In this document: one piece after another, positions 1 through 64,000 of the stretch
How the letters are laid out: each line of letters starts with the position of its first letter
Position numbering within the stretch: position 1 is the first letter of the stretch
Source: Candidatus Danuiimicrobium aquiferis
GTDB taxonomy: Bacteria; Omnitrophota; Omnitrophia; Omnitrophales; Danuiimicrobiaceae
Direction: 5' to 3'
NCBI GenBank assembly: GCA_001804285.1
Contig: MHFR01000042.1
Span: 14,725-78,724 of the forward strand
DNA: 64,000 nucleotides
Made by a program: the position numbers and the translations under genes
Notes under the pieces: model-generated
Databases searched by the model: none
What the model was told of the DNA's origin: nothing
Seen by the model: the letters and a program-made list of their open reading frames with translations, nothing else

Positions 1-85
1 AGTTTATAAAAATAGGCCGGATGAACTACGGAAAAATACACAAGATGCAAACCGCGTCAGATGGTATTTTGAGCAAATTGCAAGA

Positions 86-3000
86 TTGATTGATCAGGCA
101 GATTCTGAATTTTCAACGATGGACAGGGATCAAATTTCGCAACAGGGAATTCTAAGCACACATGAGCAATTTAAGCGGCATTTTCTCGCTTTACTCAAAC
201 GGCACGTGCAAGAATTTCAAGTTCCGATTTCTGAATATGAACTCCGGACATTCGTTTTAAAATGTCTAAAAGCTCCGGACTCACTTGATAAAGCGCTTCG
301 GGTAGAATTCAATTCCTTGTTGGATGAATTGGGAGCACTCAATTATCTCAAGATGGGCGAGTTGGCAGAAAGTTTTCAAACGTTAGCCGGCCGTTATGAA
401 GAATTAATAAAAGCCGCGGACAAAAAATGGATTCTTTCGGAGACGCGCGACCGAGTACAAATAGCGCAAAAAATTGCCGAAGACTTCGCCGGATTTGCGA
501 TAGATCCCAAGGATGAAGCGCGTAAGGTTTATGGACAAATGAGACGGAGCTCTATCCAGCGAAAAATTTTAAATCGGTTATCGCCGGTTCTTGCGGCTCA
601 TCAAGAGTTGCTTCAATCCGGATTGGAAGAGATTTACTTAAAAATTGATCTGGAAGAGAAAAATCGATTACGCAATCAATTCCATGCAAGCGATGTTCAT
701 GCCGCGGTGTTGGCTTATCTTCCGGAAGCGTTAAGGCCTTTATTTAATCTTGTGATTCAAACGATTGTTAAAAGACAGCCCGAAGATATTTTTGTTCATC
801 AGGCCGGTTTTCGGCTTGAATATTTTTTCGGACAGATCAATTTAAATGCGCGGAGCGCGGATCTTCTAAAAGATTTGAATCTTGTCGCGTATGCGGCGTG
901 GGAAATATTCCAAGCCTTGCCGCAAGTGGTGGCGGGGGCACGTTCCGAAGCGCGCAAAATTAGTGATAAGGCATCAGTCGTAAGGCATAAGAATTTAACT
1001 TATGCCTTAAGCCTTAAGCCTGAATTTTCGAGAGCCGAAGCGCGCAATACCCCGATGCGGCTTGACGTGACATTTCAAGGGACACCGTACAGATTTGAAA
1101 TGGATTCATGGAGTGTTGGCCAGAATCCCTCTCAATATCGGTTTCGATTATCGCAGGGCGTGCAGCACCGGGGCTATCTGATTGTTGATTACGATCAGCA
1201 AACAATCGGTTGGGAAGGGAAAGAACAGTTCCCGCGCGGTACGTTAATGGATCCGTTTTTAAAAGTGGCTTATGAGGCGTTGAAGGTAGATGAGAACAAA
1301 CGATCGGAAGTGCGGATGAAAGATAGTTCCGAGTTCCGGGGTAAAACAAAGAGATCAACTCGGAACTTTAAACTCGAAACTCAACCCCGTGCCCAAGTTC
1401 GTAACAATAAAGATAGTTCCAAGCAATTACCAATCGAAACGGACGAGAGTCCTCGCGAGACACAAGAGGCTCAAGCGAGGGCCGAAGCGCGGGGAATCGA
1501 ACAACAACTGGTCGGCACCTTTTTGCAAATGGCTTTATTTCATATACAGGACAACGCATCGCTTGCAGTTATTATAGAAGGTCCCGCGCCCAGAACTTTC
1601 TTTGAGGATCAAGACCAGCCGGAAGCAGTAGTTAATCGAGCGATAGGGCTTTTACAATCAATTTATGATCAAGTCAGAAGGGAGTCTCCTGACGGCAGCG
1701 GCGCTCCGTTTATTGTGAGAATGATGGAGATTTTGGGACGACCGACAGAACTGTTGCCAATGGACTTAGCTGCTGCGAAAAAATATTTTGCTTCTTCTGG
1801 TGAAGTGGCGGAAATAAAAAGCGAAAAGAAATTTGATCAATTTGAAGCACTTATGCCGGGCTGGCTTGCAAAACATCCGCCTTTTCTTTCGCAGTTAATT
1901 TCGGAACTTCCACCAATGGACGAAATCCAAAGGAAACATGGTGCCGCTCAAATACATACTGAAAATAGATATGCTGCCGGACCAATGAAACTTTTGGAAT
2001 GGAGTGTTCTGTTTGCAGGAAGTCCTCTGCGGCCCATTTATTATTATTTTGATTCAGATCCGGAATCGGGCGACATTGATAGCGTTACGGAAGTGGTTTT
2101 CGATTTAGCAGCTTATTTGAAAAGAGGGAAGTCCGGCGCGCATACGCTGATTTCGAGCGAAGAAATTGGGAGTCTATTCAAACAATTGGGACGATCTGAA
2201 GGAGCGACTCGATGGGTTATGACGGCTTCTTCTCCCGGTAGTTGGCAGAGCCGGATTAGCGTTACGCCAAGCGCTCAAGGGATGATGATTAAGATTGATG
2301 ACAATCATTTGGAATTTGATCCAAACACTCCTGACGATGAAGACGGCAACAAATTAATTAATTTTCTGAGGCAATATGGAATTGAGGAGCCGTTTTTTGG
2401 ATTGCCATTTCCGAAGCATGATGCTGCGACCACTGAGATAGCGCAATTTCTCGCCGATGTTTTTAAAGCCCGCGATGCGTTGCTTCGGAAATGGCGTATC
2501 CGGGCGAGTTTTGATCAGAGTTCCGGCCGAGTGACTTATGAAGCTGAAGGTGAAACCGTTTCTACGGATTTTGGTTACCAGGTTCCAATTCTTTCGGACA
2601 ACGGGGTTGTAACAGGGACGACGAAGGGGCCGGTTGAAGCAGAAATTAAAGACTTTCTTATGAAATTGGGAATTGATTTTAAGCCTTATGCGCAAGGGTT
2701 AACGATTCAAATGACTATCGGAAATGAGAATTATGATTTGGATGTGATCCATCATTTGCCTATCACGCTTGTAAAACTTGCTGAAGCTTTAGAAGCAAAA
2801 TCCAAAATGCCTTTCAGCGGTCACGGCCGGACAGTACCTGCGCTGGGAGTGTTAAATCAAGCAGGAGCTGTGCAATTGGTGACAGGCAGCTTAGACAAAA
2901 CCGTTCGTTTGTGGGACCTATCCACGGGTAAAGAAAGTAAGAAATTTGAAGGTTTCGCGGACGAAGTGACTGATGTTACCGTATCGCGTGACGGGCAGAA

Positions 3001-6000
3001 GGTGGCGGCGGCAAGCAAAGACGGCACGGTGAGGATTTGGAATGTCCAGTCAGATTCCGAACCAATCGTCATCGATACGCTTTCCGGGCCCCTTACTTCC
3101 ATTGATTTTTCTTTTGACGGCCAAAGGATTCTTACCGGCAGTAAACGCGGTGCGCTGCAACTTTGGGATGTGTTAATCGGTCGCTTTGTGGATGATTTGC
3201 CGATAAAGGCAAGAACAATTTTTGATGCCCAATTTTCTCCGGACGGACAAAGGATGGCTTCCTTATCCCATTCTATGGAAGATGGATTAAAGCTTTCCAT
3301 ATGGGACGTGCCTCAAAAGAAAATCATACGAACATTAGATCATGAGGCCTATCTGCAGACGTTTGCTTTTCATCCGAATGGCAAATGGTTGGTGACGGGA
3401 GATCAGGACTATCAAGTTTGTTTGTGGGACATTGAAACAGGCAGTAAACTCAGAACTTACCAGTCGGCCGTGAAACCCTTTGCTGTTGTTAATATACAAC
3501 CGCGCATTTTATCACTTGCCTTTTCTCCGGATGGGAAACTGGTTGCGGCCGGGAAACTGGATGGCAGTATTGAAGTGTGGGACGTTGAAACCGGCGGATC
3601 TCGTTACCTTTTCCAGAATTTGCCATTTAATGTTCCTACTTTAACATTTGCTCCGGATGGCCAATCTCTTATTTATTCAGGGTACAGACATAATGATACT
3701 TTTTTTGCGCCCATGCCGAGGATTATTGACTTGAGGCGCTATCCACAAACTTTCGTTTCGCATCGATATGGAAGAAGCGTTTCAAATGACGTGAGGCACT
3801 TCGTTTCAGGCGGGCAAGACATTACCCGTTCCGAAGTTCGTGAAGAAGAAGTGGCAGTCGGCAGTCAACAGTCCACAGATGTCATTGCGAGGAGCGGTAG
3901 CGACGAAGCAATCTCAGATTTGGGGATTGCTTCGGCAACACCTGGTTCACGTCTCGCAATGACGGGTAAATCCAGGGCCGAAGCGCGGGAAGGAAGCGCA
4001 CAAGTTCAAAAGAGCACACGTGCACAAGAAAATACGGAAACTTATGCGCCTATACCTGGTGCTCCTGTTCTCTTGCGAAGCAGCAGGTCTGAATCGCGGG
4101 CGGATGTTGATCCTAGGGTTTCTTCAGAACGTCATCGTGGTTCCCGACAACGCGGAGATAAAGGGAGTCGTCCATCCAGTCAAATGACAAACGGTAATGA
4201 ATATCAATTCGCGCTTCCCAAATATTTTTCGTTCCCTGGATTTTCTTTACATGGAGCGATGGATGTCGTGGATTTTCAGCAAGTATTTGGATTTGGCGGT
4301 CAGTTTTCTTTTGGATTGCAGATGGAAGAACTTGATAAAATTTTTGAAAGCTTTCGTAAGCGTATATTTTCACGAGTGGAGAAGTTTCAACAGTTCTTTA
4401 GCCGTGCCATTGCCCAAGATGCGTTTTGCGCGTTTGTTCTGGCTGGCAACGCTTTCTTTGGCTTGCCATTCCTTCGTCCAAAAATAAGCTTGGTCTGGAT
4501 TAATAGCAGAACGGCTTTTCAAGAAGATCGCAAACCTCAACACCTCTTGAGCTTCCGCCTCGGACAGCTGCTTAAAAATGATCGGCAGAATTTTATGAGT
4601 TTTCTTCGTTTCCATGTGCAAAATCTTAACACAGCACTCCATTTTATTCAACAGGAACTAACCGCTCGTTTGGAAATCAGCGGGGATATGGTGAATGGTA
4701 CGACTAATTACCACCAACCACTAATCACTAATCACGGACAAGTGAGGGCCGAAGCCCGCAACCTTGCGGCAGAAAATGGGACATTTTCTGCAATACCAAT
4801 CGAGGCGGGCAAGAGTACTTTTGATGTTTTGCCAGAAGCATCAAAACGTGCCGAAGCCCGGAAATCCGTGATATTAAGTTCGGGTAGAAACGGGAATACT
4901 CAAATTGATATGTTGAATATGGGTGAGAGGAATCCGGCGGCTCGCGTCGAGGATCTCCAAACCGAACACGCGCCCGTCTTTTCCGATGTCCATGATAATA
5001 CCGTCCCGGACTTTAATAGATTTTCCGACCTTTCCGGGTTGAAATCGTATGTAGAGCGCATCCGCTTCTTTATCAAATTCTATTTTCATCGGTTAACCCT
5101 TTTCCTCGAGCCAATAAGCCGTTATCAAAACCGTTTGATCCGCTTCCTTTTTGTAGACGACTTCCAGAATGTTATCATAGAAACGCTTTCTCGCCAAATA
5201 TCTTCCTCGATGAGCTTCTTTGGCGTTATCGGGACAGGTTACCGTTTCTTCGATCTGGCGTTGACTCAAATCCCGCTGCAAAATCCGTTTCTTGATATGT
5301 TTCGTGTATCTGAAAGTCATGAGTATCAGCTTCCATTATTAAAGAATAGGCAGCATAATAAGCCAGAAATGACTAATAATCAATATAATTATGCAGCAAA
5401 ATCAACCCGCTCCGAAGCGCGCCACGCTGAGGATAGCACCCAAGAAGTTTTTAATCAAAGCGCGCAAATGTCCTCGATACCGTCAAAATTGTTTACATCG
5501 AGGGCCGAAGCCCGCAACCTTGAAGCGGAAAATGGGACATTTTCTGCAACACCAATCGAAGCGGGCAAGAGTACTTTTGATGTTTCGACAGAAACATCAA
5601 AACGTGCCGAAGCGCGGATGCTTAAAGGTTTTAATACAGAGCAAAAAGCAATTATCGAAAAGACAGCGCATAAGCTGATCATGTTGTTCTTTTCTGACAA
5701 ATCCGTCACGGAACAGAATGCTTTGGAAAAAGATTTGATCAGCCGGATCCATCCCGCGACGTTGAGGCGGGTTATCTTTAGCAAAACAACTCTCATGACA
5801 ATCTCATGGACCCTGTGTATATCGGTCCTGCCGTTTGTTTTTCATCTATATAAATTAGTTGCTGTGTTTGGTTTTTTTGGCCTTTTTGCTCTGGGAAAGA
5901 TATTGGATCAGACCCTCAATGAAGAGACGCTGGGCTTTGTCAGCAAAGCCTATCCCGAAATATTTATCGGAACAGAATTGCCCGGATTTAAATTTGAACG

Positions 6001-9000
6001 CGGGGTCATTCATGAAATGCTGCACGTGTTGGCTAAAATGAAAAAAATTAAATATGATTCCCCATTCGCTTCCGCATTCGGCTTTCTGGCGGAGCATACT
6101 TCCTCGGATCCCGGGAAACCGCAGCTTTCCCCTTATCTGAGGCGTCCTGTTGGCAATTTGGGGGAAGGGATGGCGTTGGTTGAAAAAAATTTATCACCTC
6201 AAGAACGATGGGGGGCCTTGATTGCAAAATCGCTTTTTTCTGACAATTCTGAAAACATAACCAAACAAGATCCACGTGACTTTTTTGTCTCTTTAGCGCA
6301 TTGGTTGGAACCTGAAACGCGGGAATCCCGGGTATTGGGGGAATTATTGTCTGGGATGGCTTATGCCCTATCTCAGAAGAATTGGTTTGGTCTCGAGGAT
6401 GCGTGGGTTTATTTGGCCCGCATGGCAAAAGGAGAGCATCCTTTTGCTGTAGAAGAAGACCTAAACAATAAACAAAAAGAAAGAATATCCCATTCCAAAT
6501 TCCGCTCCGAAGCGCGCCAAGAGAGCGCACAAGAACACAAGCGCACAGGGACACAAGTAGAGATGAAAGCTGACGCGCCTGTGCCTTATGCTCCCATGCT
6601 CTTACGAAGCAGGGCCGAAGCGCGTTACAGCCGCAATAATCCAGAGCAGTCATCAATCGAAACGCGCAAGAGTCCTCGCGAGACACAAGAGGCTCAAGCG
6701 AGGGCCGAAGTGCGCGACGATAAAGACAGTTTAAAGCGTTCATCAATAGGAAGTGCACGAGAGTCCTCGATACGTTCCGAAGGGCTTGTATCGAGGGCCG
6801 AAGCCCGGACAATCTCAGAGCAAAAACGCTTTAGCCTGACACTGGAACACGTGAAGCCGCTTATTGAAAGAATTGCTGACACAGCCTATTTCCGTTGGCT
6901 TGCTAGAGATAAAGACAGCAGAACCGGTAAAAATGAAGGATTCGAAAAAGTGCAATGGCGGCGCTTGATAGATATTTCTGATCGTGCATGGGATCTTGAA
7001 AGTATGAGGCGGGAAGCATTAGGACAACTAGAAAAGTCCAATATGAACCCGGAATATTTAGAAAAAATAAAAAGCGAAACAAAAATAGAAATAATTATTT
7101 TGGAATATTTCGAGGAAGTTTTAGGGAGTTTAATCGGGAAATTAGAGTCTCCATTGAAATTGTCATTGAAAATGTTTTTGTTAAAAGCATACCCGCGTTC
7201 TGGGGAATGGACGGACTCTTTATTGGAAGAGGGAGCTATCGAAGCTGCGCGGAAAGAATATTATGACATCATTAATGAAATACTTAAGTGGCTTGATCCA
7301 ACATCAGTTTTGGAACGAGTTAATTCTCCCGAAGATTATCGAATTGATGTTTTAGGGCGGCCCAAGGATGGAGATATCCCTCGGATGGTTGACTTTCGAG
7401 GCAAACTTATCGCCAGAGAGAAAAAAGCCAAGCACCGAGCACCGTTTGCTTTTCGAAACGAACGGTTTGATACGATGATTCAAATTGGTCCCCAAGGCCT
7501 GGAAGAAGAAGAGATGCGCTTTCTTCAAAGTGCTTTTGATGAAAAGCCTGAAACTGATTCAGCCCCTACATTTTATGCCGTATTTTTTCCTCCATTTAGC
7601 TATTTATTGATCAGGAGATCGGTAATTAAGCAACGCGTAGTTTTCGATGTTGTTCCGGGTCGATGGGAGAAAGCGGTTCCGAATCCTAAAAAAATGCTCC
7701 CCTTTTTTATTAAGCGAGTGATCGATTACTATCAATTATTAGATAATCGCAAACCTCCTCAGATTTTGCTCGAGTTAGCTACGATCCCCATGCATTGGAA
7801 TGAAAGAAAGGTTCTTTTTGAGGAAAGCTATTTTGAGCCAGGTGATCCGGATTTTCGATCTGCGGCAACAACATATCCAGTACATTTTGAAAATGTATTG
7901 CGTAAGATTCGCTCCCGTTCCGAAGCGCGCCACCTTGAGGATAGCAATGATGTCATTCCCGCGAAGGCGGGAATCCAGCTGGATCCCCACTTTCGTGGGG
8001 ATGACACCGATTCCCGTGCCGAAGTACGTTCACAGATAGAAAAGACAAAACCCGAAAGTCCGATGGATTTGGTATTCGAGACTTTAGATCCACAAAAAAT
8101 AGCTGCTCAGATTGCAGCATCTAAGTATATAGAAGGTGAACTTGGAGAATTGAGCGCTCAAGTCACAAAAACAGGGCAAGGCAAACTGGATTCTGCGAAA
8201 GTCGAACTGGGCGCATTTTCGAAAAATTTAATAACAGAAATTAATAAACGTTCTGAAGTAAGACAAATTGCGGATTTTATATTTTCCGACGAAATAGAAC
8301 AGATGGCCAAGGATAGGGTGAATTTGTCATTCCCGCATGCTGTAAGCGGGAATCTATGGATCCCCGCTTTCGCGGGGATGACGGACGTGCTTATTAATCG
8401 TGCGCGTCTGGTTGTTTTCAATTCTGTTATTGGAGAGAATATTGCGATGGCCGATGAAGCATTACCAGCTTTGAGTGAGATCTCAAGCGAAGCGGCATTT
8501 TTACTCGCGCATCCGGATATTTTGAATGAAGCATATCGAATCAAATTTGGAAAAAGAACAGACAATGCAACCATACGCGCCGATCACGAATGGATCATCG
8601 GCATGGAATTTTTACCTCAAGCGTCAGATCCGCGGAGAATGGCGGCTGAACAGTTTTTGCGGAATTTAGTGCAAGCAAAAGACCGGGTGGCATTGACTTA
8701 TCAAAAAAATTCTCCTTACGCCGATATGGCAAGCGAGTTATCACAATCAATTCCGCAATTGTCACTTGTGGGGCACCGGTCAGATCTTGATCAAAAGAGA
8801 TTCGAAAGAGTATTTGGTATTTCGTATCCGTTTGTTATTGTGTCGGATAGCGTACCGTTTAAGACATCAACATGGCGGAAAAACGGAGTTCGCATTAATC
8901 CATATATGGCGCTTCGGTTGAAATTGGAATTTTCACAATTTATACGGCTGACACAATTTGCTGTCGAAGCCGGACTTCTCCGGAAGCAAATAGAAGAAAT

Positions 9001-9112
9001 TTCCGGAGTTTTTCCAGAATTAACACCTGAAATTCTTAATTCGGCTATAGATCTTCTGAATGAGCTTGCTCAGACGGAACTTGTTAGGCAGGCAATTAAT
9101 CGGGCGGCGTAA
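86..9112 (+). CDS. Giant (~3000 aa) multidomain protein with a central 7-blade-type WD40 beta-propeller; interrupted in-frame by repeat modules, MITEs and antisense TA cassettes
   Basis: A single 9027-nt open frame cannot arise by chance at this GC. WD40 repeats (LWD/IWN/VWD motifs with GH..WD spacing) lie around aa 930-1200. Non-repetitive segments look like ordinary globular protein. The start is uncertain: TTG at 86 or ATG at 119. A terminator hairpin plus T-run follows at 9176-9232. Confidence 0.6.
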   Translation: MIDQADSEFSTMDRDQISQQGILSTHEQFKRHFLALLKRHVQEFQVPISEYELRTFVLKCLKAPDSLDKALRVEFNSLLDELGALNYLKMGELAESFQTLAGRYEELIKAADKKWILSETRDRVQIAQKIAEDFAGFAIDPKDEARKVYGQMRRSSIQRKILNRLSPVLAAHQELLQSGLEEIYLKIDLEEKNRLRNQFHASDVHAAVLAYLPEALRPLFNLVIQTIVKRQPEDIFVHQAGFRLEYFFGQINLNARSADLLKDLNLVAYAAWEIFQALPQVVAGARSEARKISDKASVVRHKNLTYALSLKPEFSRAEARNTPMRLDVTFQGTPYRFEMDSWSVGQNPSQYRFRLSQGVQHRGYLIVDYDQQTIGWEGKEQFPRGTLMDPFLKVAYEALKVDENKRSEVRMKDSSEFRGKTKRSTRNFKLETQPRAQVRNNKDSSKQLPIETDESPRETQEAQARAEARGIEQQLVGTFLQMALFHIQDNASLAVIIEGPAPRTFFEDQDQPEAVVNRAIGLLQSIYDQVRRESPDGSGAPFIVRMMEILGRPTELLPMDLAAAKKYFASSGEVAEIKSEKKFDQFEALMPGWLAKHPPFLSQLISELPPMDEIQRKHGAAQIHTENRYAAGPMKLLEWSVLFAGSPLRPIYYYFDSDPESGDIDSVTEVVFDLAAYLKRGKSGAHTLISSEEIGSLFKQLGRSEGATRWVMTASSPGSWQSRISVTPSAQGMMIKIDDNHLEFDPNTPDDEDGNKLINFLRQYGIEEPFFGLPFPKHDAATTEIAQFLADVFKARDALLRKWRIRASFDQSSGRVTYEAEGETVSTDFGYQVPILSDNGVVTGTTKGPVEAEIKDFLMKLGIDFKPYAQGLTIQMTIGNENYDLDVIHHLPITLVKLAEALEAKSKMPFSGHGRTVPALGVLNQAGAVQLVTGSLDKTVRLWDLSTGKESKKFEGFADEVTDVTVSRDGQKVAAASKDGTVRIWNVQSDSEPIVIDTLSGPLTSIDFSFDGQRILTGSKRGALQLWDVLIGRFVDDLPIKARTIFDAQFSPDGQRMASLSHSMEDGLKLSIWDVPQKKIIRTLDHEAYLQTFAFHPNGKWLVTGDQDYQVCLWDIETGSKLRTYQSAVKPFAVVNIQPRILSLAFSPDGKLVAAGKLDGSIEVWDVETGGSRYLFQNLPFNVPTLTFAPDGQSLIYSGYRHNDTFFAPMPRIIDLRRYPQTFVSHRYGRSVSNDVRHFVSGGQDITRSEVREEEVAVGSQQSTDVIARSGSDEAISDLGIASATPGSRLAMTGKSRAEAREGSAQVQKSTRAQENTETYAPIPGAPVLLRSSRSESRADVDPRVSSERHRGSRQRGDKGSRPSSQMTNGNEYQFALPKYFSFPGFSLHGAMDVVDFQQVFGFGGQFSFGLQMEELDKIFESFRKRIFSRVEKFQQFFSRAIAQDAFCAFVLAGNAFFGLPFLRPKISLVWINSRTAFQEDRKPQHLLSFRLGQLLKNDRQNFMSFLRFHVQNLNTALHFIQQELTARLEISGDMVNGTTNYHQPLITNHGQVRAEARNLAAENGTFSAIPIEAGKSTFDVLPEASKRAEARKSVILSSGRNGNTQIDMLNMGERNPAARVEDLQTEHAPVFSDVHDNTVPDFNRFSDLSGLKSYVERIRFFIKFYFHRLTLFLEPISRYQNRLIRFLFVDDFQNVIIETLSRQISSSMSFFGVIGTGYRFFDLALTQIPLQNPFLDMFRVSESHEYQLPLLKNRQHNKPEMTNNQYNYAAKSTRSEARHAEDSTQEVFNQSAQMSSIPSKLFTSRAEARNLEAENGTFSATPIEAGKSTFDVSTETSKRAEARMLKGFNTEQKAIIEKTAHKLIMLFFSDKSVTEQNALEKDLISRIHPATLRRVIFSKTTLMTISWTLCISVLPFVFHLYKLVAVFGFFGLFALGKILDQTLNEETLGFVSKAYPEIFIGTELPGFKFERGVIHEMLHVLAKMKKIKYDSPFASAFGFLAEHTSSDPGKPQLSPYLRRPVGNLGEGMALVEKNLSPQERWGALIAKSLFSDNSENITKQDPRDFFVSLAHWLEPETRESRVLGELLSGMAYALSQKNWFGLEDAWVYLARMAKGEHPFAVEEDLNNKQKERISHSKFRSEARQESAQEHKRTGTQVEMKADAPVPYAPMLLRSRAEARYSRNNPEQSSIETRKSPRETQEAQARAEVRDDKDSLKRSSIGSARESSIRSEGLVSRAEARTISEQKRFSLTLEHVKPLIERIADTAYFRWLARDKDSRTGKNEGFEKVQWRRLIDISDRAWDLESMRREALGQLEKSNMNPEYLEKIKSETKIEIIILEYFEEVLGSLIGKLESPLKLSLKMFLLKAYPRSGEWTDSLLEEGAIEAARKEYYDIINEILKWLDPTSVLERVNSPEDYRIDVLGRPKDGDIPRMVDFRGKLIAREKKAKHRAPFAFRNERFDTMIQIGPQGLEEEEMRFLQSAFDEKPETDSAPTFYAVFFPPFSYLLIRRSVIKQRVVFDVVPGRWEKAVPNPKKMLPFFIKRVIDYYQLLDNRKPPQILLELATIPMHWNERKVLFEESYFEPGDPDFRSAATTYPVHFENVLRKIRSRSEARHLEDSNDVIPAKAGIQLDPHFRGDDTDSRAEVRSQIEKTKPESPMDLVFETLDPQKIAAQIAASKYIEGELGELSAQVTKTGQGKLDSAKVELGAFSKNLITEINKRSEVRQIADFIFSDEIEQMAKDRVNLSFPHAVSGNLWIPAFAGMTDVLINRARLVVFNSVIGENIAMADEALPALSEISSEAAFLLAHPDILNEAYRIKFGKRTDNATIRADHEWIIGMEFLPQASDPRRMAAEQFLRNLVQAKDRVALTYQKNSPYADMASELSQSIPQLSLVGHRSDLDQKRFERVFGISYPFVIVSDSVPFKTSTWRKNGVRINPYMALRLKLEFSQFIRLTQFAVEAGLLRKQIEEISGVFPELTPEILNSAIDLLNELAQTELVRQAINRAA
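937..1047 (+). repeat. Repeat cluster 1 inside giant ORF: 2 copies of degenerate direct repeat (core CCGAAGCGCG) flanking a ~80-nt palindromic module
   Basis: The two repeat copies are 'cgttccgaagcgcgc' and 'gagagccgaagcgcgc'. The spacer holds a perfect 11-bp hairpin, taaggcataag/cttatgcctta. The translation is in frame: ARSEAR...SRAEAR. Confidence 0.6.
1300..1497 (+). repeat. Repeat cluster 2: 3 degenerate repeats and 2 modules (~73 and ~77 nt); second module is a near-identical copy of one at 6655-6715
   Basis: Repeat copies are 'cgatcggaagtgcgg', 'cccaagttcgt' and 'gggccgaagcgcgg'. Module 1 holds a 10-bp hairpin, gttccgagtt/aactcggaac. The module 'caatcgaaacg..agtcctcgcgagacacaagaggctcaagcgagggccgaag' recurs about 95% identical at 6655. 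Confidence 0.6.
3828..4100 (+). repeat. Repeat cluster 3: 3 degenerate repeats (ccgaagttcgtg / gggccgaagcgcgg / tctgaatcgcgg) with ~130 and ~100-nt modules, immediately upstream of antisense TA cassette 1
   Basis: In-frame translations are RSEVR, RAEAR and RSESR. The module peptide 'YAPIPGAPVLLRSSRSESR' resembles 'PVPYAPMLLRSRAEAR' at 6570-6625. Confidence 0.5.
4113..4373 (-). CDS. Type II toxin, RelE/ParE family
   Basis: 86 aa. The C-terminal region reads 'NPRHPSLHVKKIQGTKNIWEARIDIHYRLSFDWMDDSLYLRVVGNHDDV', typical of RelE/ParE. The start overlaps the stop of the upstream antitoxin by ATGA. It lies antisense and fully inside the giant ORF. Confidence 0.7.
   Translation of the reverse strand: MKIYAYESFQKFYQVLPSAIQKKTDRQIQILAENPRHPSLHVKKIQGTKNIWEARIDIHYRLSFDWMDDSLYLRVVGNHDDVLKKP
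4370..4651 (-). CDS. Antitoxin, DUF2281-like, partner of RelE/ParE toxin
   Basis: 93 aa, immediately upstream of and overlapping the toxin gene. The motif 'EAQEVLRFAIFLKSR' resembles DUF2281 antitoxins. Confidence 0.5.
   Translation of the reverse strand: MNKMECCVKILHMETKKTHKILPIIFKQLSEAEAQEVLRFAIFLKSRSAINPDQAYFWTKEWQAKESVASQNKRAKRILGNGTAKELLKLLHS
4740..4866 (+). repeat. Repeat cluster 4 between the two TA cassettes: 'gagggccgaagcccgcaacc' + ~90-nt module + 'cgtgccgaagcccgg'
   Basis: The module 'gaaaatgggacattttctgcaataccaatcgaggcgggcaagagtacttttgatgtttt' recurs about 95% identical at 5533-5590. The motif gggccgaagccc can form a GGGC-CGAA-GCCC hairpin. Confidence 0.6.
4874..5089 (-). CDS. 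DUF2283-family protein (putative antitoxin of DUF4258/DUF2283 pair)
   Basis: 71 aa. 'MKIEFDKEADALYIRF...GKDGRVFGLEILDAS' matches the DUF2283 signature. It follows the DUF4258 gene with a 3-nt gap. Confidence 0.7.
   Translation of the reverse strand: MKIEFDKEADALYIRFQPGKVGKSIKVRDGIIMDIGKDGRVFGLEILDASRRIPLTHIQHINLSIPVSTRT
5093..5320 (-). CDS. DUF4258-family protein (putative toxin of DUF4258/DUF2283 pair)
   Basis: 75 aa. 'MTFRYTKHIKKRILQRDLSQRQIEETV...VLITAYWLEE' matches DUF4258. It lies antisense and fully inside the giant ORF. Confidence 0.7.
   Translation of the reverse strand: MTFRYTKHIKKRILQRDLSQRQIEETVTCPDNAKEAHRGRYLARKRFYDNILEVVYKKEADQTVLITAYWLEEKG
5400..5620 (+). repeat. Repeat cluster 5: 'gctccgaagcgcgcc' / 'gagggccgaagcccgcaacc' / 'cgtgccgaagcgcgg' with ~80 and ~85-nt modules (duplicate of module at 4760-4845)
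   Basis: Directly read from sequence. In-frame translations are RSEAR, RAEAR and RAEAR. Confidence 0.6.
6500..6815 (+). repeat. Repeat cluster 6: 5 degenerate repeats with ~95, ~75, ~60 and ~15-nt modules (includes copy of ESPRETQEAQA module)
   Basis: Repeat copies are 'gctccgaagcgcgcc', 'agggccgaagcgcg', 'gagggccgaagtgcgcg', 'cgttccgaaggg' and 'gagggccgaagcccgg'. Confidence 0.6.
7915..8035 (+). repeat. Repeat cluster 7: 'cgttccgaagcgcgcc' ... 'cgtgccgaagtacgt' flanking an in-frame copy of MITE family A
   Basis: The in-frame translation is 'RSEARHLEDSNDVIPAKAGIQLDPHFRGDDTDSRAEVR'. Confidence 0.6.
7951..8005 (+). repeat. MITE family A copy (double hairpin gtcattcccgc-gaag-gcgggaatcc / ggatcccc-actttc-gtggggatgac) inserted in-frame in giant ORF
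   Basis: The same element occurs in intergenic regions at 11529, 17724, 25221, 31967 and 39010. It has outer gtcat..atgac inverted ends. Confidence 0.8.
8326..8382 (+). repeat. MITE family A copy inserted in-frame in giant ORF (translates SFPHAVSGNLWIPAFAGMTDV)
   Basis: The sequence is 'gtcattcccgcatgctgtaagcgggaatctatggatccccgctttcgcggggatgac', almost identical to the intergenic copy at 31967-32030. Confidence 0.8.
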
Positions 9113-9175
9113 AACATGGAAATTCATAAAAAACAGTAGGCAGTTGCCAGTCGGCAGTAAGCAATTAGCACTAAG

Positions 9176-9232
9176 AAAAAAGGGGACACACAGCTCGACC
9201 AATTCGAACAAGCTGTATGTCCCCTTTTTTTA
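9176..9232 (+). terminator. Rho-independent terminator after giant ORF
   Basis: The stem is ggggacacacagc / gctgtatgtcccc, followed by a run of 7 T. It is nested in a larger imperfect palindrome spanning 9140-9280. Confidence 0.7.
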
Positions 9233-9436
9233 CTTTTTGCTATCCTGTATGTGCAGACTGCTGCCTGCCGACTGCTTACTCTTTTCCCCAACTTACTTAT
9301 TGACTAAATTTATCTGCATATTATAATCATACCACTTTTTAAAGACTTTTTATTCCACTACAAAGTACCAGTTTTTTAATGTTTCAAAAGCTTAAAAAGT
9401 TCTATTTATAAGCTACTTAAAAAGAGAAGGCTTACT

Positions 9437-11413
9437 TTGTTTTTGTTGTTAAGATTCCTCACCCTAACATTGTTCTTTCTCAATGTTTTTGGCTGCCGCG
9501 AGAAATCGTCACCGTCCGTTTTAGACAGCATTCCTCAGGGGAAAAGTTTACTTTCCATGTCGAATTTTGAAGTGATTGATCATTTCAATGTTGAGAATGG
9601 GAAAAATCAATTCAAACAAACCTGGAAAATTAACATTCCAACCGGTGCGGAAATTAAATTAAGCCGGGATCCCGAGGATGCGATTTATCACGGAGGTTCG
9701 CTTGGCGTAGAATATTCTATTCCCCCGAACCAGACTGCGGGCATATCCACGACGTTTAAAACACTTGATTTAAGCCGGGCCGAAACGGTGTTAATGTTAG
9801 TCCGTTCAGAGGACTTGAAAAATTATAGCGGCCGGCTGCAGCTGGTTCTTCGGGATCAGCGGGATAACAGGCAAGAAATCGATATTAAAAAATATGTCGA
9901 AGAAACCCGCGGCAACTGGGAAAAAATATTGATTCCGAAAAAAGATTTTGGGAAAATCAATTTCGACCAAATCGGAGAAGTTCAAATTGAATGGCGCGCC
10001 GGAAGTAAACCCGTAGCAGGCAAGATGGCAATTGATGAGATTGCGTTTGCTGGGCCGAAGGAATTGATTTTTGAATCAATGCTCGACAATTTAAAAGGGT
10101 TCCCGAAAGAAGCCATAGCCGAATCTCGGCGAAAAGAATTGATCGGGACAAAAGATGAAAAAGAGTTCCTCGGAAAAATCGCGGCAGATACATGGAAGTA
10201 TTTTGAAAATGTGGTGGACAAGAAAACAGCGCTCCCCGAGGATCATATTCGTACGGGAAGAACGCTTGCGATCGGAAATTACACGGGACCGACCAATATC
10301 GCTCTTTATTGGCTTTCGTGTGTCGGTGCTTATGATCTTTCTCTGATCTCTGAAAAAGTGGCGATCGAGAAAATTAAAACATCGCTCGATACGCTTGCCG
10401 GCATGGAGCATCCGGAATACGGTTTTTATTATAATTTTTATGAAACACACACGCTTCGCGCGACGAAGCGTTATTTATCGACCATTGACAATGCGTGGCT
10501 TGCGGCGGCTCTTGTAGTTCTTCGGCAGGCGTTTCCGCAGGAATTCAGTGCCCGGGCGAATGAGATTTTCAGCCGGATGAATTTTTCGAAATTTTATGAT
10601 GAAGCAAACGGCCAGTTAAGAATCGGATTTGATGAAGACTTAGGGGAACTATCGCCGTATCATTACGGCCTTCTCGCTTCTGAAGCGAGGCTTGCAAGTT
10701 ATATCGGAATCGGAAAAGGGGATTTAAAACAGGAACATTGGGCGAGGATTTACCGGACGTTGCCGAAAGAATGGAACTGGCAGAAACAGGTTCCGCAGGG
10801 AAGCCCGAAGGTTTTATTGAACGTTCCTATATTTCAGGGGTTTTATACATACCGCGATAAGAAATTTGTACCAAGCTGGGGCGGATCGCTCTTTGAATAT
10901 TTAGCGCCGACACTCGTTGTGGATGAGCAAACATACGGTCGCGAAAATTTGGGCAGGAACAATGAAATTGTGACAGATCTACATATCTTATATGCCATCC
11001 GGGATAAGAAATATCCTGTTTGGGGCATTGCTCCGTGCGCGATTCAATACGGGAGAAATTGGCAATATAAAGAATATGGGATTCCGGAATTAGCCGCAAA
11101 AGGATATCCGGACGAAGGAGTGGTTGCGCCGTATGCGAGTTTTCTTGCGCTCGCGACACGGCCCAAAAATGCGGTCGAAAATTTCCGGAACCTGCTTGCC
11201 GAATACGATGAAATCTACGGCGAATTCGGTTTTTACGATTCGGTGGTTGTCGCGAGCGGAAAAGTGGATCAGCAATATTTATTAATTGATCAAGCGATGA
11301 ATTTTATTGCGATGGTAAATTACCTGAAACAAGGATCGATCACGAAGCGGTTTCATTCGGATCCGGTCGGTAAAAAAGCGGAGGTTTTATTGAAAGAAGA
11401 AAAATTTTTTTGA
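9437..11413 (+). CDS. Secreted lipoprotein, putative (alpha/alpha)6-barrel glycoside hydrolase (GH144/DUF3131-like) with N-terminal CBM-like beta-sandwich
   Basis: TTG start follows an RBS 'agaagg'. A signal peptide and lipobox 'LNVFGC' are present. The N-terminal ~170 aa are similar to the adjacent 203-aa CBM-like protein. The family assignment rests on weak motif memory. Confidence 0.45.
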   Translation: MFLLLRFLTLTLFFLNVFGCREKSSPSVLDSIPQGKSLLSMSNFEVIDHFNVENGKNQFKQTWKINIPTGAEIKLSRDPEDAIYHGGSLGVEYSIPPNQTAGISTTFKTLDLSRAETVLMLVRSEDLKNYSGRLQLVLRDQRDNRQEIDIKKYVEETRGNWEKILIPKKDFGKINFDQIGEVQIEWRAGSKPVAGKMAIDEIAFAGPKELIFESMLDNLKGFPKEAIAESRRKELIGTKDEKEFLGKIAADTWKYFENVVDKKTALPEDHIRTGRTLAIGNYTGPTNIALYWLSCVGAYDLSLISEKVAIEKIKTSLDTLAGMEHPEYGFYYNFYETHTLRATKRYLSTIDNAWLAAALVVLRQAFPQEFSARANEIFSRMNFSKFYDEANGQLRIGFDEDLGELSPYHYGLLASEARLASYIGIGKGDLKQEHWARIYRTLPKEWNWQKQVPQGSPKVLLNVPIFQGFYTYRDKKFVPSWGGSLFEYLAPTLVVDEQTYGRENLGRNNEIVTDLHILYAIRDKKYPVWGIAPCAIQYGRNWQYKEYGIPELAAKGYPDEGVVAPYASFLALATRPKNAVENFRNLLAEYDEIYGEFGFYDSVVVASGKVDQQYLLIDQAMNFIAMVNYLKQGSITKRFHSDPVGKKAEVLLKEEKFF

Positions 11414-11528
11414 TTGAAAAAATGCCCCATGAAATAAAGAATATTTTTTGAGAATAAATTCACAAGTAAACCATTAGTAATTGTTTAGTGTTTCGAAGGG
11501 ATTATCTATAAATGGTATGTTCATTTCT

Positions 11529-11595
11529 GTCATTCCCGCGAAAGCGGGAATCCAGACGAATAGCTGGATGCCCGCTAAAAACATGCGGGCATGAC
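11529..11595 (+). repeat. MITE family A copy (intergenic)
   Basis: 'gtcattcccgcgaaagcgggaatccagacgaatagctggatgcccgctaaaaacatgcgggcatgac'. Confidence 0.8.
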
Positions 11596-11678
11596 AACAA
11601 ATGGAAACTGCCGTTGCTTCAAAACGCTAAATAGATACTTATTAATCAGTAAAGAAACGATTTGAAAGGAGCCGGAAG

Positions 11679-12290
11679 ATGAAAAAGTGGATGGTGGTGT
11701 TATTAGTTCTTTCGTTGTGCGTGTTTGGAACAAGTTTCGCGTTCGCTCAAAATGAAACAGCTTCAGCAGGCGGAGTAGGGACGGAGCTTGTCATTGCTGA
11801 TTTTGATACCGGTGATAAACCAAACAATATCGGTGGCGATTTCGGAGCGTGGGACAAGGATCCAAACGACACGACTCAAGGTTGCAAGATGAGTTTTGAA
11901 GAAAATGATGCGTTGGGTGATTCGTTGGGCTATGCGGTGCGCTTCGATTATGATGTAGACTCTTCGAATCCGGCCTATAACGGTTTTTGGATGAAATTAA
12001 ACGGGTTGGATGCGTCAGCTTACAACACGATTAATCTTTATTTCAAAGGCGAGGGGGAATTTACGAAGCGGGTGAAAATCGAAGTGAAAGATTCAACGAA
12101 CAAGCCTTCTTCATATATTCTTTCGGGGATTACGGATCAATGGCAGAAATTTTCAATTCCTTTTGAAAAATTTTCCCAGATCCAAGATTGGAAAGGGTTA
12201 AGTGAAGTGGTGGTTGTGTTTGATGATATTAATACAAATCCGAAAACCGGGTCGATTCTTTTGGACCAGGTAACGGTATCTGCAGAATAA
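11679..12290 (+). CDS. Secreted carbohydrate-binding-module-like protein
   Basis: An RBS 'aaaggag' and a signal peptide 'MKKWMVVLLVLSLCVFGTSFAFAQ' are present. The beta-sandwich-like sequence is paralogous to the N-terminus of the upstream hydrolase. Confidence 0.5.
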   Translation: MKKWMVVLLVLSLCVFGTSFAFAQNETASAGGVGTELVIADFDTGDKPNNIGGDFGAWDKDPNDTTQGCKMSFEENDALGDSLGYAVRFDYDVDSSNPAYNGFWMKLNGLDASAYNTINLYFKGEGEFTKRVKIEVKDSTNKPSSYILSGITDQWQKFSIPFEKFSQIQDWKGLSEVVVVFDDINTNPKTGSILLDQVTVSAE

Positions 12291-12349
12291 TTTAATTTGG
12301 AGGTAACGATCCTTTTCGGACCGTTGCTGATGAAAAAGGAGGGATTTCC

Positions 12350-13564
12350 GTGATCAAGCAAATGTTAAAAGATAGAATTCTGACTGATAAAGAAAGGAAG
12401 AATTTATCGATTTTGGAAGTCATCCGAAAGAACGGTCCGATTTCTCGAACTGATATTTCCAAAATCACAGAATTAAACATCGTCACTGTTTCCAACTATG
12501 TCAACCATTACATCAAGAAAGGCCTTGTCATTGAAGGCGAGCTTGATGAGTCGACCGGCGGGCGGAAGCCTGTGCTGGTTGAGCTGAATCCGAAGGCCGG
12601 TTATATCGTAGGGGTCGGACTCAATATGCTGAATATGGTGGGCGTTCTTGTCGACCTCGAAATCAATGTGATTACCGAAGTAAAACAGGAACGTATTCCG
12701 GAAAACTCTGAAATGGTGATCAATAAAATGGTTGATATGGCAGCCGAGATCATTGAGAAATCCGGAATTGAGAAAGACAAGCTGGTGGGTGTCGGTGTAG
12801 GCATTCCCGGAATTATCGATGAACGTGGGCGCACGATTCGTTGGCCGCAGAGTCTGGGAGAAAAAGACATTTCCGTATGTCTTTCGATCAAAGATTCATT
12901 TGAAAAGCGGCTCAACATTCCGACGTTTGTCGAAAACGATGCAAATGCCGCTGTGTTGGGCGAAAAATGGCTGGGCCTTGACCGCGATGTCAGGCACATG
13001 ATGTATATGTTTTCCGGTGTTGGTGTGGGCATTATCATCAACGGGGAAATTTATCGCGGGGTATCGGGTGCGGCCGGCGAACTCGGAATTTCAAGCTTTA
13101 AAGCCGATAAGAAGGAAATTTTAGACATGACTTATGGGCTTGGCCGATGGGAGATGGATCTTGGCATGACCCGGGAGGCGCAGGAAAAAGTTGCTGCGGG
13201 TCGGGGATCTATGATGAAAGATTTGGCCGGCGGAAATCCGAAGAATATCGGGTTCAGACATCTTGTGCAGGCGGTGAAAGAGAAAGATCCGCTTGCGATT
13301 GAAATTGTTGAGCAGGGTGGTTATGCGCTCGGGAAGAAAATCGCCTTTATGGTCAATTTCCTGAATCCGGAAATTGTTGTGATTGGCGGCGGAATCGAAG
13401 ACTGTGGTGCAACGCTCCTTGACGGGATCAAAAACGCTGTCAAAGAATGGTCCGTTGAAGAAGCGGCGACGCACGTGAAAATTATTCCGTCTGCGTTTGG
13501 TGAAAATGCCGTTGCATTGGGCGTCGTCGGCCTTGTGGCCCGCGAAGTTTTTGCGCAGGCGTAA
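12350..13564 (+). CDS. ROK-family transcriptional regulator / sugar kinase
   Basis: GTG start follows an RBS 'aaggagg'. An N-terminal HTH 'ISRTDISKITELNIVTVSNYV' is followed by a ROK kinase fold with glycine-rich motifs. Confidence 0.7.
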   Translation: MIKQMLKDRILTDKERKNLSILEVIRKNGPISRTDISKITELNIVTVSNYVNHYIKKGLVIEGELDESTGGRKPVLVELNPKAGYIVGVGLNMLNMVGVLVDLEINVITEVKQERIPENSEMVINKMVDMAAEIIEKSGIEKDKLVGVGVGIPGIIDERGRTIRWPQSLGEKDISVCLSIKDSFEKRLNIPTFVENDANAAVLGEKWLGLDRDVRHMMYMFSGVGVGIIINGEIYRGVSGAAGELGISSFKADKKEILDMTYGLGRWEMDLGMTREAQEKVAAGRGSMMKDLAGGNPKNIGFRHLVQAVKEKDPLAIEIVEQGGYALGKKIAFMVNFLNPEIVVIGGGIEDCGATLLDGIKNAVKEWSVEEAATHVKIIPSAFGENAVALGVVGLVAREVFAQA

Positions 13565-13604
13565 AGAAGTTTTAAGCAGCGAGCGCCTTTCGTAAAACAT
13601 TCTG

Positions 13605-13740
13605 GGACTCCTCCCCCTTAATGGGGGAGGAGTCCTAACAAGCTGGCGGATCCGCCAGCCTGTTGGGCGGAGATAAAGGCGGGGGTTAGAATATTAGATT
13701 ACCCCCCATCCCTACCTTCCCCCACAAGGGGGGAAGGGGG
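13605..13740 (+). repeat. Cluster of GC-rich perfect hairpins (ggactcctccccc-ttaat-gggggaggagtcc; gctggcggatccgccagc; ccttcccccc-acaa-ggggggaagg); probable terminator/REP-like elements
   Basis: The inverted repeats were read directly from the sequence. They lie downstream of the ROK gene. Confidence 0.7.
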
Positions 13741-13992
13741 TGCGTGATTCACATTAACAACCCTCAAAACCGTTGTCTTCTTTTTAAATCAATCGTAAAA
13801 AACAAATCATGACAATTCCTAAACTCTGCGATCTTTATACTCGGATTTATTGATTACGGGAGGAAGTGATTATCACGGGGTTGAGACGTTTATTCCTCTC
13901 GGGTGGATGGGAAAAGGAATTTCACTTTCCTATGACGCGGTTAAGAAAATGAAGGATTCATTAAAAAATAGCGAAGAGGAAGTATTGTAACT

Positions 13993-14991
13993 ATGAAAGA
14001 ATTAATTTTGGAATTAAAAGAGCGTGTGAAAACCGGCGGCGAAATTTCTTATGAAGAAGCGCTTATGCTTGCGGAAGTGACGGAAGAAGTCAACATAGAT
14101 CAATTGCGGGAAGCGGCGCATGAGCTAACGATTCATTTTCATCAGAATAAGCCAAGCCTTTGTTCGCTCGTGAATGCAAAAAGTTATTTGTGTGGCGAAG
14201 ATTGCCGGTTTTGTGCGCAATCCGTTCATTATCAGACGTTGACGGAGCGCTATGGACTGATTGGAATTGATGAGATTGCGGAAGCCGGGAAAAAAGCCGA
14301 AGCTGCCGGAACGCGGCATTTTTGTATTGTAACGAGCGGCGCAGCTTTGGAAGAGGATGAATTTGAAAAAGTGACCGAAGCTGTGAAACGGCTCAGGGCG
14401 GAAACGGCGCTCGAAATCGATGCGTCGATTGGGCATTTAAGCCTTGAACGCGTGAAACGCCTAAAAGAGGCGGGACTGCGGCGGGTCAATAATAATGTGC
14501 AGTGTTCGCATGCGTTTTATCCGAAAATTGTATCGACCCATTCATACGAAGACCGTTTGGAGACGTTGCGGAATTTGCGCGAGGGCGGCCTTGAAATTTG
14601 TGCTGGCGGAATTTTAGGAATGGGAGAAAGCCGGGAAGACAGAATTCAAATGGCGTTTGAGCTCAAAGCCTTTCAGCCCGAATGTTTTCCCGTGAATATT
14701 TTAAACCCACGCCCGGGGACACCGCTTGAACGGATGCCGCGGTTAGATCTTCAGGAAATCATTAAAACCATCGCGATTTATCGTTTTATTCTTCCGAAAT
14801 CCGTTATTAAACTTGCCGGAGGCCGCGAATTTAACTTGGGAAAATTTCAGGAAAAAGTTCTTCGGGGCGGCGCCAATGGCCTTGTGATCGGCGGCTATCT
14901 GACGACGTGCGGGAACCCCGTTTCGGAAGACATGAAGATGCTTGAACGGGCAGGGTATGTGTTGGGAAATGGCACAGCGAAGGCAGAGTAG
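13993..14991 (+). CDS. bioB: Biotin synthase
   Basis: The radical-SAM motif 'CGEDCRFCAQS' is present. The sequence is BioB-like throughout. An RBS 'gaggaag' precedes the start. Confidence 0.9.
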   Translation: MKELILELKERVKTGGEISYEEALMLAEVTEEVNIDQLREAAHELTIHFHQNKPSLCSLVNAKSYLCGEDCRFCAQSVHYQTLTERYGLIGIDEIAEAGKKAEAAGTRHFCIVTSGAALEEDEFEKVTEAVKRLRAETALEIDASIGHLSLERVKRLKEAGLRRVNNNVQCSHAFYPKIVSTHSYEDRLETLRNLREGGLEICAGGILGMGESREDRIQMAFELKAFQPECFPVNILNPRPGTPLERMPRLDLQEIIKTIAIYRFILPKSVIKLAGGREFNLGKFQEKVLRGGANGLVIGGYLTTCGNPVSEDMKMLERAGYVLGNGTAKAE

Positions 14992-15029
14992 GGCATAAGT
15001 AGTTGTGTTTAATAGAAGATAGAAATTTT

Positions 15030-15155
15030 AATGACCAAATCCGCCCTCCAAAAGACATGGCGGGCAGGCAATGACGCAAAGAAATCCCAACAGAATAATT
15101 CCCAATTGGGCCTTGAAATTTTGAAACTTCCTTGGCCATTGCGGATTTGGTCATT
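15030..15155 (+). repeat. MITE family C (terminal inverted repeats aatgaccaaatccgc ... gcggatttggtcatt) followed by T-run; acts as bioB terminator
   Basis: The 14-nt termini are perfect inverted repeats. Related copies lie at 20609-20694 and, partially, at 24522. Confidence 0.7.
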
Positions 15156-15191
15156 GGGATTTTTTTTACTAAAAATTGTGACCTAAAACTT

Positions 15192-15920
15192 ATGAACATT
15201 ACCTTATCCAACAAAACCATCCTCATCACCGGCGGAACGGGTGCGCTTGGGCGGGCTTTTGTGGAAAGTGCCTGCAAGGAAGGTGCTCAAGTTTTTTTTA
15301 CCTATTTTCGCCACTCGGAAGAAGCTAAACGTTTGGAAACCTTGGGCGCAAAAGGATTTCATGTTGATTTGGCTCAACGGTCTGAAATCGATCGTTTGGT
15401 AAGGGATCTCAGCGCTTGTACGATGGAATTAGACGCGGTGATTCACAATGCCGCGATTGTGCGCGACAAGACGCTCGCAAATCTTTCAACGGAAGACTGG
15501 GATGAGGTGTTGGCTGTCAATTTAGATGCCGTATATTATTTGACAAAGCAATTGTTGCCGATAATCACGAGAAAGCCGGGCGCTAAAATTTTGAATATTG
15601 TCAGCCGAGTCGGTTTGCGCGGTAATTTTGGGCAAGTGAATTATGCGGCGGCCAAAGGTGGATTGATTGCATTAACGAAAACGCTTGCGAAAGAGTTAGG
15701 ACGAAAAGGGATTTTGGTGAACGGATTGAATCCCGGTTTTATGAAATCGGAATTGACGAAAGGTCTTCCTGAGGATGTGATTGAGCGGAATGTGAAGGAA
15801 AGTCCGCTTCGGACAATTTCTGATCCCAAAGAAGTCAGCGATTTTTTAATTTATTTGTTATCGGATCATGTTCAACATGTTACCGGCCAGATTTTTCATT
15901 ATGATTCAAGGAGTGTTTGA
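15192..15920 (+). CDS. 3-oxoacyl-ACP reductase-like short-chain dehydrogenase (FabG-like) in bio locus
   Basis: It carries 'TGGTGALG' Rossmann and YxxxK-type SDR motifs. ATG 15192 is preferred because the ORF-track start at 15132 lies inside the MITE. Confidence 0.75.
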   Translation: MNITLSNKTILITGGTGALGRAFVESACKEGAQVFFTYFRHSEEAKRLETLGAKGFHVDLAQRSEIDRLVRDLSACTMELDAVIHNAAIVRDKTLANLSTEDWDEVLAVNLDAVYYLTKQLLPIITRKPGAKILNIVSRVGLRGNFGQVNYAAAKGGLIALTKTLAKELGRKGILVNGLNPGFMKSELTKGLPEDVIERNVKESPLRTISDPKEVSDFLIYLLSDHVQHVTGQIFHYDSRSV

Positions 15921-15946
15921 AAAAAACAAGAGGGAGAAAGTAAAAA

Positions 15947-16297
15947 ATGGGAACAAAGAGAAACAAACAGTGTTTAAAGATGATGGTTGCATTGATCATA
16001 TTTTTTGTGTTGCATCAGGGCTGGACATGCGCAGCGGCCGGTGAAAAAGATAATGATTTAAGTAAAAAGGTTGATCAGCAAGTGTTCAATATGGCGTGTC
16101 CGATTATAAAAGGAATTACTCTGAACGATGTAGATCGCATTATTCAAGAGTTTCGGCAATCGAAAATATATATATGGGTAAAAGAAAAATATTCCGGTAT
16201 CGATCAAAAAATCGACGAGTATAAGAAAGGTATCATTGAGTTGAAGGCGAAGTGCGAACAAAAAACCGGAAGCGAGAAGAACACTAACTCTGGGTAA
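15947..16297 (+). CDS. Small secreted hypothetical protein
   Basis: 116 aa with an N-terminal signal peptide. It is not an ACP, since it lacks the DSL motif. Confidence 0.35.
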   Translation: MGTKRNKQCLKMMVALIIFFVLHQGWTCAAAGEKDNDLSKKVDQQVFNMACPIIKGITLNDVDRIIQEFRQSKIYIWVKEKYSGIDQKIDEYKKGIIELKAKCEQKTGSEKNTNSG

Positions 16298-16328
16298 TTA
16301 TTTAGAGATTTGAAGTTATTAATAAATT

Positions 16329-16376
16329 CCCTCACCCTAACCCTCTCCCTCGGGGAGAGGGCAGGGGTGAGGGGTG
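16329..16376 (+). repeat. GC-rich nested palindrome family B (ccctcaccc..ccctctccc-tcgg-ggagaggg..gggtgaggg)
   Basis: The same architecture occurs at 26835-26881. An expanded copy sits in-frame in the GH1 gene at 22981-23140. Confidence 0.8.
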
Positions 16377-16406
16377 ATCCGGGCGAATAAATCAAAAAGG
16401 GAATCC

Positions 16407-17618
16407 ATGAATAAAGTTGTTATTACCGGCATTGGAGTGGTTTCGCCGATCGGGAACAATGCGGATGAATTTACAAGATCCCTGAAACAGGGAATCGTGG
16501 GCCGCCGGAGCCTTCATGAAGCCAATCCGGAGCGGTTCAAAGAGTTTGATGCGGATGAAATAGCGTTTCCTCTCTCCGGTTTTAAGCCGCCTCCTTACGC
16601 GAAAATTCTCGATCCGAATATTCAATATTCCATGGCTGCAACGGAAGAAGCGCTTTCAGATAGCCGGCTTGATTTATCATGGGTGGATCATGAACGGATC
16701 GGAATTGCGGTCAGCTCAAGCAAGGGCGGGATGTACACGTTTGAACATTATAATGAACGGATGCAGAATAGGCCGAGCGCTTTGGTGGCGGCACGCGTTT
16801 ATGCAAATTTACTTCCGAATATTGCGACGCAATGGATTGCGCGGCATTGGGAACTCCGCGGACCGGCAAAAGTGGCGGTGGCGGCTTGCGCAACGGGTTT
16901 ATTTGCAATCATCGAAGGAATTCGGATGATTGAACAGGGAGAGGCCGATTGCTGTATTGCGGGTGCGGGAGATGCCTCGCTAACGAGACTGATGCTTGCC
17001 GGTTACCGGCAAATGGGAGTTTTGTCAAAAAATAAAATGATCCGGCCGTATGATCTGCGGCGTGACGGGTTTCTGATCGGAGAAGGGGCGGGCATTTTAA
17101 TTCTGGAAAGCGAGGTGTATGCGAAAGCACGGAAAGCCAATTGTTATGGGAAAGTGCGCGCGCATGTTTATGGGTTTGAACCGTCTCATCCGATTTCATT
17201 TGATGAGCGGAGTAACGGCCTTGAACGATGTTTGCAGGAACTTTTGAAGCGGGGAGGGATTAAGCCGCGCGAAATTGATTATTTAAATTTACATGGTACC
17301 GGGACGCAAAGCGGCGACCGTTACGAAACGGCGCAAATCAAAAAAGCCTTTGGACAGGATGCGTATCAGATTCCGGCAAGCTCAACAAAATCGATGACGG
17401 GACACATGGTCGGCGCTTCGGGCGCCGTGGAAGTGATTACTTCTTTGATTGCGATGCGGGACGGGTTTATTCCGCCGACAGCAAATTTGGAAATACCGGA
17501 TCCGGTTTGCGATCTTGATTGCACGCCGCTTCGTTCCAAGGATAAGAAAATCAATTTGGCATGCTCGATTTCACTCGGTTTCGGCGGTCAACTGGCGGCA
17601 ATATTGCTTGAGAAGTAA
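16407..17618 (+). CDS. Beta-ketoacyl-ACP synthase I/II-type condensing enzyme (FabF/FabB-like) in bio locus
   Basis: It has the Cys-His-His triad: 'AACATG', 'HGTGTQSGD' and 'GHMVGASGAVE'. The start is ATG 16407, 'MNKVVITGIGVVSPIG'. Confidence 0.8.
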   Translation: MNKVVITGIGVVSPIGNNADEFTRSLKQGIVGRRSLHEANPERFKEFDADEIAFPLSGFKPPPYAKILDPNIQYSMAATEEALSDSRLDLSWVDHERIGIAVSSSKGGMYTFEHYNERMQNRPSALVAARVYANLLPNIATQWIARHWELRGPAKVAVAACATGLFAIIEGIRMIEQGEADCCIAGAGDASLTRLMLAGYRQMGVLSKNKMIRPYDLRRDGFLIGEGAGILILESEVYAKARKANCYGKVRAHVYGFEPSHPISFDERSNGLERCLQELLKRGGIKPREIDYLNLHGTGTQSGDRYETAQIKKAFGQDAYQIPASSTKSMTGHMVGASGAVEVITSLIAMRDGFIPPTANLEIPDPVCDLDCTPLRSKDKKINLACSISLGFGGQLAAILLEK

Positions 17619-17623
17619 ACGCT

Positions 17624-17880
17624 TGTCTCATTAACTCCTCGGCGCTCGGACAACGTCCGCCAAGGGCGGCCGAACTCGCGGCGAGGAGTTAATGAGACAA
17701 CTGGTTTACATCTACTCATAATTGTCATTCCCGCGGAAGCGGGAATCCAGACGCCGCTTTGGGCTCCCCGGACTTGTCCGGGGGGGAATGGCGCCCGAAG
17801 GGCGAGCCGAGCAGGGAACGAAAAAATTCCCAGCGAGGCCAGATGTTGGAAGGTGCCCCGGGCTTGCCCGGGGGGAAACC
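17624..17880 (+). repeat. Repeat-packed intergenic region: 19-bp-stem palindrome (ttgtctcattaactcctcg...cgaggagttaatgagacaa), half copy of MITE family A (17724-17750), and two ccccgg..ccgggg hairpins
   Basis: The inverted repeats were read directly from the sequence. The 'ccgaactcgcgg' core recurs at 22054-22080 and 22165-22176. Confidence 0.7.
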
Positions 17881-17903
17881 ACATTTATAGTTAAGGAGCG
17901 ATT

Positions 17904-19043
17904 GTGAAATTTGATTGGATTCGTAAAGAGCTTGAAAGCCTTTCGGACAAGAGCCTCTACCGCAAACCGCGGCTTCATGAAAACATTCAGGGAACACACG
18001 CCACCGTTGACGGGCGCGAGGTGATTTTATTTTCCGGAAATAATTATTTAAATTTGAGTCAGCATCCGAAAGTCATAGAAGCGGCGAAGTGCGTGCTTGA
18101 GACGCACGGTGTCGGTGCCCGGAGCGCCCGGCTTATTTCGGGAACAACGGATTGGCATGTTCGTCTCGAAGAGCGGATGGCGAAATTTCTAGGCAAAGAA
18201 CGTGCGCTCGTATTTTCCGCGGGCTATCTGACCAATGTCGGAACGATTCCCGCGCTTGCGGGCGAAGAAGACCTCATTATTATGGACAAGCTGAATCACG
18301 CGTCTCTTATTGATGCCGCAAAATTAAGCAGCGCGGCGATTCGAGTGTATCCGCATTTGAATATGGATTATTTGGAAAAACTTTTGAAAGGCGCCAAGGC
18401 CCGACGGATTTGGATTGTGACTGATTCCGTATTTAGCATGGACGGAGACCTTGCACTTCTTCCCGAACTTATCCGCCTGAAAAATCAATATGGCGCATAC
18501 TTGGTTGTCGACGAGGCGCATGGCGTTGGCGTGTTCGGGAAAAACGGTTGCGGTGTCTGTGAGTATTTCGGTATTTCGGATGAGGTGGATGTTTTAATGG
18601 GAACACTTTCCAAGGCGATCGGCGGACTCGGAGGATTTGTCGCGGGGAAAACGGAATTGATTGAATATTTAATCAATCATGCGCGGACTTTTCTTTTTGC
18701 GACGGCTTTGCCGCCTTCGATTTGCGCGGCTTGCGTTCAAGCGATCGATTTGATTGAAAGCGAACCTGTTCTTCGTCAAACATTATGGCGAAACGTTGAT
18801 TTGCTGATGAGCGGCTTAAAGAAAGCGCATGCCCCGATTTTAGAAACCCGGTCTCCGATCATTCCTGTTATTTTTGGTGACGAGAAAAAAACGCTCGATG
18901 CCAGCAAATATCTTTTTGACCACGGATTTTTTGTGCCTGCCATCCGTTACCCGACGGTTGCCAAAGGCAAAGCCCGGCTCCGCATTACCCTTTCAAGTGC
19001 GCATACCGAAGTCGAAATACAGGCGCTGGTTGCTTCGTTCTAA
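17904..19043 (+). CDS. bioF: 8-amino-7-oxononanoate synthase
   Basis: GTG start follows an RBS 'aaggag'. The sequence is a class-II aminotransferase-like AONS carrying the PLP-Lys region 'TLSKAIGGLGG'. Confidence 0.85.
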   Translation: MKFDWIRKELESLSDKSLYRKPRLHENIQGTHATVDGREVILFSGNNYLNLSQHPKVIEAAKCVLETHGVGARSARLISGTTDWHVRLEERMAKFLGKERALVFSAGYLTNVGTIPALAGEEDLIIMDKLNHASLIDAAKLSSAAIRVYPHLNMDYLEKLLKGAKARRIWIVTDSVFSMDGDLALLPELIRLKNQYGAYLVVDEAHGVGVFGKNGCGVCEYFGISDEVDVLMGTLSKAIGGLGGFVAGKTELIEYLINHARTFLFATALPPSICAACVQAIDLIESEPVLRQTLWRNVDLLMSGLKKAHAPILETRSPIIPVIFGDEKKTLDASKYLFDHGFFVPAIRYPTVAKGKARLRITLSSAHTEVEIQALVASF

Positions 19044-19133
19044 TTTTTTTAAGCGGAAGGGGGGTGAGAATTTTTGCCTGTCCCTTTTTATTTTTGCTAA
19101 AATCGAGTCCATGAAAGTAAAGGCGTTCAACCG

Positions 19134-20597
19134 ATGACACAAAATCATTCTTCATTTAGAGATCTTGTTAATTTCGTCGTCCGGAATGGCGAAATGAGAA
19201 ATCGATTATTATTCACGGCGGGCATCCTCATCCTTTTTAAGCTGGCGTCTTTCATTCCGCTTCCGGGCATTGATATTGTTAGCGCTCGGGAATTTGCGGA
19301 AAGTTCGTTTATGCAATTGTCCAAGTTTGAATATTTATCTAAAGTATCCGTGTTGATGTTGGGAACGGCTCCGTTTCTTTCCGCGTGTTTATTAATCCAA
19401 TTTGCGACGGCCGTCATTCGTCCATTAAGAGCCGCGTCTTTTGGCGGTGAGGTGGGAAGAGAATTGATCACGCGATTGACGATTTTGATTGCCTTAATCT
19501 TGAGTTTGATTCAGGGCTTATTGATCGGTCAATTGCTCGAACAGCCCAATTCCTTCGGCGGCGGTGTTTTAGTTCCGAGTCCCGGTTGGGGATTCCGGCT
19601 GATGTGTATGCTCACTATGACGGCTGCAACGGTGTTGATTTATTTCGCTGCGCAAGCAATTCATCGGTATGGAATCGGAAACGGATTTGCGCTGATGACC
19701 GTTTTGTATGTTCCGTTCGAATTTATTTTTGCCGTTCGAAAAACAATCGCTGAAATTCAAATAAAAATGGTTTCAATCGAAGGGTTTATTATTTCCGGTA
19801 TCTTGGGGATTCTTTTTTTTGTGGCGCTTCTTTTAATGTCAAAGGTAAAAGAAAGGATTCCGTTAGTCAAGAACGGAAGCGACGCCGGAGAAATCGGCGT
19901 AAGGCTGACGATGGCCGGCAAGATGCCTTTTGTTTTGGCTGGAGTGATGATGATGCTTCCGAGCGTTTTGAGTATTTATAGAAATATTCCAATGTTAGAT
20001 CAGGCCTACAGTGTCATCACGAAAAATGGTTATGCCGAGAAAGGACTGTACGTCCTCTTTATATTTATTTTTACGCGCTTTTATTTCCTTCTTGTCTTTG
20101 ATACAAAATATGTTTGTTCGCTGATCCATCGGTATGGTTATCAAATCAAAACTGCAGGGGGCCATGAATCCGAGACGAAATTTTTATCCGTACGGTTAAA
20201 GAAAATGCAAACCGGAGCGGGGCTGTTTTTAACATTCGTTTTTCTTTTTCCGGTTTTTGCGATCTCTCTTGCGAAGCCTGAAAATTCTCTCATTTTATTT
20301 ATCCGCGATATTGGTCTTCTTTTACTGATCGGTGTTGCGCTTGATTTTCTGGCGCAGATTAAATTTTTAAAATTGAAATACGATTCCGGAGTCGGGAAAT
20401 GGGCCGTTGCCTATACGGCTTTCGACGAAATCGAAGCGGATGTGAAGCGTATATTTTTGAACGGGAATGAAATTCCGGCACTTATCGAACCGCTTCGATT
20501 TTCCTGGGGGCTTCCCATCCGGACGATGGTGGACGAGTACCGGTTGTATGTGCCGGGGGAGAAGGTTGAGGAGGCGCGGAGAGTGCTTGAAAGATAA
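19134..20597 (+). CDS. Divergent SecY-like protein with C-terminal DUF2007-like domain
   Basis: SecY transmembrane signatures are conserved: 'RLLFTAGILILFKLASFIPLPGID', 'LGTAPFLSACLLIQ', 'RYGIGNGFALM' and 'LLLIGVALDFLAQI'. The extra ~75 aa 'WAVAYTAFDEIEADVKRIFLNGNEIPALIEPL...EYRLYVPGEKVEEARRVL' resemble DUF2007. It does not lie in a ribosomal spc operon. Confidence 0.65.
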   Translation: MTQNHSSFRDLVNFVVRNGEMRNRLLFTAGILILFKLASFIPLPGIDIVSAREFAESSFMQLSKFEYLSKVSVLMLGTAPFLSACLLIQFATAVIRPLRAASFGGEVGRELITRLTILIALILSLIQGLLIGQLLEQPNSFGGGVLVPSPGWGFRLMCMLTMTAATVLIYFAAQAIHRYGIGNGFALMTVLYVPFEFIFAVRKTIAEIQIKMVSIEGFIISGILGILFFVALLLMSKVKERIPLVKNGSDAGEIGVRLTMAGKMPFVLAGVMMMLPSVLSIYRNIPMLDQAYSVITKNGYAEKGLYVLFIFIFTRFYFLLVFDTKYVCSLIHRYGYQIKTAGGHESETKFLSVRLKKMQTGAGLFLTFVFLFPVFAISLAKPENSLILFIRDIGLLLLIGVALDFLAQIKFLKLKYDSGVGKWAVAYTAFDEIEADVKRIFLNGNEIPALIEPLRFSWGLPIRTMVDEYRLYVPGEKVEEARRVLER

Positions 20598-20608
20598 GAA
20601 AAAAATTC

Positions 20609-20694
20609 AATGACCAAGCACGCAATAACCAAAGAAATTTCAAAATTTCAAATCCCAATTGGGTATTATTCGTTTGGGATTTTATTGGTCATTG
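20609..20694 (+). repeat. MITE family C copy (aatgaccaa...ttggtcatt)
   Basis: It shares termini and internal 'aaagaaat..tcccaattggg' blocks with the copy at 15030-15155. Confidence 0.65.
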
Positions 20695-20743
20695 GAGTTT
20701 TATATATAATATAATTTCGACGACTAATAAAATACCAAACCCT

Positions 20744-21979
20744 ATGAACAAAATACTCATTATCGGCGGCGGACCGGCAGGGATGATGGCGGCGATTCGT
20801 GCCGCGGAATTGAAACAAGATGTGACGATCGTCGAAAAAAATAATTCGCTTGGCCGCAAATTGTTACTCACCGGAAACGGCAGATGCAATCTCACCAACG
20901 CTTGCGATCTCAATTCCTTTCTTGAATCCTGCTCAAACAACGATTTTTTGAGAGGCGCGTTTAAACATTTTTTCAACCGGGAATTGATGGCGTTTTTCGA
21001 ATCACGCGGGCTTAAATTAAAAATGGAAGAAAATAACCGGGTTTTTCCCGTGACAGATCGCGCACAAAGCGTTCTTGAGATATTACAGAAAGAAACAGCA
21101 AAATATAAAATCAACGTGCTGTACGGGCTTAATATTAAAGAGCTATTGGTTAAAAATGAGAAAGTTTCCGATGTTTTTCTTTCGGACGGAAAAACATTAT
21201 TGGCAGATAAAATTATTTTAGCAACCGGCGGAGCGAGCTATCCGTCAACGGGTTCTAACGGAGAAGGGATCCGAATAGTGGGCCGTTTGGGGCATGAGAT
21301 TATTCCGCTCCGGGCCGGCCTCGCTTCTATGGAAATAAAAGAAGCGTATCCTAAAGCATTGGAAGGGCTTACTTTACAGAAAATCCGGCTCCGGTTTCAT
21401 AGTGATAAAAACGAGATATATTCACCCGTTGGAGATATTTTATTTACAAAAAATGGAATTTCAGGGCCGCTTGTTTTATCGTTAAGTGGGAAAGTTGGAG
21501 GATGGTTTGGCGGATCTCAAAAGGTTTTTATCGACATTGATTTAAAGCCGGAATCCGATCAAGCAAAAATTGATTCGGAATTTCTCGCACTTCTTCAGGC
21601 AAATCCGAAGAAGCAGATAAAGAATGTTCTTCAATTGTTGATGCCGGACCGGTTTGCGGCCGTTTTGATTGACGCTGCGAAAATTCCGGGAAATAAACTT
21701 GCCAGCCAGATCAGCCGAAAAGAACGGACAGAACTCGTTTCTTTAATCAAAGGGTTCCGGATGGAAATTTTGAAAACAGCGCCGATAGATAAAGCCATGA
21801 TTACCTGCGGCGGAGTTTCGACGAGAGAGATTAATCCGTTGACGATGGAATCGAAAATAGTTCGCGGGCTTTATTTCGCGGGAGAAATGATTGATGTGGA
21901 TGGCGACTCGGGCGGTTTTAATTTGCAGATCGCATTTTCAACCGGTTATTTAGCCGGGCAATCTGCGGCCAGCGAATGA
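20744..21979 (+). CDS. HI0933-family (BaiN-like) NAD(P)/FAD-dependent flavoprotein
   Basis: 'ILIIGGGPAGMMAAIRAAE' and 'TGNGRCNLTN' are diagnostic of the HI0933 family. Confidence 0.8.
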   Translation: MNKILIIGGGPAGMMAAIRAAELKQDVTIVEKNNSLGRKLLLTGNGRCNLTNACDLNSFLESCSNNDFLRGAFKHFFNRELMAFFESRGLKLKMEENNRVFPVTDRAQSVLEILQKETAKYKINVLYGLNIKELLVKNEKVSDVFLSDGKTLLADKIILATGGASYPSTGSNGEGIRIVGRLGHEIIPLRAGLASMEIKEAYPKALEGLTLQKIRLRFHSDKNEIYSPVGDILFTKNGISGPLVLSLSGKVGGWFGGSQKVFIDIDLKPESDQAKIDSEFLALLQANPKKQIKNVLQLLMPDRFAAVLIDAAKIPGNKLASQISRKERTELVSLIKGFRMEILKTAPIDKAMITCGGVSTREINPLTMESKIVRGLYFAGEMIDVDGDSGGFNLQIAFSTGYLAGQSAASE

Positions 21980-21990
21980 AATCAGCAGTT

Positions 21991-22080
21991 CAAGGCGGTG
22001 TTTGCCCGCTCGGACAGCGTAAAAAGCTAAGCGGGGAGACTATGCCGCTTTTTCCGAACTCGCGGAGAAACACCGCCTTG
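21991..22080 (+). repeat. Large imperfect palindrome (caaggcggtgtttgcccgctcgg ... ccgaactcgcggagaaacaccgccttg)
   Basis: It lies downstream of the flavoprotein gene and shares the ccgaactcgcgg core with 17665 and, in reverse complement, with 22165. Confidence 0.6.
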
Positions 22081-22364
22081 AGCTGCCGCTTATTATCCAA
22101 GCTACGGAAAATTTTGTTCGAGAAAAATAACAATGAAAGAAAAAAGGCGTAACATGGTGGTTATCCGCGAGTTCGGGAAAAGCGATTGACTTTCACTAAT
22201 TAGCTTTTTCCGCTGTCCGTCCTTGAGCCTCATTAAATTTTATTTATTGGGGAAGCTCAAGAACGGTACTGACTACCGAATTAATACTATCTTTGCGTTT
22301 CTTAAATGAAAGTCAGTGCCGAGCGGGAACCACCATGTTGCGCCGGTGGGTTAAGGTGTCTATG

Positions 22365-23789
22365 AAAAAGGAAAAATTTTCCTTTCCACCCAACTTCCTT
22401 TGGGGCGCAGCCACGTCCTCGCATCAAGTCGAGGGGGACAACCGGAATAATGACTGGTGGGAGTGGGAAGAAGCGGACCGGGTGAAGGAAAAATCCGGAA
22501 AAGCCTGTGACCATTGGAACCGGTTTCGTGCGGATTTTGCGCTTGCGAAATCGCTCGGCCACAACGCGCACCGGTTTTCCATTGAATGGAGCCGGATCGA
22601 GCCGGAAGAAGGCATATTCAGCGAAGAAGCGCTTTATCATTACGGTGAAATGATTAAGACGCTCCGGATATTCGGAATCGAGCCGATGGTGACATTCTAT
22701 CACTTCACGATTCCGCTTTGGTTTGCGAAAAAAGGAGGGTGGCTTCTCGATGAATCTCCCGAAATTTTTGCGCGCTATGTGAGAAAGGTGGTTGAAACAA
22801 TCGACACGCCGGTCCGTTACTGGATTACGATGAATGAAATGATGGTGTATGTCTACAAAGGATTTATTGCCGGAGAATGGCCGCCGGGTGAGAAGTCATA
22901 CGAAAAAGCATTTCGCGTGTTGGGGAATTTGTTAAGAGGGCATGTGCTTGCCTACCAAGTCATTAAAGAGATAACCGCCACTCACCCCCTCCACACTAAT
23001 GGCGGGCAAGCTAACCCTCTCCCTCAGGGAGAGGGCAGTCCAAACTCCCACAGGCAGTCCTTGCAGCGAAGCGGAGAGGGCAGTCCAAACTCCCACAGGC
23101 AGTCCTTGCAGCGAAGCGGAGAGGGCAGGGGTGAGGGGTTGGTTGGTGTTGCGCAGTTTTCGGCCGTTTATGCGCCTTGTTCAAAATGGTCGTGGCGGCA
23201 TCGCTTATCGACATGGTTCCGGGCAAAAATGACAAATCATCTTGCAACCGAAGCGATGGTTTACGGAAAAGTGAATTATCCGGGTTTGTTTCAAATTAAA
23301 CTGCCGCGTGCCAGGACGCTTGATTTTATCGGGATTAATTATTATACGCGCTATTTCATTCACAATCGCGGATTTAACGCAGCAGGCCTTTTGGGTGATG
23401 ATTGCACGCTCGAACATCATCGCGATGTGGGCAAGCGAACCATGATGGACTGGGAAATTTATCCTCGCGGACTTTCTCAGCTGGTGAAAGAATTTTCAAA
23501 ATATAAATTGCCGATTTTGATTTCCGAAAACGGAATAGCAACCGCTGATGACAATGAACGCGCGGAATTTATTCAGAATCATTTGGGCGAACTCGCTCGC
23601 GCGATGTCCGAAGGTGCAAACGTCATCGGTTACCTTTATTGGTCCCTTCTCGACAATTTCGAGTGGGCCGACGGTTTTTTCAAACGTTTTGGCCTCATTG
23701 AAATCGATTACACCAACCAGCACCGCCGCGTCCGAAAGTCCGCGGAAAAATTTGCAGAGATTTGTGCTCACGGAGAAATTTTGATATAA
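22365..23789 (+). CDS. GH1 beta-glucosidase carrying an in-frame ~55-aa insertion derived from a palindromic repeat
   Basis: GH1 motifs are intact: 'FLWGAATSSHQVEG', 'HRFSIEWSRIEP', 'TMNEM', nucleophile 'ISENG' and 'WSLLDNFEW'. ATG 22365 with RBS 'aaggtg' is the likely start. Confidence 0.8.
   Translation, partial: KKEKFSFPPNFLWGAATSSHQVEGDNRNNDWWEWEEADRVKEKSGKACDHWNRFRADFALAKSLGHNAHRFSIEWSRIEPEEGIFSEEALYHYGEMIKTLRIFGIEPMVTFYHFTIPLWFAKKGGWLLDESPEIFARYVRKVVETIDTPVRYWITMNEMMVYVYKGFIAGEWPPGEKSYEKAFRVLGNLLRGHVLAYQVIKEITATHPLHTNGGQANPLPQGEGSPNSHRQSLQRSGEGSPNSHRQSLQRSGEGRGEGLVGVAQFSAVYAPCSKWSWRHRLSTWFRAKMTNHLATEAMVYGKVNYPGLFQIKLPRARTLDFIGINYYTRYFIHNRGFNAAGLLGDDCTLEHHRDVGKRTMMDWEIYPRGLSQLVKEFSKYKLPILISENGIATADDNERAEFIQNHLGELARAMSEGANVIGYLYWSLLDNFEWADGFFKRFGLIEIDYTNQHRRVRKSAEKFAEICAHGEILI
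22981..23140 (+). repeat. Family-B GC-rich palindrome plus 48-nt perfect tandem duplication, inserted in-frame in GH1 gene
   Basis: The element runs 'ccctctccctcagggagaggg' ... 'gggcaggggtgaggggt'. The unit 'gagggcagtccaaactcccacaggcagtccttgcagcgaagcgga' occurs twice, encoding GEGSPNSHRQSLQRSG twice. Confidence 0.8.
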
Positions 23790-23890
23790 AAATAAGTTAA
23801 ATTAGAGCTGCAAATTGAGCATGAATCTCCTCTAAACATAGTGTACAATGGCGCCTCTAAAATCAGACTGAACTCGGGAGGTATTTATTT

Positions 23891-24514
23891 ATGGCATTAG
23901 CGGTGGCAAAAGAAACAGAAAAAGATCAGCTTCGGCAGAAAACGCTGGATGTGGCGAAGCGGCATAAAGCATCATGGATTGAACTTGGCCAATATCTTTA
24001 CAGCATTCATAAGGATAAACTTTTCAAAGGGTGGGGCTATTTAACATTTGAAGGGTATTGCAAAACAGAGCTCGGAATTAAAGAAACGACCGCCGCGAAG
24101 CTTCTGAAATCATATTATTTTCTTGAAAAAGAAGAACCGCAGATTGCAAAGGGAGATTTCACCGAAGAAGACACGGCGAAAACAATTCCGAATTATGAAT
24201 CAGTCAATATTTTGAGGCTTGCCAAAGAAAATAAAAATATTGCACCGGCGGATTTTGCAGATTTGCGTTCGGCCGTTATTGATTCCGCGAAAGAACCGAA
24301 GGAAGTAAAAGCGCAATACCGGAAGTTACTTTCGGACCGGGAAGTGAAGGATCCCGTTGAAGTCCGGAAAACGCGCCGGAATGCCGCGATTAAACGGCTC
24401 ATTACGATTCTTGACAATACCAAGCATGAACTTGGCAATGAACATCTTCTCCCGGATTATTTGCTCAAGCAGATCGATGATTTGAAGAAGAAGCTGCAGG
24501 ACCAATTAGAATAA
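23891..24514 (+). CDS. Hypothetical charged/coiled protein
   Basis: An RBS 'gggagg' precedes it. I recognise no family. Confidence 0.4.
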   Translation: MALAVAKETEKDQLRQKTLDVAKRHKASWIELGQYLYSIHKDKLFKGWGYLTFEGYCKTELGIKETTAAKLLKSYYFLEKEEPQIAKGDFTEEDTAKTIPNYESVNILRLAKENKNIAPADFADLRSAVIDSAKEPKEVKAQYRKLLSDREVKDPVEVRKTRRNAAIKRLITILDNTKHELGNEHLLPDYLLKQIDDLKKKLQDQLE

Positions 24515-24643
24515 AAAGGCTAATGACCAAATCTGCCCGCTAAACAACATGAGGCCTGTCTGTATGGCACCGGAAACGTTTTGCTTCAAGCAATCATAGA
24601 GACAGACGTTTCCTTTTACCTTCAACTTATCGGGTGCGCTTGA

Positions 24644-25081
24644 ATGGATAGATTAAAAAGATTATTTTTATTAGGATTGCTTTTTTTTATTCTGACTGGC
24701 GCCGATTATACTGATTATGAAGAATTCAAAGTGAAGTGGATCCACAGTGTGGCACAGGAAGTGACGCTGAAAGGGGAGTCCGGCATTTATCCCGTCAAAC
24801 CGTGGACTAAGGAATGGGACACAAATGGGGACTTGAAAATTGATTCCCGCGAAATAGTTCCGATGCTGAAATTTGTCGAAGATTGGCGAGTCCACCGGTT
24901 GTGGCAGGTGGTCCACAAGATTGATGCCGAAGGGGCTGATAAAGTCCATATTACTCGGAAACGTTTTCTAAGTAAGTGGGACACAAACGGCGATTGGTAC
25001 ATTGACTCCACGGAAGTTGCTCCCGTAAGGGAAGAGTTAAACAGGGTGAACGATCAGCGTCTTCAGGACGGACACTATTAG
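24644..25081 (+). CDS. Secreted EF-hand-like calcium-binding protein
   Basis: It has a signal peptide and two DxNxDxxIDSxE loops: 'DTNGDLKIDSREI' and 'DTNGDWYIDSTEV'. Confidence 0.5.
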   Translation: MDRLKRLFLLGLLFFILTGADYTDYEEFKVKWIHSVAQEVTLKGESGIYPVKPWTKEWDTNGDLKIDSREIVPMLKFVEDWRVHRLWQVVHKIDAEGADKVHITRKRFLSKWDTNGDWYIDSTEVAPVREELNRVNDQRLQDGHY

Positions 25082-25220
25082 CATAATACTCGTAATAATT
25101 AAATATAAGTCATAAAAAATTCCGGAATATTTTCTCGCGATAACGCACCGGCGGGCAGACAAACGTTTATTCCGTGGCCATGTAAAAAGAAATCATACAA
25201 GTAAAATTGTGGCCTTTCGT

Positions 25221-25322
25221 GTCATTCCCGCGAAAGCGGAAATCCATAGTTCGATGGATCTCCGCTTAAAGCACGGCGGAGCAGTGCTGCTTCGCTGCAT
25301 GAGGGGATGACATAAAGTACGG
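25221..25322 (+). repeat. MITE family A variant with expanded second hairpin
   Basis: 'gtcattcccgcgaaagcggaaatcc...ggatctccgc...gaggggatgac'. Confidence 0.7.
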
Positions 25323-25436
25323 CGCCAAAGGACACAATTTTAATTGCATGCTCTAAAAAGACATCCCCAACCAATTCACTTTCCATATCTCTTAATCATT
25401 GCTATAATTATTCCTTTCGGAGGAAAGCGAGAAAGT

Positions 25437-26831
25437 ATGCCTGTTGCCAGCCAAAAGAGACAATCCGCCAAGCGGGAAAAGTTTGACCAGAAGCTTCTTA
25501 CCAATTGGGATAAACAGTTTATCTGGCATCCGTTTACGCAGATGAGCGATTGGGAAAAAGAGGATATTCTCGTTATCGAGTCGGGAAAAGGATCTTATCT
25601 GAAAGATGTGAACGGGAAACGTTATTTAGACGGCGTTTCTTCGCTTTGGTGCAATGTTCATGGTCACCGCATAAAAGATTTGGATCAAGCGGTGAAAAGC
25701 CAGCTTACCCGGGTTGCTCATTCCACTTTTTTGGGGCTATCGAACGTCCCCGCCATTTTGCTCTCAAAGAAATTGATCGAAATTATGCCGGAAGAACTCA
25801 CACGCGTTTTTTATTCAGATTCTGGTTCGGAAGCCGTTGAAATTTCGCTCAAAATCGCATATCAATATTGGCAGCACAAAGGGGAGAAAACGCGGAAAAA
25901 ATTTTTAAGATTGACAAACGCTTATCACGGAGACACGATCGGATCGGTCAGTGTCGGCGGAATGGATTTATTCCACGAAATTTATAAACCCCTTCTTTTT
26001 GATTCTGTCGAGGTGAAAGCACCGTACCGTTATCGCGACGCATTCATCGGGGGTGAGGAAGAATATACAAATGATTGCATTGAGCGGCTTGAAAATGTCC
26101 TTAATCAACACAAGAATGAAATCTGCGCATTCATCATGGAACCTCTTGTGCAGGGCGCGGCAGGCATGATTCTTCAACCGCCGGGGTATCTTGCGGCCGT
26201 CCGTCAAATAACGAAGAAATACGATATTCTTCTCATCCTTGACGAAGTAGCAACGGGGTTTGGCCGGACGGGAAAAATGTTTGCGTGCGAACATGAATCG
26301 GTTTCGCCGGATATCATGTGCGTTGCCAAAGGGTTGACCGGCGGATACCTTCCGCTGGCCGCGACATTTGCAACGGAAGAAATTTACCGGGCATTTCTTG
26401 GAAAATATGAAGATGCAAAAACGTTTTTTCACGGACATACTTATACGGCCAATCCGCTTGCGTGCGCGGTTGCGCTTGCGAATATCGAATATTTTGAAAA
26501 AGAAAATGTTCTTCAAAATTTACAACCCAAGATCAAAATCTTATGCGAAGGCCTGGAAAATTTCAGGGAGCTGAAACATGTCGGTGACATCAGGCAGTGC
26601 GGTTTCATGGTGGGCATTGAACTTGTCAAAGGCAAAAAAGATAAAACCCCATACGAAATGAAAGAAAAAATAGGAATCCGCGTCATTCAGAAAGCGCGTT
26701 CTCTCGGTGTGATTTTGCGGCCGCTCGGGAATGTCATTATTTTAATGCCACCGCTTGGGATCACCGTTGTGGAGCTCAGGAAATTATTGCGCGTGACGTA
26801 TCAATCGATCCGGTTTGTGACTGAAGGATAA
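25437..26831 (+). CDS. bioA: Adenosylmethionine-8-amino-7-oxononanoate aminotransferase
   Basis: It is a class-III aminotransferase with 'ILDEVATGFGRTGKMFA'. ATG 25437 follows an RBS 'ggagg'. Confidence 0.85.
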   Translation: MPVASQKRQSAKREKFDQKLLTNWDKQFIWHPFTQMSDWEKEDILVIESGKGSYLKDVNGKRYLDGVSSLWCNVHGHRIKDLDQAVKSQLTRVAHSTFLGLSNVPAILLSKKLIEIMPEELTRVFYSDSGSEAVEISLKIAYQYWQHKGEKTRKKFLRLTNAYHGDTIGSVSVGGMDLFHEIYKPLLFDSVEVKAPYRYRDAFIGGEEEYTNDCIERLENVLNQHKNEICAFIMEPLVQGAAGMILQPPGYLAAVRQITKKYDILLILDEVATGFGRTGKMFACEHESVSPDIMCVAKGLTGGYLPLAATFATEEIYRAFLGKYEDAKTFFHGHTYTANPLACAVALANIEYFEKENVLQNLQPKIKILCEGLENFRELKHVGDIRQCGFMVGIELVKGKKDKTPYEMKEKIGIRVIQKARSLGVILRPLGNVIILMPPLGITVVELRKLLRVTYQSIRFVTEG

Positions 26832-26834
26832 AAG

Positions 26835-27624
<790 letters not shown>

Positions 27625-27642
27625 GGAACGGTTTCCATTCTC

Positions 27643-29553
27643 ATGCCTAAAAAAATCTTAGTCGCAATGTCCGGCGGTGTCGATAGTTCTGTCGCAGCCG
27701 TTCTGCTGAAAGAAAAAGGCTTTGAAGTTGGCGGTGCAACCATCCGGATTTGGCCGGAAGGGCATTGTGAAGAAAAAAATGAAAATTCGTGCTGTGGCCT
27801 CCGCGGCGTGCGTGACGCACAGAGCGTGGCGTTAAAACTCGATATTCCCCATCACGTTTTCAATTTTTCCGCACCCTTTCAAACGGGTGTGATTGATTAT
27901 TTTGCAAATGAGTACAAGTCCGGGAAAACACCGAATCCGTGCATCGCTTGCAATCAATACATCAAATTTACGCTTCTTCTTGAGCGGGCCCGGCTTCTTG
28001 GGTACGATTCGATCGCAACCGGCCATTATGCGCGTGTTTGCTTTGATCAGAGAAGTGGACGTTATTATATTTCAGAAAGCAAAGATTTCTCAAAAGACCA
28101 ATCGTATGTGCTGTTTGGACTTCCTCAGGATGTGCTCGCGAACCTTTCGCTCCCGCTCGGGGATTATACAAAAAAAGAAGTAAGGGAAATTGCAAAAAAA
28201 ACAAAATTGAAAGTGGCTGACAAACCTGATTCACAGGACATTTGTTTTATTCCGGATCATGATTACGGAAAATTTCTGGAGCGGGAACGGGGAATGAAAC
28301 CGATAACGGGTCCGATTGTGGATTTGAAGGGGAAAAAACTGGGAGAACACGAAGGATACTATCATTATACGATCGGGCAGCGAAAAGGACTTCGAGTCCC
28401 GTTTCAGTTTGCGCTTTATGTTGTGGCGATTGATCCTGAAACGAATACGGTTGTGGTGGGCCCGAAGGCTGCGGTGAAAAAGAAAGAGTGTTTGGTTGGA
28501 AACGTGCAATGGTTTTTACCTCCGGATAGCAAAATCCAAAAACCGATTGAAGCAAAAATCCGAGCGCGGCACAATAAAGCACCCGCGAAAATTGAGATCG
28601 TTTCCAATGACGAAGTGAAAGTTGTCTTTGATGAGCCGCAGGACGCGATTACGCCGGGGCAGGCGTGTGTATTTTATGATGGGACGCAAGTACTGGGCGG
28701 CGGCTGGATTGAAAAATTTCCATGGCCACATCCTTTTGCGGCCGGTTCTGCCGGTTACCAAAAATTGAAGCAAATTATTTCCGGATATCAAAGTGTGGTC
28801 GTCGCATTTTCCGGAGGGGTTGATTCGGCCCTTCTGCTTAGAGTTGCTTATGATGTATTAGGCCGGGATTCGGTTTTAGCCGTGACTGCGGCCAGTGAAT
28901 CGATCGCTTCGCGTGAACTCGAGGAAGCCAAGCGGATTGGGAAGGAAATCGGCGTCAACCACCGGATTGTTTCAACGATGGAAATCAAAAATCCAAATTA
29001 TATATCAAACTCCAACCGGCGCTGTTATCACTGCAAAGGGGAATTATATAAACAGTTGAAGGATTTATTGAAAGAAACCGGATTCAGAGAAATCATTTGC
29101 GGGACAAATATGGACGACCTTTCTGATTTTCGTCCCGGGCACGATGCCGCAAGCGAATATGGCGTCAAAAATCCGCTTGTTGAGGCGGGGCTTCATAAAC
29201 ATGATGTCCGGGCCCTAAGCCGAGAGCTGGGCTTGCCGGTTTGGGATAAACCGGCCTCGCCATGCCTTGCCAGCCGCATTCCTTATGGAAGCGAGATTAA
29301 ACCGGAAAAATTACGTCAAATCGAGAATGGGGAGAACTTTCTGAAAGATCTTAGTTTTCGGGAGGTCCGGCTAAGGCATTTTGGCCAAAATGCAAAAATT
29401 GAGCTTGGCGAAGAAGAGTTAAATCGATTGAAAGATCACGAATTGCGTGAGAAAATCATTCAGTTTATTCGCTCTCTTGGCTTTGAAACCGTGGTTTTTG
29501 AACCGTTTCGAAGCGGCAATTTGAATGACAAGCGAACGGAAAATAACCAATGA
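27643..29553 (+). CDS. mnmA: tRNA 2-thiouridylase MnmA fused to a C-terminal LarE/TIGR00268-type PP-loop domain
   Basis: The N-terminal ~360 aa carry 'VAMSGGVDSSV' and MnmA Cys motifs. The C-terminal ~270 aa carry a second PP-loop 'AFSGGVDSAL', 'CYHCK' and 'PCLASRIPYG'. Confidence 0.75.
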   Translation: MPKKILVAMSGGVDSSVAAVLLKEKGFEVGGATIRIWPEGHCEEKNENSCCGLRGVRDAQSVALKLDIPHHVFNFSAPFQTGVIDYFANEYKSGKTPNPCIACNQYIKFTLLLERARLLGYDSIATGHYARVCFDQRSGRYYISESKDFSKDQSYVLFGLPQDVLANLSLPLGDYTKKEVREIAKKTKLKVADKPDSQDICFIPDHDYGKFLERERGMKPITGPIVDLKGKKLGEHEGYYHYTIGQRKGLRVPFQFALYVVAIDPETNTVVVGPKAAVKKKECLVGNVQWFLPPDSKIQKPIEAKIRARHNKAPAKIEIVSNDEVKVVFDEPQDAITPGQACVFYDGTQVLGGGWIEKFPWPHPFAAGSAGYQKLKQIISGYQSVVVAFSGGVDSALLLRVAYDVLGRDSVLAVTAASESIASRELEEAKRIGKEIGVNHRIVSTMEIKNPNYISNSNRRCYHCKGELYKQLKDLLKETGFREIICGTNMDDLSDFRPGHDAASEYGVKNPLVEAGLHKHDVRALSRELGLPVWDKPASPCLASRIPYGSEIKPEKLRQIENGENFLKDLSFREVRLRHFGQNAKIELGEEELNRLKDHELREKIIQFIRSLGFETVVFEPFRSGNLNDKRTENNQ

Positions 29554-29695
29554 TCATTTCTTGGGCATAGTCCGCCACTAAAGCGTTTGCGCCAAAAGGC
29601 TCGGCGCATCCGCCGCGTCGTGTGGTGGAGGCGGATCCGACCACTTTTTTTGGCGGAGGATTTGGGCATTGGAATTTTTAAGCAAGAGGTTCAGG

Positions 29696-31033
29696 ATGAA
29701 GTATTTAAAGCGAGGGGTTCATTTACCCGAGAAAAAAGAGCGAAGCCTTTTGACGACCAATATTGTCCGCTCCTCAACGCCGCGCTTCATCGCTATTTCG
29801 CTTTTAGAAAAAGGGAACATTTCTGCGGTTTCATGTGTTTTCGAAGGGGATCGTGTGCTGGTCGGAACAAAAATTGCCGATGGCGTTGATTTTAAAGCGG
29901 TTCCCATTCATTCCAGTGTCAGCGGATTCATTTCTAAAGTAATGCCGGAACAAATTCAAATTGAGTCAGATGAACGGGACTCTTTGGACCCTGTCATTCA
30001 GCCGCAATTGTTTGTTTCTGAAAATCCGGACGAACTGATTGAAATTGTAAGACAAGCCGGGTTGGTTGATATGGGAAGCTGCTCGATTCCGCTTCATATG
30101 AAATTAGAAGAAGCGAAGATGGCCCATATTCATACGCTTGTCATTAACGGATGCGAGTCGGAGCCCTATTTAACGGCGGATCATGTTTTAATGCTGAATC
30201 ATGGGCTCGAAATTTTAAAAGGGACGGAATCACTTCGCATCGCATGCGGCGCCAGACAGGCGGTGATCGCGATTGAAAGAAATAAATTGGAAGCGGTCGA
30301 AATTCTCAAAACTAAAAATTATAGCCTTCGCTTGAATCAAATTGAAATCTGTTCGTTTCCTGTCAAATATCCGCAAGGGACAGAACGGGCGCTTTGCGAA
30401 ACCCTTCTTGAGCGGCCGTTTCGGAAAGGCGAATCTGCGTTGAAAGCGGGAATTCTTGTATTGAATGTCGCTACTGCTTTTGCGGCTTATGAAGCGATAT
30501 ATGTCGGGAAGCCTTTGATTGAAAGGGTGGTGACCGTGACCGGCGAATGCATTGCCGAAGCAAAAAATATATGGGCAAGAATCGGGACGCCGCTTTCCTA
30601 TCTCATCCATCAATGCAGAGGGCTTCTTCGCGATTCGGTCCGTCTTGTGTTGGGCGGTCCCATGACGGGGGAGGCGATCAACTCTCTGGATTTTCCTGTG
30701 ACAAAAAATACGACGGGGATTGTCGCGCTTCCGGTCGAATCAAACGATGTCGAAAAAGAAGCCCCTTGCATTCGTTGCGGTTTATGTGTGGATCGATGTG
30801 TCGCATCGCTTCAACCCGAAATTTTGGTCAAAGCCATCAGAAAAGAAAATTTTAATTTAGCGAAAGAATATAAACTGGAGGAATGCATTGAATGCGGAGT
30901 GTGTGCGTATATTTGTCCTTCTAAAATTCCTCTTTTGGAAATGATTCAAAACGGGAAACGGGCATTTTTAAAGAAAACCGAACCCGCACCAATACCTGAA
31001 TACCATGATGTCGAGCTCGCCACTCATTCCTAA
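29696..31033 (+). CDS. rnfC: RnfC/NqrA-like electron-transport subunit
   Basis: The N-terminus 'RGVHLPE' is RnfC-like. Two C-terminal 4Fe-4S motifs are 'CIRCGLCVDRC' and 'CIECGVCAYICP'. The start is ATG 29696 with RBS 'gagg'. Confidence 0.65.
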   Translation: MKYLKRGVHLPEKKERSLLTTNIVRSSTPRFIAISLLEKGNISAVSCVFEGDRVLVGTKIADGVDFKAVPIHSSVSGFISKVMPEQIQIESDERDSLDPVIQPQLFVSENPDELIEIVRQAGLVDMGSCSIPLHMKLEEAKMAHIHTLVINGCESEPYLTADHVLMLNHGLEILKGTESLRIACGARQAVIAIERNKLEAVEILKTKNYSLRLNQIEICSFPVKYPQGTERALCETLLERPFRKGESALKAGILVLNVATAFAAYEAIYVGKPLIERVVTVTGECIAEAKNIWARIGTPLSYLIHQCRGLLRDSVRLVLGGPMTGEAINSLDFPVTKNTTGIVALPVESNDVEKEAPCIRCGLCVDRCVASLQPEILVKAIRKENFNLAKEYKLEECIECGVCAYICPSKIPLLEMIQNGKRAFLKKTEPAPIPEYHDVELATHS

Positions 31034-31940
31034 GCTTGAAAAGATTTTTTCAATCGGGCCCAATCCGCATATTTTGTCACAAAATTCCGTCAATAAACGA
31101 ATCGGTTGGAACCTGGCCGCATTGCTTCCGGTGTGGCTTTCCGGTTTCCGTGTTTTTGCCTGGGATGCGGTCTCTATCCCGCTGATGGTGATTGTTTTCA
31201 GCGTTGGTTTCGAATGGTTATTTTCAAAATGGATTCATAAAAAATATATGTTCCAAAATGGATACACTGTTTTCCTTGCAATTCTTTTTGCGCTTTTACT
31301 TCCGCCCGAGATTCCGTGGTGGGCAATTCTCGTGGGCGTCTTTTTTATGACGATTATCGCAAAGGAGATGTTCGGCGGCTTGGGCGGAAATATTTTCAAT
31401 CCTGCGCTGATCGGATTAGCTATGATCATGCTTTTATTTCCTTCGTATTTTTTAAGTGAATCGGGATTTCAAAGAACCATTCAAATTTTTTCCGAAAGAT
31501 TTTTACAAGCGCCATTTCGAGAGCTCATGTTTAATGGCCGCGCGGAATTGCTTGGGGAAGCAAGTGCGATTGCGGTGATCATTGGCGGAATCATCATGAT
31601 TCTCTCTCGGACGATTAGATGGGAAACGCCTTTGATTTATTTGTTATCTGCCGGAGCAGGTTTTTTTCTTGCGGGAGAGGAATTTATGTTTCGGACATTC
31701 CAAACCGGCATTTTATTCAGCGCTTTTTTCCTTGTGACTGATTCCGTGACGACACCGATTACTTCTTCTGCCCGGGTGCCTTTTTTAATCCTTTGCGGGT
31801 TATTACTGGTTATTTTTATACAAAATGGTTTGAGCGAGGTCGAGAGTGTCGTTTACTCGATTCTGATTGGAAATGTGTTAACGCCGCTGCTGGATGCGGT
31901 GACTTATAAGAATGACGCTATTTCAGGCGTGGTCGGATAG
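31005..31940 (+). CDS. rnfD: RnfD/NqrB-like polytopic membrane subunit
   Basis: 'SIGPNPHILSQNSVNKRIGWNLAALLP' is RnfD-like. A 'DSVTTP' motif lies near the C-terminus. It overlaps the end of rnfC. Confidence 0.55.
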   Translation: MMSSSPLIPKLEKIFSIGPNPHILSQNSVNKRIGWNLAALLPVWLSGFRVFAWDAVSIPLMVIVFSVGFEWLFSKWIHKKYMFQNGYTVFLAILFALLLPPEIPWWAILVGVFFMTIIAKEMFGGLGGNIFNPALIGLAMIMLLFPSYFLSESGFQRTIQIFSERFLQAPFRELMFNGRAELLGEASAIAVIIGGIIMILSRTIRWETPLIYLLSAGAGFFLAGEEFMFRTFQTGILFSAFFLVTDSVTTPITSSARVPFLILCGLLLVIFIQNGLSEVESVVYSILIGNVLTPLLDAVTYKNDAISGVVG

Positions 31941-31966
31941 AAGCGGTTTCGTAAGTTCGCACAAGT

Positions 31967-32030
31967 GTCATTCCCGCATGCTCTTAGCGGGAATCCACAG
32001 ATAATGGATCCCCGCTTTCGCGGGGATGAC
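31967..32030 (+). repeat. MITE family A copy (intergenic, immediately after rnfD)
   Basis: 'gtcattcccgcatgctcttagcgggaatccacagataatggatccccgctttcgcggggatgac'. Confidence 0.8.
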
Positions 32031-32071
32031 AGATCTTATGAAACCGCTTCGAATAAGTTTTTGGAGAAAAT

Positions 32072-32584
32072 ATGGAATATGCTTTATTTCTTTTTACCGG
32101 TGTCGTAACGGCGAAAGTCCTTCTTTATCAAGCCCGATTAAAAAATATTCAAACCCAGTTTTTTTATCTTTTCTTCTATTACCTTTTGATATTTTCCGTG
32201 ACACGTTATCTTCATCAATGGAGCCTTCGTTATCACTTTGTGCTTTATGAGCCACTTCCCGTAATGCTTATCGTTTTTGTTTCTTCGTGGTTAGTCCCAA
32301 AACGATTTCGCATAGAAAAGACCGGAGCTCGCGTGCTGAATTTTTATATGGTTGGCGGGCTTTGTGCCGGGTTGAGTTGGCTCGTTTTTTTATCCGGGCA
32401 AATGGTATTTCTTGACGCCGCTTGGGCGTTTGCAATTCCGCTGTTATATATGATGCTGACGGCTATTTGGGAACGGCTTGCTATAACCGTTGTGCCCGGA
32501 AAATTTTCCGGGATTCCAATTTTTTTAATTTCTGTCGCGTTGCTTCTTTTGAGCTTGAACGGACTTTGTTCAATATTTAAATAA
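32072..32584 (+). CDS. Hypothetical polytopic membrane protein
   Basis: 170 aa with 4-5 hydrophobic helices. I recognise no family. Confidence 0.35.
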   Translation: MEYALFLFTGVVTAKVLLYQARLKNIQTQFFYLFFYYLLIFSVTRYLHQWSLRYHFVLYEPLPVMLIVFVSSWLVPKRFRIEKTGARVLNFYMVGGLCAGLSWLVFLSGQMVFLDAAWAFAIPLLYMMLTAIWERLAITVVPGKFSGIPIFLISVALLLLSLNGLCSIFK

Positions 32585-32697
32585 GTCCGAAAAATTTCGC
32601 AGAAAATAGCCTTGAAATTGGTAATTTACAAATGCGGTGTTATACTTATTCAAGGAAGACGTAGAAACAGAATATTAACCCGCAACCCGGATTGCAA

Positions 32698-33801
32698 ATG
32701 GATATTATTGAAATTTTGAAGGAAGCGCTGACGCGAGGCGCTTCGGATGTGCACCTCTCAGTTGGCCGCCCTCCGACCTTCCGAATCGATGGAAAAATGG
32801 TTTCGATCGGAGATCAAATTTTAAACGTCAAAAATACAGAAAATTTTATACAATCTATAACCTCCGAACATCACCGTTCGCAAATCGACCGAGTCGGCGG
32901 CGTGGATTTCGGATTTAATTTTGAACGGGGAGTCCGTTTTCGCGCATCCGCTTTTAAACAACGGGGATCTTACGGTCTTGTCCTGAGATTGTTGCCGAGT
33001 AAATTTTATACGTTTGAGCAAATCGGCCTTTCTCCGAAGATTGTTGAATTATGCAACCGTCCGCGCGGCCTTATTTTGGTGACAGGGCCGACGGGTTCGG
33101 GAAAAACGACCACGCTTGCGAGCATGCTGAATTTTATTAATGAAAACCGGGAATGTCATATTATTACGATTGAAGATCCGATCGAATATTATCACGATCA
33201 TAAAAAAGCGGTAACGACTCAGCGTGAAGTCGGGACGGATGTCCCGTCGTTCTCGGAAGCCGTGGTAAAAGCATTGCGGCAAGATCCGGACGTGATTTTG
33301 ATCGGGGAAATGCGCGATTTGGCAACGATGGAAGCGGCGATTACTGCGGCAGAAACCGGACATTTGGTTTTTGCAACCTTGCATACAACGGGCGCTGCGC
33401 GAACAGTCGATCGTATTATTGACGTTTTTCCGGCGCATCAACAGCCTCAAATCCGGGCGCAATTAGCATCAACGATGATAGCGGTGATTTCTCAAGTATT
33501 GTTGGCGACTGCCACTGAAGCCGGTCGTGTGGCAGCTTTTGAAATTATGATTTCGACACCGGCTATTTCCAATTTGATTCGCGAAGGCAAAACATATCAA
33601 ATCTTTTCCGAACTTCAAACCGGCGCAAAATACGGTTCATGCACGTTAGACAGCCAATTATTGGAGCTTTACCGGCGGGGAACTGTTTCTTACGATGAAG
33701 CGATTGCCAAATCTTACGATCCTGCTTTATTTGCTCAAGCGGCCGTTCAGTTTATGGACAAGAATGCCGCCAAAAAGATGGGTGTTTTTTCCAAAAGATA
33801 A
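32698..33801 (+). CDS. pilT: Type IV pilus retraction ATPase PilT
   Basis: The Walker A 'GPTGSGKTTT' and a PilT-type N-terminus are present. ATG 32698 is preferred over the track's TTG 32692. Confidence 0.85.
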   Translation: MDIIEILKEALTRGASDVHLSVGRPPTFRIDGKMVSIGDQILNVKNTENFIQSITSEHHRSQIDRVGGVDFGFNFERGVRFRASAFKQRGSYGLVLRLLPSKFYTFEQIGLSPKIVELCNRPRGLILVTGPTGSGKTTTLASMLNFINENRECHIITIEDPIEYYHDHKKAVTTQREVGTDVPSFSEAVVKALRQDPDVILIGEMRDLATMEAAITAAETGHLVFATLHTTGAARTVDRIIDVFPAHQQPQIRAQLASTMIAVISQVLLATATEAGRVAAFEIMISTPAISNLIREGKTYQIFSELQTGAKYGSCTLDSQLLELYRRGTVSYDEAIAKSYDPALFAQAAVQFMDKNAAKKMGVFSKR

Positions 33802-34272
33802 TTCTTGGCCGTGCAAGCGAAGACGAAATTTTAGAGTCTTGGAATCGTATCCTTTTGGCACATAAAAAGTTATTATCGGATAAAAAAGCACTTGATTTTT
33901 TAAGAAGCATTCAGTATCCTGTTTCCTGGAGTTGATGGTTAATCCTTTCGTAATGTGACCTCTCTCAAAATTTAATCCGTATGATTTCAGGAAAATTAGG
34001 TGGATTATAAAATCAAGTAGGTTTAGTTGGTGCTAACCCGACCTTCTCATCGATTTGGCAAATCGACGAAAAGGTTGCTTTTGGCGCAATAAGGTGCGCC
34101 CAAAGTTTTGCGCCCTGTTTTAACAAGGGCGCAAAAGATAAGCCCTGCGTCGCAAAGATGCAAACCATCTTTACACCGCAGCTCTTACGAGCGGAATTTC
34201 TCATCAGCGATAAGAAATCCGGGCTAACGTGCCTGCCGAAAAAAATCCGTTTAAGGTGATGGATTCAATTTT

Positions 34273-36945
34273 ATGAAAGGTCGCTTAATTCTCATTGACG
34301 GACAATCTTTCTGCTATCGGGCTTTTTATGCGATTCGGAACCTCACAAACTCAAAGGGGGAACCGACTAATGCCATTTATGGTTTTATTACCATGCTTCA
34401 GAAAATAATCCGCCAGGAGAGCCCGGATTATATTGCGGTCTGTTTTGACAGGAAAGAACCGACATTCCGGAAGGAACGGTTTCAAGCCTATAAAGAACAC
34501 CGGAAGCCGATGCCGGACGAATTAATTTCGCAAATGCCGCATATCAAGGAATTTATTCAAGCATATCAAATTCCCGTTTTTGAATTGGCCGGTTATGAGG
34601 CAGACGATTTGATCGGAACGATTGCCCAAAAAGCGGAAGAAGCAGGGTTAGAAGTGGTCATTGTGACTGGGGATAAGGACATGATGCAGTTAGTGAACGA
34701 TAAAATTAAAATATTTCATACCTATAAAGAAGAACTCGTGGGCGCTCCTGGGGTTGCCGAACGGTTTGGCGGACTTGCGCCCTCTCAAGTGATTGATGTT
34801 CTCGGGCTTGCGGGTGATGCATCTGATAATATTCCGGGCGTTCCCGGTATCGGCGAAAAAACAGCGATAAAATTAATTCATGAATTTGGATCTCTTGAGA
34901 AAATTTATCAAAATCTCGAACACATTAAATCGGAATCATGCCGGAAAAAACTTGAAGAAAATAAAGATCAAGCGCAACTTTCGAAAGAGTTAGCGGTGAT
35001 TCATTGCGAAGTTCCGATCGAAATTAACTTTGAAGAGATGAAATCGGGTCCGCCCGACGAAAAAAAGCTTGTTGAGCTTGTCAAACGATTTGAATTCCGA
35101 AGCCTTCTCAAAGAATTAACCCCGACACAAGCCGGAGAAAATGAAAAGCGAAATTATCAAACAATCAATACGAAGGAAGAACTTGAAACGCTTGTGAGAA
35201 AACTGGGAAGGGCGAAATATTTTTCGGTTGATACGGAAACCACTTCAGAGAATTCATTTGAAGCGCATTTGGTCGGGATGAGTTTTTCGATGAAAGAAAA
35301 GGAAGCATATTATATTCCGGTTTCGTCACGGTTTCATCAGGGGCCGGGGATCCCGTGGGAAGAAGTCCGCAAGCTTGTGCAACCGGTTTTGGAAGATGAA
35401 AAAGTAAAAAAATGCGGGCAGAATATAAAATATGAAATCATTGTTTTGAAACGGCACGGAATTGAACTTAAGGGCATCTGTTTTGATACGATGCTTGCCT
35501 CCTACTTGATCAATCCCGCGAAATTCAATCACAATTTGGATGATATTTCTTTTGAGTATTTAGGGGTTAAGAAAATTAGTTTCAAGGATCTTGTAGGGAC
35601 GGGACGGAAACAAATTACAATGGATCAAGTGCCGCTCGAAAAAATTTCGGATTATGCGGCGGAAGATGCGGATTGCACGTATCGTTTGCTGGAGCCGCTC
35701 GAGACATTGCTTGGGGAACGGGAAGCGATGAAGTTATTTAAGGATGTCGAGCTTCCTTTAATTGATGTACTTGCCGAGATGGAAATGAACGGGGTTGCGA
35801 TTGACGCAAAATTTCTTGAGGGAATTTCGAAATCGCTTGAAAAAGACCTCAGCGCTTTGACCGTAGATATTTATCACGAAGCCGGAGAAGAATTTAATAT
35901 TAATTCAACGAAACAGTTGGCGGATATTTTATTTAACAAGCTGAAACTACCGGTTATTAAACGGACGAAAACAGGATATTCAACCGATGTGAGCGTTCTC
36001 GAGCGTTTGGCGCAAACGTATGGGCTTCCGAAGCTTTTGCTGGAATACCGTGAAAAAACGAAATTAAAATCGACGTATGTAGATGCGCTGCCTGCGTTGA
36101 CGAATCCGGAAACAGGAATGATTCATACGTCATTCAACCAAACGGTGACGTCAACCGGAAGGCTTTCAAGCTCGGAGCCAAATTTACAAAATATTCCGAT
36201 TAAAACAGATCTTGGGCGGCAAATCAGGCGTGCCTTCATTCCGCGGGCAAAAGGGCGGAAAATTTTATCTGCCGATTATTCGCAGGTTGAATTGCGGATT
36301 TTGGCGCATTTTTCGAAAGATCCGAATTTGATGAAAGCATTTCAAAATGATTTGGATGTCCATCAATTTACTGCGACACTGCTTTACGGGGTAAAGCCGG
36401 AAAATGTGTCACGCGAAATGCGAAATGTGGCCAAAACGATTAATTTCAGCATTGTCTACGGAGTGAGCGCTTTTGGCCTTGCCCAGAGTCTTGAAATATC
36501 GATGACTGAGGCGCAATCATTTATTGATTCCTATTTTATGCGGTATGTGAAGGTGAAAGAATTTATGGAAGCCGAAAAAACGAAGGCGCACAAGCAGGAA
36601 TTTTTAGAGACTATTCTCGGCCGGCGGTCCTATTTTCCCGACATCAATTCAAGCAATCCCAATGTCCGGCAATTTGCGGAGCGTGCTGCGATCAATGCGC
36701 CGATCCAGGGTTCCGCAGCCGATATTATTAAACTCGCCATGATCCGGATTCAAAAAGAACTTGCGGTGAAGCGCTTGAAATCGCTCATGATTCTTCAGGT
36801 TCATGATGAACTTGTATTTGATGTTTTGGATTCCGAATCGGATGAAATGACGCGTATGGTTCGCGAACATATGGAAAACGCATACCAGCTTGACGTTCCG
36901 CTTAAAGTGGATATTCGTTTGGCGGAAAGCTGGTACGACGAATAA
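34273..36945 (+). CDS. polA: DNA polymerase I
   Basis: All three regions are present: 5'-3' exonuclease, 3'-5' exonuclease and polymerase (motif 'QVHDELVFDV'). Confidence 0.95.
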   Translation: MKGRLILIDGQSFCYRAFYAIRNLTNSKGEPTNAIYGFITMLQKIIRQESPDYIAVCFDRKEPTFRKERFQAYKEHRKPMPDELISQMPHIKEFIQAYQIPVFELAGYEADDLIGTIAQKAEEAGLEVVIVTGDKDMMQLVNDKIKIFHTYKEELVGAPGVAERFGGLAPSQVIDVLGLAGDASDNIPGVPGIGEKTAIKLIHEFGSLEKIYQNLEHIKSESCRKKLEENKDQAQLSKELAVIHCEVPIEINFEEMKSGPPDEKKLVELVKRFEFRSLLKELTPTQAGENEKRNYQTINTKEELETLVRKLGRAKYFSVDTETTSENSFEAHLVGMSFSMKEKEAYYIPVSSRFHQGPGIPWEEVRKLVQPVLEDEKVKKCGQNIKYEIIVLKRHGIELKGICFDTMLASYLINPAKFNHNLDDISFEYLGVKKISFKDLVGTGRKQITMDQVPLEKISDYAAEDADCTYRLLEPLETLLGEREAMKLFKDVELPLIDVLAEMEMNGVAIDAKFLEGISKSLEKDLSALTVDIYHEAGEEFNINSTKQLADILFNKLKLPVIKRTKTGYSTDVSVLERLAQTYGLPKLLLEYREKTKLKSTYVDALPALTNPETGMIHTSFNQTVTSTGRLSSSEPNLQNIPIKTDLGRQIRRAFIPRAKGRKILSADYSQVELRILAHFSKDPNLMKAFQNDLDVHQFTATLLYGVKPENVSREMRNVAKTINFSIVYGVSAFGLAQSLEISMTEAQSFIDSYFMRYVKVKEFMEAEKTKAHKQEFLETILGRRSYFPDINSSNPNVRQFAERAAINAPIQGSAADIIKLAMIRIQKELAVKRLKSLMILQVHDELVFDVLDSESDEMTRMVREHMENAYQLDVPLKVDIRLAESWYDE

Positions 36946-36956
36946 GAAGAGTTGAA

Positions 36957-37586
36957 GTGAAAAAAAACAGTCGAGTTCGAACGAAAAAATTAGTGATAGG
37001 GTTGACGGGGACATTCGGAAGCGGAAAAAGCACGGTCGGCCGCATGCTCGGGAAAGCAAGCGTTTCCAAAGTGATCGATTGCGATGAATGGGTCCGGGAA
37101 ATTTTTAGCACAGAGAACCCAATTCAAAAGAAAATCAAGCGGCTGTTTGACATCCAAGGGGCAACTGACCGGAAAAAAATTGCTTCCATTGTTTTTTCAG
37201 ATCAAAACATGCGCCGGAGACTTGAGGCGCTGATTCATCCGTATGTGTTTCGGCGGATGAAAGAGGAAATCAAAGCGGGAGAAAAGGGAACTATCGTTTT
37301 TGAAATTCCTCTTTTATTTGAAACGGGCGCGGAACGTTTTTGTGATGCGACAATTGCGGTTTATGCGAATTTAAAAAGCATCATGAGGAGGCTTCGCAAA
37401 AAAGGTTTTAGCGTCCAGGAAATCAAGGCAAGACAGCAAGCACAGTTTTCGCAGCAGGAGAAAAAAAGGAAAGCGGACTTCATTATAAATAATTCTTGGG
37501 AAAAGGAAAAACTTGAGAAGCGTGTCAAAAGGGTTTGGACGAAATTGATTTCACGTGACGCGTTTAAATCTAAAAGAGGAGTGTAA
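36957..37586 (+). CDS. coaE: Dephospho-CoA kinase
   Basis: '[14 protein letters not shown]' is present. The true start may be the internal GTG at 36993. Confidence 0.85.
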
Positions 37587-37590
37587 ATTT

Positions 37591-38970
37591 ATGGCAAAAG
37601 AACAACACACAAAACCAGCAAGAAAACATCAACAGGCGGAAGAACCGGTTTCGAACAATCAGGAGCCGGTCGTCAGTACCGCAACAACCGAAACGAAAAG
37701 TCCCGGGGAACTTTTGGATGTTGCGGCGCTTAAGAAAATGAAGAATACCGAACTTTACGAAATTTCCAAAAAGTTCAACATTCCCGGGACGAGCGGAATG
37801 AACAAGCAAGATCTGATTTTCAAGATTTTGCAGGGACAGGCAGAGCACTCCGGGCTCATGTTTGGAGAAGGCGTTCTTGAAATTTTACAGGACGGATTCG
37901 GATTTTTGCGTTCTCCAAATTATAATTATCTTCCGTCACCGGACGATATTTACGTATCGCCCTCGCAAATTCGAAAATTTAATTTAAGGACCGGTGATAC
38001 GGTGAGCGGGCAAATCCGTCCGCCGAAGGAAGGGGAGCGCTATTTTGCGTTGCTGAAAGTGGAAGCGGTCAATTTTGAATCGCCGGAATCGGTCCGAAGC
38101 AAAATTCCGTTTGATAATTTAACACCGCTTTATCCGGACGAACGGTTGTTGCTTGAATCCAATCCGGACGAACTATCGACGCGCGTCATGGATCTTCTGA
38201 CTCCGATCGGAAAAGGCCAGCGCGGATTGATTGTGGCGCCACCCTATAGCGGTAAAACAATTCTTTTGCAGAAAATCGCAAATAGTATTGTTAAAAATCA
38301 TCCGGAAGTTTACATGATTGTTCTTCTGATTGACGAACGCCCGGAAGAAGTGACCGATATGCAACGATCCGTTAAAGGCGAAGTTATTTCTTCCACGTTT
38401 GATGAGCCGGCGGAACGGCATGTTCAAGTAGCGGAAATGGTTATTGAAAAAGCCAAACGCCTTGTCGAATGCAAGCGGGACGTCGTGATATTGCTCGATA
38501 GTATTACGCGTCTTGCGCGGGCGCATAACACGGTTGTGCCGCATTCGGGAAAAATTCTTTCAGGCGGTGTTGATTCAAATGCGCTTCACAAACCGAAACG
38601 GTTTTTCGGCGCAGCGCGAAACGTTGAGGAAGGCGGGAGCTTAACGATTATTGCGACGGCGCTTGTCGATACCGGTTCGCGAATGGACGAAGTGATTTTC
38701 GAAGAGTTCAAAGGAACGGGCAATATGGAACTGCAGCTCGATCGAAATCTCTTCCAAAAGCGGATTTATCCGGCGATCGATGTGAAAAAGTCGAATACGC
38801 GCAAAGAAGAATTATTAATGCATCCGGACGAACTCCAGCGGGCGTGGATTTTGAGGAAAGTATTAAATGAGCTCAACTCGTCGGAAGCGATGGAGCTTTT
38901 GCTGGAGCGTTTGAAGAAGACGAAATCGAACGCAGAATTTTTAATGAGTTTAAATAAAGGAGATAAGTAA
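37591..38970 (+). CDS. rho: Transcription termination factor Rho (with ~60-aa N-terminal low-complexity extension)
   Basis: An RBS 'aagaggag' precedes the start. '[14 protein letters not shown]' and the P-loop 'APPYSGKT' are present. Confidence 0.95.
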
Positions 38971-39009
38971 AATGAACACGCAATCTTGCGGTTCGCAAGT
39001 TGCAGTGTG

Positions 39010-39165
39010 AATTTTATCCCCGCAATGTTTTAAGCGGGGATCTCTAATGCATGGATTCCCGCTTCCCCGGAAATACAGGGCCAGCCCTCGCTTTACCGAG
39101 GGAAAGCATGCTCGCCTCTGCGAAGCTAAAGCTTCGCTACGGCGGAGCAGGGCGGGAATGACAAA
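39010..39165 (+). repeat. MITE family A variant (ttatccccgc..gcggggat ; ggattcccgc ... gcgggaatgac with ~100-nt internal expansion)
   Basis: It lies between rho and rpmE. Confidence 0.6.
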
Positions 39166-39195
39166 CAGTAAGAAATAAAGAGAGGAAATAAGTTT

Positions 39196-39423
39196 ATGAA
39201 GAAGGATATTCATCCTAAGTACGGTCCAGCGATCGTGCGGTGCGTTTGCGGAAACGTAATTGAAACAAGAAGCGTAAAACCTGAAATCAGTGTGGATATT
39301 TGTTCGGCATGTCACCCGCTTTTTACCGGGAAACAAAAATTGGTGGATACTGCCGGACGTATTGATAAATTTAAAAAGAAATTCGGCGGCCGCGTTTCCC
39401 ACAAATCAACAGATCAAGCGTAA
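39196..39423 (+). CDS. rpmE: 50S ribosomal protein L31
   Basis: 'MKKDIHPKY' and the CxxC...C motif are present. Confidence 0.9.
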
Positions 39424-39429
39424 GCCTAA

Positions 39430-40548
39430 GTGATCGAAATTTCGATGATATTGCAGGAACCTTTTCGGCAAGTCAAAGCACGGGTCCAGGAACTCGAGAC
39501 CCAGCTCGCTAATCCGGGAGATCTTCTGAAAGATCAAAAGGCTTATCAGGGGCGGACGAGAGAATTGGCCCGCTTGAGGCCGATTGTGAATGATATTGAT
39601 ACCTACGAACGGCTCGGACATGAACTTGAAGGTGTTCGCGCGCTTCTTGCGGGTAAAGTCGAAGATGAAGAGCATCGGACGCTTTACAAGCAAGAGGAAT
39701 CTGATCTTGATCAGAAAATGAAGGAACTGGAATTTGTGGTCGAAGAAAAAATCTTAGCAGGTTCCGATAAAGATGCAGATCGCGACAGTATTATTGAGAT
39801 TCGAGCCGGAACCGGAGGGGAAGAAGCGTCTCTTTTTGCACGGGATCTTTTCCGGATGTACAGCCGTTTTTGTGCGGAGCATGATCTGAAAGTGGAAGTG
39901 ATGGATTCGAGCATTGCCGGAAAAGGCGGATTTAAAGAAATTATTTTTGGTGTGAGCGGTCCGGGGGCTTATGCGAAATTCAAATTTGAAAGCGGAACGC
40001 ATCGTGTTCAGCGTGTTCCCGAAACGGAAGCCAGCGGCCGGATTCATACGTCGGCGGCGACCGTTGCCGTTATGGCGGAGCCTGACGAGGTTGAAATTGA
40101 AGTGAAACCCGATGATCTTCGTATTGATGTTTGCAGGGCCGGCGGGCCCGGGGGGCAGGGCGTCAACACGACGGATTCTGCGGTTCAGATTCTTCACATT
40201 CCGACAGGCGTGATGGTTCGCTGTCAGGATGAGCGGTCACAGCATAAAAATAAGGCGAAAGCCATGCGTGTGTTGCGCGCCCGGCTTTACGAATTTGAGC
40301 AGGAAAGAACAATGAAGGCATACTCGGAAACAAGAAAAAAACAAGTCGGAAGCGGAGACCGGAGCGAAAAAATCAGGACCTATAATTTCCCGGACCGCCG
40401 CGTGACGGATCACCGGATTGGCTTAACGATTCATGCGCTTGATCAGTTAATGGATGGGAAGATGGAAGAATTGATTGAGGCGTTGCAGAAAGCAGAGCGT
40501 CAAAAAAAACTGGAAAACTTGGGCGATGAAACAAAAAACAATTCTTGA
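39430..40548 (+). CDS. prfA: Peptide chain release factor 1
   Basis: The GGQ motif 'GGPGGQGVNTTDSAVQI' is present. The PxT-type RF1 domain is recognisable. Confidence 0.9.
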   Translation: MIEISMILQEPFRQVKARVQELETQLANPGDLLKDQKAYQGRTRELARLRPIVNDIDTYERLGHELEGVRALLAGKVEDEEHRTLYKQEESDLDQKMKELEFVVEEKILAGSDKDADRDSIIEIRAGTGGEEASLFARDLFRMYSRFCAEHDLKVEVMDSSIAGKGGFKEIIFGVSGPGAYAKFKFESGTHRVQRVPETEASGRIHTSAATVAVMAEPDEVEIEVKPDDLRIDVCRAGGPGGQGVNTTDSAVQILHIPTGVMVRCQDERSQHKNKAKAMRVLRARLYEFEQERTMKAYSETRKKQVGSGDRSEKIRTYNFPDRRVTDHRIGLTIHALDQLMDGKMEELIEALQKAERQKKLENLGDETKNNS

Positions 40549-41380
40549 TTATGTGAGATGCGGGACGGACTATTTAGAGTCTCATTCGGTTCCCGAGGCA
40601 CGGCAGTCGGCGGAGGCCTTATTAAGTTATGTGCTTGAGAAGCCGCGGTGGGAAATTTATTTGAACGGAGCATGTGAAATCAATTCGGACGCAAGCGAAC
40701 AATTTGAGGCGCTTTTAAAAAAACGGGCGGGGCGGTATCCGCTGCAATATTTATTGAAAACAGTTCCTTTCCGTGAGGTCATGATTGAGGTCGGCGAAGG
40801 GTGCTTGATTCCTCGCCCGGAAACCGAAATTTTAGTCGGGAAAGCCTGTGAAAAATTGAAAAAAATGCCGGGCAAAACGGCAGTGCTTGATGTTGGAACG
40901 GGATCCGGGAATATTGCGATTAGTTTGGCAAAAGAATGTTCAAATGTTTCCGTGATTGCGACCGATATTTCAATGGAAGCGCTCCGGTATGCAAAGGAGA
41001 ATGCATTGATTAACGGGGTTCGTGATCGCATTCAATTCATACAAACGGATCTTTGGCAGGGGATCGAAGGCATTCGGTTTGACATGATTGTGGCGAATCC
41101 TCCGTATTTAGGCCGGGCGGAATTGAATGAACTTCAGCCGGAGCTTGTATTTGAACCGGTAATCGCTTTGGATGGCGGTTACGACGGGATTGATTATTTT
41201 CAAAGAATCGTGTATGGTGCTACAGGTTTTTTAAAGGTTGGCGGGTGTGTTTTGTTTGAAGTTGGAGCCGGCCAGGCAGATCGAGTCGCCATCGAATTAA
41301 AACAGAATGGTTTCCAGGGTGTTGAAATTGATGTGGATGATACCGGGATTAAGAGAATTGTTTCGGGGGTTTTAAGTTAA
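40526..41380 (+). CDS. prmC: Release-factor glutamine N5-methyltransferase
   Basis: 'VANPPY' and the SAM motif 'LDVGTGSG' are present. It overlaps the end of prfA. Confidence 0.85.
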   Translation: MKQKTILDYVRCGTDYLESHSVPEARQSAEALLSYVLEKPRWEIYLNGACEINSDASEQFEALLKKRAGRYPLQYLLKTVPFREVMIEVGEGCLIPRPETEILVGKACEKLKKMPGKTAVLDVGTGSGNIAISLAKECSNVSVIATDISMEALRYAKENALINGVRDRIQFIQTDLWQGIEGIRFDMIVANPPYLGRAELNELQPELVFEPVIALDGGYDGIDYFQRIVYGATGFLKVGGCVLFEVGAGQADRVAIELKQNGFQGVEIDVDDTGIKRIVSGVLS

Positions 41381-41381
41381 G

Positions 41382-42683
41382 ATGGATAAGATTGTTATTC
41401 ACGGCGGGAAAAAGTTAGTTGGCGAGGTGATGAATTCAGGATCGAAAAACGCTTCTCTTCCAATTATGGCTGCGGCGCTTTTGTCCGCTGAGCCGTCAAG
41501 AATTGAAAACGTTCCTGATTTGCGCGATGTCCATACAATGGTCAAGCTCCTTCGCGTCTTGGGTGCACAAGTGGATTACACGAACGGGGTTGTTGAAGTG
41601 TATCCGGGGAATGCGATTAAGTCGAATGCGCCGTATGACATTGTCAGTACGATGCGCGCATCTGTTTGTGTCTTGGGGCCGCTTTTGACCCGTTTAAAAG
41701 AAGCTGACGTTTCTATCCCCGGCGGTTGTGTGATTGGCGCGCGGCCGATAGACTTGCACATTAAAGGGCTCGAAATGTTGGGCGCGGATATTTTGATCGA
41801 TCATGGATTTGTAAAAGCAAAAGCGCCTAAAGGGTTAAGAGGTGCGGATGTGTATTTAGGCGGCAATTTTGGTTCGTCGGTTCTTGCCACGGCCAATGTA
41901 CTGATGGCCGCAACGCTTGCGAAAGGAACAACTTATATTGAAGGCGCGGCGTGTGAACCTGAGCTTGTGGATCTTGCCGAATTTTTAATTAAAATGGGCG
42001 CTAAAATTAAAGGGCATGGTTCGCATTTGATCGAAATTCAAGGAGTTAAGAAACTCCATGGCGCAAATCACCGCGTCATTCCGGACCGGATAGAAGCAGG
42101 AACTTTTATGGTGGCCGGTGCGATGATGAACGGAAATGATATTTTAGTCCGGAATTGCATTATCGATCACAATCACGCGTTGATTGATAAACTGAAACAA
42201 TCCGGGGCTTTGGTGCTGAAATCAAAATCATCGATTCGCCTCAAGCGTCGCGGCCGGCTTCGTCCCGTGGATGTGACGACACTTCCTTATCCCGGCTTTC
42301 CGACGGACTTACAGGCGCAAATGATGGCTTTAATGACGCTGACGCCCGGCATCAGCGTGATTACGGAGAAAATTTATCCGGACCGGTTTATTCATATTAG
42401 CGAACTCACGCGTATGGGGGCGAAAATTTTCCTTGAAGGATCCACGGCGATTGTCAGCGGTGTCGGACATTTGAGCGGCGCGCCTGTGATGGCTTCAGAC
42501 CTGCGAGCGAGCGCGGCACTTTTACTGGCCGGTCTTGCGGCGGAAGGTGAAACCGAAGTGAACCGTATTTATCACCTCGATCGCGGATATGAAAAGATTG
42601 AAGAAAAACTTTCGGCTTTAGGCGCGGAAATTTTCAGAAAAAAAGAAGAATCGCAGAAAGAATTAGCAGCGGTAGCGCTTTAG
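41382..42683 (+). CDS. murA: UDP-N-acetylglucosamine 1-carboxyvinyltransferase
   Basis: It is MurA-like throughout, with the catalytic-Cys region 'IPGGCVIGARPIDLH'. Confidence 0.9.
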   Translation: MDKIVIHGGKKLVGEVMNSGSKNASLPIMAAALLSAEPSRIENVPDLRDVHTMVKLLRVLGAQVDYTNGVVEVYPGNAIKSNAPYDIVSTMRASVCVLGPLLTRLKEADVSIPGGCVIGARPIDLHIKGLEMLGADILIDHGFVKAKAPKGLRGADVYLGGNFGSSVLATANVLMAATLAKGTTYIEGAACEPELVDLAEFLIKMGAKIKGHGSHLIEIQGVKKLHGANHRVIPDRIEAGTFMVAGAMMNGNDILVRNCIIDHNHALIDKLKQSGALVLKSKSSIRLKRRGRLRPVDVTTLPYPGFPTDLQAQMMALMTLTPGISVITEKIYPDRFIHISELTRMGAKIFLEGSTAIVSGVGHLSGAPVMASDLRASAALLLAGLAAEGETEVNRIYHLDRGYEKIEEKLSALGAEIFRKKEESQKELAAVAL

Positions 42684-42746
42684 GGAACCATTAATTTTTA
42701 AAAAAGAGAACAAAATCATAGTTAGTCAGAATAGGAGGGAATTAAA

Positions 42747-42986
42747 TTGGCAGTAAAAATTCGTTTAAAAAGAGTTGGAACGACTAAAAAAGCTTTGTGG
42801 CGTGTGGTGGTTGCGGATAGTAGGATGCCTCGCGACGGGCGCTTCATTGAAGAAGTCGGGACCTATGATCCGATGAAGGATCCGGCGGTTGTTTCTTTGA
42901 ATGCCGATCGGGTTCGGTATTGGGTTTCCAAAGGCGCAAAGCCATCGGAAACGGTTCAGAACCTGATGAAGACAAAGGGCCTTTGA
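42747..42986 (+). CDS. rpsP: 30S ribosomal protein S16
   Basis: TTG start follows an RBS 'ggaggg'. The N-terminus reads '[10 protein letters not shown]'. Confidence 0.9.
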
Positions 42987-42994
42987 GCTTGTGA

Positions 42995-43702
42995 ATGAAA
43001 CGACCGCATCTTGTTATTGATGTGATAACGCTATTCCCCAAGCTGCTTGAGGCGCCGCTGAATGAATCGATGGCACGGCAAGCGAAACTGCGAGGGGCGG
43101 TGCAAATTCGGATATGGAATCTTAGGGATTATGCGCTTGATAAACGGCGGACGTGTGATGACAAGCCGTTTGGCGGTGGGGCAGGCATGGTGATGATGAT
43201 CCAGCCGATTGACGATTGTCTTAAAGATATCGGAAAAAAGGGTTGGCGTGTCATGGTCTCTCCCAGAGGACAGAAATTTTCTTATGAGATTGCAAAACGT
43301 CTTGCGGAAAAGAAACATTTAATTTTCATGTGCGGGCATTACGAAGGAATCGACGAACGGGTTCATGAACATTTGATAGATGAGGAAATCTCCATCGGAG
43401 ATTTTGTGACTACCGGCGGCGAATTCCCGGCGCTTTGTATGATTGACTCGATTATGCGTCTTGTCCCCGGAGTTTTGGGAAATGAAGCATCTCTTGATGC
43501 GGAATCATTCACGCACGGGATGCTTGATTATCCGCATTATACGAGACCAAGAGAATTTAAAGGCCGACAAGTGCCGGCGGTGCTGCTTTCGGGGCATCAC
43601 GACGCCATTCAGAAATGGCGGGAAACAAAATCTCATGAGCTGACAAAAAAGTTGCGACCAGATTTACTAAAGAAAAAAATTGGGGGTAATCAATATGAAT
43701 AA
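42995..43702 (+). CDS. trmD: tRNA (guanine37-N1)-methyltransferase
   Basis: It is TrmD-like: 'VITLFP...' and 'DERV..H' are present. It follows the conserved rpsP-trmD-rplS order. Confidence 0.9.
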   Translation: MKRPHLVIDVITLFPKLLEAPLNESMARQAKLRGAVQIRIWNLRDYALDKRRTCDDKPFGGGAGMVMMIQPIDDCLKDIGKKGWRVMVSPRGQKFSYEIAKRLAEKKHLIFMCGHYEGIDERVHEHLIDEEISIGDFVTTGGEFPALCMIDSIMRLVPGVLGNEASLDAESFTHGMLDYPHYTRPREFKGRQVPAVLLSGHHDAIQKWRETKSHELTKKLRPDLLKKKIGGNQYE

Positions 43703-44015
43703 AATGGAAATGATTGAAAAAGATTATTTGAAAAAAACCATTCCTGAATTTAAAGTAGGCGATCAGGTGAAAGTCCATCTCAAAGTTCATGAAGGCGAAA
43801 AAACGCGAACGCAGATTTTCGCCGGAACGGTGATTGCAAAACGCGGAACCGGAATCGGTGCAAGTTTTACGGTCTTGAAAGATGCGCGCGGGGAATTGGT
43901 AAAGAAGGCGTTTCCCGTTCATTCTCCGGTTGTTGAGAAAGTTGAAGTGACGTTTCCCGGAAAAGTGAGACGTGCCAAGCTTTATCATTTAGCAAAAAAG
44001 AAAAATAAAATTTAA
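43695..44015 (+). CDS. rplS: 50S ribosomal protein L19
   Basis: 'MNKMEMIEKDY...FKVGD.V.V' is L19-like. Confidence 0.9.
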   Translation: MNKMEMIEKDYLKKTIPEFKVGDQVKVHLKVHEGEKTRTQIFAGTVIAKRGTGIGASFTVLKDARGELVKKAFPVHSPVVEKVEVTFPGKVRRAKLYHLAKKKNKI

Positions 44016-44039
44016 GCAACAAGTCAATTAAAAGACATT

Positions 44040-44675
44040 GTGACCGACGCACATATTCCGCTTGAGTCTGAATATTGGCAAAAAGGGTTCCGATGGATTG
44101 CGGGGGTGGATGAGGCCGGCCGCGGTCCTTTGGCGGGGCCGGTAGTAGCGGCAGCGTGCTTAATTCCATACGGTGTTGAGCTGAAGGGAATCCGTGATTC
44201 AAAAACCCTTTCCAAATCCCGCCGAGAAAAACTCTATTGGGATATTGTAACGCAAACCCTTGTGGGGGTCGGCGTTGTTGACGAAAAAGAAATCGATCGC
44301 ATCAATATTTTTCAAGCCTCATTGCTTGCAATGCGAAAGGCGGTCCTTGCCCTTCCCAAAACTCCGGATATGATTTTTGTCGACGGTAAGTTTCCATTCG
44401 ATATTCCTATCCCGCAAATTCCGGTTATCAAAGGCGATCAAAAATTAGTTTCTGTCGGCGCCGCTTCCATTATTGCAAAAGTAACCCGTGATGCGATGAT
44501 GGAAAAACTCGACTTGGAATATCCCCAGTACGGATTTAAACAGCACAAAGGTTATCCGACGCCTGAACATATAACCGCGCTTTCGGTATACGGACCAAGT
44601 CCGATTCACCGGATGAGCTTTCGTCCGGTTGAGGAAGCGGCAAACAATCTGGCTGCGGCGCTAATGGAAGTTTGA
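44040..44675 (+). CDS. rnhB: Ribonuclease HII
   Basis: The motifs 'GVDEAGRGPLAGPVV' and 'DSK' are present. Confidence 0.9.
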   Translation: MTDAHIPLESEYWQKGFRWIAGVDEAGRGPLAGPVVAAACLIPYGVELKGIRDSKTLSKSRREKLYWDIVTQTLVGVGVVDEKEIDRINIFQASLLAMRKAVLALPKTPDMIFVDGKFPFDIPIPQIPVIKGDQKLVSVGAASIIAKVTRDAMMEKLDLEYPQYGFKQHKGYPTPEHITALSVYGPSPIHRMSFRPVEEAANNLAAALMEV

Positions 44676-44682
44676 CACGTTT

Positions 44683-45066
44683 ATGGATAAACGCCAAAAA
44701 ATAAAGCATGATCTAAAAGAAACAGGAAATTTAGGCGAAGATATTGCGACAGAATATTTGAAAAGGCGCGGGTATAAGATTATTCAAAGAAATTGTCGCT
44801 CGCCTTTCGGGGAAATTGATTTGGTTGCACAAGACGGAAATACATTAGTTTTTGTCGAAGTTAAAACCCGCCATGGATGTGAGTTTGGATTTCCGGAAGA
44901 AGCCGTTCATCAAAAAAAGCGGGAACAGCTGATTCGTTTGGCGACCTGGTATTTAATGAAACACACGAAAAAAGAAATGCCTGTCCGATTCGATATTTTG
45001 GCAGTCGAGCTTAAAACAGGGGAACCGGAAATCCGGCTGATTCAGAATGCCATCGAAGTTGAATAA
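44683..45066 (+). CDS. yraN: YraN/UPF0102-family endonuclease
   Basis: 'GEIDLVA..G..LVFVEVKTR' matches the family. It lies in the typical position after rnhB. Confidence 0.8.
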   Translation: MDKRQKIKHDLKETGNLGEDIATEYLKRRGYKIIQRNCRSPFGEIDLVAQDGNTLVFVEVKTRHGCEFGFPEEAVHQKKREQLIRLATWYLMKHTKKEMPVRFDILAVELKTGEPEIRLIQNAIEVE

Positions 45067-45087
45067 AATTTAATAAAAAATATTTTT

Positions 45088-45795
45088 ATGCCGATAAATA
45101 AACTTAAGAAAGAGCCTTCTGTTATGGATGAAAAACAGATAGGCGTCCGGTTGATTGATTGGAAAATACCGGTTTTCACTGTTTTGATTTTAATGACAGG
45201 AAGTTGTTTGTTTGCTTTTTCTCGAGCCCAGAAAGCAATCGAAGAAGTCAAAAAAGCTGTTCCACGTTTTGCGGAAGTTGTTCCGGGCATTTATCGATGC
45301 GGGCTTTTGCAGGAGGATGTTGCGCCGTATTTAAAAGAAATGGGTGTCAAAACAGTTCTCAGCTTCCACGATGACCGAACCATCGCAAAAGACGAAGAAA
45401 GTTTCCTCAAAGATTCCGGCATCAATATGGTTTGGCTTCCCTTGCAAGGTTTTGACCGGCCGAGTGATGATTTGACAGAAAAAGCGCTGAAATTGATGTC
45501 TACTTCCGAATTACAGCCGGTTTTGGTTCATTGCAAGCGCGGTGCGGAACGGACAGGGCTAATCGTTGGACTATATCGGATCAAATATCAAAAATGGACC
45601 GCCGAGCAGGCGCGTCAGGAGATGAAAACTTTCGGGTTTCGTGAATTTTGGTATGGACATTTGAAGCAGTATTTGTATGATTATGCAAAGAAGCAAGCAA
45701 GTCAAAATGTTCAGCCAATCGGTTTTTGGGAAGAATTGAAAATTAATACGTTGTATTATTTGTATAAAGTTAAAAAGCTCAATCCTTTTGATTAA
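45088..45795 (+). CDS. Membrane-anchored protein-tyrosine/dual-specificity phosphatase-like protein
   Basis: An N-terminal TM helix is present. The CX5R P-loop 'VHCKRGAERTG' is present. Confidence 0.65.
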   Translation: MPINKLKKEPSVMDEKQIGVRLIDWKIPVFTVLILMTGSCLFAFSRAQKAIEEVKKAVPRFAEVVPGIYRCGLLQEDVAPYLKEMGVKTVLSFHDDRTIAKDEESFLKDSGINMVWLPLQGFDRPSDDLTEKALKLMSTSELQPVLVHCKRGAERTGLIVGLYRIKYQKWTAEQARQEMKTFGFREFWYGHLKQYLYDYAKKQASQNVQPIGFWEELKINTLYYLYKVKKLNPFD

Positions 45796-45821
45796 TAGAA
45801 GTTTTAATAAAGGAGCTTATC

Positions 45822-47177
45822 TTGGGGCGTTTGCGCAGGTTTTTGCGGATATGCGTTACAATGGGTGTTATTGCGCTTATCGTTTTTCCCGCCATTTCTT
45901 TTGCCGAAGTTTCCTACGATAAATATACTCCGACTTGGAAATATCCAAAGGCCTTTCAACCGGGTGAGGCCAACAGACAAAACCGTCAGCAATTTATGCT
46001 GAGGATTTTGGAACAGCCGATTCGCCCTTTTGGTTACGGGATTGGGGAAACTGCTGAGTGGGTTGAGCGACATCATATTGATAAAAAAACAATTTGGTTC
46101 TTCGATGAATTATCTGAGCGCGGAATTCATCCGAAAATGAGAATTTCCCAGAGCAAAGGGACTGGTCCGGCTCTCGAACTTGAATTGGATAAACTCTTCA
46201 AATTCACCAACGAATATTTTTCATTAAAAACATTTGAGGGCGCCGGAGTTATTCCGAATGATTCCGGTCTCAGCTATGATTTTGGCGGAAGTTATCGATT
46301 AAATCTCCCGCCGGAAATTCCGACTTATCAGGAAACCGTTATTTATTATGATAGAAAAACCAGCCAGAACTTTTTCGGAATCGGACAAAATACAAGTTTA
46401 GGCGATTGGTCAACCTATGCGCCTGAAGAGCTGAAATTAAACACATTGATGGGGGTGAAGCCGACGGAACAAATTGAAGGAAAAATGGGTTTTGTATTTC
46501 AACACATGAATATTGGAAATGGCCGGCGCGAACGGGTCGGTAAAATAAAAGAGCATTTTATGAATGCCGATATTCCGGGGATTAGCGGCGGAGATCTGAT
46601 AGGCCTTGAAACGTCAGTTGCGCATGACACGAGGGATCATCAAGATGACCCGAAAAAAGGCGGAATCCAGAAATTGCAATTCGGCTACTTTCATGATGTG
46701 GACAGCAACGACTTTCAATACCTGCAGTTTCAAGGATCTCTCGCTCACTTTTTCTCGCTTGGTTCTGACCGTCGCGTGCTTGCCTTGAGGTTTCATTTAG
46801 AAAAAGATCAAGATGTCGGGAACGGAAATATTCCTTTTTATAACTTACCCCGTCTCGGCGGTGTTACTTCCGGCCAAGAAAGTGAGCTTCTAAGATCTTA
46901 CCGGCATAACCGGTTTATCGAAAAAGGCTTAATGCTTGCCGACCTCGAGTATCGTTATAGTATTTGGGAATATGGAGATTGCGGAGCGGATGCCTTTCTA
47001 TTGACGGATGTCGGAGAAGTATTTAAAGAATTTAGCGGTTTTGGTTTTGAGGAGCTCAAAGGATCTTATGGCGGCGGAATGAATATAAAATTCAGACGGA
47101 AAACGGTCCTTACAATTGTTTGGGCAGCAGGGAATGAAGGATCGAGATTGTCGATGCAGACAAAGGCGTCATTTTAG
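45822..47177 (+). CDS. Putative outer-membrane beta-barrel protein
   Basis: TTG start follows an RBS 'aaaggag'. A signal peptide ends at 'AISFA'. C-terminal beta-strands alternate aromatic residues and end in Phe. Confidence 0.45.
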   Translation: MGRLRRFLRICVTMGVIALIVFPAISFAEVSYDKYTPTWKYPKAFQPGEANRQNRQQFMLRILEQPIRPFGYGIGETAEWVERHHIDKKTIWFFDELSERGIHPKMRISQSKGTGPALELELDKLFKFTNEYFSLKTFEGAGVIPNDSGLSYDFGGSYRLNLPPEIPTYQETVIYYDRKTSQNFFGIGQNTSLGDWSTYAPEELKLNTLMGVKPTEQIEGKMGFVFQHMNIGNGRRERVGKIKEHFMNADIPGISGGDLIGLETSVAHDTRDHQDDPKKGGIQKLQFGYFHDVDSNDFQYLQFQGSLAHFFSLGSDRRVLALRFHLEKDQDVGNGNIPFYNLPRLGGVTSGQESELLRSYRHNRFIEKGLMLADLEYRYSIWEYGDCGADAFLLTDVGEVFKEFSGFGFEELKGSYGGGMNIKFRRKTVLTIVWAAGNEGSRLSMQTKASF

Positions 47178-47195
47178 TTAAATGGATGGAATAAA

Positions 47196-48914
47196 ATGAA
47201 ACGATTAATAAATTTGGAAAAGAAAGAACGAGTTCGTTTATGGCAGCGTGCGGTGACAATGTCTTTAATTTTCACCTTTTCTGCTTGGGGTTTGGTTCCT
47301 GTCAACGCGGTTACCGTTCAGGAACTTGATCAAACGATTAAGGGGCAGGAGATTTCTTTTTATCGGGAGTTTTTTGAGAAGGTTCTTTATAAGCCGGTTT
47401 CACAATTCTTGCGATTAGATTGGATCATCGATAAGGCGACGATGCGGAAGCATTCTGCCCTTGATGTAAACATTTATGATGAAGTTCCGGATTCCGGATT
47501 TTTTACAAACCGTCACGGGAAGAAACGTTTATCTAAAGAAGAGCTTCAGAGGGGAGCGAATCAAGGATCGGGGCCAAAACCGGAAGGTCCGTGGGCAGTT
47601 CTCAAAGGAAAAGCGAGCGGGGTAACCCCCGGACTTGTTATTCAGGATTTGGCCGGGGATCGTTATCTTCTTAAATTTGATCCGCAAGAAAATCCGGAAA
47701 TGACGACCTCCTCCGAAATTATTTCTCAGAAATTCCTTCATGCGATTGGTTATCATGTGGCCGAGTATTATCTGGTTCAATTTTTGCCAGATATTTTGAA
47801 AGTTAATCCGCAAACAACTTATTACAATAAGGACGGATTTAAAAAGCCACTCACAAAAGAAGCGTTAACAGATTTACTTTCGGATGTTCCCAAATATAAA
47901 GGTGGTAAGGTTCGTGCTTCTGCGAGCAAAATGCTTCCGAAGCCGAATAAAGGGAATTCCGATTTGGAAGGGAGAAACAAGAAAGATCCGGACGATTTAA
48001 TTCCGCACGAAAACCGCCGGTCGCTCCGGGCGTTGCGCGTTTTCGGTTCGTGGCTTAATCATTATGATTTGAGGGAAGGAAACACGTTGGATGTTATTGC
48101 CGAAGAGAACGGAAAAGCCTATATAAAGCACTATCTTATTGATTTTGGGTCGACGCTTGGGAGTTCGGCGTACCGGTCGAAAGTCCCTGCGGCAACGCAT
48201 GAGAATGTGGTAGACTGGTTTGAAACGGGAAAAGCAATGGGTGAGTTTAAGATTGTTCAGAAACCCTGGGAAAAAAGATGGGATAAAAACGATCGCTTGA
48301 TTGCCGACAATTCAATCGGGTATTTTGATAATTTATATTTCAATCCGGGGCGTTGGAAAACGCAACTCCCGCATGAGGTTTTTGAACGGCTGACTGTCAG
48401 TGACGCGTTTTGGGCGGTGAAAATTATGATCGCATTTTCAAACGAGGATATTCAAGCGATGGTGGATACTGCGGAATATTCAAAGCCGGAAACAGCGAAA
48501 CTCTTGACGGACATTTTGATTGCGCGACGGGACTTGATTGCGAAAGATTGGTTTGACCGGATGACGCCGCTCGATGACATCCAATTAAGTATCGGTCAAA
48601 AAGTGACGGGGGAAGTTCAGTTTACGGATCTTGCTGTAAAAGCAGGATTTGTTAAGGCGGAAGAAACAAGTTATCGGTATCGATTAACCAGCGGATCTTG
48701 TCATGCGAAAAAAGGTATTATGTATCAAGAGTTTAAGTCTCCGTCTTTTTCTTTTCAAATGCCTGATCCCGGCAAGAAAAACTGCTCCGTATTGGAAATT
48801 CAAGTCAAACGCGTAGGGCAGTCTAAATGGAGCTGCCCGCCGGCAAAAATTTTGTTGAGCTCACCATCGGGCGAAGCCAAAAATATAATTTCTGACATTG
48901 ACCACGGGCTTTAA
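47196..48914 (+). CDS. Secreted/periplasmic protein with protein-kinase-like catalytic motifs
   Basis: An N-terminal signal/anchor is present. 'HYDLREGNTLD' fits an HxDxxxxN catalytic loop. 'LIDFGSTLGS' fits a DFG motif. Confidence 0.35.
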   Translation: MKRLINLEKKERVRLWQRAVTMSLIFTFSAWGLVPVNAVTVQELDQTIKGQEISFYREFFEKVLYKPVSQFLRLDWIIDKATMRKHSALDVNIYDEVPDSGFFTNRHGKKRLSKEELQRGANQGSGPKPEGPWAVLKGKASGVTPGLVIQDLAGDRYLLKFDPQENPEMTTSSEIISQKFLHAIGYHVAEYYLVQFLPDILKVNPQTTYYNKDGFKKPLTKEALTDLLSDVPKYKGGKVRASASKMLPKPNKGNSDLEGRNKKDPDDLIPHENRRSLRALRVFGSWLNHYDLREGNTLDVIAEENGKAYIKHYLIDFGSTLGSSAYRSKVPAATHENVVDWFETGKAMGEFKIVQKPWEKRWDKNDRLIADNSIGYFDNLYFNPGRWKTQLPHEVFERLTVSDAFWAVKIMIAFSNEDIQAMVDTAEYSKPETAKLLTDILIARRDLIAKDWFDRMTPLDDIQLSIGQKVTGEVQFTDLAVKAGFVKAEETSYRYRLTSGSCHAKKGIMYQEFKSPSFSFQMPDPGKKNCSVLEIQVKRVGQSKWSCPPAKILLSSPSGEAKNIISDIDHGL

Positions 48915-48967
48915 TCTGACTGAAATAGTTTCAATTCAGATCACATGGTTTTCTAATCGTAAACTTC

Positions 48968-51439
48968 ATGATAGATTGGATCACTCGAGTTATTCAGCCG
49001 ATAGTTCCGATTAAACGTGAAGAATGGACAAAATCCATTCTCATGTTTTTTTATTTCTTTTTTACGATCACGACTCTCTATATTTTAAAACCCATCCGGA
49101 ATTCTATTTTTCTTGAAGAACACGGCGCGAGCAGCCTTCGCTACGCGTACATGGGAGAGGTGGTATTCCTATCGGTGATCGCTTTTTTCTATGCCAAAAT
49201 TGCGAATTGTTTTAAACGGAAAAATATTCTGGTTTCCATCACCATTTCTTTTTTTCTGGTAAACAGCCTGATATTCTGGGTTATTTTTAAACTCGGCTGG
49301 GCAAAATGGGTCGCATTTTTCTTTTATATTTGGGTTGCGTCGTATTCGATTACGGTTGTGACGCAATTTTGGACGGTTGCGAACGATCTTTTTAACGTAG
49401 ATGAGGCAAAACGCCTGTTCGGTTTTATTTCAAGCGGCGGCGGATTGGGCGGAATGTTTGGAGGTTGGATAACGGACAAAACAGCGCTTGTGCTCGGATC
49501 GGAAAATTTATTATTTATTGTTGCCGGATGCCTGCTGATTTCAATTGTTTTTGTAAACAGTATTTGGAAAAAGGAAGAACCCGCTTTTAATCATCAGTTG
49601 GATCAGGAGCGCTTGACAGCTCAGCGCCAGCCAGACCAGGGTTCCCACGTAAAAGATTACACAAAAAAAGCGTGGAAAGTCATTTTTGATACAAGATATA
49701 TTTTGTTGATTACCGCGCTTGTCGTGATTACGAAAGTCGCTTCCACGCTCATCGATAATCAATTTAATGCCGTTGTGGAACTAAATATTGCCGGCAAAGA
49801 TCTGAAAACAAAATTTTTCGGCAATTTTTTTTATTATTTGAATTTTATTACATTTATTTTACAGCTTCTGATTGCCAGCCGTGTTCTTCGCTACTTCGGA
49901 ATCGGAATTCCGCTTGTCATGCTTCCGGTGGGATTGCTTTTCGGTGCGGGATTGACGTCTTTTATTCCAATTCTTTTTTTTGCCCAATTTACGAAAATCT
50001 TCGACGGCAGTATGAATTATTCTATCAGCCATTTAAGCAAAGAGATCCTGTATCTTCCGATCCCGTTGAATGTGAGATATCGAGTCAAGCCGATTATTGA
50101 TATGCTGGCGTATCGGGCATCAAAAATGATCGCCGGATTGCTTATTATTATTGTTTCTTTTATATTTCCTATAACAGATGAGAAATTGGGCTATGTGGTT
50201 TTGTTTTTAGTTCCCGTTTGGCTTGCCATTATTTGGGCGACGCGCCGTGAATATTTATTAACGATTAAGAAGTTGATTTCGAAAGTGCGCAAACAGAAAA
50301 AAGTTTCATCTGCCGTTCAAAATCGGGCGATCGAGGCATTGACCACACTGGAAGGCGAGAGATCGTATAAAAATTTGAGAAAACTTCTTGTGCATCGTTC
50401 GTCTGCGGCTGAAAAAATTTCAAGTACGGCATGTTTAGCGCTTTATAGCGGAGCGAGTAATATTGACCGCGTGCGTCAGCTTGCCCATGAAATGATTCGT
50501 TATGAGGCGCTTGAGCTTAAAGAAATTAATATGGAGGAATTAGATCAAATGCTATGCCGGACGGATTTTGAAAAACCGACGGTTTTGGATGATTGTCTCG
50601 CGAAACTTCTTGAGCAAGACGAGCGGTACCAAGGCGATTTAAAGGTTTTATTTCAAGAGCATGAGTCAAGACTCCTGTTACAAATTATTAATTTCCTGAG
50701 AAACCCGAAAGAAGAAATTGCGAATAAACATAAGGCCGTTCTGATTTTAACGCTTTTAAGAACGCAAGGTGCAGTAGATGTGTTATTGGAGAATCTGAAA
50801 TTTTCGGAAGATCATTCTTATCGATTTATTTTAATTCAAGGGCTTAATCGGATTTGGGCAAAAGAAAAAGGAGTTCTGATCAGTCCCACGATTGTGAAAA
50901 AAGAAATGATAAAAGAAATTCATGAATATAAAGCCATTGATTCTGTGTATTGGGAATATAAAGACAGAAAAAATGTGATACGGACAGAAGAAGATTATTT
51001 GATGGCGACACTTCATGTGATTCGCGAGGAAGCCGTGGAGCGAATTTCCAGATTGCTTGCACTCCTTTATGAAAGCGATCTTATCCGTTTGATCTATGAT
51101 CGCTTTTCTGACGGGGATGCCGAGAAACATATACGGGCGAATGCGCTTGAACTTTTGAGACATGTCGCAGAACCAGGAATCCTCCGGATGCTTAAACCCG
51201 TGATTGATCCAAAACATAAGAAAATTTCAGATAAAACGCTTGAAGAGATACTTAAACGATTTGTGGGGGGGCGTGATAACTGGCTTGTTATTTGCGGGCT
51301 TTTCCTGATCCTTGAGCTGCATTTAAAGCATTTATATCCTTCCATTCAGGAGAAAACCGCGTCAGAATCGCCTCTGATACGCGAAACGGCGGAAATTATT
51401 CTTGCCAAGTCTGCCGGTGACGATAAAAATCTCCGGTAA
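48968..51439 (+). CDS. TLC-family (ATP/ADP-antiporter-like) transporter fused to C-terminal HEAT-repeat domain
   Basis: The N-terminal ~440 aa are polytopic. 'WTVANDLFNVDEAKRLFGFISSGGGLGGMFGG' matches the TLC signature FANE..EAKRFY. The C-terminal ~380 aa are helical HEAT-like repeats. Confidence 0.6.
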   Translation: MIDWITRVIQPIVPIKREEWTKSILMFFYFFFTITTLYILKPIRNSIFLEEHGASSLRYAYMGEVVFLSVIAFFYAKIANCFKRKNILVSITISFFLVNSLIFWVIFKLGWAKWVAFFFYIWVASYSITVVTQFWTVANDLFNVDEAKRLFGFISSGGGLGGMFGGWITDKTALVLGSENLLFIVAGCLLISIVFVNSIWKKEEPAFNHQLDQERLTAQRQPDQGSHVKDYTKKAWKVIFDTRYILLITALVVITKVASTLIDNQFNAVVELNIAGKDLKTKFFGNFFYYLNFITFILQLLIASRVLRYFGIGIPLVMLPVGLLFGAGLTSFIPILFFAQFTKIFDGSMNYSISHLSKEILYLPIPLNVRYRVKPIIDMLAYRASKMIAGLLIIIVSFIFPITDEKLGYVVLFLVPVWLAIIWATRREYLLTIKKLISKVRKQKKVSSAVQNRAIEALTTLEGERSYKNLRKLLVHRSSAAEKISSTACLALYSGASNIDRVRQLAHEMIRYEALELKEINMEELDQMLCRTDFEKPTVLDDCLAKLLEQDERYQGDLKVLFQEHESRLLLQIINFLRNPKEEIANKHKAVLILTLLRTQGAVDVLLENLKFSEDHSYRFILIQGLNRIWAKEKGVLISPTIVKKEMIKEIHEYKAIDSVYWEYKDRKNVIRTEEDYLMATLHVIREEAVERISRLLALLYESDLIRLIYDRFSDGDAEKHIRANALELLRHVAEPGILRMLKPVIDPKHKKISDKTLEEILKRFVGGRDNWLVICGLFLILELHLKHLYPSIQEKTASESPLIRETAEIILAKSAGDDKNLR

Positions 51440-51511
51440 TTTGGTAACCGTTGATTTTTACTGCAAACCAATATTATAATAGATACTTATTAATTAATAA
51501 GGGAACCTGTT

Positions 51512-52153
51512 GTGTACGAACTATTTTTGATTCTGAATTTGATTATGTTTTTTACGACCGGCTGCGTGGTTCAGCACGCTGTTCCTGTTCTGCCTGCCAT
51601 CTCAACGGAAGGAATTCGGTTGTATTTAAGCGAAGAAGCCTCTTTGGCGCGCGCGATTGAGCAATATTACCAAGTTCGGGATCTTTCCTCCGAGGAAGGT
51701 AAAATCGATTATTTAATTAGCCGGGCGCAAAGCTCAGCTTATATTTTTGTAAGAAATGGCGTGGAATATAGCGGCCGTTTTTCCGCGGAATTTATACGAT
51801 GGAAATTGGGCCGGGTTCGTGAGCAAAAAATTAGTTCGGTTGACACAGCAGAAGTTTTTATTGAAAAAGTAGCTTCTAAATCAAAAATGAGTGGCAAACC
51901 TTATCTCATCAGGGTAGGGAATCAATATTATTATTTTGAGGAAATTCTTAAAAACGAGTTATATTATTTGAATGAATTTTTAAAACGAACAGAAACATTG
52001 GAACAAGAAACTAAAGAGTCAGGCAATCCGGACCCGGTTTTAGCGTCAGCGGCGGAACCAGTTTTTGCGGATTCGAAAATAGAAAACTCTGCTTCGCAGG
52101 CATCAGAGGCTATTCTGTCCGAAAATTCTTTAAGCCAAGAAACCAATTCCTGA
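51512..52153 (+). CDS. Hypothetical lipoprotein
   Basis: GTG start. A signal peptide with lipobox 'FTTGC' is present. Confidence 0.4.
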   Translation: MYELFLILNLIMFFTTGCVVQHAVPVLPAISTEGIRLYLSEEASLARAIEQYYQVRDLSSEEGKIDYLISRAQSSAYIFVRNGVEYSGRFSAEFIRWKLGRVREQKISSVDTAEVFIEKVASKSKMSGKPYLIRVGNQYYYFEEILKNELYYLNEFLKRTETLEQETKESGNPDPVLASAAEPVFADSKIENSASQASEAILSENSLSQETNS

Positions 52154-52233
52154 GGAAAAAAATAAATATCGTTTTTACCGAAATTGAAATTGATTATTTG
52201 AGCTATCGGGAAGTTTTTATAATCTGTTCCGAT

Positions 52234-52274
52234 GGCTCATCCCAGCGCACTTTTTTGTGCGCATGGGATGAGCC
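52234..52274. terminator. Bidirectional terminator hairpin between convergent genes
   Basis: The stem is 'ggctcatcccagcgcac-ttttttgt-gcgcatgggatgagcc', 16-17 bp. Confidence 0.65.
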
Positions 52275-52297
52275 TTAGGCCCCCCCCGACCCCTCGA

Positions 52298-53209
52298 TTA
52301 TTTGCGGGCTGTCATCGACTTTTTGTGTTCTTTTTGTCCCGTGGTTAAAGAAGCGTAAATTGCTTTGATGATTTGTTCTTCCGACTGTTCGGGATCGGCA
52401 ATAGGATAAGAACCGATAATTGTTTTGAGAATAACGGAACCTGTGGGAAAGCAAACAGGTTGATTTTTAAATGCTGTTTGTAATCTTTTTGTGATTTTTA
52501 TGTGAGGGTCTGGTTTTGTGTGAGGAAGCAGAATCATAAATTCGCGATCACTCAAACGTGCAATATAATCGGTTGTCCGAAGAGAGTTTTGAAGGGTTTT
52601 ACTTGCATGTTTTAAGATTAACTCTTTTGACGTTTGGTCTGTTGTTGAAATGTCGTCTATTTGTATGATAAACGCACTCAAGGGCGTCTTATATCGTCGG
52701 CTCCATGCAAGTTCGCGAGTCAGAATTGTTTCAAAACCACGGCGATTTAAAAGTTCCGTTAAAGAATCAAGCAGTACCAATCGATTCAAATCATCTGATT
52801 TGCCTTGTAATTCTTTTACCAATTGATTGCGTTCCACAGCGTAGCGAATCATTCGGACGAGAGAGGATTGTCCCAGCTCACTTTTTAGCAAGTAAGCTTC
52901 TATTCCGCTACGGATAAATTCGATTTCCAAATTTTCGTCATCTATACCCGTTAATACCAGAATCGGAATATGAGGGGCTTTGTCTTTTAGCTTTGAAATT
53001 GTATTTTTTGCTTCGCTGTCAGGTAAAATTAAATCTGTAAGGATCACGTCAATATTGCCGCGCGAAATTCTTTCAATCGCATTTTCAAGACGGGTGGTAT
53101 GTTCTAAGGTGTGATTAAAATTAGGAGCTCGTTCAAGGCGTAATTTCATGATGTTGGCGTCTTGGGCATCATCTTCAATGAGCAATATTTTGATAAGCGA
53201 TTTCATCAT
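52298..53209 (-). CDS. Response regulator: REC receiver domain + degenerate GGDEF domain (SDREF in place of GGDEF)
   Basis: The REC domain 'KILLIEDD...DVILTDLILPD' is present. The GGDEF fold shows 'LDSLTELLNRRGFE' and 'RLSDREFMILLP'. The start is probably Met26/27, not the track start at 53284. Confidence 0.65.
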   Translation of the reverse strand: MMKSLIKILLIEDDAQDANIMKLRLERAPNFNHTLEHTTRLENAIERISRGNIDVILTDLILPDSEAKNTISKLKDKAPHIPILVLTGIDDENLEIEFIRSGIEAYLLKSELGQSSLVRMIRYAVERNQLVKELQGKSDDLNRLVLLDSLTELLNRRGFETILTRELAWSRRYKTPLSAFIIQIDDISTTDQTSKELILKHASKTLQNSLRTTDYIARLSDREFMILLPHTKPDPHIKITKRLQTAFKNQPVCFPTGSVILKTIIGSYPIADPEQSEEQIIKAIYASLTTGQKEHKKSMTARK

Positions 53210-53471
53210 CCGGTTCGCCGTAGGTTTTCCCGTTGGAAGGGTTTTTATTTTTTTATAATGTAGAGATTGTAAACCTGTGGACATGGTTAAGTCAAGAATC
53301 TCGGGACGTAGGGGACTTATTTTTCAAAAGAGCGTGGGTGGAAGTGTACGCGTATCCTGATAAGTTAACCGAAATCCGGAGCTAAACGGAATAAACTTAT
53401 CTCGTTTATTTGCCGTTACTTATGGAGAGATTTTTTGGCTTATTGGCCTTTTTTGGGAGCAGAAAGGAATA

Positions 53472-55034
53472 ATGATGTCAGAAGAAAGTCATCTATGCAC
53501 AGATAGCGAAAAGTTGAAAGAATCAATTTCCAAAGTGATTCAGCCTGATAAAGAATTAAAAACGCTTCCCCCGCTTTTCGGCCAGCCCAAGAGGATTTTG
53601 TTAATTGTCCCGCCCGGGACGCCGGAAGAGTCGTACGGACGACTTTCTGCTGCGGCCGGAGAACTTCCAATGCTGGGCCTTGCTTATATTGCGGCGTCTT
53701 TACGGGAGCAGGGGAACTTGGTTAAAGTGATTGATTGCGAAATTCATGGTTGGCCGATCAGCAAGATTTCAGAAGATATTCGATCATTCAGTCCTGACAT
53801 TATCGGCATGACGGCATATATTACCAATATGAAGCGCTGTGCTGCCGTTGCGCGGGTAGCAAAGGAAATTAATCCGAGAATCACAGTTATTTTAGGAGGG
53901 CCTCAGGTTTCGACGGCACCCGAAGAAGGATTTCACTCGCCCGATGTTGATATCATCGTGATTTCTGAAGGAGAAATTGTTATCCGAAACGTCATCAATG
54001 CGCTTGGTGATGATCATCAATTAAAGCAGGTTAAAGGAATTTGGTTCCGCGATAGAAGCGGTCATGTTATCCAAAATGAACAGGAAGGATTAGTGGCCGA
54101 TATCGATTTATTTCCGCCACCGGCGCTCGATCTTTATGAAATGGATCTATATTTCCCACCGGTTCATATACGCGGCGAGAAGGTAGCGCATCTGATGACG
54201 TCTCGAGGATGCCCCTTCCAATGTACTTTTTGCGAGACCAAGTTGACTTTTGGGAGAAGTATTCGTTATCATTCAATTGAGCGGGTGTTACGGGATTTGG
54301 TGGGATTAATTCGACAAGGATATAAAAGTTTTCAATTTTACGATGATATTTTTACGCTCAATCCAAAGCGGACGGAAGAACTGTGCTGTCGCATCATTGA
54401 AAAAGGATGGAAAATTGAGTGGATTTGTTTTACACGAACGAATTGTGTGAATGATGATTTACTTTCTGTGATGAAAAGGGCGGGTTGTTATTTGATCGTT
54501 TATGGCTGCGAGTCGGGTGATAATGAGTTGCTGAAGCTGATTAAGAAAGGATTGACGATCGAGCAGAATTTAGAAGCGCTCTGGCTCGCAAAAAAACACG
54601 GTATTTTAACGCTTGCCAGTTTTATGCTTGGACTTCCGACAGAGACGTATGATCAATCCCTTAAGACCATTCAGTTTGCTCTGAACCCTTGCCTCGATTA
54701 TGCAGCATTTCCAATTTGTGAACCGTATCCCGGAACGGAATTATGGATAGATGCGGTTAAATATGGAACATTTGATACATCGGGGCGGTATCGAAATAAT
54801 CTTCTCTCGGAAAATGCCGCGGTATGGATTCCTCATGGCCGAACACGAAAAGAATTGGAGCAACTGTCAATTTACGCAATGAAAAGATTCTATTTCCGGC
54901 CGCGGATAATTTGGCAGGGTTTTAAGAATTTTTTTCATCTTCCTATTAAACGGGCAACAAATTATTTCATTGCCGGTTTCAAATATTTCTTTTTTAGCGA
55001 GTCAGATTCTTCTGTCCCCGGAACCCGCTTTTAA
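53472..55034 (+). CDS. B12-binding-domain radical SAM protein
   Basis: An N-terminal B12-binding-like region is present. The motif 'CPFQCTFCE' is CxxxCxxC. Confidence 0.7.
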   Translation: MMSEESHLCTDSEKLKESISKVIQPDKELKTLPPLFGQPKRILLIVPPGTPEESYGRLSAAAGELPMLGLAYIAASLREQGNLVKVIDCEIHGWPISKISEDIRSFSPDIIGMTAYITNMKRCAAVARVAKEINPRITVILGGPQVSTAPEEGFHSPDVDIIVISEGEIVIRNVINALGDDHQLKQVKGIWFRDRSGHVIQNEQEGLVADIDLFPPPALDLYEMDLYFPPVHIRGEKVAHLMTSRGCPFQCTFCETKLTFGRSIRYHSIERVLRDLVGLIRQGYKSFQFYDDIFTLNPKRTEELCCRIIEKGWKIEWICFTRTNCVNDDLLSVMKRAGCYLIVYGCESGDNELLKLIKKGLTIEQNLEALWLAKKHGILTLASFMLGLPTETYDQSLKTIQFALNPCLDYAAFPICEPYPGTELWIDAVKYGTFDTSGRYRNNLLSENAAVWIPHGRTRKELEQLSIYAMKRFYFRPRIIWQGFKNFFHLPIKRATNYFIAGFKYFFFSESDSSVPGTRF

Positions 55035-55081
55035 TAGGAGCTGGTGATTTACATTCTCTCAAGTTGTTGCTCTGTAATTAC

Positions 55082-57046
55082 TTACATCAAATCATAGATT
55101 TTATAAGTTTTGCTCTGAAATACTGCGGGAAGATCGAGATCTCTTTCATCTACCAGATAGCGCGCATTGGCGAGATGTCCGAATTTTCTCAGAACATCAG
55201 GCGTTTTGAACTTTTTCCAATAATTCATCCGGACAGCCATATACCATTGTTTTTGGTTATGGGTTGTGAATTCTTTTTTTAAATTAAGAAGACCGATGAC
55301 TTGGTCATCAAACGCTTTGAGCCGTGCGTCGGGAAAATAAAAGTAATAACGATCAGGAAAAATTCTGTAGAGGGACCGCTCGCTAAAAGAACGCCACGAT
55401 CCCACATAAGAGATAAAACGGTCAAGCGGCTTCGTATTGTTTTTCGCCCATATTTGGGCATGATAGAAATCTCGATTTCCCTCACTAGAAAAATCGTAGA
55501 AATTATTTATACTGAAATAACACAAAGAAATCATGATCAAAAAAATGACCAAATGAATTGATTTGATCTGAAGCGCCGGGAGCTTTCTCAACAAAACCCA
55601 TCGATTTAAAAAAGGGAACAAGGCCGCACAAATAGAACCGAAAGAGATCAGAAGTTTATGAGGGGTAAATAAAAATATTTTCAGGTCCACTAAAAAGTCA
55701 TACCGGAAATAATCGTATAGACTCCAACTCTTTCCGATATTTTCCGCGGTGAAAGGATCCGGTTTGGGGGATTGGTAAAAGATCCAAACGGCGGTCCAAG
55801 CAATGCCAATGACGACCATGGTTTTCTTCAAAAATAATTTCAAGCGTGTATTTAGCGGAGAATTTTCAAGAATCAAATAAAAACCCAAAAAAAGAATCGG
55901 CGCTTTATCAAGGCCCGTGGGACGGCCAACGATCATGAATAAAATAATAAAGGCTGTGGTTGCGCGAACGAACCATGAAGAATGGAGTAGATGATCTCTG
56001 AAAAATAAAACCATAACGGGAAGCATGACGACTGCCAGAAGTGTCGGAGATCGAAGGCCCATTAATTGAACAAGTTTCGGGAATTGAATCCAGTGACCCA
56101 GAAGTTGGGAAAAGCATAAACAAACGGTTGCGATGATGGAGCTAATAATTAAACGGCGATAAGAGTTTCCCATTTGGCCCCATGCAGGGTAAGTCAAAAA
56201 TACTAAAAGCGTAAAAGCAACCGCATTGGGGAAATTAACCCACCATGTATATGATTCCCACGGGGTTGCATGCATATTGAGGCGCAGTACATTTAAAATA
56301 TCGTCCATTGAAACGCGTGGATAATTGCTGTTAATCAGAAATAACGTCGGAGCTAATGCGCAGACCAACGGAATCAGCAAAAGGAAGAGTTTGTAAATTC
56401 GGGGTGTAGCACTTTTGAAACAGGTGAAAATGAAAACGGTTAAAATAGCGTACAGTGTAAAGGATGGATGGATTAACCCCGCAACTGCCAGCAAAAAATA
56501 ACCGGTAATTTTTTCTTCTGAAATAAAACACAACCCCAACCATAGAAATGGTAGAACCAAAATGCCCGCGTAAGGGACACTGATTTCGGTAAAATTCCCA
56601 AAATTCCAACAGGAATAGCCTGATAGAAGCATGAAAATCAAGCCAAACAGGAGTTCTGTCCGGCTCAGCTTTATATTTTTATGTTTTGTTAAAACGAAGA
56701 GAATCGATAAGGGTAAAGCAAATAATTGAAAAAAAGTCAGGAAGTGATGAATCCACAGAATGGAAATATGAAGATAATTGGCAAGAAACAGCGAACCGTA
56801 ATTTAAAATCGATCCCAAAACATTTTTTCCTAACTGATAGCCTAAGATATCGTTATGAAAACGCTCAAAATATCTTGAAATAATGTAATACGTATAGATG
56901 TCGTCGTCTGAGTTTGCTAAGGCGATCAGATACTTATAATTGGCAAAATATGGGAAAGCGTGAATTCCGATTAAGCAGCTCAAAATAAAATAAAACAAAA
57001 TTTGAGGGGTTTGAAAGAAAGGAATTTTTTTTTTTGGAAAATTCAT
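55082..57046 (-). CDS. Large polytopic membrane protein, putative GT-C-type glycosyltransferase/polymerase (paralog of 58246..60237)
   Basis: About 12 TM helices are followed by a C-terminal soluble domain. It is clearly paralogous to the 663-aa protein, with shared ends 'KTYKIYDL' and 'KTFKIYDL'. The start is taken at Met27 to avoid overlap with degT. Confidence 0.45.
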   Translation of the reverse strand: MNFPKKKIPFFQTPQILFYFILSCLIGIHAFPYFANYKYLIALANSDDDIYTYYIISRYFERFHNDILGYQLGKNVLGSILNYGSLFLANYLHISILWIHHFLTFFQLFALPLSILFVLTKHKNIKLSRTELLFGLIFMLLSGYSCWNFGNFTEISVPYAGILVLPFLWLGLCFISEEKITGYFLLAVAGLIHPSFTLYAILTVFIFTCFKSATPRIYKLFLLLIPLVCALAPTLFLINSNYPRVSMDDILNVLRLNMHATPWESYTWWVNFPNAVAFTLLVFLTYPAWGQMGNSYRRLIISSIIATVCLCFSQLLGHWIQFPKLVQLMGLRSPTLLAVVMLPVMVLFFRDHLLHSSWFVRATTAFIILFMIVGRPTGLDKAPILFLGFYLILENSPLNTRLKLFLKKTMVVIGIAWTAVWIFYQSPKPDPFTAENIGKSWSLYDYFRYDFLVDLKIFLFTPHKLLISFGSICAALFPFLNRWVLLRKLPALQIKSIHLVIFLIMISLCYFSINNFYDFSSEGNRDFYHAQIWAKNNTKPLDRFISYVGSWRSFSERSLYRIFPDRYYFYFPDARLKAFDDQVIGLLNLKKEFTTHNQKQWYMAVRMNYWKKFKTPDVLRKFGHLANARYLVDERDLDLPAVFQSKTYKIYDLM

Positions 57047-57065
57047 AGGATTTAACGGATCAACT

Positions 57066-58184
57066 TTATATGCCGTAAAATGTTTTAAAACTATTAACCA
57101 CGTACTCCATCTGTGGTTTTTCAAGTTCCGGGTAGATAGGGATAGCGATGGTTTCTTTAGCCGCTTTTTCGCTTTCAGGAAAATCTCCTTCGCGGTAGCC
57201 TAAGTACCGGAAGCATTCCTGTACGTGAAGCGGGAGCGGATAATAAATTTCACAGCCAATAGTTTTTTCTTTTAAGAACGTGATTAATTCATCCCGTTTC
57301 GGAACCCGGATAATAAATTGATTGAAAATATGACGATTTGTTTTAGTTTCTGGTAAAGAAAGCGGTACTTTCTTTACCATGCCTGATTCTATAAACAAGC
57401 GCTCATAATATTGGGCGTTTTCTTGGCGTTTGTTTGACCAGCCATCCAGGTATTTGATTTTTACGGTGATAACCGCTGCTTGAATACTGTCCAATCTGAA
57501 ATTCCCGCCGATAAGCGGATGATAATATTTTGGGCTCGAACCGTGGGCGCGAAGCATTTTAAGTTTCTTTGCCCTGTCTTCATCGTTTGTTACGACAATT
57601 CCTCCGTCACCGAAGCAACCCAAATTTTTCGACGGAAAAAAAGAAAAGCAACCGTAATCACCGATGGAGCCGGCGCGTTTTCCTTTATATTCTGCCCCGA
57701 TGGCTTGACAGGCGTCCTCAATTACCGTTAATTGATGTTTTTTTGCGATTGAGACAATGGGATCCATATCGGCTACCTGGCCGTATAAATGGACGGGCAT
57801 GATTGCTTTGGTTTTGGCAGTTATTTTCTTTTGGATTTGATCCGGCGCAAGGTTGTAGGTATCCGGGTCGATATCGACGAAAACCGGTGTTGCACCGACA
57901 CGGGCGATTGATCCGGCCGTTGCAAAAAAGGTATATGGAGAAGTAATCACTTCATGCCCGGTGCCTATATTTTCGCACATCAACGCGATGATCAAGGCGT
58001 CTGTCCCGGAGGAAATACCGCAAGCGAAGCGCGTCTTGCAATACTGAGCAACGGCCGTTTCGCAGGATTCAACGTCAGGGCCTAAAATAAACTTTTGAGA
58101 TTCTATGACTCGATGAACCGCTTGATCCAATTCCTGTTTGATAGAGTCATATTGTGCTTTTAAATCTAAAAGAGGTATATGCAT
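57066..58184 (-). CDS. DegT/DnrJ/EryC1/StrS-family PLP-dependent sugar aminotransferase
   Basis: 'MHIPLLDLKAQY' and 'GTDALIIAL' are present. The Lys region is 'FSFFPSKNLGCFGDGG'. Confidence 0.85.
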   Translation of the reverse strand: MHIPLLDLKAQYDSIKQELDQAVHRVIESQKFILGPDVESCETAVAQYCKTRFACGISSGTDALIIALMCENIGTGHEVITSPYTFFATAGSIARVGATPVFVDIDPDTYNLAPDQIQKKITAKTKAIMPVHLYGQVADMDPIVSIAKKHQLTVIEDACQAIGAEYKGKRAGSIGDYGCFSFFPSKNLGCFGDGGIVVTNDEDRAKKLKMLRAHGSSPKYYHPLIGGNFRLDSIQAAVITVKIKYLDGWSNKRQENAQYYERLFIESGMVKKVPLSLPETKTNRHIFNQFIIRVPKRDELITFLKEKTIGCEIYYPLPLHVQECFRYLGYREGDFPESEKAAKETIAIPIYPELEKPQMEYVVNSFKTFYGI

Positions 58185-58245
58185 AGTTAATCCTTTGTCT
58201 GAAAACTTTAATTCCGAATATTGTATGTAAAACTTGCGGTGTTGG

Positions 58246-60237
58246 TCAAGTCTGTAAAACCGAAATATTTTGAGACAAATCGTAAATTTTAAATGTCTTA
58301 TTACCGTAAACCTGCGGAAGTTTTAAATCTCTTTCTTCAACTAAATATTTACAGCCCGTAATTTCGCCAAGGCGTCTAAGCTTTTCGGGAGAGGTAACTC
58401 TTGCATAGTAATTCATTTTTGCCGCAAAATACCATTGTTTGAGATTGTATGTTTTGAATTCTTCCCGGAGGCCCAGCAAATAGATGATCAGATCGTCTAT
58501 TTGTTTAATTCTGCGGTCGGGATAATAAAAATACCGACGCTGAGGAATGACCTGGAAAGCGGCGCGTTCGCTGATGCTGCGCCAGGCCCCGGCAGTTGTG
58601 AGAAATCGATCGTAAGGATCGGTATTGTTTTTTGCCCACAATTGGGCATTGTATAAATCGCGCCTGTATTGACTGCTGAATGATTTGAAACGATGAACAG
58701 AAATAGTGCAAGTCATGAACAGACAAAGGCAGAGAATGAATGTAATTGATTTAGCGATTGAGAGTTTTTGGATTTTCAGGGATCTAATGTTCGACACAAA
58801 AGGGACGAGAGATGTGAATAATGCGCACGCAAAGACGAGAAGTCTTTTAGGCAGATGGATGCCGGGTTTATAGTCGAAAATACCACTATACTTAAAATAG
58901 TCCCACACGTTCCAAAACCTATCAAGATTTTGACTTGAAAAGGGATTGGGTCTGCGGCCCTCATGCAGAACCCGAAAAATACTCCATACTAAAACTAACG
59001 CCAGGAGAATTCTTTCCAAATAAAGCGAATTTATTCTTGTCCGTAATCTTGCTTGCTTCAGAAGGAAAAGCAACCCCAGCAACATGATAGGGGTTTTGTC
59101 AAGACCGTATGGGTGAAGGATCAAGATAGAACTTACAATCCAGGCGCTTGTGAAGCGGATGGAGAATGATTCGTGAGATAAACATTCCATAAAAAAAAGA
59201 ATAAGAATGGGCAATATCACAATAGCCATTAAGGTTGGAGAACGAAGCCCAAGGATTTGCACCAGCCTATAAAGTCCAAAATGATAACCGATTAGATGGC
59301 TTATACAAAGGAATACAGTTGCAATCAAGGTGCTGACGAGCAGCGTTCGATAGGATTTCCCAAGCTTGTTCCATCGGGGGATGGTTATGATAATGAGGAA
59401 CATGAAAGCGATGGTATTGGGAAACCCTTCATACCAATTGGTAAATGGAGAAGCCCAGGGGGTGGCATGCATATTCAGACGCATGACCATTTCCAATCCT
59501 TCCGCATTGACGCGCGGGAAATTGCCGCTTAAAGCGATCATCGGAGGAACAATCGCGCAGGCGAAGGGAATGGCAAGCAGAAAAGCTTTTTTTATTTGAA
59601 ATGATCGGTCGTAGAACATATTGAAAACAAACACAGCCAGAATCGCATATAAGCCGATTGACGCGTGAATGAGACAAGTTAAAGAGAGTAAAAAATATCC
59701 TTTTTTCTTTTCCTGCGAAAGCCAGTACAAACTGAGCCACGCAAACGGGTGAACAAAATTTCCGGGGTAGGGAACGTCAGGCATGCCGTAATTTGCAAAA
59801 TTCCAATATGCATAGCCCGAAATAAGGGTGAAATAAAAAGAAAAAAGCATTTCGGTCTTGGTAAGATTGAAGCGTCGTTTCAGAAATAATACGAGTAATA
59901 TGGGAAATGAGAATAATTGTAAACACATCAGGCACTGATAAATCCAAAGAATCGGAATCCGGAAAATGTTGGCCAGGAATAAACTCCCATAGTTAACTAT
60001 GGATCCTCCGACATTGCCTTTTATCAAATAGCCGACGACGTCATTTTGGAACCGGTCCAGATATTTTGTGATGACGTAATAAGTATAAATGCTGTCATCA
60101 TCCACAGCTTCGGCAATTAAATATTTGCAGTGCACCAAATAGGGCAGGAAATAAAGAAGTACCGAAGAAAATAAAATAAATGCGAATAAAAGTCGTGAAA
60201 AATCAAAAGAATTAAACGGACGTTCTCTATTTTCCAT
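58246..60237 (-). CDS. Large polytopic membrane protein, putative GT-C-type glycosyltransferase/polymerase (paralog)
   Basis: The evidence is the same as for its paralog at 55082..57046. Confidence 0.45.
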   Translation of the reverse strand: MENRERPFNSFDFSRLLFAFILFSSVLLYFLPYLVHCKYLIAEAVDDDSIYTYYVITKYLDRFQNDVVGYLIKGNVGGSIVNYGSLFLANIFRIPILWIYQCLMCLQLFSFPILLVLFLKRRFNLTKTEMLFSFYFTLISGYAYWNFANYGMPDVPYPGNFVHPFAWLSLYWLSQEKKKGYFLLSLTCLIHASIGLYAILAVFVFNMFYDRSFQIKKAFLLAIPFACAIVPPMIALSGNFPRVNAEGLEMVMRLNMHATPWASPFTNWYEGFPNTIAFMFLIIITIPRWNKLGKSYRTLLVSTLIATVFLCISHLIGYHFGLYRLVQILGLRSPTLMAIVILPILILFFMECLSHESFSIRFTSAWIVSSILILHPYGLDKTPIMLLGLLFLLKQARLRTRINSLYLERILLALVLVWSIFRVLHEGRRPNPFSSQNLDRFWNVWDYFKYSGIFDYKPGIHLPKRLLVFACALFTSLVPFVSNIRSLKIQKLSIAKSITFILCLCLFMTCTISVHRFKSFSSQYRRDLYNAQLWAKNNTDPYDRFLTTAGAWRSISERAAFQVIPQRRYFYYPDRRIKQIDDLIIYLLGLREEFKTYNLKQWYFAAKMNYYARVTSPEKLRRLGEITGCKYLVEERDLKLPQVYGNKTFKIYDLSQNISVLQT

Positions 60238-60242
60238 AAGAT

Positions 60243-61859
60243 TTAAATTGATGAACGTTCATAGAAATATTTTGAAGAAGCCATGTGCATCATGGAATAT
60301 TTTTTTCCGGTGAGCAGGGAAATTGCCGGATTTCCGGGGATTAGTTTGTCTGTTAGGAGCGGTTCGCCGTTCGATTGGAAAATAATTTCACGTTCAATCG
60401 AGTAATTTAATCGCGTGCATTGTCTCATAAGAAACCGGACCAATGCTTTTTTCCCCAACTCCCTCAACCATTTCAATTTCCAGAATGTAAGATTTAAAAA
60501 ACGAAGAATTAAAAATGAAAACGGGTCTGGCAACGGGCGTTTGATAGCAAAAACGGGAGACTTAATTTTAATCCGGTCCGATTTCCGTTCTACAATATTC
60601 AAATCCGACAGCATTTGCGTCGTTCCGAACATTCGCCCTTTTTTTTCAAGCAGGATTCCGCAGTCGTCCAACCGTACCCGGTTCGTTGATTTATTGAAAG
60701 ATTTTATAACACCGCCTTTTTTCCAGCTGATGACGGTGTAAAATTCTGTTGAGTTGCGGATGTCAATCCCGGCTTCCTCAAAAGTTCTTTCGAAATCCAA
60801 ATTTTCATACGGAAGTTTTTGTTCCGGAATTTTCAAGATGTCGTTTTGTTTAAGAATAAATTCCGCAAAAAGGACATTTGAGAAGAGAGGAGTCAAGTTT
60901 TGCATGTCAACGCTTAACGGTGTGACAGTCCTGTTCCCTTGATATGCCGAGATGCACCAACCTAAAAGAGGAGCGGCGCACGGAATGTATTTGGCAAGAA
61001 GCGCAATTCCGCCGGGATAAATGATTTCACAATTTCTTGAACCATACTCTCCCCCGAAGGAGCCGTCCGGATGCGCGAAATAAGAAACAAAATCGGTTGC
61101 TTTCCGAAGGCTTTCCCATAGCGTCTCATTCTTTGTCATTTCGTAAAGTTGAGCTAAATAATAAACACAAAGTGTTTGATAGCTTGGATCCGCGCCGTTA
61201 TATTCAAGATACCAGCCTTCTTCGGATTGACGGGACAAAACCCGGTTTTCGTAATAGTTTGACCGGTTTTTATATTTTTCATCATGCGTTAAAATAAACA
61301 ATTTATAAAGTCCGGTTGCTGCCCCTGCGAGATGATTGCTGATAAAGCCGTGTTCTTCGTCATGTTGAATAAGATAATTTCCCGCATGGATTAACATCTC
61401 CTGATATTCGACGAAGAGCTGATGGTCGCCGAGGCAGATTTCGGTAAAATCACATAATAAAAAAGCGGAGAGCGCGTGAGAATGTTCATTGGGAAAAGCC
61501 TGATCAAAAGAGCCGTCACGGTGTTGAATTTTTGAAGCGAAGCGAAACACGGCATTAATTTCAGATGTGTATTTTTCATGGTTGATAAGATGGAGAAGCA
61601 AGGCAACTCGCTGCAAAGCCGCATCCGGATAATCAATTAATTTCCAGCCCCAATAAAGACGGTCTGCGCAGCCGAATGAGGGAGAAAACGGATCCCGGTC
61701 GATCGAGGAAAGAATCCTCGGAAGATTTGCAGCCCGGTAATCCGGAAATGTATGGAATGTTTCTTTATGAGTCAAGGAACGTCCTATGCCAAAGTTCGAC
61801 ACAAATGAGTCCCCATACGCCCCGCATGGAAGGAAGGTTCTCATGAAGTGCCTGTTCAA
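60243..61859 (-). CDS. Hypothetical protein, possibly heparinase II/III-like toroid protein of glycan locus
   Basis: 538 aa with no signal peptide. The family call is weak. Its 5' end overlaps the asnB 3' end by about 95 nt, so the start is uncertain. Confidence 0.3.
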   Translation of the reverse strand: MNRHFMRTFLPCGAYGDSFVSNFGIGRSLTHKETFHTFPDYRAANLPRILSSIDRDPFSPSFGCADRLYWGWKLIDYPDAALQRVALLLHLINHEKYTSEINAVFRFASKIQHRDGSFDQAFPNEHSHALSAFLLCDFTEICLGDHQLFVEYQEMLIHAGNYLIQHDEEHGFISNHLAGAATGLYKLFILTHDEKYKNRSNYYENRVLSRQSEEGWYLEYNGADPSYQTLCVYYLAQLYEMTKNETLWESLRKATDFVSYFAHPDGSFGGEYGSRNCEIIYPGGIALLAKYIPCAAPLLGWCISAYQGNRTVTPLSVDMQNLTPLFSNVLFAEFILKQNDILKIPEQKLPYENLDFERTFEEAGIDIRNSTEFYTVISWKKGGVIKSFNKSTNRVRLDDCGILLEKKGRMFGTTQMLSDLNIVERKSDRIKIKSPVFAIKRPLPDPFSFLILRFLNLTFWKLKWLRELGKKALVRFLMRQCTRLNYSIEREIIFQSNGEPLLTDKLIPGNPAISLLTGKKYSMMHMASSKYFYERSSI

Positions 61860-63651
61860 GATTTTGTGTTTGATAAATTCCGCGCTGTTTGAATTTTTGT
61901 GAATGAATCATATCCATAACAAAATGGTGAACGGGATTGTGAGGATCCCGAAGCCATTCGGCGAGCGGAACCGGAAACCCCATCTTGTCTTTCCGGTCAA
62001 TAATTGGTTTCGGGAGGACTCCTCTCATCATTTGAAGAAGAAGGTATTTAAGTTTTCCATTTTTAAATTTAATGGTCGGAGGGATTTTCATTAAGAGTTC
62101 AACGATGCGCCGATCAAGGAACGGGACTCTGGATTCCATGCTGACAGCCATGGAAATGCGGTCTTCTACCTGAAGCAGAGCCGGTAAAAGTGTTTGTTGA
62201 TCGAAATAGGACATGGCATTGAAATAAGAGAAAACGTTTTTTCGTTTAAACAATTGGTCAAAGCGGTTTTGGATTTTTTGCGTATCGATTTCGTCTGTTA
62301 TAAACAGATCACTTATGTTTGAAGCTTTGTTGGTGAGACGGAAATATCTTTGATTCAGCGGACCAAAGAGGCCGTCCTGCCAGAAGTATTGAAGCAGCGG
62401 CTTATATTGTTTAAGGGAGCTTAAACTTTCGAGAATGGATGAAAACGTGACGACGTACGGGCGGTCGTCAATGGTTTCATCAATGGCTGCGCGAATACAT
62501 TCTTCAAGATACCCGATTAGATAACGCGTGTAACCACCAAAAAGTTCATCGCCGCCTTGTCCGCCCAGAACGACCTTCACATGTTGCTTGGCAAGTTTGG
62601 ACACGAAATATTGCGGGAATGAACCGGGGCCTGCAACCGGTTCGTCGAGATGATAAATGATTTTTTGAATCGATTCCGTGAAATCTTTTGGGGTGATGGA
62701 GGTTTCGTAGTATTCTGAATTTGTTTTTTCCGCGACTAATTTTGCGTATTTCGACTCATCGTAATTGACACCTTCCGGGAACTTCCCCGTAAATGTTTTG
62801 ATTCCGCGTTTTAATAGATCTGAGGCAAGAACCGTTACGGAGGACGAATCCAATCCGCCGCTCAAATAAGCGCCAAGCGGGACATCTGATCGTAATTGAA
62901 TGCGAACGGAATCGGTGAGAAGTTCAATGAGTTTGTGCGTGAAGCCTTCTTCTGTGTGGTAAGAGTCGACAGAGAAGTTAGGTTCCCAGTATCGCTGGAT
63001 TTTAATATGTCTCTGGCGGCTGACCATTGCGTAATGAGCCGGCTCGAGCTTGAAAATATCCTTAAAAAATGTTTCGTTTCCCAAGGTGAATTGGAAATGT
63101 AAATAATCATGATAGGCTGTTTGATCAAGGCTTGCTTTATAATCTGGCGCCGCCAGAATGCTTTTAATTTCAGAAGCAAAATAAAAACCATGCGGGCCGT
63201 TCCAGTAATAAAGGGGTTTGATTCCGAAGGGATCGCGCGCGAGAAAGAGTGTTTTTTCTTTATTGTCCCAAATGGCAAAAGCGAACATGCCGATTAATTG
63301 ATTCAGGCATTCCGGTCCGAAAGCGTGATATGCATTTAACACGACTTCGGTATCCGATTGGGTTCGAAACGTATAACCTTTTTGATTCAATTGTTGCCGG
63401 AGTTCAAGGTAGTTATAAACTTCCCCGTTATAAACGATGGTATAGCGGCCATCCGTTGTAGTTTGCGGTTGAGAGCCTGTTTGTAAATCAATGATGCAGA
63501 GCCGCCGGTGGACCATAGACAGGCAATCATTTTCGAAATAATTGAGTTCATCAGGTCCGCGATGAATGATACGTTCGCCCATTTTTTCAACTTGATGGAA
63601 ACGCTCATTTTGCGGGATTTTTAAACTTAAAATTCCTGCGATTCCGCACAT
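61765..63651 (-). CDS. asnB: Asparagine synthase (glutamine-hydrolysing) family amidotransferase
   Basis: 'MCGIAGILS' provides the N-terminal nucleophilic Cys2. The PP-loop 'YLSGGLDSSSV' is present. Confidence 0.85.
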   Translation of the reverse strand: MCGIAGILSLKIPQNERFHQVEKMGERIIHRGPDELNYFENDCLSMVHRRLCIIDLQTGSQPQTTTDGRYTIVYNGEVYNYLELRQQLNQKGYTFRTQSDTEVVLNAYHAFGPECLNQLIGMFAFAIWDNKEKTLFLARDPFGIKPLYYWNGPHGFYFASEIKSILAAPDYKASLDQTAYHDYLHFQFTLGNETFFKDIFKLEPAHYAMVSRQRHIKIQRYWEPNFSVDSYHTEEGFTHKLIELLTDSVRIQLRSDVPLGAYLSGGLDSSSVTVLASDLLKRGIKTFTGKFPEGVNYDESKYAKLVAEKTNSEYYETSITPKDFTESIQKIIYHLDEPVAGPGSFPQYFVSKLAKQHVKVVLGGQGGDELFGGYTRYLIGYLEECIRAAIDETIDDRPYVVTFSSILESLSSLKQYKPLLQYFWQDGLFGPLNQRYFRLTNKASNISDLFITDEIDTQKIQNRFDQLFKRKNVFSYFNAMSYFDQQTLLPALLQVEDRISMAVSMESRVPFLDRRIVELLMKIPPTIKFKNGKLKYLLLQMMRGVLPKPIIDRKDKMGFPVPLAEWLRDPHNPVHHFVMDMIHSQKFKQRGIYQTQNLEQALHENLPSMRGVWGLICVELWHRTFLDS

Positions 63652-63669
63652 AAATTAATTTGGATGGTA

Positions 63670-63966
63670 TTAATTTGAAATAATTTGAAATCGTTTTAAT
63701 CGTTTTTTGACCAAGCGGTCGAATAAAATTCTATCACCGCGGTATGATTTTGATACGCCTTTGTATTGATATTTCCAGCCGCCAAACGGCCAATGATAAA
63801 GAAAAGCCATGGTAAAATAACCGAGCGTTGTAACGCTTGAAATCATTTTGCTGGGGCTCCGTTTGCGGTCGTAGTGCAAATAGTGCCCGATTTCCGAAAA
63901 TTTTGCGCCAAGAAGATTCAGCTTTACCAATTTTTCAAGCGTTCCGGTAAATCCGAGTCCTTTCAA
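63670..63966 (-). CDS. Hypothetical protein (possibly 5'-truncated by window edge)
   Basis: The ORF reaches the window end, so it may extend beyond position 64000. Confidence 0.25.
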   Translation of the reverse strand: MKGLGFTGTLEKLVKLNLLGAKFSEIGHYLHYDRKRSPSKMISSVTTLGYFTMAFLYHWPFGGWKYQYKGVSKSYRGDRILFDRLVKKRLKRFQIISN

Positions 63967-64000
63967 CTGGATGAAGCTGTTGCCGTAAAGTTTAACCGCA

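Follow-up and report, generated by a model that had tools for sequence, protein, structure and literature searches.

Two short palindromic segments that are read through within the giant gene of Candidatus Danuiimicrobium aquiferis (Omnitrophota) are, judging by their sequence, dimers of a widespread small REP-type hairpin of the CGTC-1 REP family, which corresponds to the dRS3 or NTS repeat of Neisseria and to the Ssn-related motif (SRM). Taken together, the observations are very probably explained by known REP dimers that were taken in frame into the giant gene and tolerated there in linkers. An in-frame repeat of this type is a known phenomenon; Omnitrophota and a giant gene are its new host and setting. 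The window (the whole 64-kb stretch of DNA that was analyzed) harbors the following features:

2 to 9112, plus strand: 3' 9.1 kb of the giant gene, with a WD40 propeller (window translation, residues 935-1232) and, at the C-terminus, a conserved domain that ends in ...NRAA
3881 to 3963: palindromic element of another family (GTCATTGCGAGG...CTCGCAATGAC), 83 nt, in frame as VIARSGSDEAISDLGIASATPGSRLAM
7916 to 7930, plus strand: RSEAR codons, the motif copy upstream of dimer 1
7951 to 8006: REP dimer 1, two CGTC-1/NTS hairpins with their tags outward ('HH'), 7951-7978 (plus) and 7979-8006 (minus)
8015 to 8029, plus strand: RAEVR codons, the motif copy downstream of dimer 1, forming with the copy at 7916 a 99-nt 'cassette'
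8249 to 8263, plus strand: RSEVR codons, a copy of the motif that begins 77 nt before dimer 2
8325 to 8383: REP dimer 2, units 8325-8357 (plus, 9-nt loop variant) and 8356-8383 (minus, CGTC tag)
11528 to 11596: clean intergenic REP dimer between a glucoamylase-like gene and the next gene
17723 to 17751, plus strand: single intergenic hairpin of the NTS type, with an unrelated G+C-rich hairpin after it
25220 to 25312: intergenic REP dimer, its right half with extra DNA and partly decayed
31966 to 32031: clean intergenic REP dimer of the dimer 2 subtype (GTCAT to ATGAC, 64 nt)
39010 to 39080: intergenic REP dimer, decayed and lacking GTCAT tags, between rho and rpmE

The assignment to a family rests on the architecture of the hairpin. 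Each unit comprises a (C/T)GTC tag, an 8-bp stem (ATTCCCGC/GCGGGAAT), a loop of 4 nt (9 nt in one unit) and a CCA tail, the typical layout being TGTC-ATTCCCGC-GAAR-GCGGGAAT-CCA. The tag reads TGTC at 7951, 8325, 11528 and 31966, and CGTC on the minus strand at 8383; the stem starts with A-T pairs, encloses GAAG or GAAA, and is followed by CCA. One unit (8325-8357) deviates by its 9-nt loop and a CTA tail, and loop variants have also been reported for CGTC-1 REPs (PMC3733652). Tags point outward in the four clean dimers of the window, as they do in 99 dimers from other genomes. The same traits characterize CGTC-1 REPs, that is, a CGTC/TGTC tag, an 8-bp stem beginning with AT, a 4-nt loop, a CCA tail and a predominance of HH dimers; this family, described by Di Nocera, De Gregorio and Rocco in 2013, was recognized as the dRS3 repeat of Neisseria and equated with RPE-6 of R. 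conorii (PMC3733652). The hairpins at 7951-7978 and 11528-11555 are identical to the NTS consensus CGTCATTCCCGCGMAVGCGGGAATCYRG except for base 1 (T for C), and seven hairpins in the window fit the SRM search motif, consensus and motif both being taken from a Nat Commun 2025 paper (PMC11893778). Beyond the window, at least 119 loci from many phyla (over 100 genomes, cultured isolates included) carry the same dimer. The phylum of the present host, Omnitrophota, is absent from the CGTC-1 survey (PMC3733652). A plasmid collection yielded only hairpin matches of 31-47 nt, in Azospirillum, and a literature search for the peptide strings encoded by the repeat found no paper.

The sequence-only reading had described a multi-copy palindromic element located between genes as well as in the giant ORF, and a scan of the window bears this out. 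When up to 3 mismatches are allowed, the 25-mer GTCATTCCCGCGAAAGCGGGAATCC is found at 7952 (plus), 8358 (minus), 11529 (plus), 17724 (plus), 25221 (plus) and 32006 (minus), thus 6 matches against 0.00 expected from 100 dinucleotide shuffles; a looser hairpin pattern adds one more copy at 39055, for a density of about 7 loci in 64 kb. The five intergenic copies (starting at 11528, 17723, 25220, 31966 and 39010) are all flanked by same-strand genes and mostly lie just behind the upstream gene, in line with CGTC-1 REPs, whose copies are found mainly behind genes and between ORFs of the same direction. Another REP remnant occurs at about 39150-39165, near the last of these copies. Only the copies at 11528-11596 and 31966-32031 are clean dimers of the type found in the ORF. 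Including their tags, dimers 1 and 2 measure 56 and 59 nt, respectively (54 and 57 nt from GTCAT to ATGAC), and both are nearly spacerless (2-3 nt), unlike the usual CGTC-1 dimers with a spacer of 15-25 nt. The second hairpin of dimer 1 carries a compensatory stem change (CCCCAC/GTGGGG), and the nearest relative of dimer 2 within the window is the intergenic dimer at 31966-32031, whose spacer is 7 nt longer. Folded as single-stranded DNA, each copy forms two hairpins, usually with a closing GTCAT/ATGAC stem (z-scores from -3.9 to -6.4, with 0 of 200 shuffles folding equally well). A search of the entire window against Rfam gave no match.

The giant ORF runs without interruption from the window's left edge to a stop at 9112, and longer contigs of the same population give a full gene of 7008-7050 aa, with a C-terminal domain common to other giant proteins. 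Both copies are read through in the giant frame exactly as had been claimed, the frame 2 translation running ...SNDVIPAKAGIQLDPHFRGDDTDSRAEVR... and ...VNLSFPHAVSGNLWIPAFAGMTDVLIN... across them, so that dimer 1 is translated as VIPAKAGIQLDPHFRGDD and dimer 2 as SFPHAVSGNLWIPAFAGM. Each dimer adds 18-19 residues, and four of the six reading frames of the element are without a stop codon. The two dimers would have entered the coding sequence by insertion or recombination, and their survival there may be due to these stop-free frames, to a net length change that kept the frame, and to landing in weakly constrained, charged linkers bounded by the peptide motif R[SA]E[AV]R. The residues encoded by the repeat are presumably a 'passenger' peptide, for which no sign of function was seen.

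Such in-frame insertion had been regarded as rare outside Rickettsia, a view that does not hold, as intragenic in-frame REPs are documented in several species, often as dimers coding for 20-30 aa and sometimes two per ORF (PMC3733652). Two more cases were found here, one in an Omnitrophota ORF of at least 992 aa (L063) and the other in a 673-aa membrane protein (L064). The two dimers of the giant gene thus resemble the occasional in-frame intragenic dimers of CGTC-1 REPs (about 20 aa, sometimes two per ORF), but the precedents concern housekeeping enzymes, whereas the present host gene encodes a 7,000-aa protein and one of the units has a 9-nt loop. As with Rickettsia RPEs, the palindromic repeat is inserted in frame and lengthens the product by a short peptide while leaving the ORF open, and the copies lie wholly within the open ORF of a bona fide gene (9.1 kb here, with the WD40 propeller and the shared C-terminal domain). 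Classic RPE-1 elements are 100-150 bp in length. The likeness to Rickettsia RPEs is in fact closer than had been proposed, CGTC-1 REPs having been equated with R. conorii RPE-6 in the literature (PMC3733652). In another gene of the window, a conserved GH1 beta-glucosidase is interrupted by a palindromic element from a different family and has about 55 extra residues compared with a solved homolog.

The element had also been labeled a MITE, a term that is only partly appropriate. Terminal inverted repeats are present, the hairpin units being mutually inverted with 30-nt arms that are 83% complementary, and the same hairpins bracket GIY-YIG genes at three other loci (L134, L135 and L139), which are candidates for a mobile unit that encodes its own enzyme. 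In contrast, the flanks of the four clean copies have no direct repeat in common that could represent a target-site duplication, and the only bases recurring in them (T...A) are part of the tag. A new MITE is therefore not at hand, since the family is the described CGTC-1 REP and lacks target-site duplication, but 'miniature derivative' is a fair description given that the ends match NTS-ssn-NTS units. The copies resemble REPINs in being inverted doublets of a REP hairpin with a short spacer that fold as two hairpins or as a single long one; REPINs, however, carry a GTAG tag and depend on a RAYT transposase, whereas the tag here is CGTC, for which published work has put forward a GIY-YIG nuclease as the partner. 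An origin as a RAYT/REPIN system was rejected, the tag being CGTC/TGTC and not GTAG, and a Pfam scan of 15 ORFs, including the neighbors of the copies, having revealed no RAYT/Y1 transposase.

Ssn proteins are small GIY-YIG nucleases that bind and cut the NTS/SRM hairpin as single-stranded DNA, and NTS repeats modulate the recombination of transforming DNA in Neisseria (PMC11893778). The three loci mentioned above, which come from the Rifle aquifer like the window, carry the hairpins in inverted orientation around the GIY-YIG gene, the bracketed Ssn-type nuclease being about 100 aa long, and at an Omnitrophota locus (L017) a GIY-YIG nuclease gene, whose product includes MKTQVMPKLYYVYVLASKRNG, lies amid several same-strand copies of the hairpin. 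The protein database holds at least 7980 close GIY-YIG relatives. A tblastn probe detected no ssn-like gene (cd10448-type GIY-YIG) in the 64-kb window, and the two best-looking nuclease matches in the database are both on contigs of other organisms. The parallels with the NTS/Ssn system lie in the hairpin (the NTS consensus bar its first base), in its spread across phyla and in the nuclease genes among or between hairpins at other loci; the window differs by having no ssn gene, and any cutting of its hairpins or role in transformation is putative. The dimers would represent gene-less miniatures of the hairpin-bracketed Ssn-nuclease unit.

Do related proteins lack these segments? Empty-site orthologs exist for Rickettsia RPEs, but none was found for the giant gene, protein and DNA searches giving nothing closer than about 30% identity, and both copies are present in every assembly of this population that reaches across the sites. 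An exhaustive HMMER search returned only homologs about 30% identical, and a word-indexed protein search with the C-terminal 736 aa returned only P0001, which shares just the repeat module. No match was obtained in back-translated scans of genome and metagenome collections, in metagenomes scanned at the DNA level for exact copies of the dimer-1 subtype (0 matches), or in a protein search with the 52-aa repeat module, the last probably an effect of word indexing. A 96% identical fragment (P0005, locus L133) begins inside dimer 2, and says nothing on an empty site. The comparison is thus limited to site 2, as no homolog covers site 1. Two distant homologs (P0008 and P0016) span site 2 with no trace of the repeat peptide. 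Between the FSD anchor and the conserved helix that follows, P0008 has 31 aa and P0016 25 aa, while the window has 31 aa, of which the repeat supplies 19; in the homologs, 13-19 other, non-homologous residues take the place of the repeat peptide. The absence of the repeat peptide from both homologs at this site suggests that it is not ancestral. As the homologs have a segment of similar length, site 2 may reflect a replacement event or a variable loop instead of a clean addition. The check proposed in the sequence-only reading, whether related proteins keep these segments, thus covers site 2 at about 30% identity: the repeat peptide is not conserved there, and other residues occupy its place.

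Another claim of the sequence-only reading concerned CCGAAGCGCG, seen as a repeat that flanks dimer 1 and marks a target preference. Copies are indeed present on both sides of dimer 1 (7916-7930 and 8015-8029), and the REP dimers do lie in linkers bounded by this motif; however, CCGAAGCGCG is coding sequence for the peptide motif R[SA]E[AV]R, whose codons vary, and its role as a DNA target is at most putative. There are 20 in-frame copies in the giant ORF, with CGT, CGC, CGA, AGG or AGA as the first Arg codon and Ser or Ala as the second residue, and the motif recurs in distant giant homologs. A DNA repeat or a target-site duplication was rejected as an interpretation of CCGAAGCGCG, because its codons vary and conservation is seen at the peptide level. 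The 83-nt element of another family at 3881-3963 also sits between two copies of the motif, RSEVR (3827) and RAEAR (3974). Linkers marked by the motif hold an excess of further in-frame hairpins, which together with the motif map supports a linker setting for the insertions.

Why, then, are the repeats found between such motifs? An improbable answer is targeted insertion, in which the element or its mobilizing activity would recognize DNA coding for R[SA]E[AV]R (CGNKCCGAAGYRCG) or a short stretch enclosed by two such sequences. Of four in-frame elements that were examined, three (dimer 1, the 3881 element and the dimer of P0001) are located between paired motifs, and some CGTC-1 dimers of other species reside inside fixed palindromic targets (PMC3733652). 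P0001, an otherwise unrelated protein from the same aquifer, carries a dimer identical at 53 of 54 positions in the same motif context, at the same distances from RSEARNLE and from RAEVR as in the giant gene, with flanks that match only about 70%; this likeness is not easily explained by pure chance plus tolerance, but a recent exchange of linker modules between genes would account for it too. Moreover, the variation of the motif codons and of the Ser/Ala residue, with the peptide being kept in homologs about 30% identical, argues for selection on the protein, dimer 2 has the motif on one side only, and five intergenic copies in the window as well as roughly 100 dimers elsewhere are without such flanks. 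Insertion tolerance explains the position in motif-bounded linkers at least as well as targeting does.

It is quite unlikely that the hairpins within the gene have retained a function, either by offering Ssn places to cut or promoting recombination, so that modules of the giant gene are shuffled, or as mRNA structures for ribosome pausing or processing at domain boundaries. Seven perfect hairpins occur in the giant ORF, where codon shuffling predicts 1.2, and only about 4 in the ordinary ORFs of the window (roughly 49 kb); long perfect palindromes also abound in the giant ORFs of locus L001, the near-identity of the dimer shared with P0001 exceeds that of its flanks, and the modulation of recombination by NTS repeats in Neisseria (PMC11893778) offers a precedent. 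Yet these hairpins come from several unrelated families, as opportunistic insertions would give, the same elements occupy ordinary intergenic positions, and there is no variation at these sites within the population. An assembly artefact, by which unrelated contigs would have been joined at repeat copies to create a false read-through, is hardly credible: short-read (Logan) contigs and the variant contig L133 do end inside copies, the short-read assemblies of the same population breaking exactly at 8326/8356 and 11544, which also speaks for a repeat family, but both copies are spanned by six assemblies from different samples and assemblers (four identical to the window, two differing at one base in 12 kb), and the frame, the motif pattern and the C-terminal homology to other giant proteins all continue across them. 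Known REP dimers, taken in frame into the giant gene and tolerated in its linkers, remain the preferred explanation.

With this explanation, translated CGTC-1/NTS repeats are now extended to Omnitrophota and to giant genes, and three literatures (dRS3/NTS-Ssn, CGTC REPs and Rickettsia RPEs) are joined by a single hairpin. In practice, the strings VIPAKAGIQ, SFPRKRES, RFRGND and IPAFAGMT are translations of the repeat, to be annotated as repeat-derived wherever they are met, including in real proteins. A more novel lead than the repeat itself is the linker pattern, in which inter-domain linkers of the giant proteins combine the recurring motif with an unusual richness in in-frame hairpins. It is conceivable, though rather unlikely, that the short spacers that separate paired R[SA]E[AV]R motifs in the giant proteins of Omnitrophota derive systematically from in-frame palindromic DNA, with several families involved (CGTC-1 dimers, the GTCATTGCGAG element, further hairpins with stems of 9-24 bp), the linkers being safe landing sites or preferred targets. 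If this were true, translated repeats would be one route by which giant genes gain or exchange linker modules, and grow. The motif may in turn be a candidate processing or linker site at domain boundaries. According to a preprint about the giant genes of Omnitrophota (10.1101/2023.11.21.568195), the cleavage points of these proteins are unknown, and for such a point R[SA]E[AV]R provides a testable candidate.

The palindromic repeat that the sequence-only reading saw twice in frame in the giant ORF (window positions 2 to 9112, + strand) is indeed multi-copy: the 25-mer quoted by that reading has, at up to 3 mismatches, 6 matches in the window vs 0.00 expected from shuffling, and a decayed copy was picked up additionally by looser pattern searches and a repeat finder. 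Both ORF copies are read through in the + frame that is open from base 2 to 9112, dimer 1 as VIPAKAGIQLDPHFRGDD and dimer 2 as SFPHAVSGNLWIPAFAGM.

Copies of the repeat in the window
7951-8006, inside the giant ORF: dimer 1, palindromic segment tGTCATTCCCGCGAAGGCGGGAATCCAGCTGGATCCCCACTTTCGTGGGGATGACa
8325-8383, inside the giant ORF: dimer 2, palindromic segment tGTCATTCCCGCATGCTGTAAGCGGGAATCTATGGATCCCCGCTTTCGCGGGGATGACg
11528-11596, intergenic: clean dimer
17723, intergenic: single hairpin
25220-25312, intergenic: interrupted copy
31966-32031, intergenic: clean dimer
39010-39080, intergenic: decayed copy

Folded as single-stranded DNA, every copy gives two hairpins, usually closed by a GTCAT/ATGAC stem (z -3.9 to -6.4). 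All five intergenic copies are flanked by same-strand genes and mostly lie directly 3' of the upstream gene. A small ORF (24644-25081) with two internal repeats WDTNGD(L/W)(K/Y)IDS(R/T)E and a weak EF-hand match is located directly upstream of the copy at 25220.

The repeat belongs to a known family. CGTC-tagged REPs were defined by Di Nocera et al. 2013 (PMC3733652). Their CGTC-1 type, which is the same as Neisseria dRS3 and as RPE-6 of Rickettsia conorii, combines a tag CGTC or TGTC with a stem of 8 bp that starts AT, a loop of 4 nt and the tail CCA, and chiefly forms 'HH' dimers, whose tags face outwards; the window hairpins have all of these features. The extended dRS3, the 28-nt NTS CGTCATTCCCGCGMAVGCGGGAATCYRG, was generalised in 2025 as the Ssn-related motif (SRM) (PMC11893778), a pattern matched by 7 window hairpins; 2 hairpins depart from the NTS consensus at nothing but the first base. 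With each species represented by one genome, the dimer pattern was found at at least 119 loci (L002-L120), the hosts among the matches listed including Alpha-, Beta- and Gammaproteobacteria, Desulfobacterota, Gemmatimonadota, Chloroflexota, Nitrospirota, Planctomycetota, Omnitrophota, many Patescibacteria and others, with Povalibacter, Devosia, Sphingopyxis, Azospirillum and Glaciimonas among the cultured ones. Across phyla, the hairpin ends of these matches are near-identical, and the spacers (15-25 nt) differ between genomes. Viral contigs yielded only 20 dimer loci (L146-L165) among 2.9 million.

The idea of a new MITE thus has to be given up: the family had already been described in both papers, and a classic MITE is ruled out by the flanks of the clean window copies, none of which shows a target-site duplication. 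In single-stranded form the NTS is bound and cut by the 94-aa GIY-YIG nuclease SsnA, and the gene arrangement NTS-ssnA-NTS has been noted across phyla (PMC11893778). In three Rifle-aquifer loci (L134, 2861-3209; L135 and L139, 2962-3310), a small Ssn-like GIY-YIG gene lies between two inverted hairpins, the right one overlapping the called gene at its 3' end, so that the unit looks like a dimer with the gene as its spacer. An Omnitrophota contig (L017, 6686-7589) carries a GIY-YIG gene among same-strand hairpin copies, with three to one side of it and a single copy to the other. Since such units have the same hairpin ends, 'miniature derivative' may be a fair picture of the dimers. There is no ssn-like gene within the 64-kb window, and a RAYT partner was rejected, no RAYT being present among the scanned ORFs adjoining the window copies.

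The giant gene itself is well supported. Residue-for-residue protein matches to the window occur in contig MHFE01000031.1 (GCA_001805325.1; Omnitrophota, Omnitrophales, 'Danuiimicrobium aquiferis', supplementary table of PMC10066038) and in several ENA/Logan Rifle-aquifer assemblies, and longer contigs of the same population give a product of 7008-7050 aa. The window part includes a WD40 propeller. In an exhaustive HMMER search, two of its regions had distant homologues among other giant proteins (2104-4071 aa), including a shared C-terminal domain in a family whose every member terminates in ...(A/H)AA, which indicates that the gene is real. Both ORF copies are spanned by 6 assemblies, 4 identical to the window and 2 with one base difference in 12 kb. 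Contigs built from short reads stop precisely within copies, at 8326, 8356 and 11544 (Logan contigs L130, L131 and L132 and contig L133 start at 8326, 8356 or ~8366 and end at 11544), a behaviour typical of multi-copy repeats, which counts against a chimeric join. In the variant L133, the C-terminal domain of the giant gene has a premature stop, and the 3' end and downstream sequence differ.

Are the two ORF copies insertions? An empty-site orthologue was not found in the protein libraries and contig collections searched, where the nearest relatives have ~30% identity, nor is there presence/absence variation at these copies in the population assemblies. The case for insertion is indirect, but strong as regards descent from the repeat family: the same sharply bounded sequence is found in non-coding DNA of the window and of more than 100 other genomes, so that the ORF segments must stem from this family and not from protein selection. 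Dimer 2 closely resembles the one at 31966 between genes (86% match for the first hairpin, 97% for the second), the main difference being a spacer 7 nt shorter. With 4 of the 6 frames of the element free of stops, read-through is not improbable provided that the frame is kept. Dimers 1 and 2 (54 and 57 nt) are the shortest of those compared, 99 dimers elsewhere among the matches listed measuring 56-84 nt (median 70), only one of them ≤57 nt, a pattern suggestive of selection for compact versions that keep the frame. No weight is placed on both lengths being divisible by three, since the actual inserts may have had other boundaries. As to the check put forward by the sequence-only reading, whether orthologues lack the segments, the distant homologues P0008 and P0016 can be aligned to the left and right of site 2 (the position of dimer 2) and bear no sign of the repeat peptide, but have 13-19 unrelated residues at this place. 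Without the repeat, the window linker is 12 aa long vs 25-31 aa in these homologues, so that the repeat may have taken the place of other residues, or this loop may just vary in length.

Outside Rickettsia such events are not rare, contrary to the sequence-only reading. Intragenic CGTC and GTAG REPs are listed for several species, the CGTC ones being most numerous in R. conorii, and more than half of intragenic REPs are dimers or clusters encoding 20-30 aa, at times two per ORF (PMC3733652). The loci retrieved add two clear in-frame cases: an Omnitrophota ORF that is ≥992 aa long (L063, ...SVIPAKAGIQKHLGLDSRPRGNDH...) and a 673-aa membrane protein of a 32% G+C genome (L064, ...LSFPRKWESRNYRLVLDSRFRGNDKK...). 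Another example is the GH1 beta-glucosidase (22293-23789), with an in-frame insert at ~23000-23140 of the palindromic family CCCTCTCCC-N3-GGGAGAGGG, which includes a perfect 45-nt tandem duplication (23028-23117) and is translated as ...ANPLPQGEGSPNSHRQSLQRSGEGSPNSHRQSLQRSGEGRGEG...; the best solved homologue, PDB 1vff_A, aligns in two blocks with ~55 extra query residues between them. The window also has another REP-like family between genes, with the nested palindrome CCCTCACCC..CCCTCTCCC-N3-GGGAGAGGG..GGGTGAGGG, at 16329-16373 and 26835-26880 (also 23015-23035), its intergenic members immediately 3' of genes. The giant ORF also holds an 83-nt in-frame palindrome of another family (3881-3963, GTCATTGCGAGG...CTCGCAATGAC, read as VIARSGSDEAISDLGIASATPGSRLAM) between RSEVR and RAEAR, with GTCAT/ATGAC ends as in the dimers and no match to the SRM search motif. 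In-frame palindromic insertions are a habit of this genome.

The flanking 'CCGAAGCGCG', previously regarded as a DNA repeat marking a target preference, is coding sequence for the peptide R[SA]E[AV]R, a motif with 20 copies in the giant ORF (941-8263), all in frame, and only one strict match in the six frames of the remaining 55 kb. Codons for its first Arg are CGT, CGC, CGA, AGG or AGA, and its second residue is either Ser or Ala, an indication that selection acts on the peptide. The motif is also present in the three large ORFs of L001, a same-aquifer contig, and the distant giant homologues P0002 and P0003 have RSE[MVAIL]R immediately N-terminal to domain starts.

Motif sites and perfect hairpins
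Motif sites in the giant ORF (+), among others: 941, 1031, 1478, 3827, 3974, 4745, 4847, 5408, 5501, 5603, 6503, 6611, 6701, 6794, 7916, 8015, 8249
Perfect hairpins in the giant ORF, 9-12-bp stems, in motif-pair spacers: 981-1009, 1325-1367, 4769-4791, 5575-5602, 6765-6796
Further perfect hairpin of this stem class in the giant ORF: 6425-6447
Perfect palindromes in L001: 1270-1329, 4134-4186, 4527-4600, 7450-7478, 9760-9811, 10616-10656

Motif copies often come in pairs 90-102 nt apart, and the spacers between them contain dimer 1 and the 83-nt element. Perfect hairpins number 7 in the 9.1-kb giant ORF vs 1.2 expected from codon shuffling, and ~4 in the ~49 kb of other window ORFs; the L001 palindromes (13-24-bp stems) are also in frame within giant ORFs. 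One of these, AAAAAGGGGACAG...CTGTCCCCTTTTT, immediately follows RAEARNLE and resembles the terminator-like hairpin 3' of the window's giant gene (9176-9230).

Does the element seek out the motif? Targeting to sites next to R[SA]E[AV]R seems improbable, despite the resemblance shown by the same-aquifer protein P0001 (1089 aa, otherwise unrelated), whose dimer is 53/54 identical, shares the same compensatory stem change and lies at the same distances from RSEARNLE and RAEVR, within flanks only ~70% identical. Recent linker-module exchange, repeat homogenisation or site preference would each suffice to explain this likeness. Read most simply, linkers bounded by the motif accept practically any insert that lacks stops. 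R[SA]E[AV]R may serve in processing or as a linker; the cleavage points of Omnitrophota giant proteins are stated to be unknown (preprint 10.1101/2023.11.21.568195).

Taken together, the core of the sequence-only reading is correct, but the element family (CGTC-1 REP / dRS3 / NTS-SRM, equated with RPE-6) and its occasional translation are already documented. What is new is the Omnitrophota host, the setting in a 7,000-aa protein and the tie to motif-bounded linkers; most deserving of follow-up are the linker motif and the abundance of hairpins in giant-gene linkers.

Follow-up and report, generated by a model that had tools for sequence, protein, structure and literature searches.

The question raised by this locus is what kind of protein is encoded by a SecY-like gene that stands outside the ribosomal cluster and carries an additional domain at its C-terminal end: the relocated housekeeping channel of its host, a decaying duplicate, or a channel with a role of its own. 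The gene, found at positions 19134..20597 on the forward strand of the window, i.e. of the whole 64-kb stretch of contig MHFR01000042.1 that was analysed, is complete, the ORF list giving an ATG start and 487 amino acids followed by a stop codon. Its DNA exhibits no difference (0/1464) across contigs from four independent samples, all of which also preserve the synteny, and this excludes an assembly artefact. P0136 is the NCBI twin of the window protein and comes from the same locus. Concerning the naming, NCBI relatives, including OGW80554.1, are entered as 'hypothetical protein', and UniRef uses 'Protein translocase subunit SecY'.

As annotated with Pfam, the gene is flanked by a BioF-like aminotransferase gene upstream and an HI0933-like flavoprotein gene downstream, in a setting of a biotin cluster and ordinary metabolic genes; it is thus not placed in an rplO-secY-adk context, exactly as the initial annotation had stated. 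Ordinary housekeeping genes are present in the 64-kb window as well. In the 90-bp gap between the stop codon of the bioF-like gene and the ATG, a promoter-like site, TTGCCT-18-TAAAAT with TG (19074..19103, forward strand; 9/12 matches), may provide the gene with its own transcription start, a sign that is only suggestive, the number of promoter-like sites in the region being no higher than in shuffled sequence. Directly 3' of the stop codon there is an imperfect palindrome (20623..20694, forward strand; core CCCAATTGGG), the 41-nt arms of which are 71% complementary; it may mark the transcript end ahead of the promoter-like site of the next gene (TGGTCA-18-TATAAT, 20686-20715, 10/12 matches). 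Nothing decisive was gained from tRNA, Rfam and promoter/terminator scans. A canonical secY is absent from the 64-kb window, and Pfam recognised no SecA, SecE, SecG or glycosyltransferase among its ORFs of at least 150 aa, a size range above that in which SecE and SecG would fall. At the window start, 10 kb upstream of the fusion gene, a protein of at least 3037 aa is encoded, the visible part of which contains WD40 propellers; since only these, and no SecA domain, are seen among the best 25 of 43 Pfam matches, this giant ORF was rejected as a linked SecA-module substrate.

The window protein is a real member of the SecY family. Its core, residues 1-418 (19134..20387, forward strand), matches PF00344 with 119.1 bits (E 3.3e-34; gathering score 32.2) over residues 72-405 and profile positions 1-305 of 306, and the phmmer comparison with solved SecY chains gives an E-value of 2e-35. 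The AF2 model of the full-length protein (pLDDT 91.6, pTM 0.90) exhibits ten long transmembrane helices in the canonical order together with a short C4 beta-hairpin, and Foldseek aligns it with solved SecY at an E-value of 3e-18 and a target-normalised TM score of 0.75-0.86. It should be noted that the score is 0.84-0.86 on substrate-engaged SecY versus 0.75 on the resting channel, the state adopted by an AF2 model being, however, unreliable evidence of an open channel. The SecY equivalog model TIGR00967 is matched over residues 22-410 with 142.8 bits, i.e. 111 below the cut-off of 253.6.

The initial annotation had all hallmark SecY motifs present, which holds for the transmembrane core—GIGNG, PLPG and the TM2b, TM7 and TM10 motifs—but not for the C5 motif, the C4 tip and the FSGG plug. 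The GIGNG motif in the TM4-TM5 turn (residues 180-184; 19671..19685, forward strand) is a retained core hallmark, G180, G182, N183 and G184 being invariant in 17/17 family members, and 26/26 canonical SecYs likewise have the G and N positions; PLPG is conserved in the fusion family, its last two residues alone being invariant, and the motifs of TM2b, TM7 and TM10 have been kept. The core gate motifs are conserved in the family alignment, and the pore ring is hydrophobic except for the position of I278, which is variable and often small or polar. The plug (TM2a) region (residues 59-72; 19308..19349, forward strand) is short and lacks the canonical FSGG; across the family its length varies or it is deleted, its aligned positions are poorly conserved, and it is the sole low-confidence part of the AF2 model (pLDDT <50 for residues 59-68).

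The cytoplasmic loops have changed further. The C4 loop, i.e. the TM6-TM7 hairpin (residues 239-257; 19848..19904, forward strand), is truncated by deletion of its tip of ~10 residues, the alignment having a gap at positions 255-258 in 17/17 family members, where E. coli SecY has R255, R256 and Y258; the hairpin strands, E239-246 and E249-257, are still seen in the AF2 model. The C5 loop between TM8 and TM9 (residues 334-347; 20133..20174, forward strand) is degenerate, with YGYQIKTAGGHESE replacing the universal G-F-I-P-G-I-R-P-G and with no equivalent of R357; in the alignment, G355, R357 and P358 are present in 26/26 canonical SecYs versus 0/17 family members. The C4 and C5 loops of SecY are the docking sites needed for SecA and the ribosome, and the lack of both the C5 motif and the C4 tip in all 17 members strengthens the view that this is not a housekeeping SecY.

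The C-terminal extension proposed in the initial annotation is real. It covers residues 419-487 (20388..20594, forward strand) and forms a compact domain of ~65-69 aa with the order beta-alpha-beta-beta-alpha, which is linked to TM10 by ~5 residues and, because it comes after TM10, is cytoplasmic. Judged by sequence comparison, it belongs to the DUF2007 superfamily, with a putatively PII/GlnB-like fold. The alignment of the window domain with PF09413 itself spans positions 3-64 of the 66 in the profile (E 0.005-0.007), but the 16.9-17.4 bits obtained lie below the gathering score of 25.7; a PF09413 match at E<=1 is found in 13/17 family members, the best one with 3.6e-5. The profile of the C-domain retrieves stand-alone proteins of ~63-155 aa, for which DUF2007 was the top Pfam family in 10/10 of those tested, five being above the gathering score. 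HHalign between the C-domain and the stand-alone DUF2007 set yields 99.5% (E 8.5e-23, 73 columns), a comparison that is not fully independent, the set having been picked with the C-domain profile. The suggested DUF2007 similarity thus stands as regards the full-profile alignment and HHalign, although the gathering score was missed, and the description of the gene as a divergent member of the SecY family, standing alone and joined to a domain of the DUF2007 type, is borne out by the 119.1 bits for PF00344 and the HHalign result.

Conservation within the fusion family is highest in the C-domain, where the mean column identity is 49% in proteins that are 27-37% identical overall, and where some D, E, A, L, P, W and T residues never vary. 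Modelled alone, it retains the beta-alpha-beta-beta-alpha fold (pLDDT 86), and its top Foldseek matches are PII, GlnK, GlnZ, CutA, PstA and the PII-NrtBCD complex 8wm7, all with a weak E of ~0.2. It is not filed as a PII protein, having ~65 aa and no insertion of T-loop length. The sole match of the C-domain profile in the PDB, a likeness to cathelicidin, comprises 26 residues and was rejected as spurious. To our knowledge, no function is known for DUF2007. The loop between strands beta2 and beta3 (residues 455-469; 20496..20540, forward strand; RFSWGLPIRTMVDEY) is family-specific and conserved: P453, W458 and T464 are invariant in this region, and conservation reaches at least 90% at R455, P461, D467 and Y469. 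Its pLDDT is ~63 in the domain-only model versus 94-98 in the full-length one, which suggests that the loop packs against the SecY core. It is the candidate contact or 'lid' element.

Proteins of this architecture are rare. A search of 1.84 billion representative proteins recovers ~77 clusters of the fusion family at E<=1e-10, and 185,579 species genomes contain 13 full-length fusion loci, mostly of Omnitrophota and with a patchy distribution; the phylogenetic distribution recommended for study in the initial annotation has thereby been obtained. In the neighbour-joining tree based on SecY-core columns, the family forms a single clade apart from the canonical SecYs in 300/300 bootstraps, a value that long-branch attraction can inflate. 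Its internal identity is 0.29 versus 0.44 among canonical SecYs of several phyla. Intact fusion ORFs of 470-625 aa occur in at least 58 clusters, and truncated or pseudogenised copies are found in some other MAGs, where the gene is therefore dispensable; the Planctomycetales loci L019-L021, considered as stand-alone versions of the domain, were rejected as such, since what they contain is left over from a fusion gene that was truncated or pseudogenised. Variants exist as well: P0111 has SecE at its C-terminal end (36.3 bits, exceeding the gathering score) and P0106 gives a weak match of this kind, an arrangement that speaks for assembly of the translocon type; a zinc ribbon has been added in others, P0117 and P0058 exhibiting this association; and P0122 is an MFS-type transporter with a C-terminal DUF2007-like domain. 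No description of a SecY-DUF2007 architecture was found in the literature searched, in agreement with the initial impression of novelty, and the family is apparently a rare, undescribed variant of the universal SecY secretion channel.

The gene neighbourhoods of the family members have no common theme. None of 21 family loci (0/21) lies inside an spc ribosomal cluster, nor does the SecE-fused variant; the canonical-type hits P0020 and P0029 do sit in such clusters. All-against-all clustering of the ORFs from the 21 loci gave no shared neighbours except for one ParE toxin/antitoxin-like gene pair, common to the loci with two family members, and 20 flanking genes annotated with Pfam proved to be of mixed kinds; an operon partner was rejected on these grounds, and a consistent defence-island location was rejected for want of any recurring neighbour in the 21 loci. 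Partners of the SecA2, Asp or glycosyltransferase type were found neither at the window locus (ORFs of at least 150 aa) nor at the 20 related loci, so that the earlier remark about missing secA2 and glycosyltransferase genes can be extended to the latter. It should be pointed out here that in L017 the gene immediately upstream of the fusion encodes signal peptidase I, and that several relatives adjoin integrase, HipA, AbiEii, Fic, ParE or transposase-like genes. As a whole, neither a partner nor a substrate nor a conserved neighbour emerged from these loci as a functional handle.

As to the host's own channel, the existence of a canonical SecY in the same genome is strongly, albeit indirectly, indicated by the equivalog score (142.8 versus 253.6), the consistent absence from spc, the decayed fragments elsewhere and the patchy distribution. 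That the fusion might be instead the only, housekeeping SecY of the organism, relocated from the ribosomal cluster and supplied with an extra domain, would agree with the intact ORF, the confident full SecY fold, the UniRef name, the ordinary housekeeping genes in the window and the lack of a second secY in its 64 kb; moreover, P0020, the closest canonical hit, used as a probe returned SecYs of Verrucomicrobia, Kiritimatiellia and Lentisphaerae and none of Omnitrophota, and the cluster look-ups of 20 canonical hits contained no Omnitrophota seed. It is nevertheless very improbable, given the missing C4 tip and the missing C5 arginine motif that all 26 canonical SecYs possess, the score 111 bits under the equivalog cut-off, the NCBI name 'hypothetical protein', the truncated and pseudogenised copies, and an identity of 0.29 within the family against 0.44 for canonical SecYs of several phyla. 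The family is, in addition, found in only ~13 of 185,579 species genomes against the 714 high-quality Omnitrophota MAGs present in NCBI alone (bioRxiv 10.64898/2026.06.07.730766), and Omnitrophota genomes have been reported to encode SecYEG, SecA, SecB and SecD (bioRxiv 10.1101/2023.11.21.568195). A functionless, decaying secY duplicate could account for the fast evolution, the loss of conserved motifs and the fragments or pseudogenes in some MAGs, but it can hardly be reconciled with the intact 470-625 aa ORFs in at least 58 clusters, the strong conservation of the C-domain among otherwise divergent proteins, the confident AF2 model and a gene that is identical across independent samples, and deserves very little credence.

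It appears most likely, with a probability of roughly 55%, that the protein is an accessory SecY-type channel with a cytosolic face remodelled to accommodate a PII-like lid or adaptor, and that it works most likely beside a canonical SecY. In its host, the Rifle-aquifer population of the uncultured groundwater bacterium 'Ca. Danuiimicrobium aquiferis' (Omnitrophota), it keeps the hourglass-shaped channel of ten helices known from SecY and, presumably, the protein-conducting activity that goes with it; assembly with SecE would probably still take place, because sister variants carry SecE in the same polypeptide. The cytoplasmic face has been rebuilt, the C4 tip and C5 arginine motif being gone and the DUF2007 (PII/GlnB-like) domain replacing the basic C-terminal tail. 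This domain may be seated on the cytoplasmic funnel as an in cis lid or adaptor, where it would control access to the weak-plug channel, or else recruit a dedicated partner or substrate instead of the ribosome or SecA. The closest parallel would be the free PII-type proteins, which regulate membrane transporters by binding to their cytoplasmic face. The putative dedicated or regulatory translocon suggested by the initial annotation is plausible.

Two other functions, however, have to be weighed against that of an accessory translocon. The protein could be a SecY-derived pore that does not translocate proteins—either a regulated channel for ions or small molecules or a membrane-permeabilising effector of a conflict or abortive-infection system—kept shut by the PII-like sensor until a signal arrives. 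The poorly conserved or deleted plug, the often small or polar position 278 and the loss of the loops at which the translocation motors dock would all suit such a pore, as would the integrase, HipA, AbiEii, Fic, ParE and transposase-like neighbours of several relatives, the decayed copies and patchy distribution typical for accessory or conflict genes, and the occurrence of a DUF2007-like C-terminus on the MFS-type transporter P0122. What makes it unlikely is that the contexts are mostly ordinary metabolic genes, including the biotin cluster, with no recurring defence partner among the 21 loci, that the SecE-fused variants and the neighbouring signal peptidase point to a translocon-type function, and that the remaining pore-ring positions are hydrophobic and the core gate motifs conserved. 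The other function would be that of a dedicated channel for the giant surface proteins of Omnitrophota, docked by divergent SecA-like DEAD/preprotein-binding modules embedded in these proteins, with DUF2007 taking the place of the C4/C5 site. Giant proteins with SecA-like modules that lack the scaffold and wing domains have indeed been reported from Omnitrophota, their export being open (bioRxiv 10.1101/2023.11.21.568195; bioRxiv 10.64898/2026.06.07.730766); it is in this phylum that the fusion family has its centre, the loops lost are exactly those touching canonical SecA, and the protein of at least 3037 aa is encoded 10 kb upstream in the window. That protein, however, exhibits WD40 propellers and no SecA domain among the best 25 of its 43 Pfam matches, none of the 21 loci links a giant or SecA-like gene to the fusion, and giant genes seem to be far commoner than the fusion, all of which renders this function quite improbable. 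A bolder formulation, to be regarded as speculative and unlikely, would see in the family a third kind of bacterial Sec-type channel, one independent of the ribosome and canonical SecA; the DUF2007 domain on the cytoplasmic funnel of the weak-plug channel would be its in cis PII-like lid, controlled by a ligand or partner, and the SecA modules of giant Omnitrophota proteins could dock there for private export.

Returning to the accessory channel, its comparison with known systems defines what is shared and what is new. With the canonical SecY of SecYEG it shares the ten-helix fold (TM up to 0.86), the GIGNG, TM2b, TM7 and TM10 motifs, the hydrophobic character of most pore-ring positions and, probably, the partnering with SecE; it differs by lying outside spc and under the equivalog cut-off, by lacking C5 FIPGIRPG/R357, the C4 tip and the plug motif, and by having a C-terminal DUF2007 domain in place of the basic tail. 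The plastid SCY2, an eukaryotic SecY paralog, is similar in being diverged and acting parallel to a main channel, but it works with a SECA2 of its own and lacks a PII-like domain. Gram-positive SecY2 represents likewise a divergent second SecY-type channel, presumed to be specialised beside the housekeeping SecY. The SecY2 genes of aSec systems are grouped with secA2, asp1-5, glycosyltransferase genes and that of a serine-rich-repeat substrate (PMC5076819, PMC5578698), whereas such partner genes were not found at the window locus (ORFs of at least 150 aa) or the 20 related loci; furthermore, the fusion host belongs to the PVC group and is a diderm, and a DUF2007 domain is missing from SecY2, the contrast being one of context and architecture.

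The C-domain invites two comparisons of its own. With stand-alone DUF2007 proteins (PF09413, 'putative prokaryotic signal transducing protein') it shares the alignment over its whole length, the predicted beta-alpha-beta-beta-alpha fold, the signature W...DE(I/M)EA...KG(F/Y)LE..GI.C.IEP and the zinc-ribbon association that recurs in P0117 and P0058; it is distinguished by its location on a membrane channel, the invariant beta2-beta3 loop RFxWGxPxRT and the sub-threshold Pfam score. PII proteins are trimers of ~112-aa subunits that bind nucleotide and 2-oxoglutarate and plug transporters with their T-loop. Regulatory pairs of this kind (GlnK-AmtB, SbtB-SbtA, PII-NrtBCD) resemble the fusion in the putative ferredoxin-like fold, to which the PII-type Foldseek matches (E ~0.2) point, and in the predicted place at the cytoplasmic mouth of a channel, whereas the C-domain has ~65 aa, lacks the T-loop and the fourth strand and acts, if at all, in cis and not as a free trimer. 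The likeness is to be taken as an analogy of mechanism and not as family membership, and the gating or adaptor role would be drawn from it by analogy.

SecY is among the most conserved membrane proteins of life, and its cytoplasmic C4 and C5 loops are considered essential if it is to couple to the ribosome and SecA. A family that keeps the channel, drops both loops and gains a conserved PII-like domain, and sometimes SecE, would represent a natural experiment in Sec coupling and gating. Omnitrophota are predatory or episymbiotic nanobacteria, and for their giant SecA-module surface proteins, the route of which is not established, the fusion is a testable export candidate. The widespread DUF2007, finally, would gain its first concrete functional context, namely that of a cytoplasmic module on membrane channels.

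In the ORF list, positions 19134–20597 (+) are covered by one long reading frame with an ATG start, encoding a protein of 487 aa, residues 72–405 of which match the whole Pfam SecY profile (PF00344; 119.1 bits, E = 3.3e-34), the sequence also matching the solved chain of Thermus thermophilus SecY at E = 2.4e-35. Since the score with the NCBI SecY equivalog model TIGR00967 is 142.8 bits, with 253.6 bits required, the protein is, judged from these matches, a true yet strongly diverged SecY, as the initial annotation had proposed. Its AlphaFold2 model, based on an alignment of 42 sequences (pLDDT 91.6, pTM 0.90), exhibits ten long helices, a short C4 hairpin and a folded C-terminal domain, aa 59–68 in the plug region being the only poorly predicted stretch. 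When compared by Foldseek with solved SecY chains (E = 3e-18), the model fits the substrate-engaged SecA-SecY complexes (target-normalised TM 0.84–0.86, rmsd 3.1–3.5 Å) better than the resting T. thermophilus channel (TM 0.75, rmsd 5.1 Å), which is a conformational hint to be taken with caution. The 90%-identity cluster of the protein holds the NCBI entries OGW80554.1, OGW92070.1, OGW97387.1 and OGX04460.1 from 'Omnitrophica bacterium RIFCSPLOWO2_12_FULL_44_17' and 'RIFCSPHIGHO2_02_FULL_45_28'; the protein itself is named 'hypothetical protein' by NCBI and 'Protein translocase subunit SecY, Candidatus Danuiimicrobium aquiferis' by UniRef. The gene is not an assembly artefact, because it is identical (0/1464 nucleotide differences) and has the same neighbours in the contigs of four independent ENA, Logan and JGI samples.

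Concerning the C-terminal domain, the last 69–75 residues alone match DUF2007 (PF09413) over profile positions 3–64 of 66 at E 0.005–0.007, the 17 bits lying below the gathering score of 25.7; the claimed resemblance to DUF2007 holds at the level of the superfamily. This assignment can be regarded as solid, because no other part of the related SecY-DUF2007 fusions is as conserved as the domain (consensus W..Y.AFDEIEAEIKKGFL...I...IEPLRFTWGMPIRT.VD.YR.YVP.), because 13 of the 17 aligned family members match DUF2007 individually (best E 3.6e-5), and because of two profile searches. An exhaustive HMM search of 1.84 billion representative proteins with the domain profile retrieved, ranked below the fusions, stand-alone proteins of ~63–155 aa, for which DUF2007 was the top Pfam family in all ten tested, five of them above the threshold. 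HHalign aligned the fusion domains with these proteins over 73 columns (99.5% probability, E = 8.5e-23), although this test is not fully independent, the stand-alone set having been chosen with the same profile. The conserved β2-β3 loop RFSWGLPIRT rises in pLDDT from ~63 in the model of the isolated domain to 94–98 in the full-length one, which suggests that it packs against the channel.

The SecY core was examined in an alignment of 17 family members, 25 canonical SecYs and the E. coli SecY (from NC_000913.3). The hallmark SecY motifs, of which the initial annotation had noted all the transmembrane ones as present, are kept only in part: the GIGNG turn and the TM2b, TM7 and TM10 motifs are retained, but the C5-loop motif (F/Y)(I/L)PG(I/V)RPG, including the equivalent of E. 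coli R357, is found in 26/26 canonical and 0/17 family sequences (the window protein has YGYQIKTAGGHESE at this site), all 17 members have lost the C4-hairpin tip (E. coli R255, R256 and Y258) by deletion, and the family does not conserve the plug motif FSGG, the plug region being variable and in several members deleted. Five of the six pore-ring positions are hydrophobic in most members, the position of I278 being occupied by G, V, S, Q or A; the window protein has Thr at two otherwise mostly hydrophobic positions (T78 and T189). The DUF2007 domain stands where canonical SecY has its basic C-terminal tail. In SecYEG, the ribosome and SecA dock on a platform made up of the C4 loop, the C5 loop and the C-tail; as read from the alignment, the family has dropped this platform and carries a different domain in its place.

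A word-indexed search yielded 16 full-length relatives (27–37% identity, 471–539 aa), from which the canonical SecYs are set clearly apart (~24% identity, ~80% coverage, 420–460 aa). At E ≤ 1e-3, the exhaustive domain search returned 101 proteins, of which 77 passed E ≤ 1e-10. Of these 77, 58 have a length of 420–625 aa and carry the domain at their C-terminus or close to it, all six long ones tested being SecY by Pfam, and 19 are shorter, also ending in the domain, the one checked (P0048) representing the C-terminal half of SecY. Among 185,579 species genomes, 13 full-length fusion loci and three remnants were found. Six of the 13 are labelled Omnitrophota or Omnitrophica, the remaining ones originating from MAGs labelled Planctomycetia, Deltaproteobacteria, Thermodesulfobacteriota, Pseudobdellovibrionaceae or just 'bacterium'. 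The remnants are a 146-aa stub of TM9-TM10 plus the domain (L019:560–1000) and stop-interrupted domain fragments on two large contigs (L020:~9995–10195 and L021:~9990–10100) of a single Planctomycetales-labelled MAG (CAZTCI01). In a neighbour-joining tree based on SecY-core columns alone, all 25 sampled fusions were split from 31 canonical SecYs in 300/300 bootstraps, and the mean identity was 0.29 within the family, 0.44 within the canonical set and 0.25 between them, which, subject to the well-known caveat about long branches, points to a single origin of the fusions and to their faster evolution.

The family also has architectural variants, all likewise lacking the C5 motif. The protein P0111 (583 aa, L026:29–1780) adds SecE behind the domain (PF00584, 36.3 bits; gathering score 22.7), P0106 (556 aa, L031:6288–7958) shares this layout, its SecE match being weak, and P0058 (614 aa, L033:185–2029) starts with a double zinc ribbon preceding the SecY core and the C-terminal domain. 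Zinc ribbons recur with this type of domain, the stand-alone DUF2007 protein P0117 ending in one. In addition, P0122 (444 aa), with a weak Pfam MFS_1 match and its last ~45 residues matching the domain profile (E = 2e-5), appears to be an MFS-type transporter, a hint that other membrane transporters, too, may carry appended DUF2007-like domains.

In gene content, the window is a regular piece of a diderm chromosome, with genes for PolA, CoaE, Rho, RF1/PrmC, an EPSP-synthase-family enzyme, TrmD, RNase HII, Omp85, Rnf subunits and a TLC-like transporter. The SecY-like gene follows that for a BioF-like aminotransferase and precedes that for an HI0933-like flavoprotein; it is located in a split biotin cluster (13993–27624, +) with BioB (radical SAM + BATS), a FabG-like reductase, KAS and the BioF-like enzyme upstream, and a class-III aminotransferase (BioA candidate) and an AAA_26-domain protein (BioD candidate) downstream. 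The four genes between the halves—the SecY-like gene, the HI0933 flavoprotein, a GH1 glycosidase and a 207-aa unknown—give the impression of an insertion into the operon, and the other samples (L027–L029) show this arrangement as well. The gene is thus outside an rplO-secY-adk context and without SecA2 or glycosyltransferase partners, just as the initial annotation had it, since no SecA, SecE, SecG, glycosyltransferase or ribosomal spc cluster was found among the window ORFs of at least 150 aa.

Several other features of the window may be mentioned. The GH1 gene (22293–23789) contains at 23028–23128 (+) a perfect in-frame 45-bp tandem duplication (2.2 copies, 100% match), repeating the 15-aa unit GEGSPNSHRQSLQRS mid-protein. 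Strong intergenic inverted repeats, crossed by several spurious ORFs, occur after the KAS gene (17623–17700; 23-nt arms, 96% complementarity) and between the HI0933 and GH1 genes (21980–22219; 64-nt and 30-nt arms), and could be REP-like elements or terminators; no tRNA or Rfam elements were found in the window. The 636-aa MnmA (tRNA 2-thiouridylase; 27643–29553, +) has all three domains and, as an unusual fusion, an extra C-terminal PP-loop domain (NAD_synthase/QueC/ATP_bind_3-like; aa 380–493). A dual-specificity/tyrosine phosphatase, an Omp85-family protein, a 572-aa unknown and an 823-aa TLC ATP/ADP-transporter-like/MFS protein follow in a row at 45088–51439 (+), and a nucleotide-transporter homologue would be in keeping with the proposal that Omnitrophota depend on hosts. 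A giant ORF (2–9112, +; at least 3037 aa), open from the first bases and cut by the left edge, carries WD40 β-propeller repeats at ~aa 907–1204.

Across the family, neighbourhoods were inspected for P0005, P0009, P0012, P0006, the 13 GTDB loci, P0106 and P0058, none lying in a ribosomal cluster. All-against-all ORF clustering of 21 loci gave no shared neighbour save a ParE toxin/antitoxin-like gene pair, common to loci with two family members. The flanks are metabolic (isocitrate/isopropylmalate dehydrogenase and Asd; purB, purL and purM, which together with a small ankyrin protein surround P0106; CMD) or encode an integrase, HipA, AbiEii, Fic, ParE and a transposase-like HTH protein. The only secretion-related neighbour seen at any locus is a signal peptidase I (Peptidase_S26) of an Omnitrophota MAG (L017:9006–9860), 15 bp upstream of the family member at 9875–11362. 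The two canonical-type SecYs examined, P0020 and P0029, sit in classical rplO-secY-map clusters; P0029 (500 aa, L024:6001–7503) has a different kind of SecY extension, a ~50-aa C-terminal one with an extra hydrophobic helix.

All points of the indirect evidence suggest an accessory gene, most likely accompanying a canonical SecY, because motifs invariant in canonical SecYs are lost, the TIGR00967 score is far below the cut-off, the fusion genes lie outside spc clusters, pseudogenised copies exist, the fusion occurs in ~13 species genomes versus 714 high-quality Omnitrophota MAGs in NCBI alone (bioRxiv 10.64898/2026.06.07.730766), and Omnitrophota genomes are reported to encode SecYEG, SecA, SecB and SecD (bioRxiv 10.1101/2023.11.21.568195). 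The same points make it very unlikely that the gene is a relocated housekeeping secY, the sole one of the organism; that it is a decaying duplicate of secY seems extremely improbable. No canonical SecY of Omnitrophota was among the sequences retrieved with protein probes.

We favour, with a probability of roughly 0.55, an accessory SecY-type channel that would still pair with SecE, would no longer dock the ribosome or canonical SecA, and would have its cytoplasmic entrance occupied in cis by the DUF2007/PII-like domain as a lid or an adaptor. By analogy, PII-type proteins regulate transporters from the cytoplasmic side (GlnK-AmtB and PII-NrtBCD), the PII-NrtBCD complex being among the fold matches of the domain; however, the domain has no T-loop and is half the size of PII, so that the parallel would be one of mechanism, without implying that the domain belongs to the PII family. 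A non-translocating regulated pore or a conflict-system effector is an unlikely alternative reading of the same protein. Very long proteins are a known trait of Omnitrophota, and a specific and attractive version of the accessory channel would be private export of those giant proteins that have SecA-like modules without scaffold and wing domains; this is quite unlikely. No evidence of linkage was found, the giant ORF of the window showing, among the best 25 of its 43 Pfam matches, WD40 propellers only and no SecA-like domain.

The architecture had not been recognised as described, and indeed no description of SecY-DUF2007 or SecY-DUF2007-SecE was found in the searchable literature, where SecY2 concerns the Gram-positive SecA2/SecY2/Asp systems and DUF2007 is mentioned by six papers, just in passing; precomputed Pfam annotation in public databases gives PF00344 alone for every family member, and the public labels of the window protein are 'hypothetical' or plain 'SecY'. 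Based on the sequence comparisons, the fusions form a distinct and rare subfamily of SecY whose domain architecture is new and whose canonical coupling loops are lost, a finding of interest to translocon specialists, the function as a channel being putative.

What the first reader, a model, noticed from the sequence alone, without database searches (positions are those of the whole stretch)
22981..23140. In-frame insertion of a GC-rich palindromic element plus a 48-nt perfect tandem duplication in a GH1 beta-glucosidase
The GH1 catalytic motifs on both sides are intact. About 160 nt matching the intergenic family-B palindromes at 16329 and 26835 (ccctcaccc/ggagaggg/gggtgaggg) are inserted in frame. 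They add 'PLPQGEGSPNSHRQSLQRSGEGSPNSHRQSLQRSGEGRGEG' and contain an exact 48-nt tandem repeat.

This shows that a second repeat family also colonises coding sequence without frame disruption. The insertion is probably in a surface loop, so the enzyme may remain active.
Basis: seen in the sequence. Interest (0 to 1): 0.65.

Follow-up and report, generated by a model that had tools for sequence, protein, structure and literature searches.

The report
BoxC triplex-motif repeat inside a beta-glucosidase gene
A short GC-rich palindrome known in E. coli only between genes (BoxC/PIT/"triplex motif") sits in frame inside a surface loop of a family 1 glycoside hydrolase (GH1) beta-glucosidase gene of a groundwater Omnitrophica bacterium, and part of it varies in copy number between samples; I found the same kind of in-gene insertion in many other bacterial phyla.

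Summary
The GH1 gene (22362-23789, +) carries 46 extra codons that none of 22 homologs (52-64% identity) has. They lie between helix alpha4 and strand beta5. In the AlphaFold model they are disordered and the barrel and both catalytic Glu residues are kept.

Only about 48 nt of the ~159-nt insert match the intergenic palindromes at 16329 and 26835. The rest is a 20-nt spacer plus a perfect tandem repeat with a 45-nt period (not 48), 2.2 copies, at 23028-23128.

The "family B palindrome" is a known element: BoxC / PIT / TM_ECO (Holder 2015). It is 96% identical to E. coli copies, and its exact 22-mer occurs in more than 15 phyla.

The duplication is not an assembly artefact in any simple sense. 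Eleven contigs carry two copies, six protein records (five ENA contigs and one NCBI MAG protein) carry one, and one further contig carries one copy plus a stop codon.

At least 12 of 120 copies in other genomes are also in frame inside real genes such as AlaRS, an RND pump and AsnB. Several copies carry similar tandem arrays that repeat one arm of the element.

Most likely this is a selfish or structure-prone repeat tolerated in a loop and expanded by slippage. It is a new variant of a known kind, of moderate interest.

The parts
22362..23789 (+). GH1 beta-glucosidase gene. The start is inferred from homolog N-termini; NCBI calls the start at 22335, and the mechanical ORF starts at 22293.
   Evidence: Pfam PF00232 6e-82. 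100% identical to OGW80552.1 of Omnitrophica bacterium RIFCSPLOWO2_12_FULL_44_17. Best PDB match 1vff, 1e-98.
22980..23138 (+). Whole in-frame insert, codons 207-259 (THPLH...GRGEG). This is 53 codons, a net +46 compared with the homologs.
   Evidence: Alignment A1. AlphaFold: helix 180-207, coil 208-259 with pLDDT<50 at 212-256, strand 260-272.
22978..22992 (+). Degenerate outer-left arm (CCACTCACCCCCTCC), complementary to the outer-right arm GGGGTGAGGGG.
   Evidence: Inverted repeat I3, 10 of 11 complementary. Compare CCCTCACCC at 16329 and 26836.
22993..23012 (+). Unique 20-nt spacer ACACTAATGGCGGGCAAGCT (about codons HTNGGQA). It is either extra sequence inside the element or a remnant of the native loop.
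   Evidence: No other copy in the window at up to 3 mismatches. Codon arithmetic.
23013..23035 (+). Core BoxC hairpin AA-CCCTCTCCC-TCA-GGGAGAGGG (blocks 1 and 2 of the triplex motif).
   Evidence: 96% identical to 16337-16364 (family D8).
23028..23128 (+). Perfect tandem array: 45-nt unit x 2.2 (GGAGAGGGCAG + 34 unique nt). It encodes GEGSPNSHRQSLQRS twice. Copy number is 1 or 2 in different samples.
   Evidence: TRF score 202, 100% matches.. Alleles.
23118..23138 (+). Right end GGAGAGGG-CAG-GGGTGAGGGG (blocks 2 and 3), identical to 16354-16375.
   Evidence: Family D13, 100%..
16329..16374 (.). Intergenic four-block palindromic BoxC/TM element. The published TM_ECO pattern is met on both strands.
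   Evidence: 96% identity to E. coli copies.
26835..26881 (.). Intergenic BoxC/TM element, 4 nt after the stop codon of the aminotransferase (PF00202 Aminotran_3) ORF 25344-26831 and upstream of an ORF starting at 26912. TM_ECO pattern met on the + strand.
22833..22841 (+). Acid/base motif N158-E159-M160 (NEM; all 22 homologs have NEP), at the C-terminal end of beta4.
23520..23534 (+). Nucleophile motif I-S-E389-N-G on beta7.
   Evidence: Invariant columns E389 N390 G391. Strand 385-390.

Best explanation
The insert is a copy of the BoxC / PIT / TM_ECO repeat. This is a widespread GC-rich nested palindrome, CCCTCACCC-CCCTCTCCC-loop-GGGAGAGGG-GGGTGAGGG.

**Shown**
- The copy landed in the codons of the alpha4->beta5 loop of a GH1 beta-glucosidase.
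- That loop is on the non-catalytic face of the TIM barrel.
- The element is read in one of its two stop-free frames (...HP..NPLPxGEG..GRGEG), so it adds a Pro/Gly/Glu-rich, probably disordered loop.

**Inferred**
- The copy was kept because it stays in frame in a permissive surface loop.
- The element then grew from within. Extra sequence separates the arms, and the reiterated 11-nt arm GGAGAGGGCAG provides direct repeats.
- Replication slippage, or hairpin-promoted template switching, on those repeats adds or removes 45-nt (15-codon) units. This would produce the one-copy and two-copy alleles seen in the aquifer population.
- The element has no demonstrated function here. It behaves like selfish or structure-prone DNA, and its survival inside genes is filtered by reading frame and by loop tolerance.
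- The enzyme is probably still folded and may be active.
For: **Identity of the element**
- The window copy at 16327-16377 hits all 5426 complete E. coli genomes, with a median of 17 places per genome and up to 96% identity over 90% of its length.
- One such E. coli locus, in the phnL-phnK spacer, was read directly.
- The E. coli sequences are those tabulated as TM_ECO/BoxC in PMC4666352.
- The published pattern CCCTCNCCC-N3-6-GGGNGAGGG-N3-GGGNGAGGG is met at 16341-16373(+), 16329-16361(-) and 26847-26879(+).

**Insertion and its position**
-.

**Open reading frames of the element**
- Two of three frames are stop-free on each strand.

**Polymorphism**
- Identical flanks carry 2 units (11 contigs; 3 NCBI MAGs), 1 unit (5 ENA contigs plus OGW92079.1), or 1 unit plus a GAG->TAG change.

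**Generality**
- The exact 22-mer occurs in more than 117 stretches from many phyla.
- In 12 of 20 tested cases, the ORF spanning the element has Pfam domains on both sides or across it, so the element is inside a real gene.

**Same expansion architecture elsewhere**
- Arm-plus-spacer tandem arrays occur in L079 (33 nt x 2.9), L044 (44 nt x 5.2), L028, L094, and in frame inside a DegT gene in L005 (33 nt x 5.6).
- 6 of 120 elements have such an array within 60 nt, against 2.0 expected; 52 of 5000 randomisations reach 6.

**Literature**
- TM_ECO loci show raised local instability, and slippage has been proposed as the cause.
Against: - No empty-site allele exists; the nearest homolog is 58-64% identical. 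The insertion event and its exact boundaries are therefore inferred, not seen.
- The 20-nt and 34-nt spacers have no detectable source.
- Seven codons are unaccounted for. Either a native loop segment was lost, or the HTNGGQA piece is native and the element is split. A simple one-step insertion does not predict the second case.
- No mobilising enzyme is known for BoxC. No target-site duplication is visible at any of the three copies.
- The one-copy allele could in principle be a collapsed assembly; read-level data were not available.
- Enzyme activity is untested. The NEP->NEM change, 8 deviations at 117 otherwise invariant columns (other sequences show 0-5), and the nonsense allele hint at relaxed constraint.
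Confidence: 0.75

Rival explanations
1. The tandem duplication, or the whole insert, is an assembly artefact.
For: Short-read metagenome assemblies can mis-resolve tandem repeats. Different assemblies disagree on copy number, 1 versus 2.
Against: The two-copy sequence is identical in 11 contigs and in three independently binned NCBI MAGs. The array is only 101 nt, shorter than the final MEGAHIT k-mer (contigs are named k141_) and shorter than typical reads, so a false extra copy is hard to generate. The flanks are identical in all alleles. The insert itself is present in every assembly.
Confidence: 0.06
2. The GH1 gene is a decaying pseudogene. The insert, its expansion and the nonsense allele are symptoms of lost selection, not a tolerated loop.
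For: NEP->NEM at the acid/base motif. The window sequence has the highest count of deviations at otherwise invariant columns: 8 of 117, and 18 of 177 at the 90% level. One allele has a stop codon inside the insert.
Against: The ORF is intact over 475 codons in 16 of 17 contigs. Both catalytic Glu residues and 109 of 117 otherwise invariant positions are kept. The modelled barrel is intact. The window sequence is the outgroup of the alignment, so some excess deviation is expected; P0114 and P0037 show 14-15 at the 90% level. All length changes are multiples of 3.
Confidence: 0.2
3. The insert has a selected function. Options include a copy-number-variable disordered loop that alters oligomerisation or localisation, an mRNA or DNA structure (hairpin, triplex or G-quadruplex) that tunes expression, or a contingency locus.
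For: Copy-number polymorphism in a natural population. The same element recurs in frame in many genes. In-vitro triplex and G4 formation by the motif has been published.
Against: The published studies found no promoter or terminator activity and no triplex in vivo. In GH1 the three-block triplex pattern and the G4 motif are both broken. The RNA fold is no better than shuffled sequence, z = -1.05. No terminator-like site is present. The host genes are functionally unrelated. The 15-aa unit has no relatives.
Confidence: 0.1
4. Two-part origin. The 21-nt HTNGGQA segment is the native loop, and BoxC-derived sequence was added on both sides of it, through separate events or repair-templated copying from another BoxC locus, rather than one element being inserted whole.
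For: All 22 homologs have an 11-codon loop. ITA + HTNGGQA + L is exactly 11 codons. The remaining 12 + 36 nt equals one canonical ~48-nt element plus 45-nt units.
Against: Other expanded BoxC copies also hold unique spacers between their arms (L044, L079, L005), so an internal spacer needs no special origin. HTNGGQA shows no similarity to the homolog loops. No known mechanism splits the element in this way.
Confidence: 0.2

Closest known systems
BoxC / PIT (potential intrastrand triplex) / TM_ECO motif of E. coli and other bacteria (Bachellier; Hoyne & Maher 2000; Holder et al. 2015, PMC4666352; also the 'HPG1/HPG2 G-quadruplex-hairpin switch' of Kaplan et al. 2016, PMC5100583)
   Same: Same sequence blocks, CCCTCTCCC / GGGAGAGGG / GGGTGAGGG, with 3-nt loops. 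The minus strand of the 16329 copy differs from E. coli TM_ECO no. 17 by one loop base. 96% identity by blastn. Multi-copy. The two other window copies sit in short spacers between co-directional genes. There is local length instability.
   Different: In E. coli every copy is intergenic ("none within" ORFs), whereas here one copy is translated. The host is a candidate-phylum Omnitrophica bacterium with about 44% GC; the published TM_ECO census found the pattern only in proteobacterial genomes. The window copies are four-block fused palindromes rather than pairs separated by spacers. In the GH1 copy the third block is displaced on both strands, so the strict pattern is not met.
Rickettsia palindromic elements (RPE; Ogata et al. 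2000, as summarised in PMC10969869)
   Same: Short palindromic repeats inserted in frame into unrelated housekeeping genes, at positions judged compatible with the protein fold. They add a peptide segment without destroying the gene.
   Different: RPEs are ~100-150 bp, restricted to Rickettsia, form ten families, and encode a conserved peptide. BoxC is ~35-48 nt, GC-rich and found across phyla. There is no sequence relationship.
REP/BIME elements mobilised by RAYT (IS200/IS605-like) transposases, and bacterial MITEs including intragenic ERIC (Delihas 2007, cited in PMC10969869)
   Same: Small, abundant hairpin-forming repeats, mostly near the 3' ends of genes. Occasional intragenic in-frame copies have been reported for ERIC and for MITEs.
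   Different: No target-site duplication is visible at the three window copies. No associated transposase is known for BoxC. The element is far shorter than typical MITEs.
Intragenic variable-number tandem repeats generated by slipped-strand mispairing
   Same: A perfect 45-nt (15-codon) unit, flanked by an 11-nt direct repeat, varies between 1 and 2 copies in a population and always stays in frame.
   Different: Here the repeat is seeded by an arm of an inserted palindromic element, not by native coding sequence. No link to surface antigens or phase variation is evident.

Membership tests
BoxC / PIT / TM_ECO | Sequence pattern 5'-CCCTCNCCC N3-6 GGGNGAGGG N3 GGGNGAGGG-3' (Holder 2015) | tested here: met
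   For the family in this genome, the regex hits 16341-16373(+), 16329-16361(-) and 26847-26879(+). The pattern itself is quoted from the paper.
BoxC / PIT / TM_ECO | The same contiguous three-block pattern in the GH1 copy itself | tested here: not met
   Only blocks 1 and 2 are contiguous (23015-23035). Block 3 is displaced by 45-90 nt on the + strand and by 20 nt on the - strand, where it is also degenerate. The GH1 copy is a derived, expanded member, not a canonical one.
BoxC / PIT / TM_ECO | Direct sequence similarity to E. coli BoxC copies | tested here: met
   blastn found matches in 5426 of 5426 genomes, up to 96.4% identity over 90% of the 51-nt query. A locus was read directly. Matches Table 1 of PMC4666352.
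BoxC / PIT / TM_ECO | Exclusively intergenic location (as reported for E. coli) | tested here: not met
   The GH1 copy is translated. At least 12 further in-frame genic copies were found in other phyla. This is a reported property rather than a definition.
BoxC / PIT / TM_ECO | Association with local sequence instability | tested here: met
   One-copy, two-copy and nonsense alleles exist on identical flanks. Tandem arrays are enriched next to elements: 6 observed, 2.0 expected, and 52 of 5000 randomisations reach 6.
BoxC / PIT / TM_ECO | Forms an intrastrand triplex or G-quadruplex | not testable with these tools
   Only shown in vitro for E. coli oligonucleotides. The G4 regex hits the intergenic copies but not the GH1 insert.
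Rickettsia palindromic elements (RPE) | In-frame insertion into protein-coding genes at structurally permissive sites | tested here: met
   The insert is in the alpha4->beta5 loop, is disordered in the model, and the barrel is kept.
Rickettsia palindromic elements (RPE) | Sequence membership in RPE families 1-10 of Rickettsia | not tested
   No RPE sequences were compared. The size (~48 nt core against ~100-150 bp), the GC content and the host all differ. This is an analogy of behaviour only.
MITE | Terminal inverted repeats plus a flanking target-site duplication | tested here: not met
   The outer arms are inverted repeats, but no direct repeat flanks any of the three copies by inspection.
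REP/RAYT | Associated RAYT (Y1 transposase) gene and REP-type hairpin with a conserved 5' tetranucleotide | not tested
   The window ORFs were not screened for PF01797. The literature reports no mobile-element association for BoxC.
Glycoside hydrolase family 1 | (beta/alpha)8 barrel with an acid/base Glu after beta4 (NEP) and a nucleophile Glu after beta7 (ENG) | tested here: met
   PF00232 at 6e-82. E159 and E389 are present. Foldseek match to 1vff, TM 0.81/0.91. Caveat: the motif reads NEM instead of NEP.

The most novel reading that the evidence does not exclude
BoxC/TM_ECO is not a purely extragenic enterobacterial curiosity. It may be a pan-bacterial element that routinely colonises protein-coding genes in frame, in about 10% of exact-match copies sampled here. 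The genes hit include AlaRS, RND pumps, asparagine synthase, NuoL, an E2 acyltransferase and HsdM. Once inside a gene, the element seeds tandem expansions that repeat one of its arms. These create length-polymorphic, Pro/Gly/Glu-rich disordered loops within natural populations. That would make it an RPE-like route of protein evolution operating across phyla, with no known mobilising enzyme.
Probability: 0.45. Interest if true: 0.6.

Novelty: new variant of a known kind. Interest (0 to 1): 0.45.

Why it matters
BoxC/PIT/TM_ECO has been known for three decades without an assigned function or a known means of spread. Both detailed E. coli studies stress that it never lies inside genes.

This locus shows a translated copy in an uncultured candidate phylum, caught with one-unit, two-unit and nonsense alleles in one aquifer population. 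The quick survey done here suggests that in-frame genic copies are common outside E. coli.

That gives three things:
- a concrete, testable system (GH1 with 0, 1 or 2 units) for asking how such repeats are tolerated;
- a natural read-out of the instability attributed to these motifs;
- a caution for annotators that GEGRGEG / PLPxGEG-type loops in metagenomic proteins are repeat-derived.

The finding does not reveal a new mechanism or a new class of element.

Tried and rejected
- **Peptide searches.** A protein word search with the insert peptide returned no candidates. An exhaustive HMMER search of 1.84 billion representatives gave two low-complexity, unrelated hits. The 15-aa unit is therefore not a protein repeat family.
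- **Source of the spacers.** I searched for the 20-nt and 34/37-nt spacers in the window at up to 3 mismatches and for a 22-mer from the 37-nt spacer in JGI metagenome contigs. Nothing was found.
- **RNA families.** Rfam found no family anywhere in the window.
- **Transcription and mRNA structure.** No internal terminator or promoter turned up. The mRNA fold is -72.9 kcal/mol but z = -1.05, no better than shuffled sequence.
- **Loss of triplex potential in coding copies.** I tested whether coding copies must lose it. They do not: 7 of 12 genic copies keep the strict pattern, against 46 of 108 others.
- **Phage-borne spread.** The pattern occurs in at least 120 IMG/VR contigs but in only 4 of 50,697 curated phage genomes. 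This is inconclusive.
- **CRISPR-like array.** Rejected, because the "spacers" are identical.
- **Intein or intron.** Rejected. The insert is too short, has no matching motifs and no Rfam hit.
- **Empty-site allele.** None exists. The protein database has nothing between 100% and 58-64% identity.
Full report
**1. What is in the sequence**

Window 22293-23789 (+) is a single uninterrupted ORF. It matches Pfam Glyco_hydro_1 at 6e-82, but in two stretches that break at the reported region.

The protein is 100% identical to OGW80552.1 from the MAG "Omnitrophica bacterium RIFCSPLOWO2_12_FULL_44_17", also listed as Candidatus Danuiimicrobium aquiferis. The next best relatives are only 58-64% identical.

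Judging from homolog N-termini, the real start is probably the ATG at 22362 (MKKEKFSFPP...). Residue numbers below count from there.

**2. The insertion**

I aligned the protein with 22 homologs from two subclades of Omnitrophica and Elusimicrobia GH1 enzymes.
- The window protein has one clean extra block of 46 residues.
- The block lies between ...GHVLAYQVIKEITA and LVGVAQ....
- All 22 homologs have the same 11-residue connection at this point.

The AlphaFold2 model built on that alignment has pTM 0.83 and the full (beta/alpha)8 succession.
- Helix 180-207 is followed by coil 208-259, with pLDDT below 50 at 212-256, and then strand 260-272.
- The strand order places the acid/base E159 at the end of beta4 (153-158) and the nucleophile E389 on beta7 (385-390). 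The insert is therefore in the alpha4->beta5 connection.
- From the established topology of TIM barrels, alpha->beta connections lie on the face opposite the catalytic beta->alpha loops.
- Foldseek aligns the model to P. horikoshii beta-glycosidase 1vff with TM 0.81 by query length and 0.91 by target length. The phmmer match to 1vff also breaks exactly at the insert.

**3. Anatomy of the insert**

| Window coordinates | Piece | Sequence |
|---|---|---|
| 22978-22992 | Degenerate outer-left arm, 10 of 11 complementary to the outer-right arm | CCACTCACCCCCTCC |
| 22993-23012 | Unique spacer, 20 nt | ACACTAATGGCGGGCAAGCT |
| 23013-23035 | Core hairpin | AA-CCCTCTCCC-TCA-GGGAGAGGG |
| 23028-23128 | Perfect tandem array, 45-nt period, 2.2 copies | unit = GGAGAGGGCAG + 34 unique nt |
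| 23118-23138 | Right end, identical to 16354-16375 | GGAGAGGG-CAG-GGGTGAGGGG |

- The repeat period is 45 nt (15 codons, GEGSPNSHRQSLQRS), not 48.
- Only about 48 of the ~159 nt are palindrome-family sequence.
- The two diagnostic 9-mers occur nowhere else in the 64 kb apart from the three loci. Chance expectation is about 0.3 hits each.

**4. What the palindrome family is**

The intergenic copy at 16327-16377 was used as a blastn query.
- It hits every one of 5426 complete E. coli genomes, with a median of 17 places per genome and up to 96% identity over 90% of the query.
- One hit, in the phnL-phnK spacer, was read directly.

A full-text search for the 9-mers led to two papers.
- Holder et al. 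2015 (PMC4666352) tabulate exactly these sequences as TM_ECO, the motif formerly called BoxC or PIT (potential intrastrand triplex) element.
- Kaplan et al. 2016 (PMC5100583) describe the same E. coli loci as a G-quadruplex-hairpin switch.

The published pattern CCCTCNCCC-N3-6-GGGNGAGGG-N3-GGGNGAGGG is met at 16341-16373(+), 16329-16361(-) and 26847-26879(+). The minus strand of the first copy differs from E. coli TM_ECO no. 17 by one loop base.

According to those papers, the motif:
- forms a stable triplex, or a G4, in vitro but not detectably in vivo;
- has no promoter or terminator activity;
- is not linked to transposons, phages or plasmids;
- is associated with raised local sequence variability, for which slippage at stalled forks is proposed;
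- is always intergenic in E. coli ("none within" ORFs).

In the GH1 copy only the two-block hairpin is contiguous. The third block is displaced on both strands, and no G4 motif remains.

**5. Is the duplication real?**

The 90%-identity cluster of this protein holds several length variants.

| Allele | Evidence |
|---|---|
| Two units | 11 contigs, including three NCBI MAG proteins (OGW80552, OGW97389, OGX04462) |
| One unit | 5 ENA contigs (P0123) and OGW92079.1 (P0121) |
| One unit, split gene | 1 ENA contig |

- The DNA alignment of representative loci shows identical flanks. The only differences are one versus two 45-nt units and, in the split gene, a G->T change that turns GGA GAG into GGA TAG inside the insert.
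- The 101-nt array is shorter than the final MEGAHIT k-mer (contigs are named k141_). A spurious extra unit is therefore unlikely. A collapsed unit cannot be excluded without reads.
- I conclude that the two-unit form is real and that the copy number is very probably polymorphic in the aquifer population.

**6. Is the gene alive?**

In favour:
- an open frame of 475 codons in 16 of 17 contigs;
- both catalytic Glu residues kept;
- 109 of 117 otherwise invariant columns kept;
- an intact modelled barrel;
- all length changes are multiples of 3.

Against:
- NEP->NEM next to the acid/base Glu;
- the highest count of deviations at conserved columns in the alignment, 8 against 0-5, though the query is the outgroup;
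- the nonsense allele.

I put the chance of pseudogenisation at about 0.2.

**7. Is this a one-off?**

They come from:
- Alpha-, Beta-, Gamma- and Deltaproteobacteria, Myxococcota;
- Verrucomicrobia, Planctomycetes, Acidobacteria, Chloroflexi;
- Armatimonadetes, Nitrospirae, Nitrospinae, Gemmatimonadetes;
- Methylomirabilota, Bacteroidota and others.

Of the 120 copies, 26 sit in a stop-free frame with at least 100 codons on each side. I tested the 20 longest such ORFs against Pfam, and 12 are bona fide genes with domains across or on both sides of the element:
- an RND transporter;
- alanyl-tRNA synthetase;
- asparagine synthase;
- an HsdM methylase;
- a GH15 enzyme;
- anthranilate synthase I (in a linker);
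- a GT4 glycosyltransferase (in a linker);
- a UvrA-like ATPase;
- a DegT aminotransferase;
- a NuoL/Mrp subunit;
- a DUF4838 protein;
- an E2 acyltransferase (lipoyl-domain linker).

The frames used are those predicted to be open, two of three on each strand. They give GEGRGEG, GERAGVRG, PLTPALSP or PHPCPLP peptides.

So at least 10% of these copies are translated. This contrasts with the E. coli picture and matches the behaviour described for Rickettsia palindromic elements.

**8. Expansion architecture**

TRF was run on the same 117 loci.
- It finds tandem arrays of period 20 or more within 60 nt of 6 of 120 elements. Random positions give 2.0 on average, and 52 of 5000 randomisations reach 6.
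- In five of the six, the unit is one arm of the element plus a unique spacer.
- In the two arrays read in full (L079 and L044) the array is nested between the outer arms.

| Locus | Organism or context | Unit |
|---|---|---|
| L079 | Yokenella | 33 nt x 2.9 |
| L044 | Enterobacteriaceae | 44 nt x 5.2 |
| L028 | Desulfobacteraceae MAG | 33 nt x 2.3 |
| L094 | not examined | 102 nt x 3.2 |
| L005 | in frame inside a DegT gene | 33 nt x 5.6 |

The GH1 45-nt array has the same design. This supports arm-mediated slippage or template switching as the generator, in line with the instability reported for TM_ECO loci.

Genic copies keep the strict triplex pattern as often as the rest: 7 of 12 against 46 of 108. 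Loss of triplex potential is therefore not a condition for living in a gene.

**9. What remains unexplained**

- The 20-nt and 34-nt unique pieces have no detectable source.
- The insert occupies 53 codons but the net gain is 46. The seven-codon difference equals the HTNGGQA piece. Either seven native codons were lost, or that piece is the native loop now bracketed by element halves.
- No empty site is available to decide between these.
- How a ~46-nt sequence stays near-identical from Omnitrophota to E. coli without a known mobilising enzyme is the standing puzzle of this family. The pattern is in at least 120 IMG/VR contigs but in only 4 of 50,697 curated phage genomes.

**10. Verdict**

- The element belongs to a known family (BoxC/PIT/TM_ECO) in an unreported situation: translated, expanded, polymorphic, and in a candidate phylum.
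- The behaviour is analogous to RPEs.
- I rate it a new variant of a known kind, with interest about 0.45.

Noticed in passing
window 7955-7974, 8329-8353, 8360-8379 (also 11532, 17727, 25224, 31970, 32008, 39016): A second hairpin repeat family, GTCATTCCCGCGAAAGCGGGAATCCAG. Three copies lie in a stop-free frame of one giant ORF, with at least 2651 codons upstream. The other copies look intergenic.
   Followed up: partly
window 21980-22219 (intergenic, 5' of the GH1 gene): Long imperfect inverted repeats: 22011-22074 with 22156-22219 (64 nt, 78%) and 21980-22009 with 22062-22091 (30 nt, 83%). Nature unknown.
   Followed up: no
window 15077-15165 and 20599-20687: An 89-nt inverted repeat (81% complementary) brackets a 5.4-kb segment.
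   Followed up: no
window 22839-22841: The GH1 acid/base motif reads NEM, whereas all 22 homologs and 1vff have NEP. The window protein deviates at 8 of 117 otherwise invariant columns.
   Followed up: partly
L002 about 3190-3200 (ENA ERZ27254846 k141_94567), equivalent to window ~23075: A one-unit allele with a G->T change that makes a TAG stop inside the insert and splits the GH1 gene into 232-aa and 186-aa ORFs.
   Followed up: yes
P0122 (JGI, 2.1-kb contig), residues ~92-99 of the 488-aa form: Another allele carries an extra EGIF (EGIFEGIF). This implies a 12-nt in-frame tandem duplication elsewhere in the same gene.
   Followed up: no
window 9455-9468: A possible orphan left arm of the BoxC element, TTCCTCACCCTAAC, with no partner arms.
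   Followed up: no
L005 700-902 (MAG Proteobacteria bacterium KR13_N2.mb.84): A DegT/DnrJ/EryC1 aminotransferase gene carries a BoxC element preceded by an in-frame 33-nt x 5.6 tandem array (HPCLSPSPSAG repeats). It is a mirror image of the GH1 case.
   Followed up: partly
L122-L201 (IMG/VR contigs); phage records H11-H14; E. coli plasmids: The strict TM_ECO pattern occurs in at least 120 predicted viral contigs. It is in only 4 of 50,697 curated phage genomes, including two Campylobacter phages, and at 73 places on E. coli plasmids. The 2015 paper reported no association with mobile elements.
   Followed up: partly
window as a whole: There are three BoxC/TM elements in 64 kb. That is roughly ten times the density of E. 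coli K-12, which has 23 in 4.6 Mb according to PMC4666352. This is an extrapolation from a single window only.
   Followed up: no
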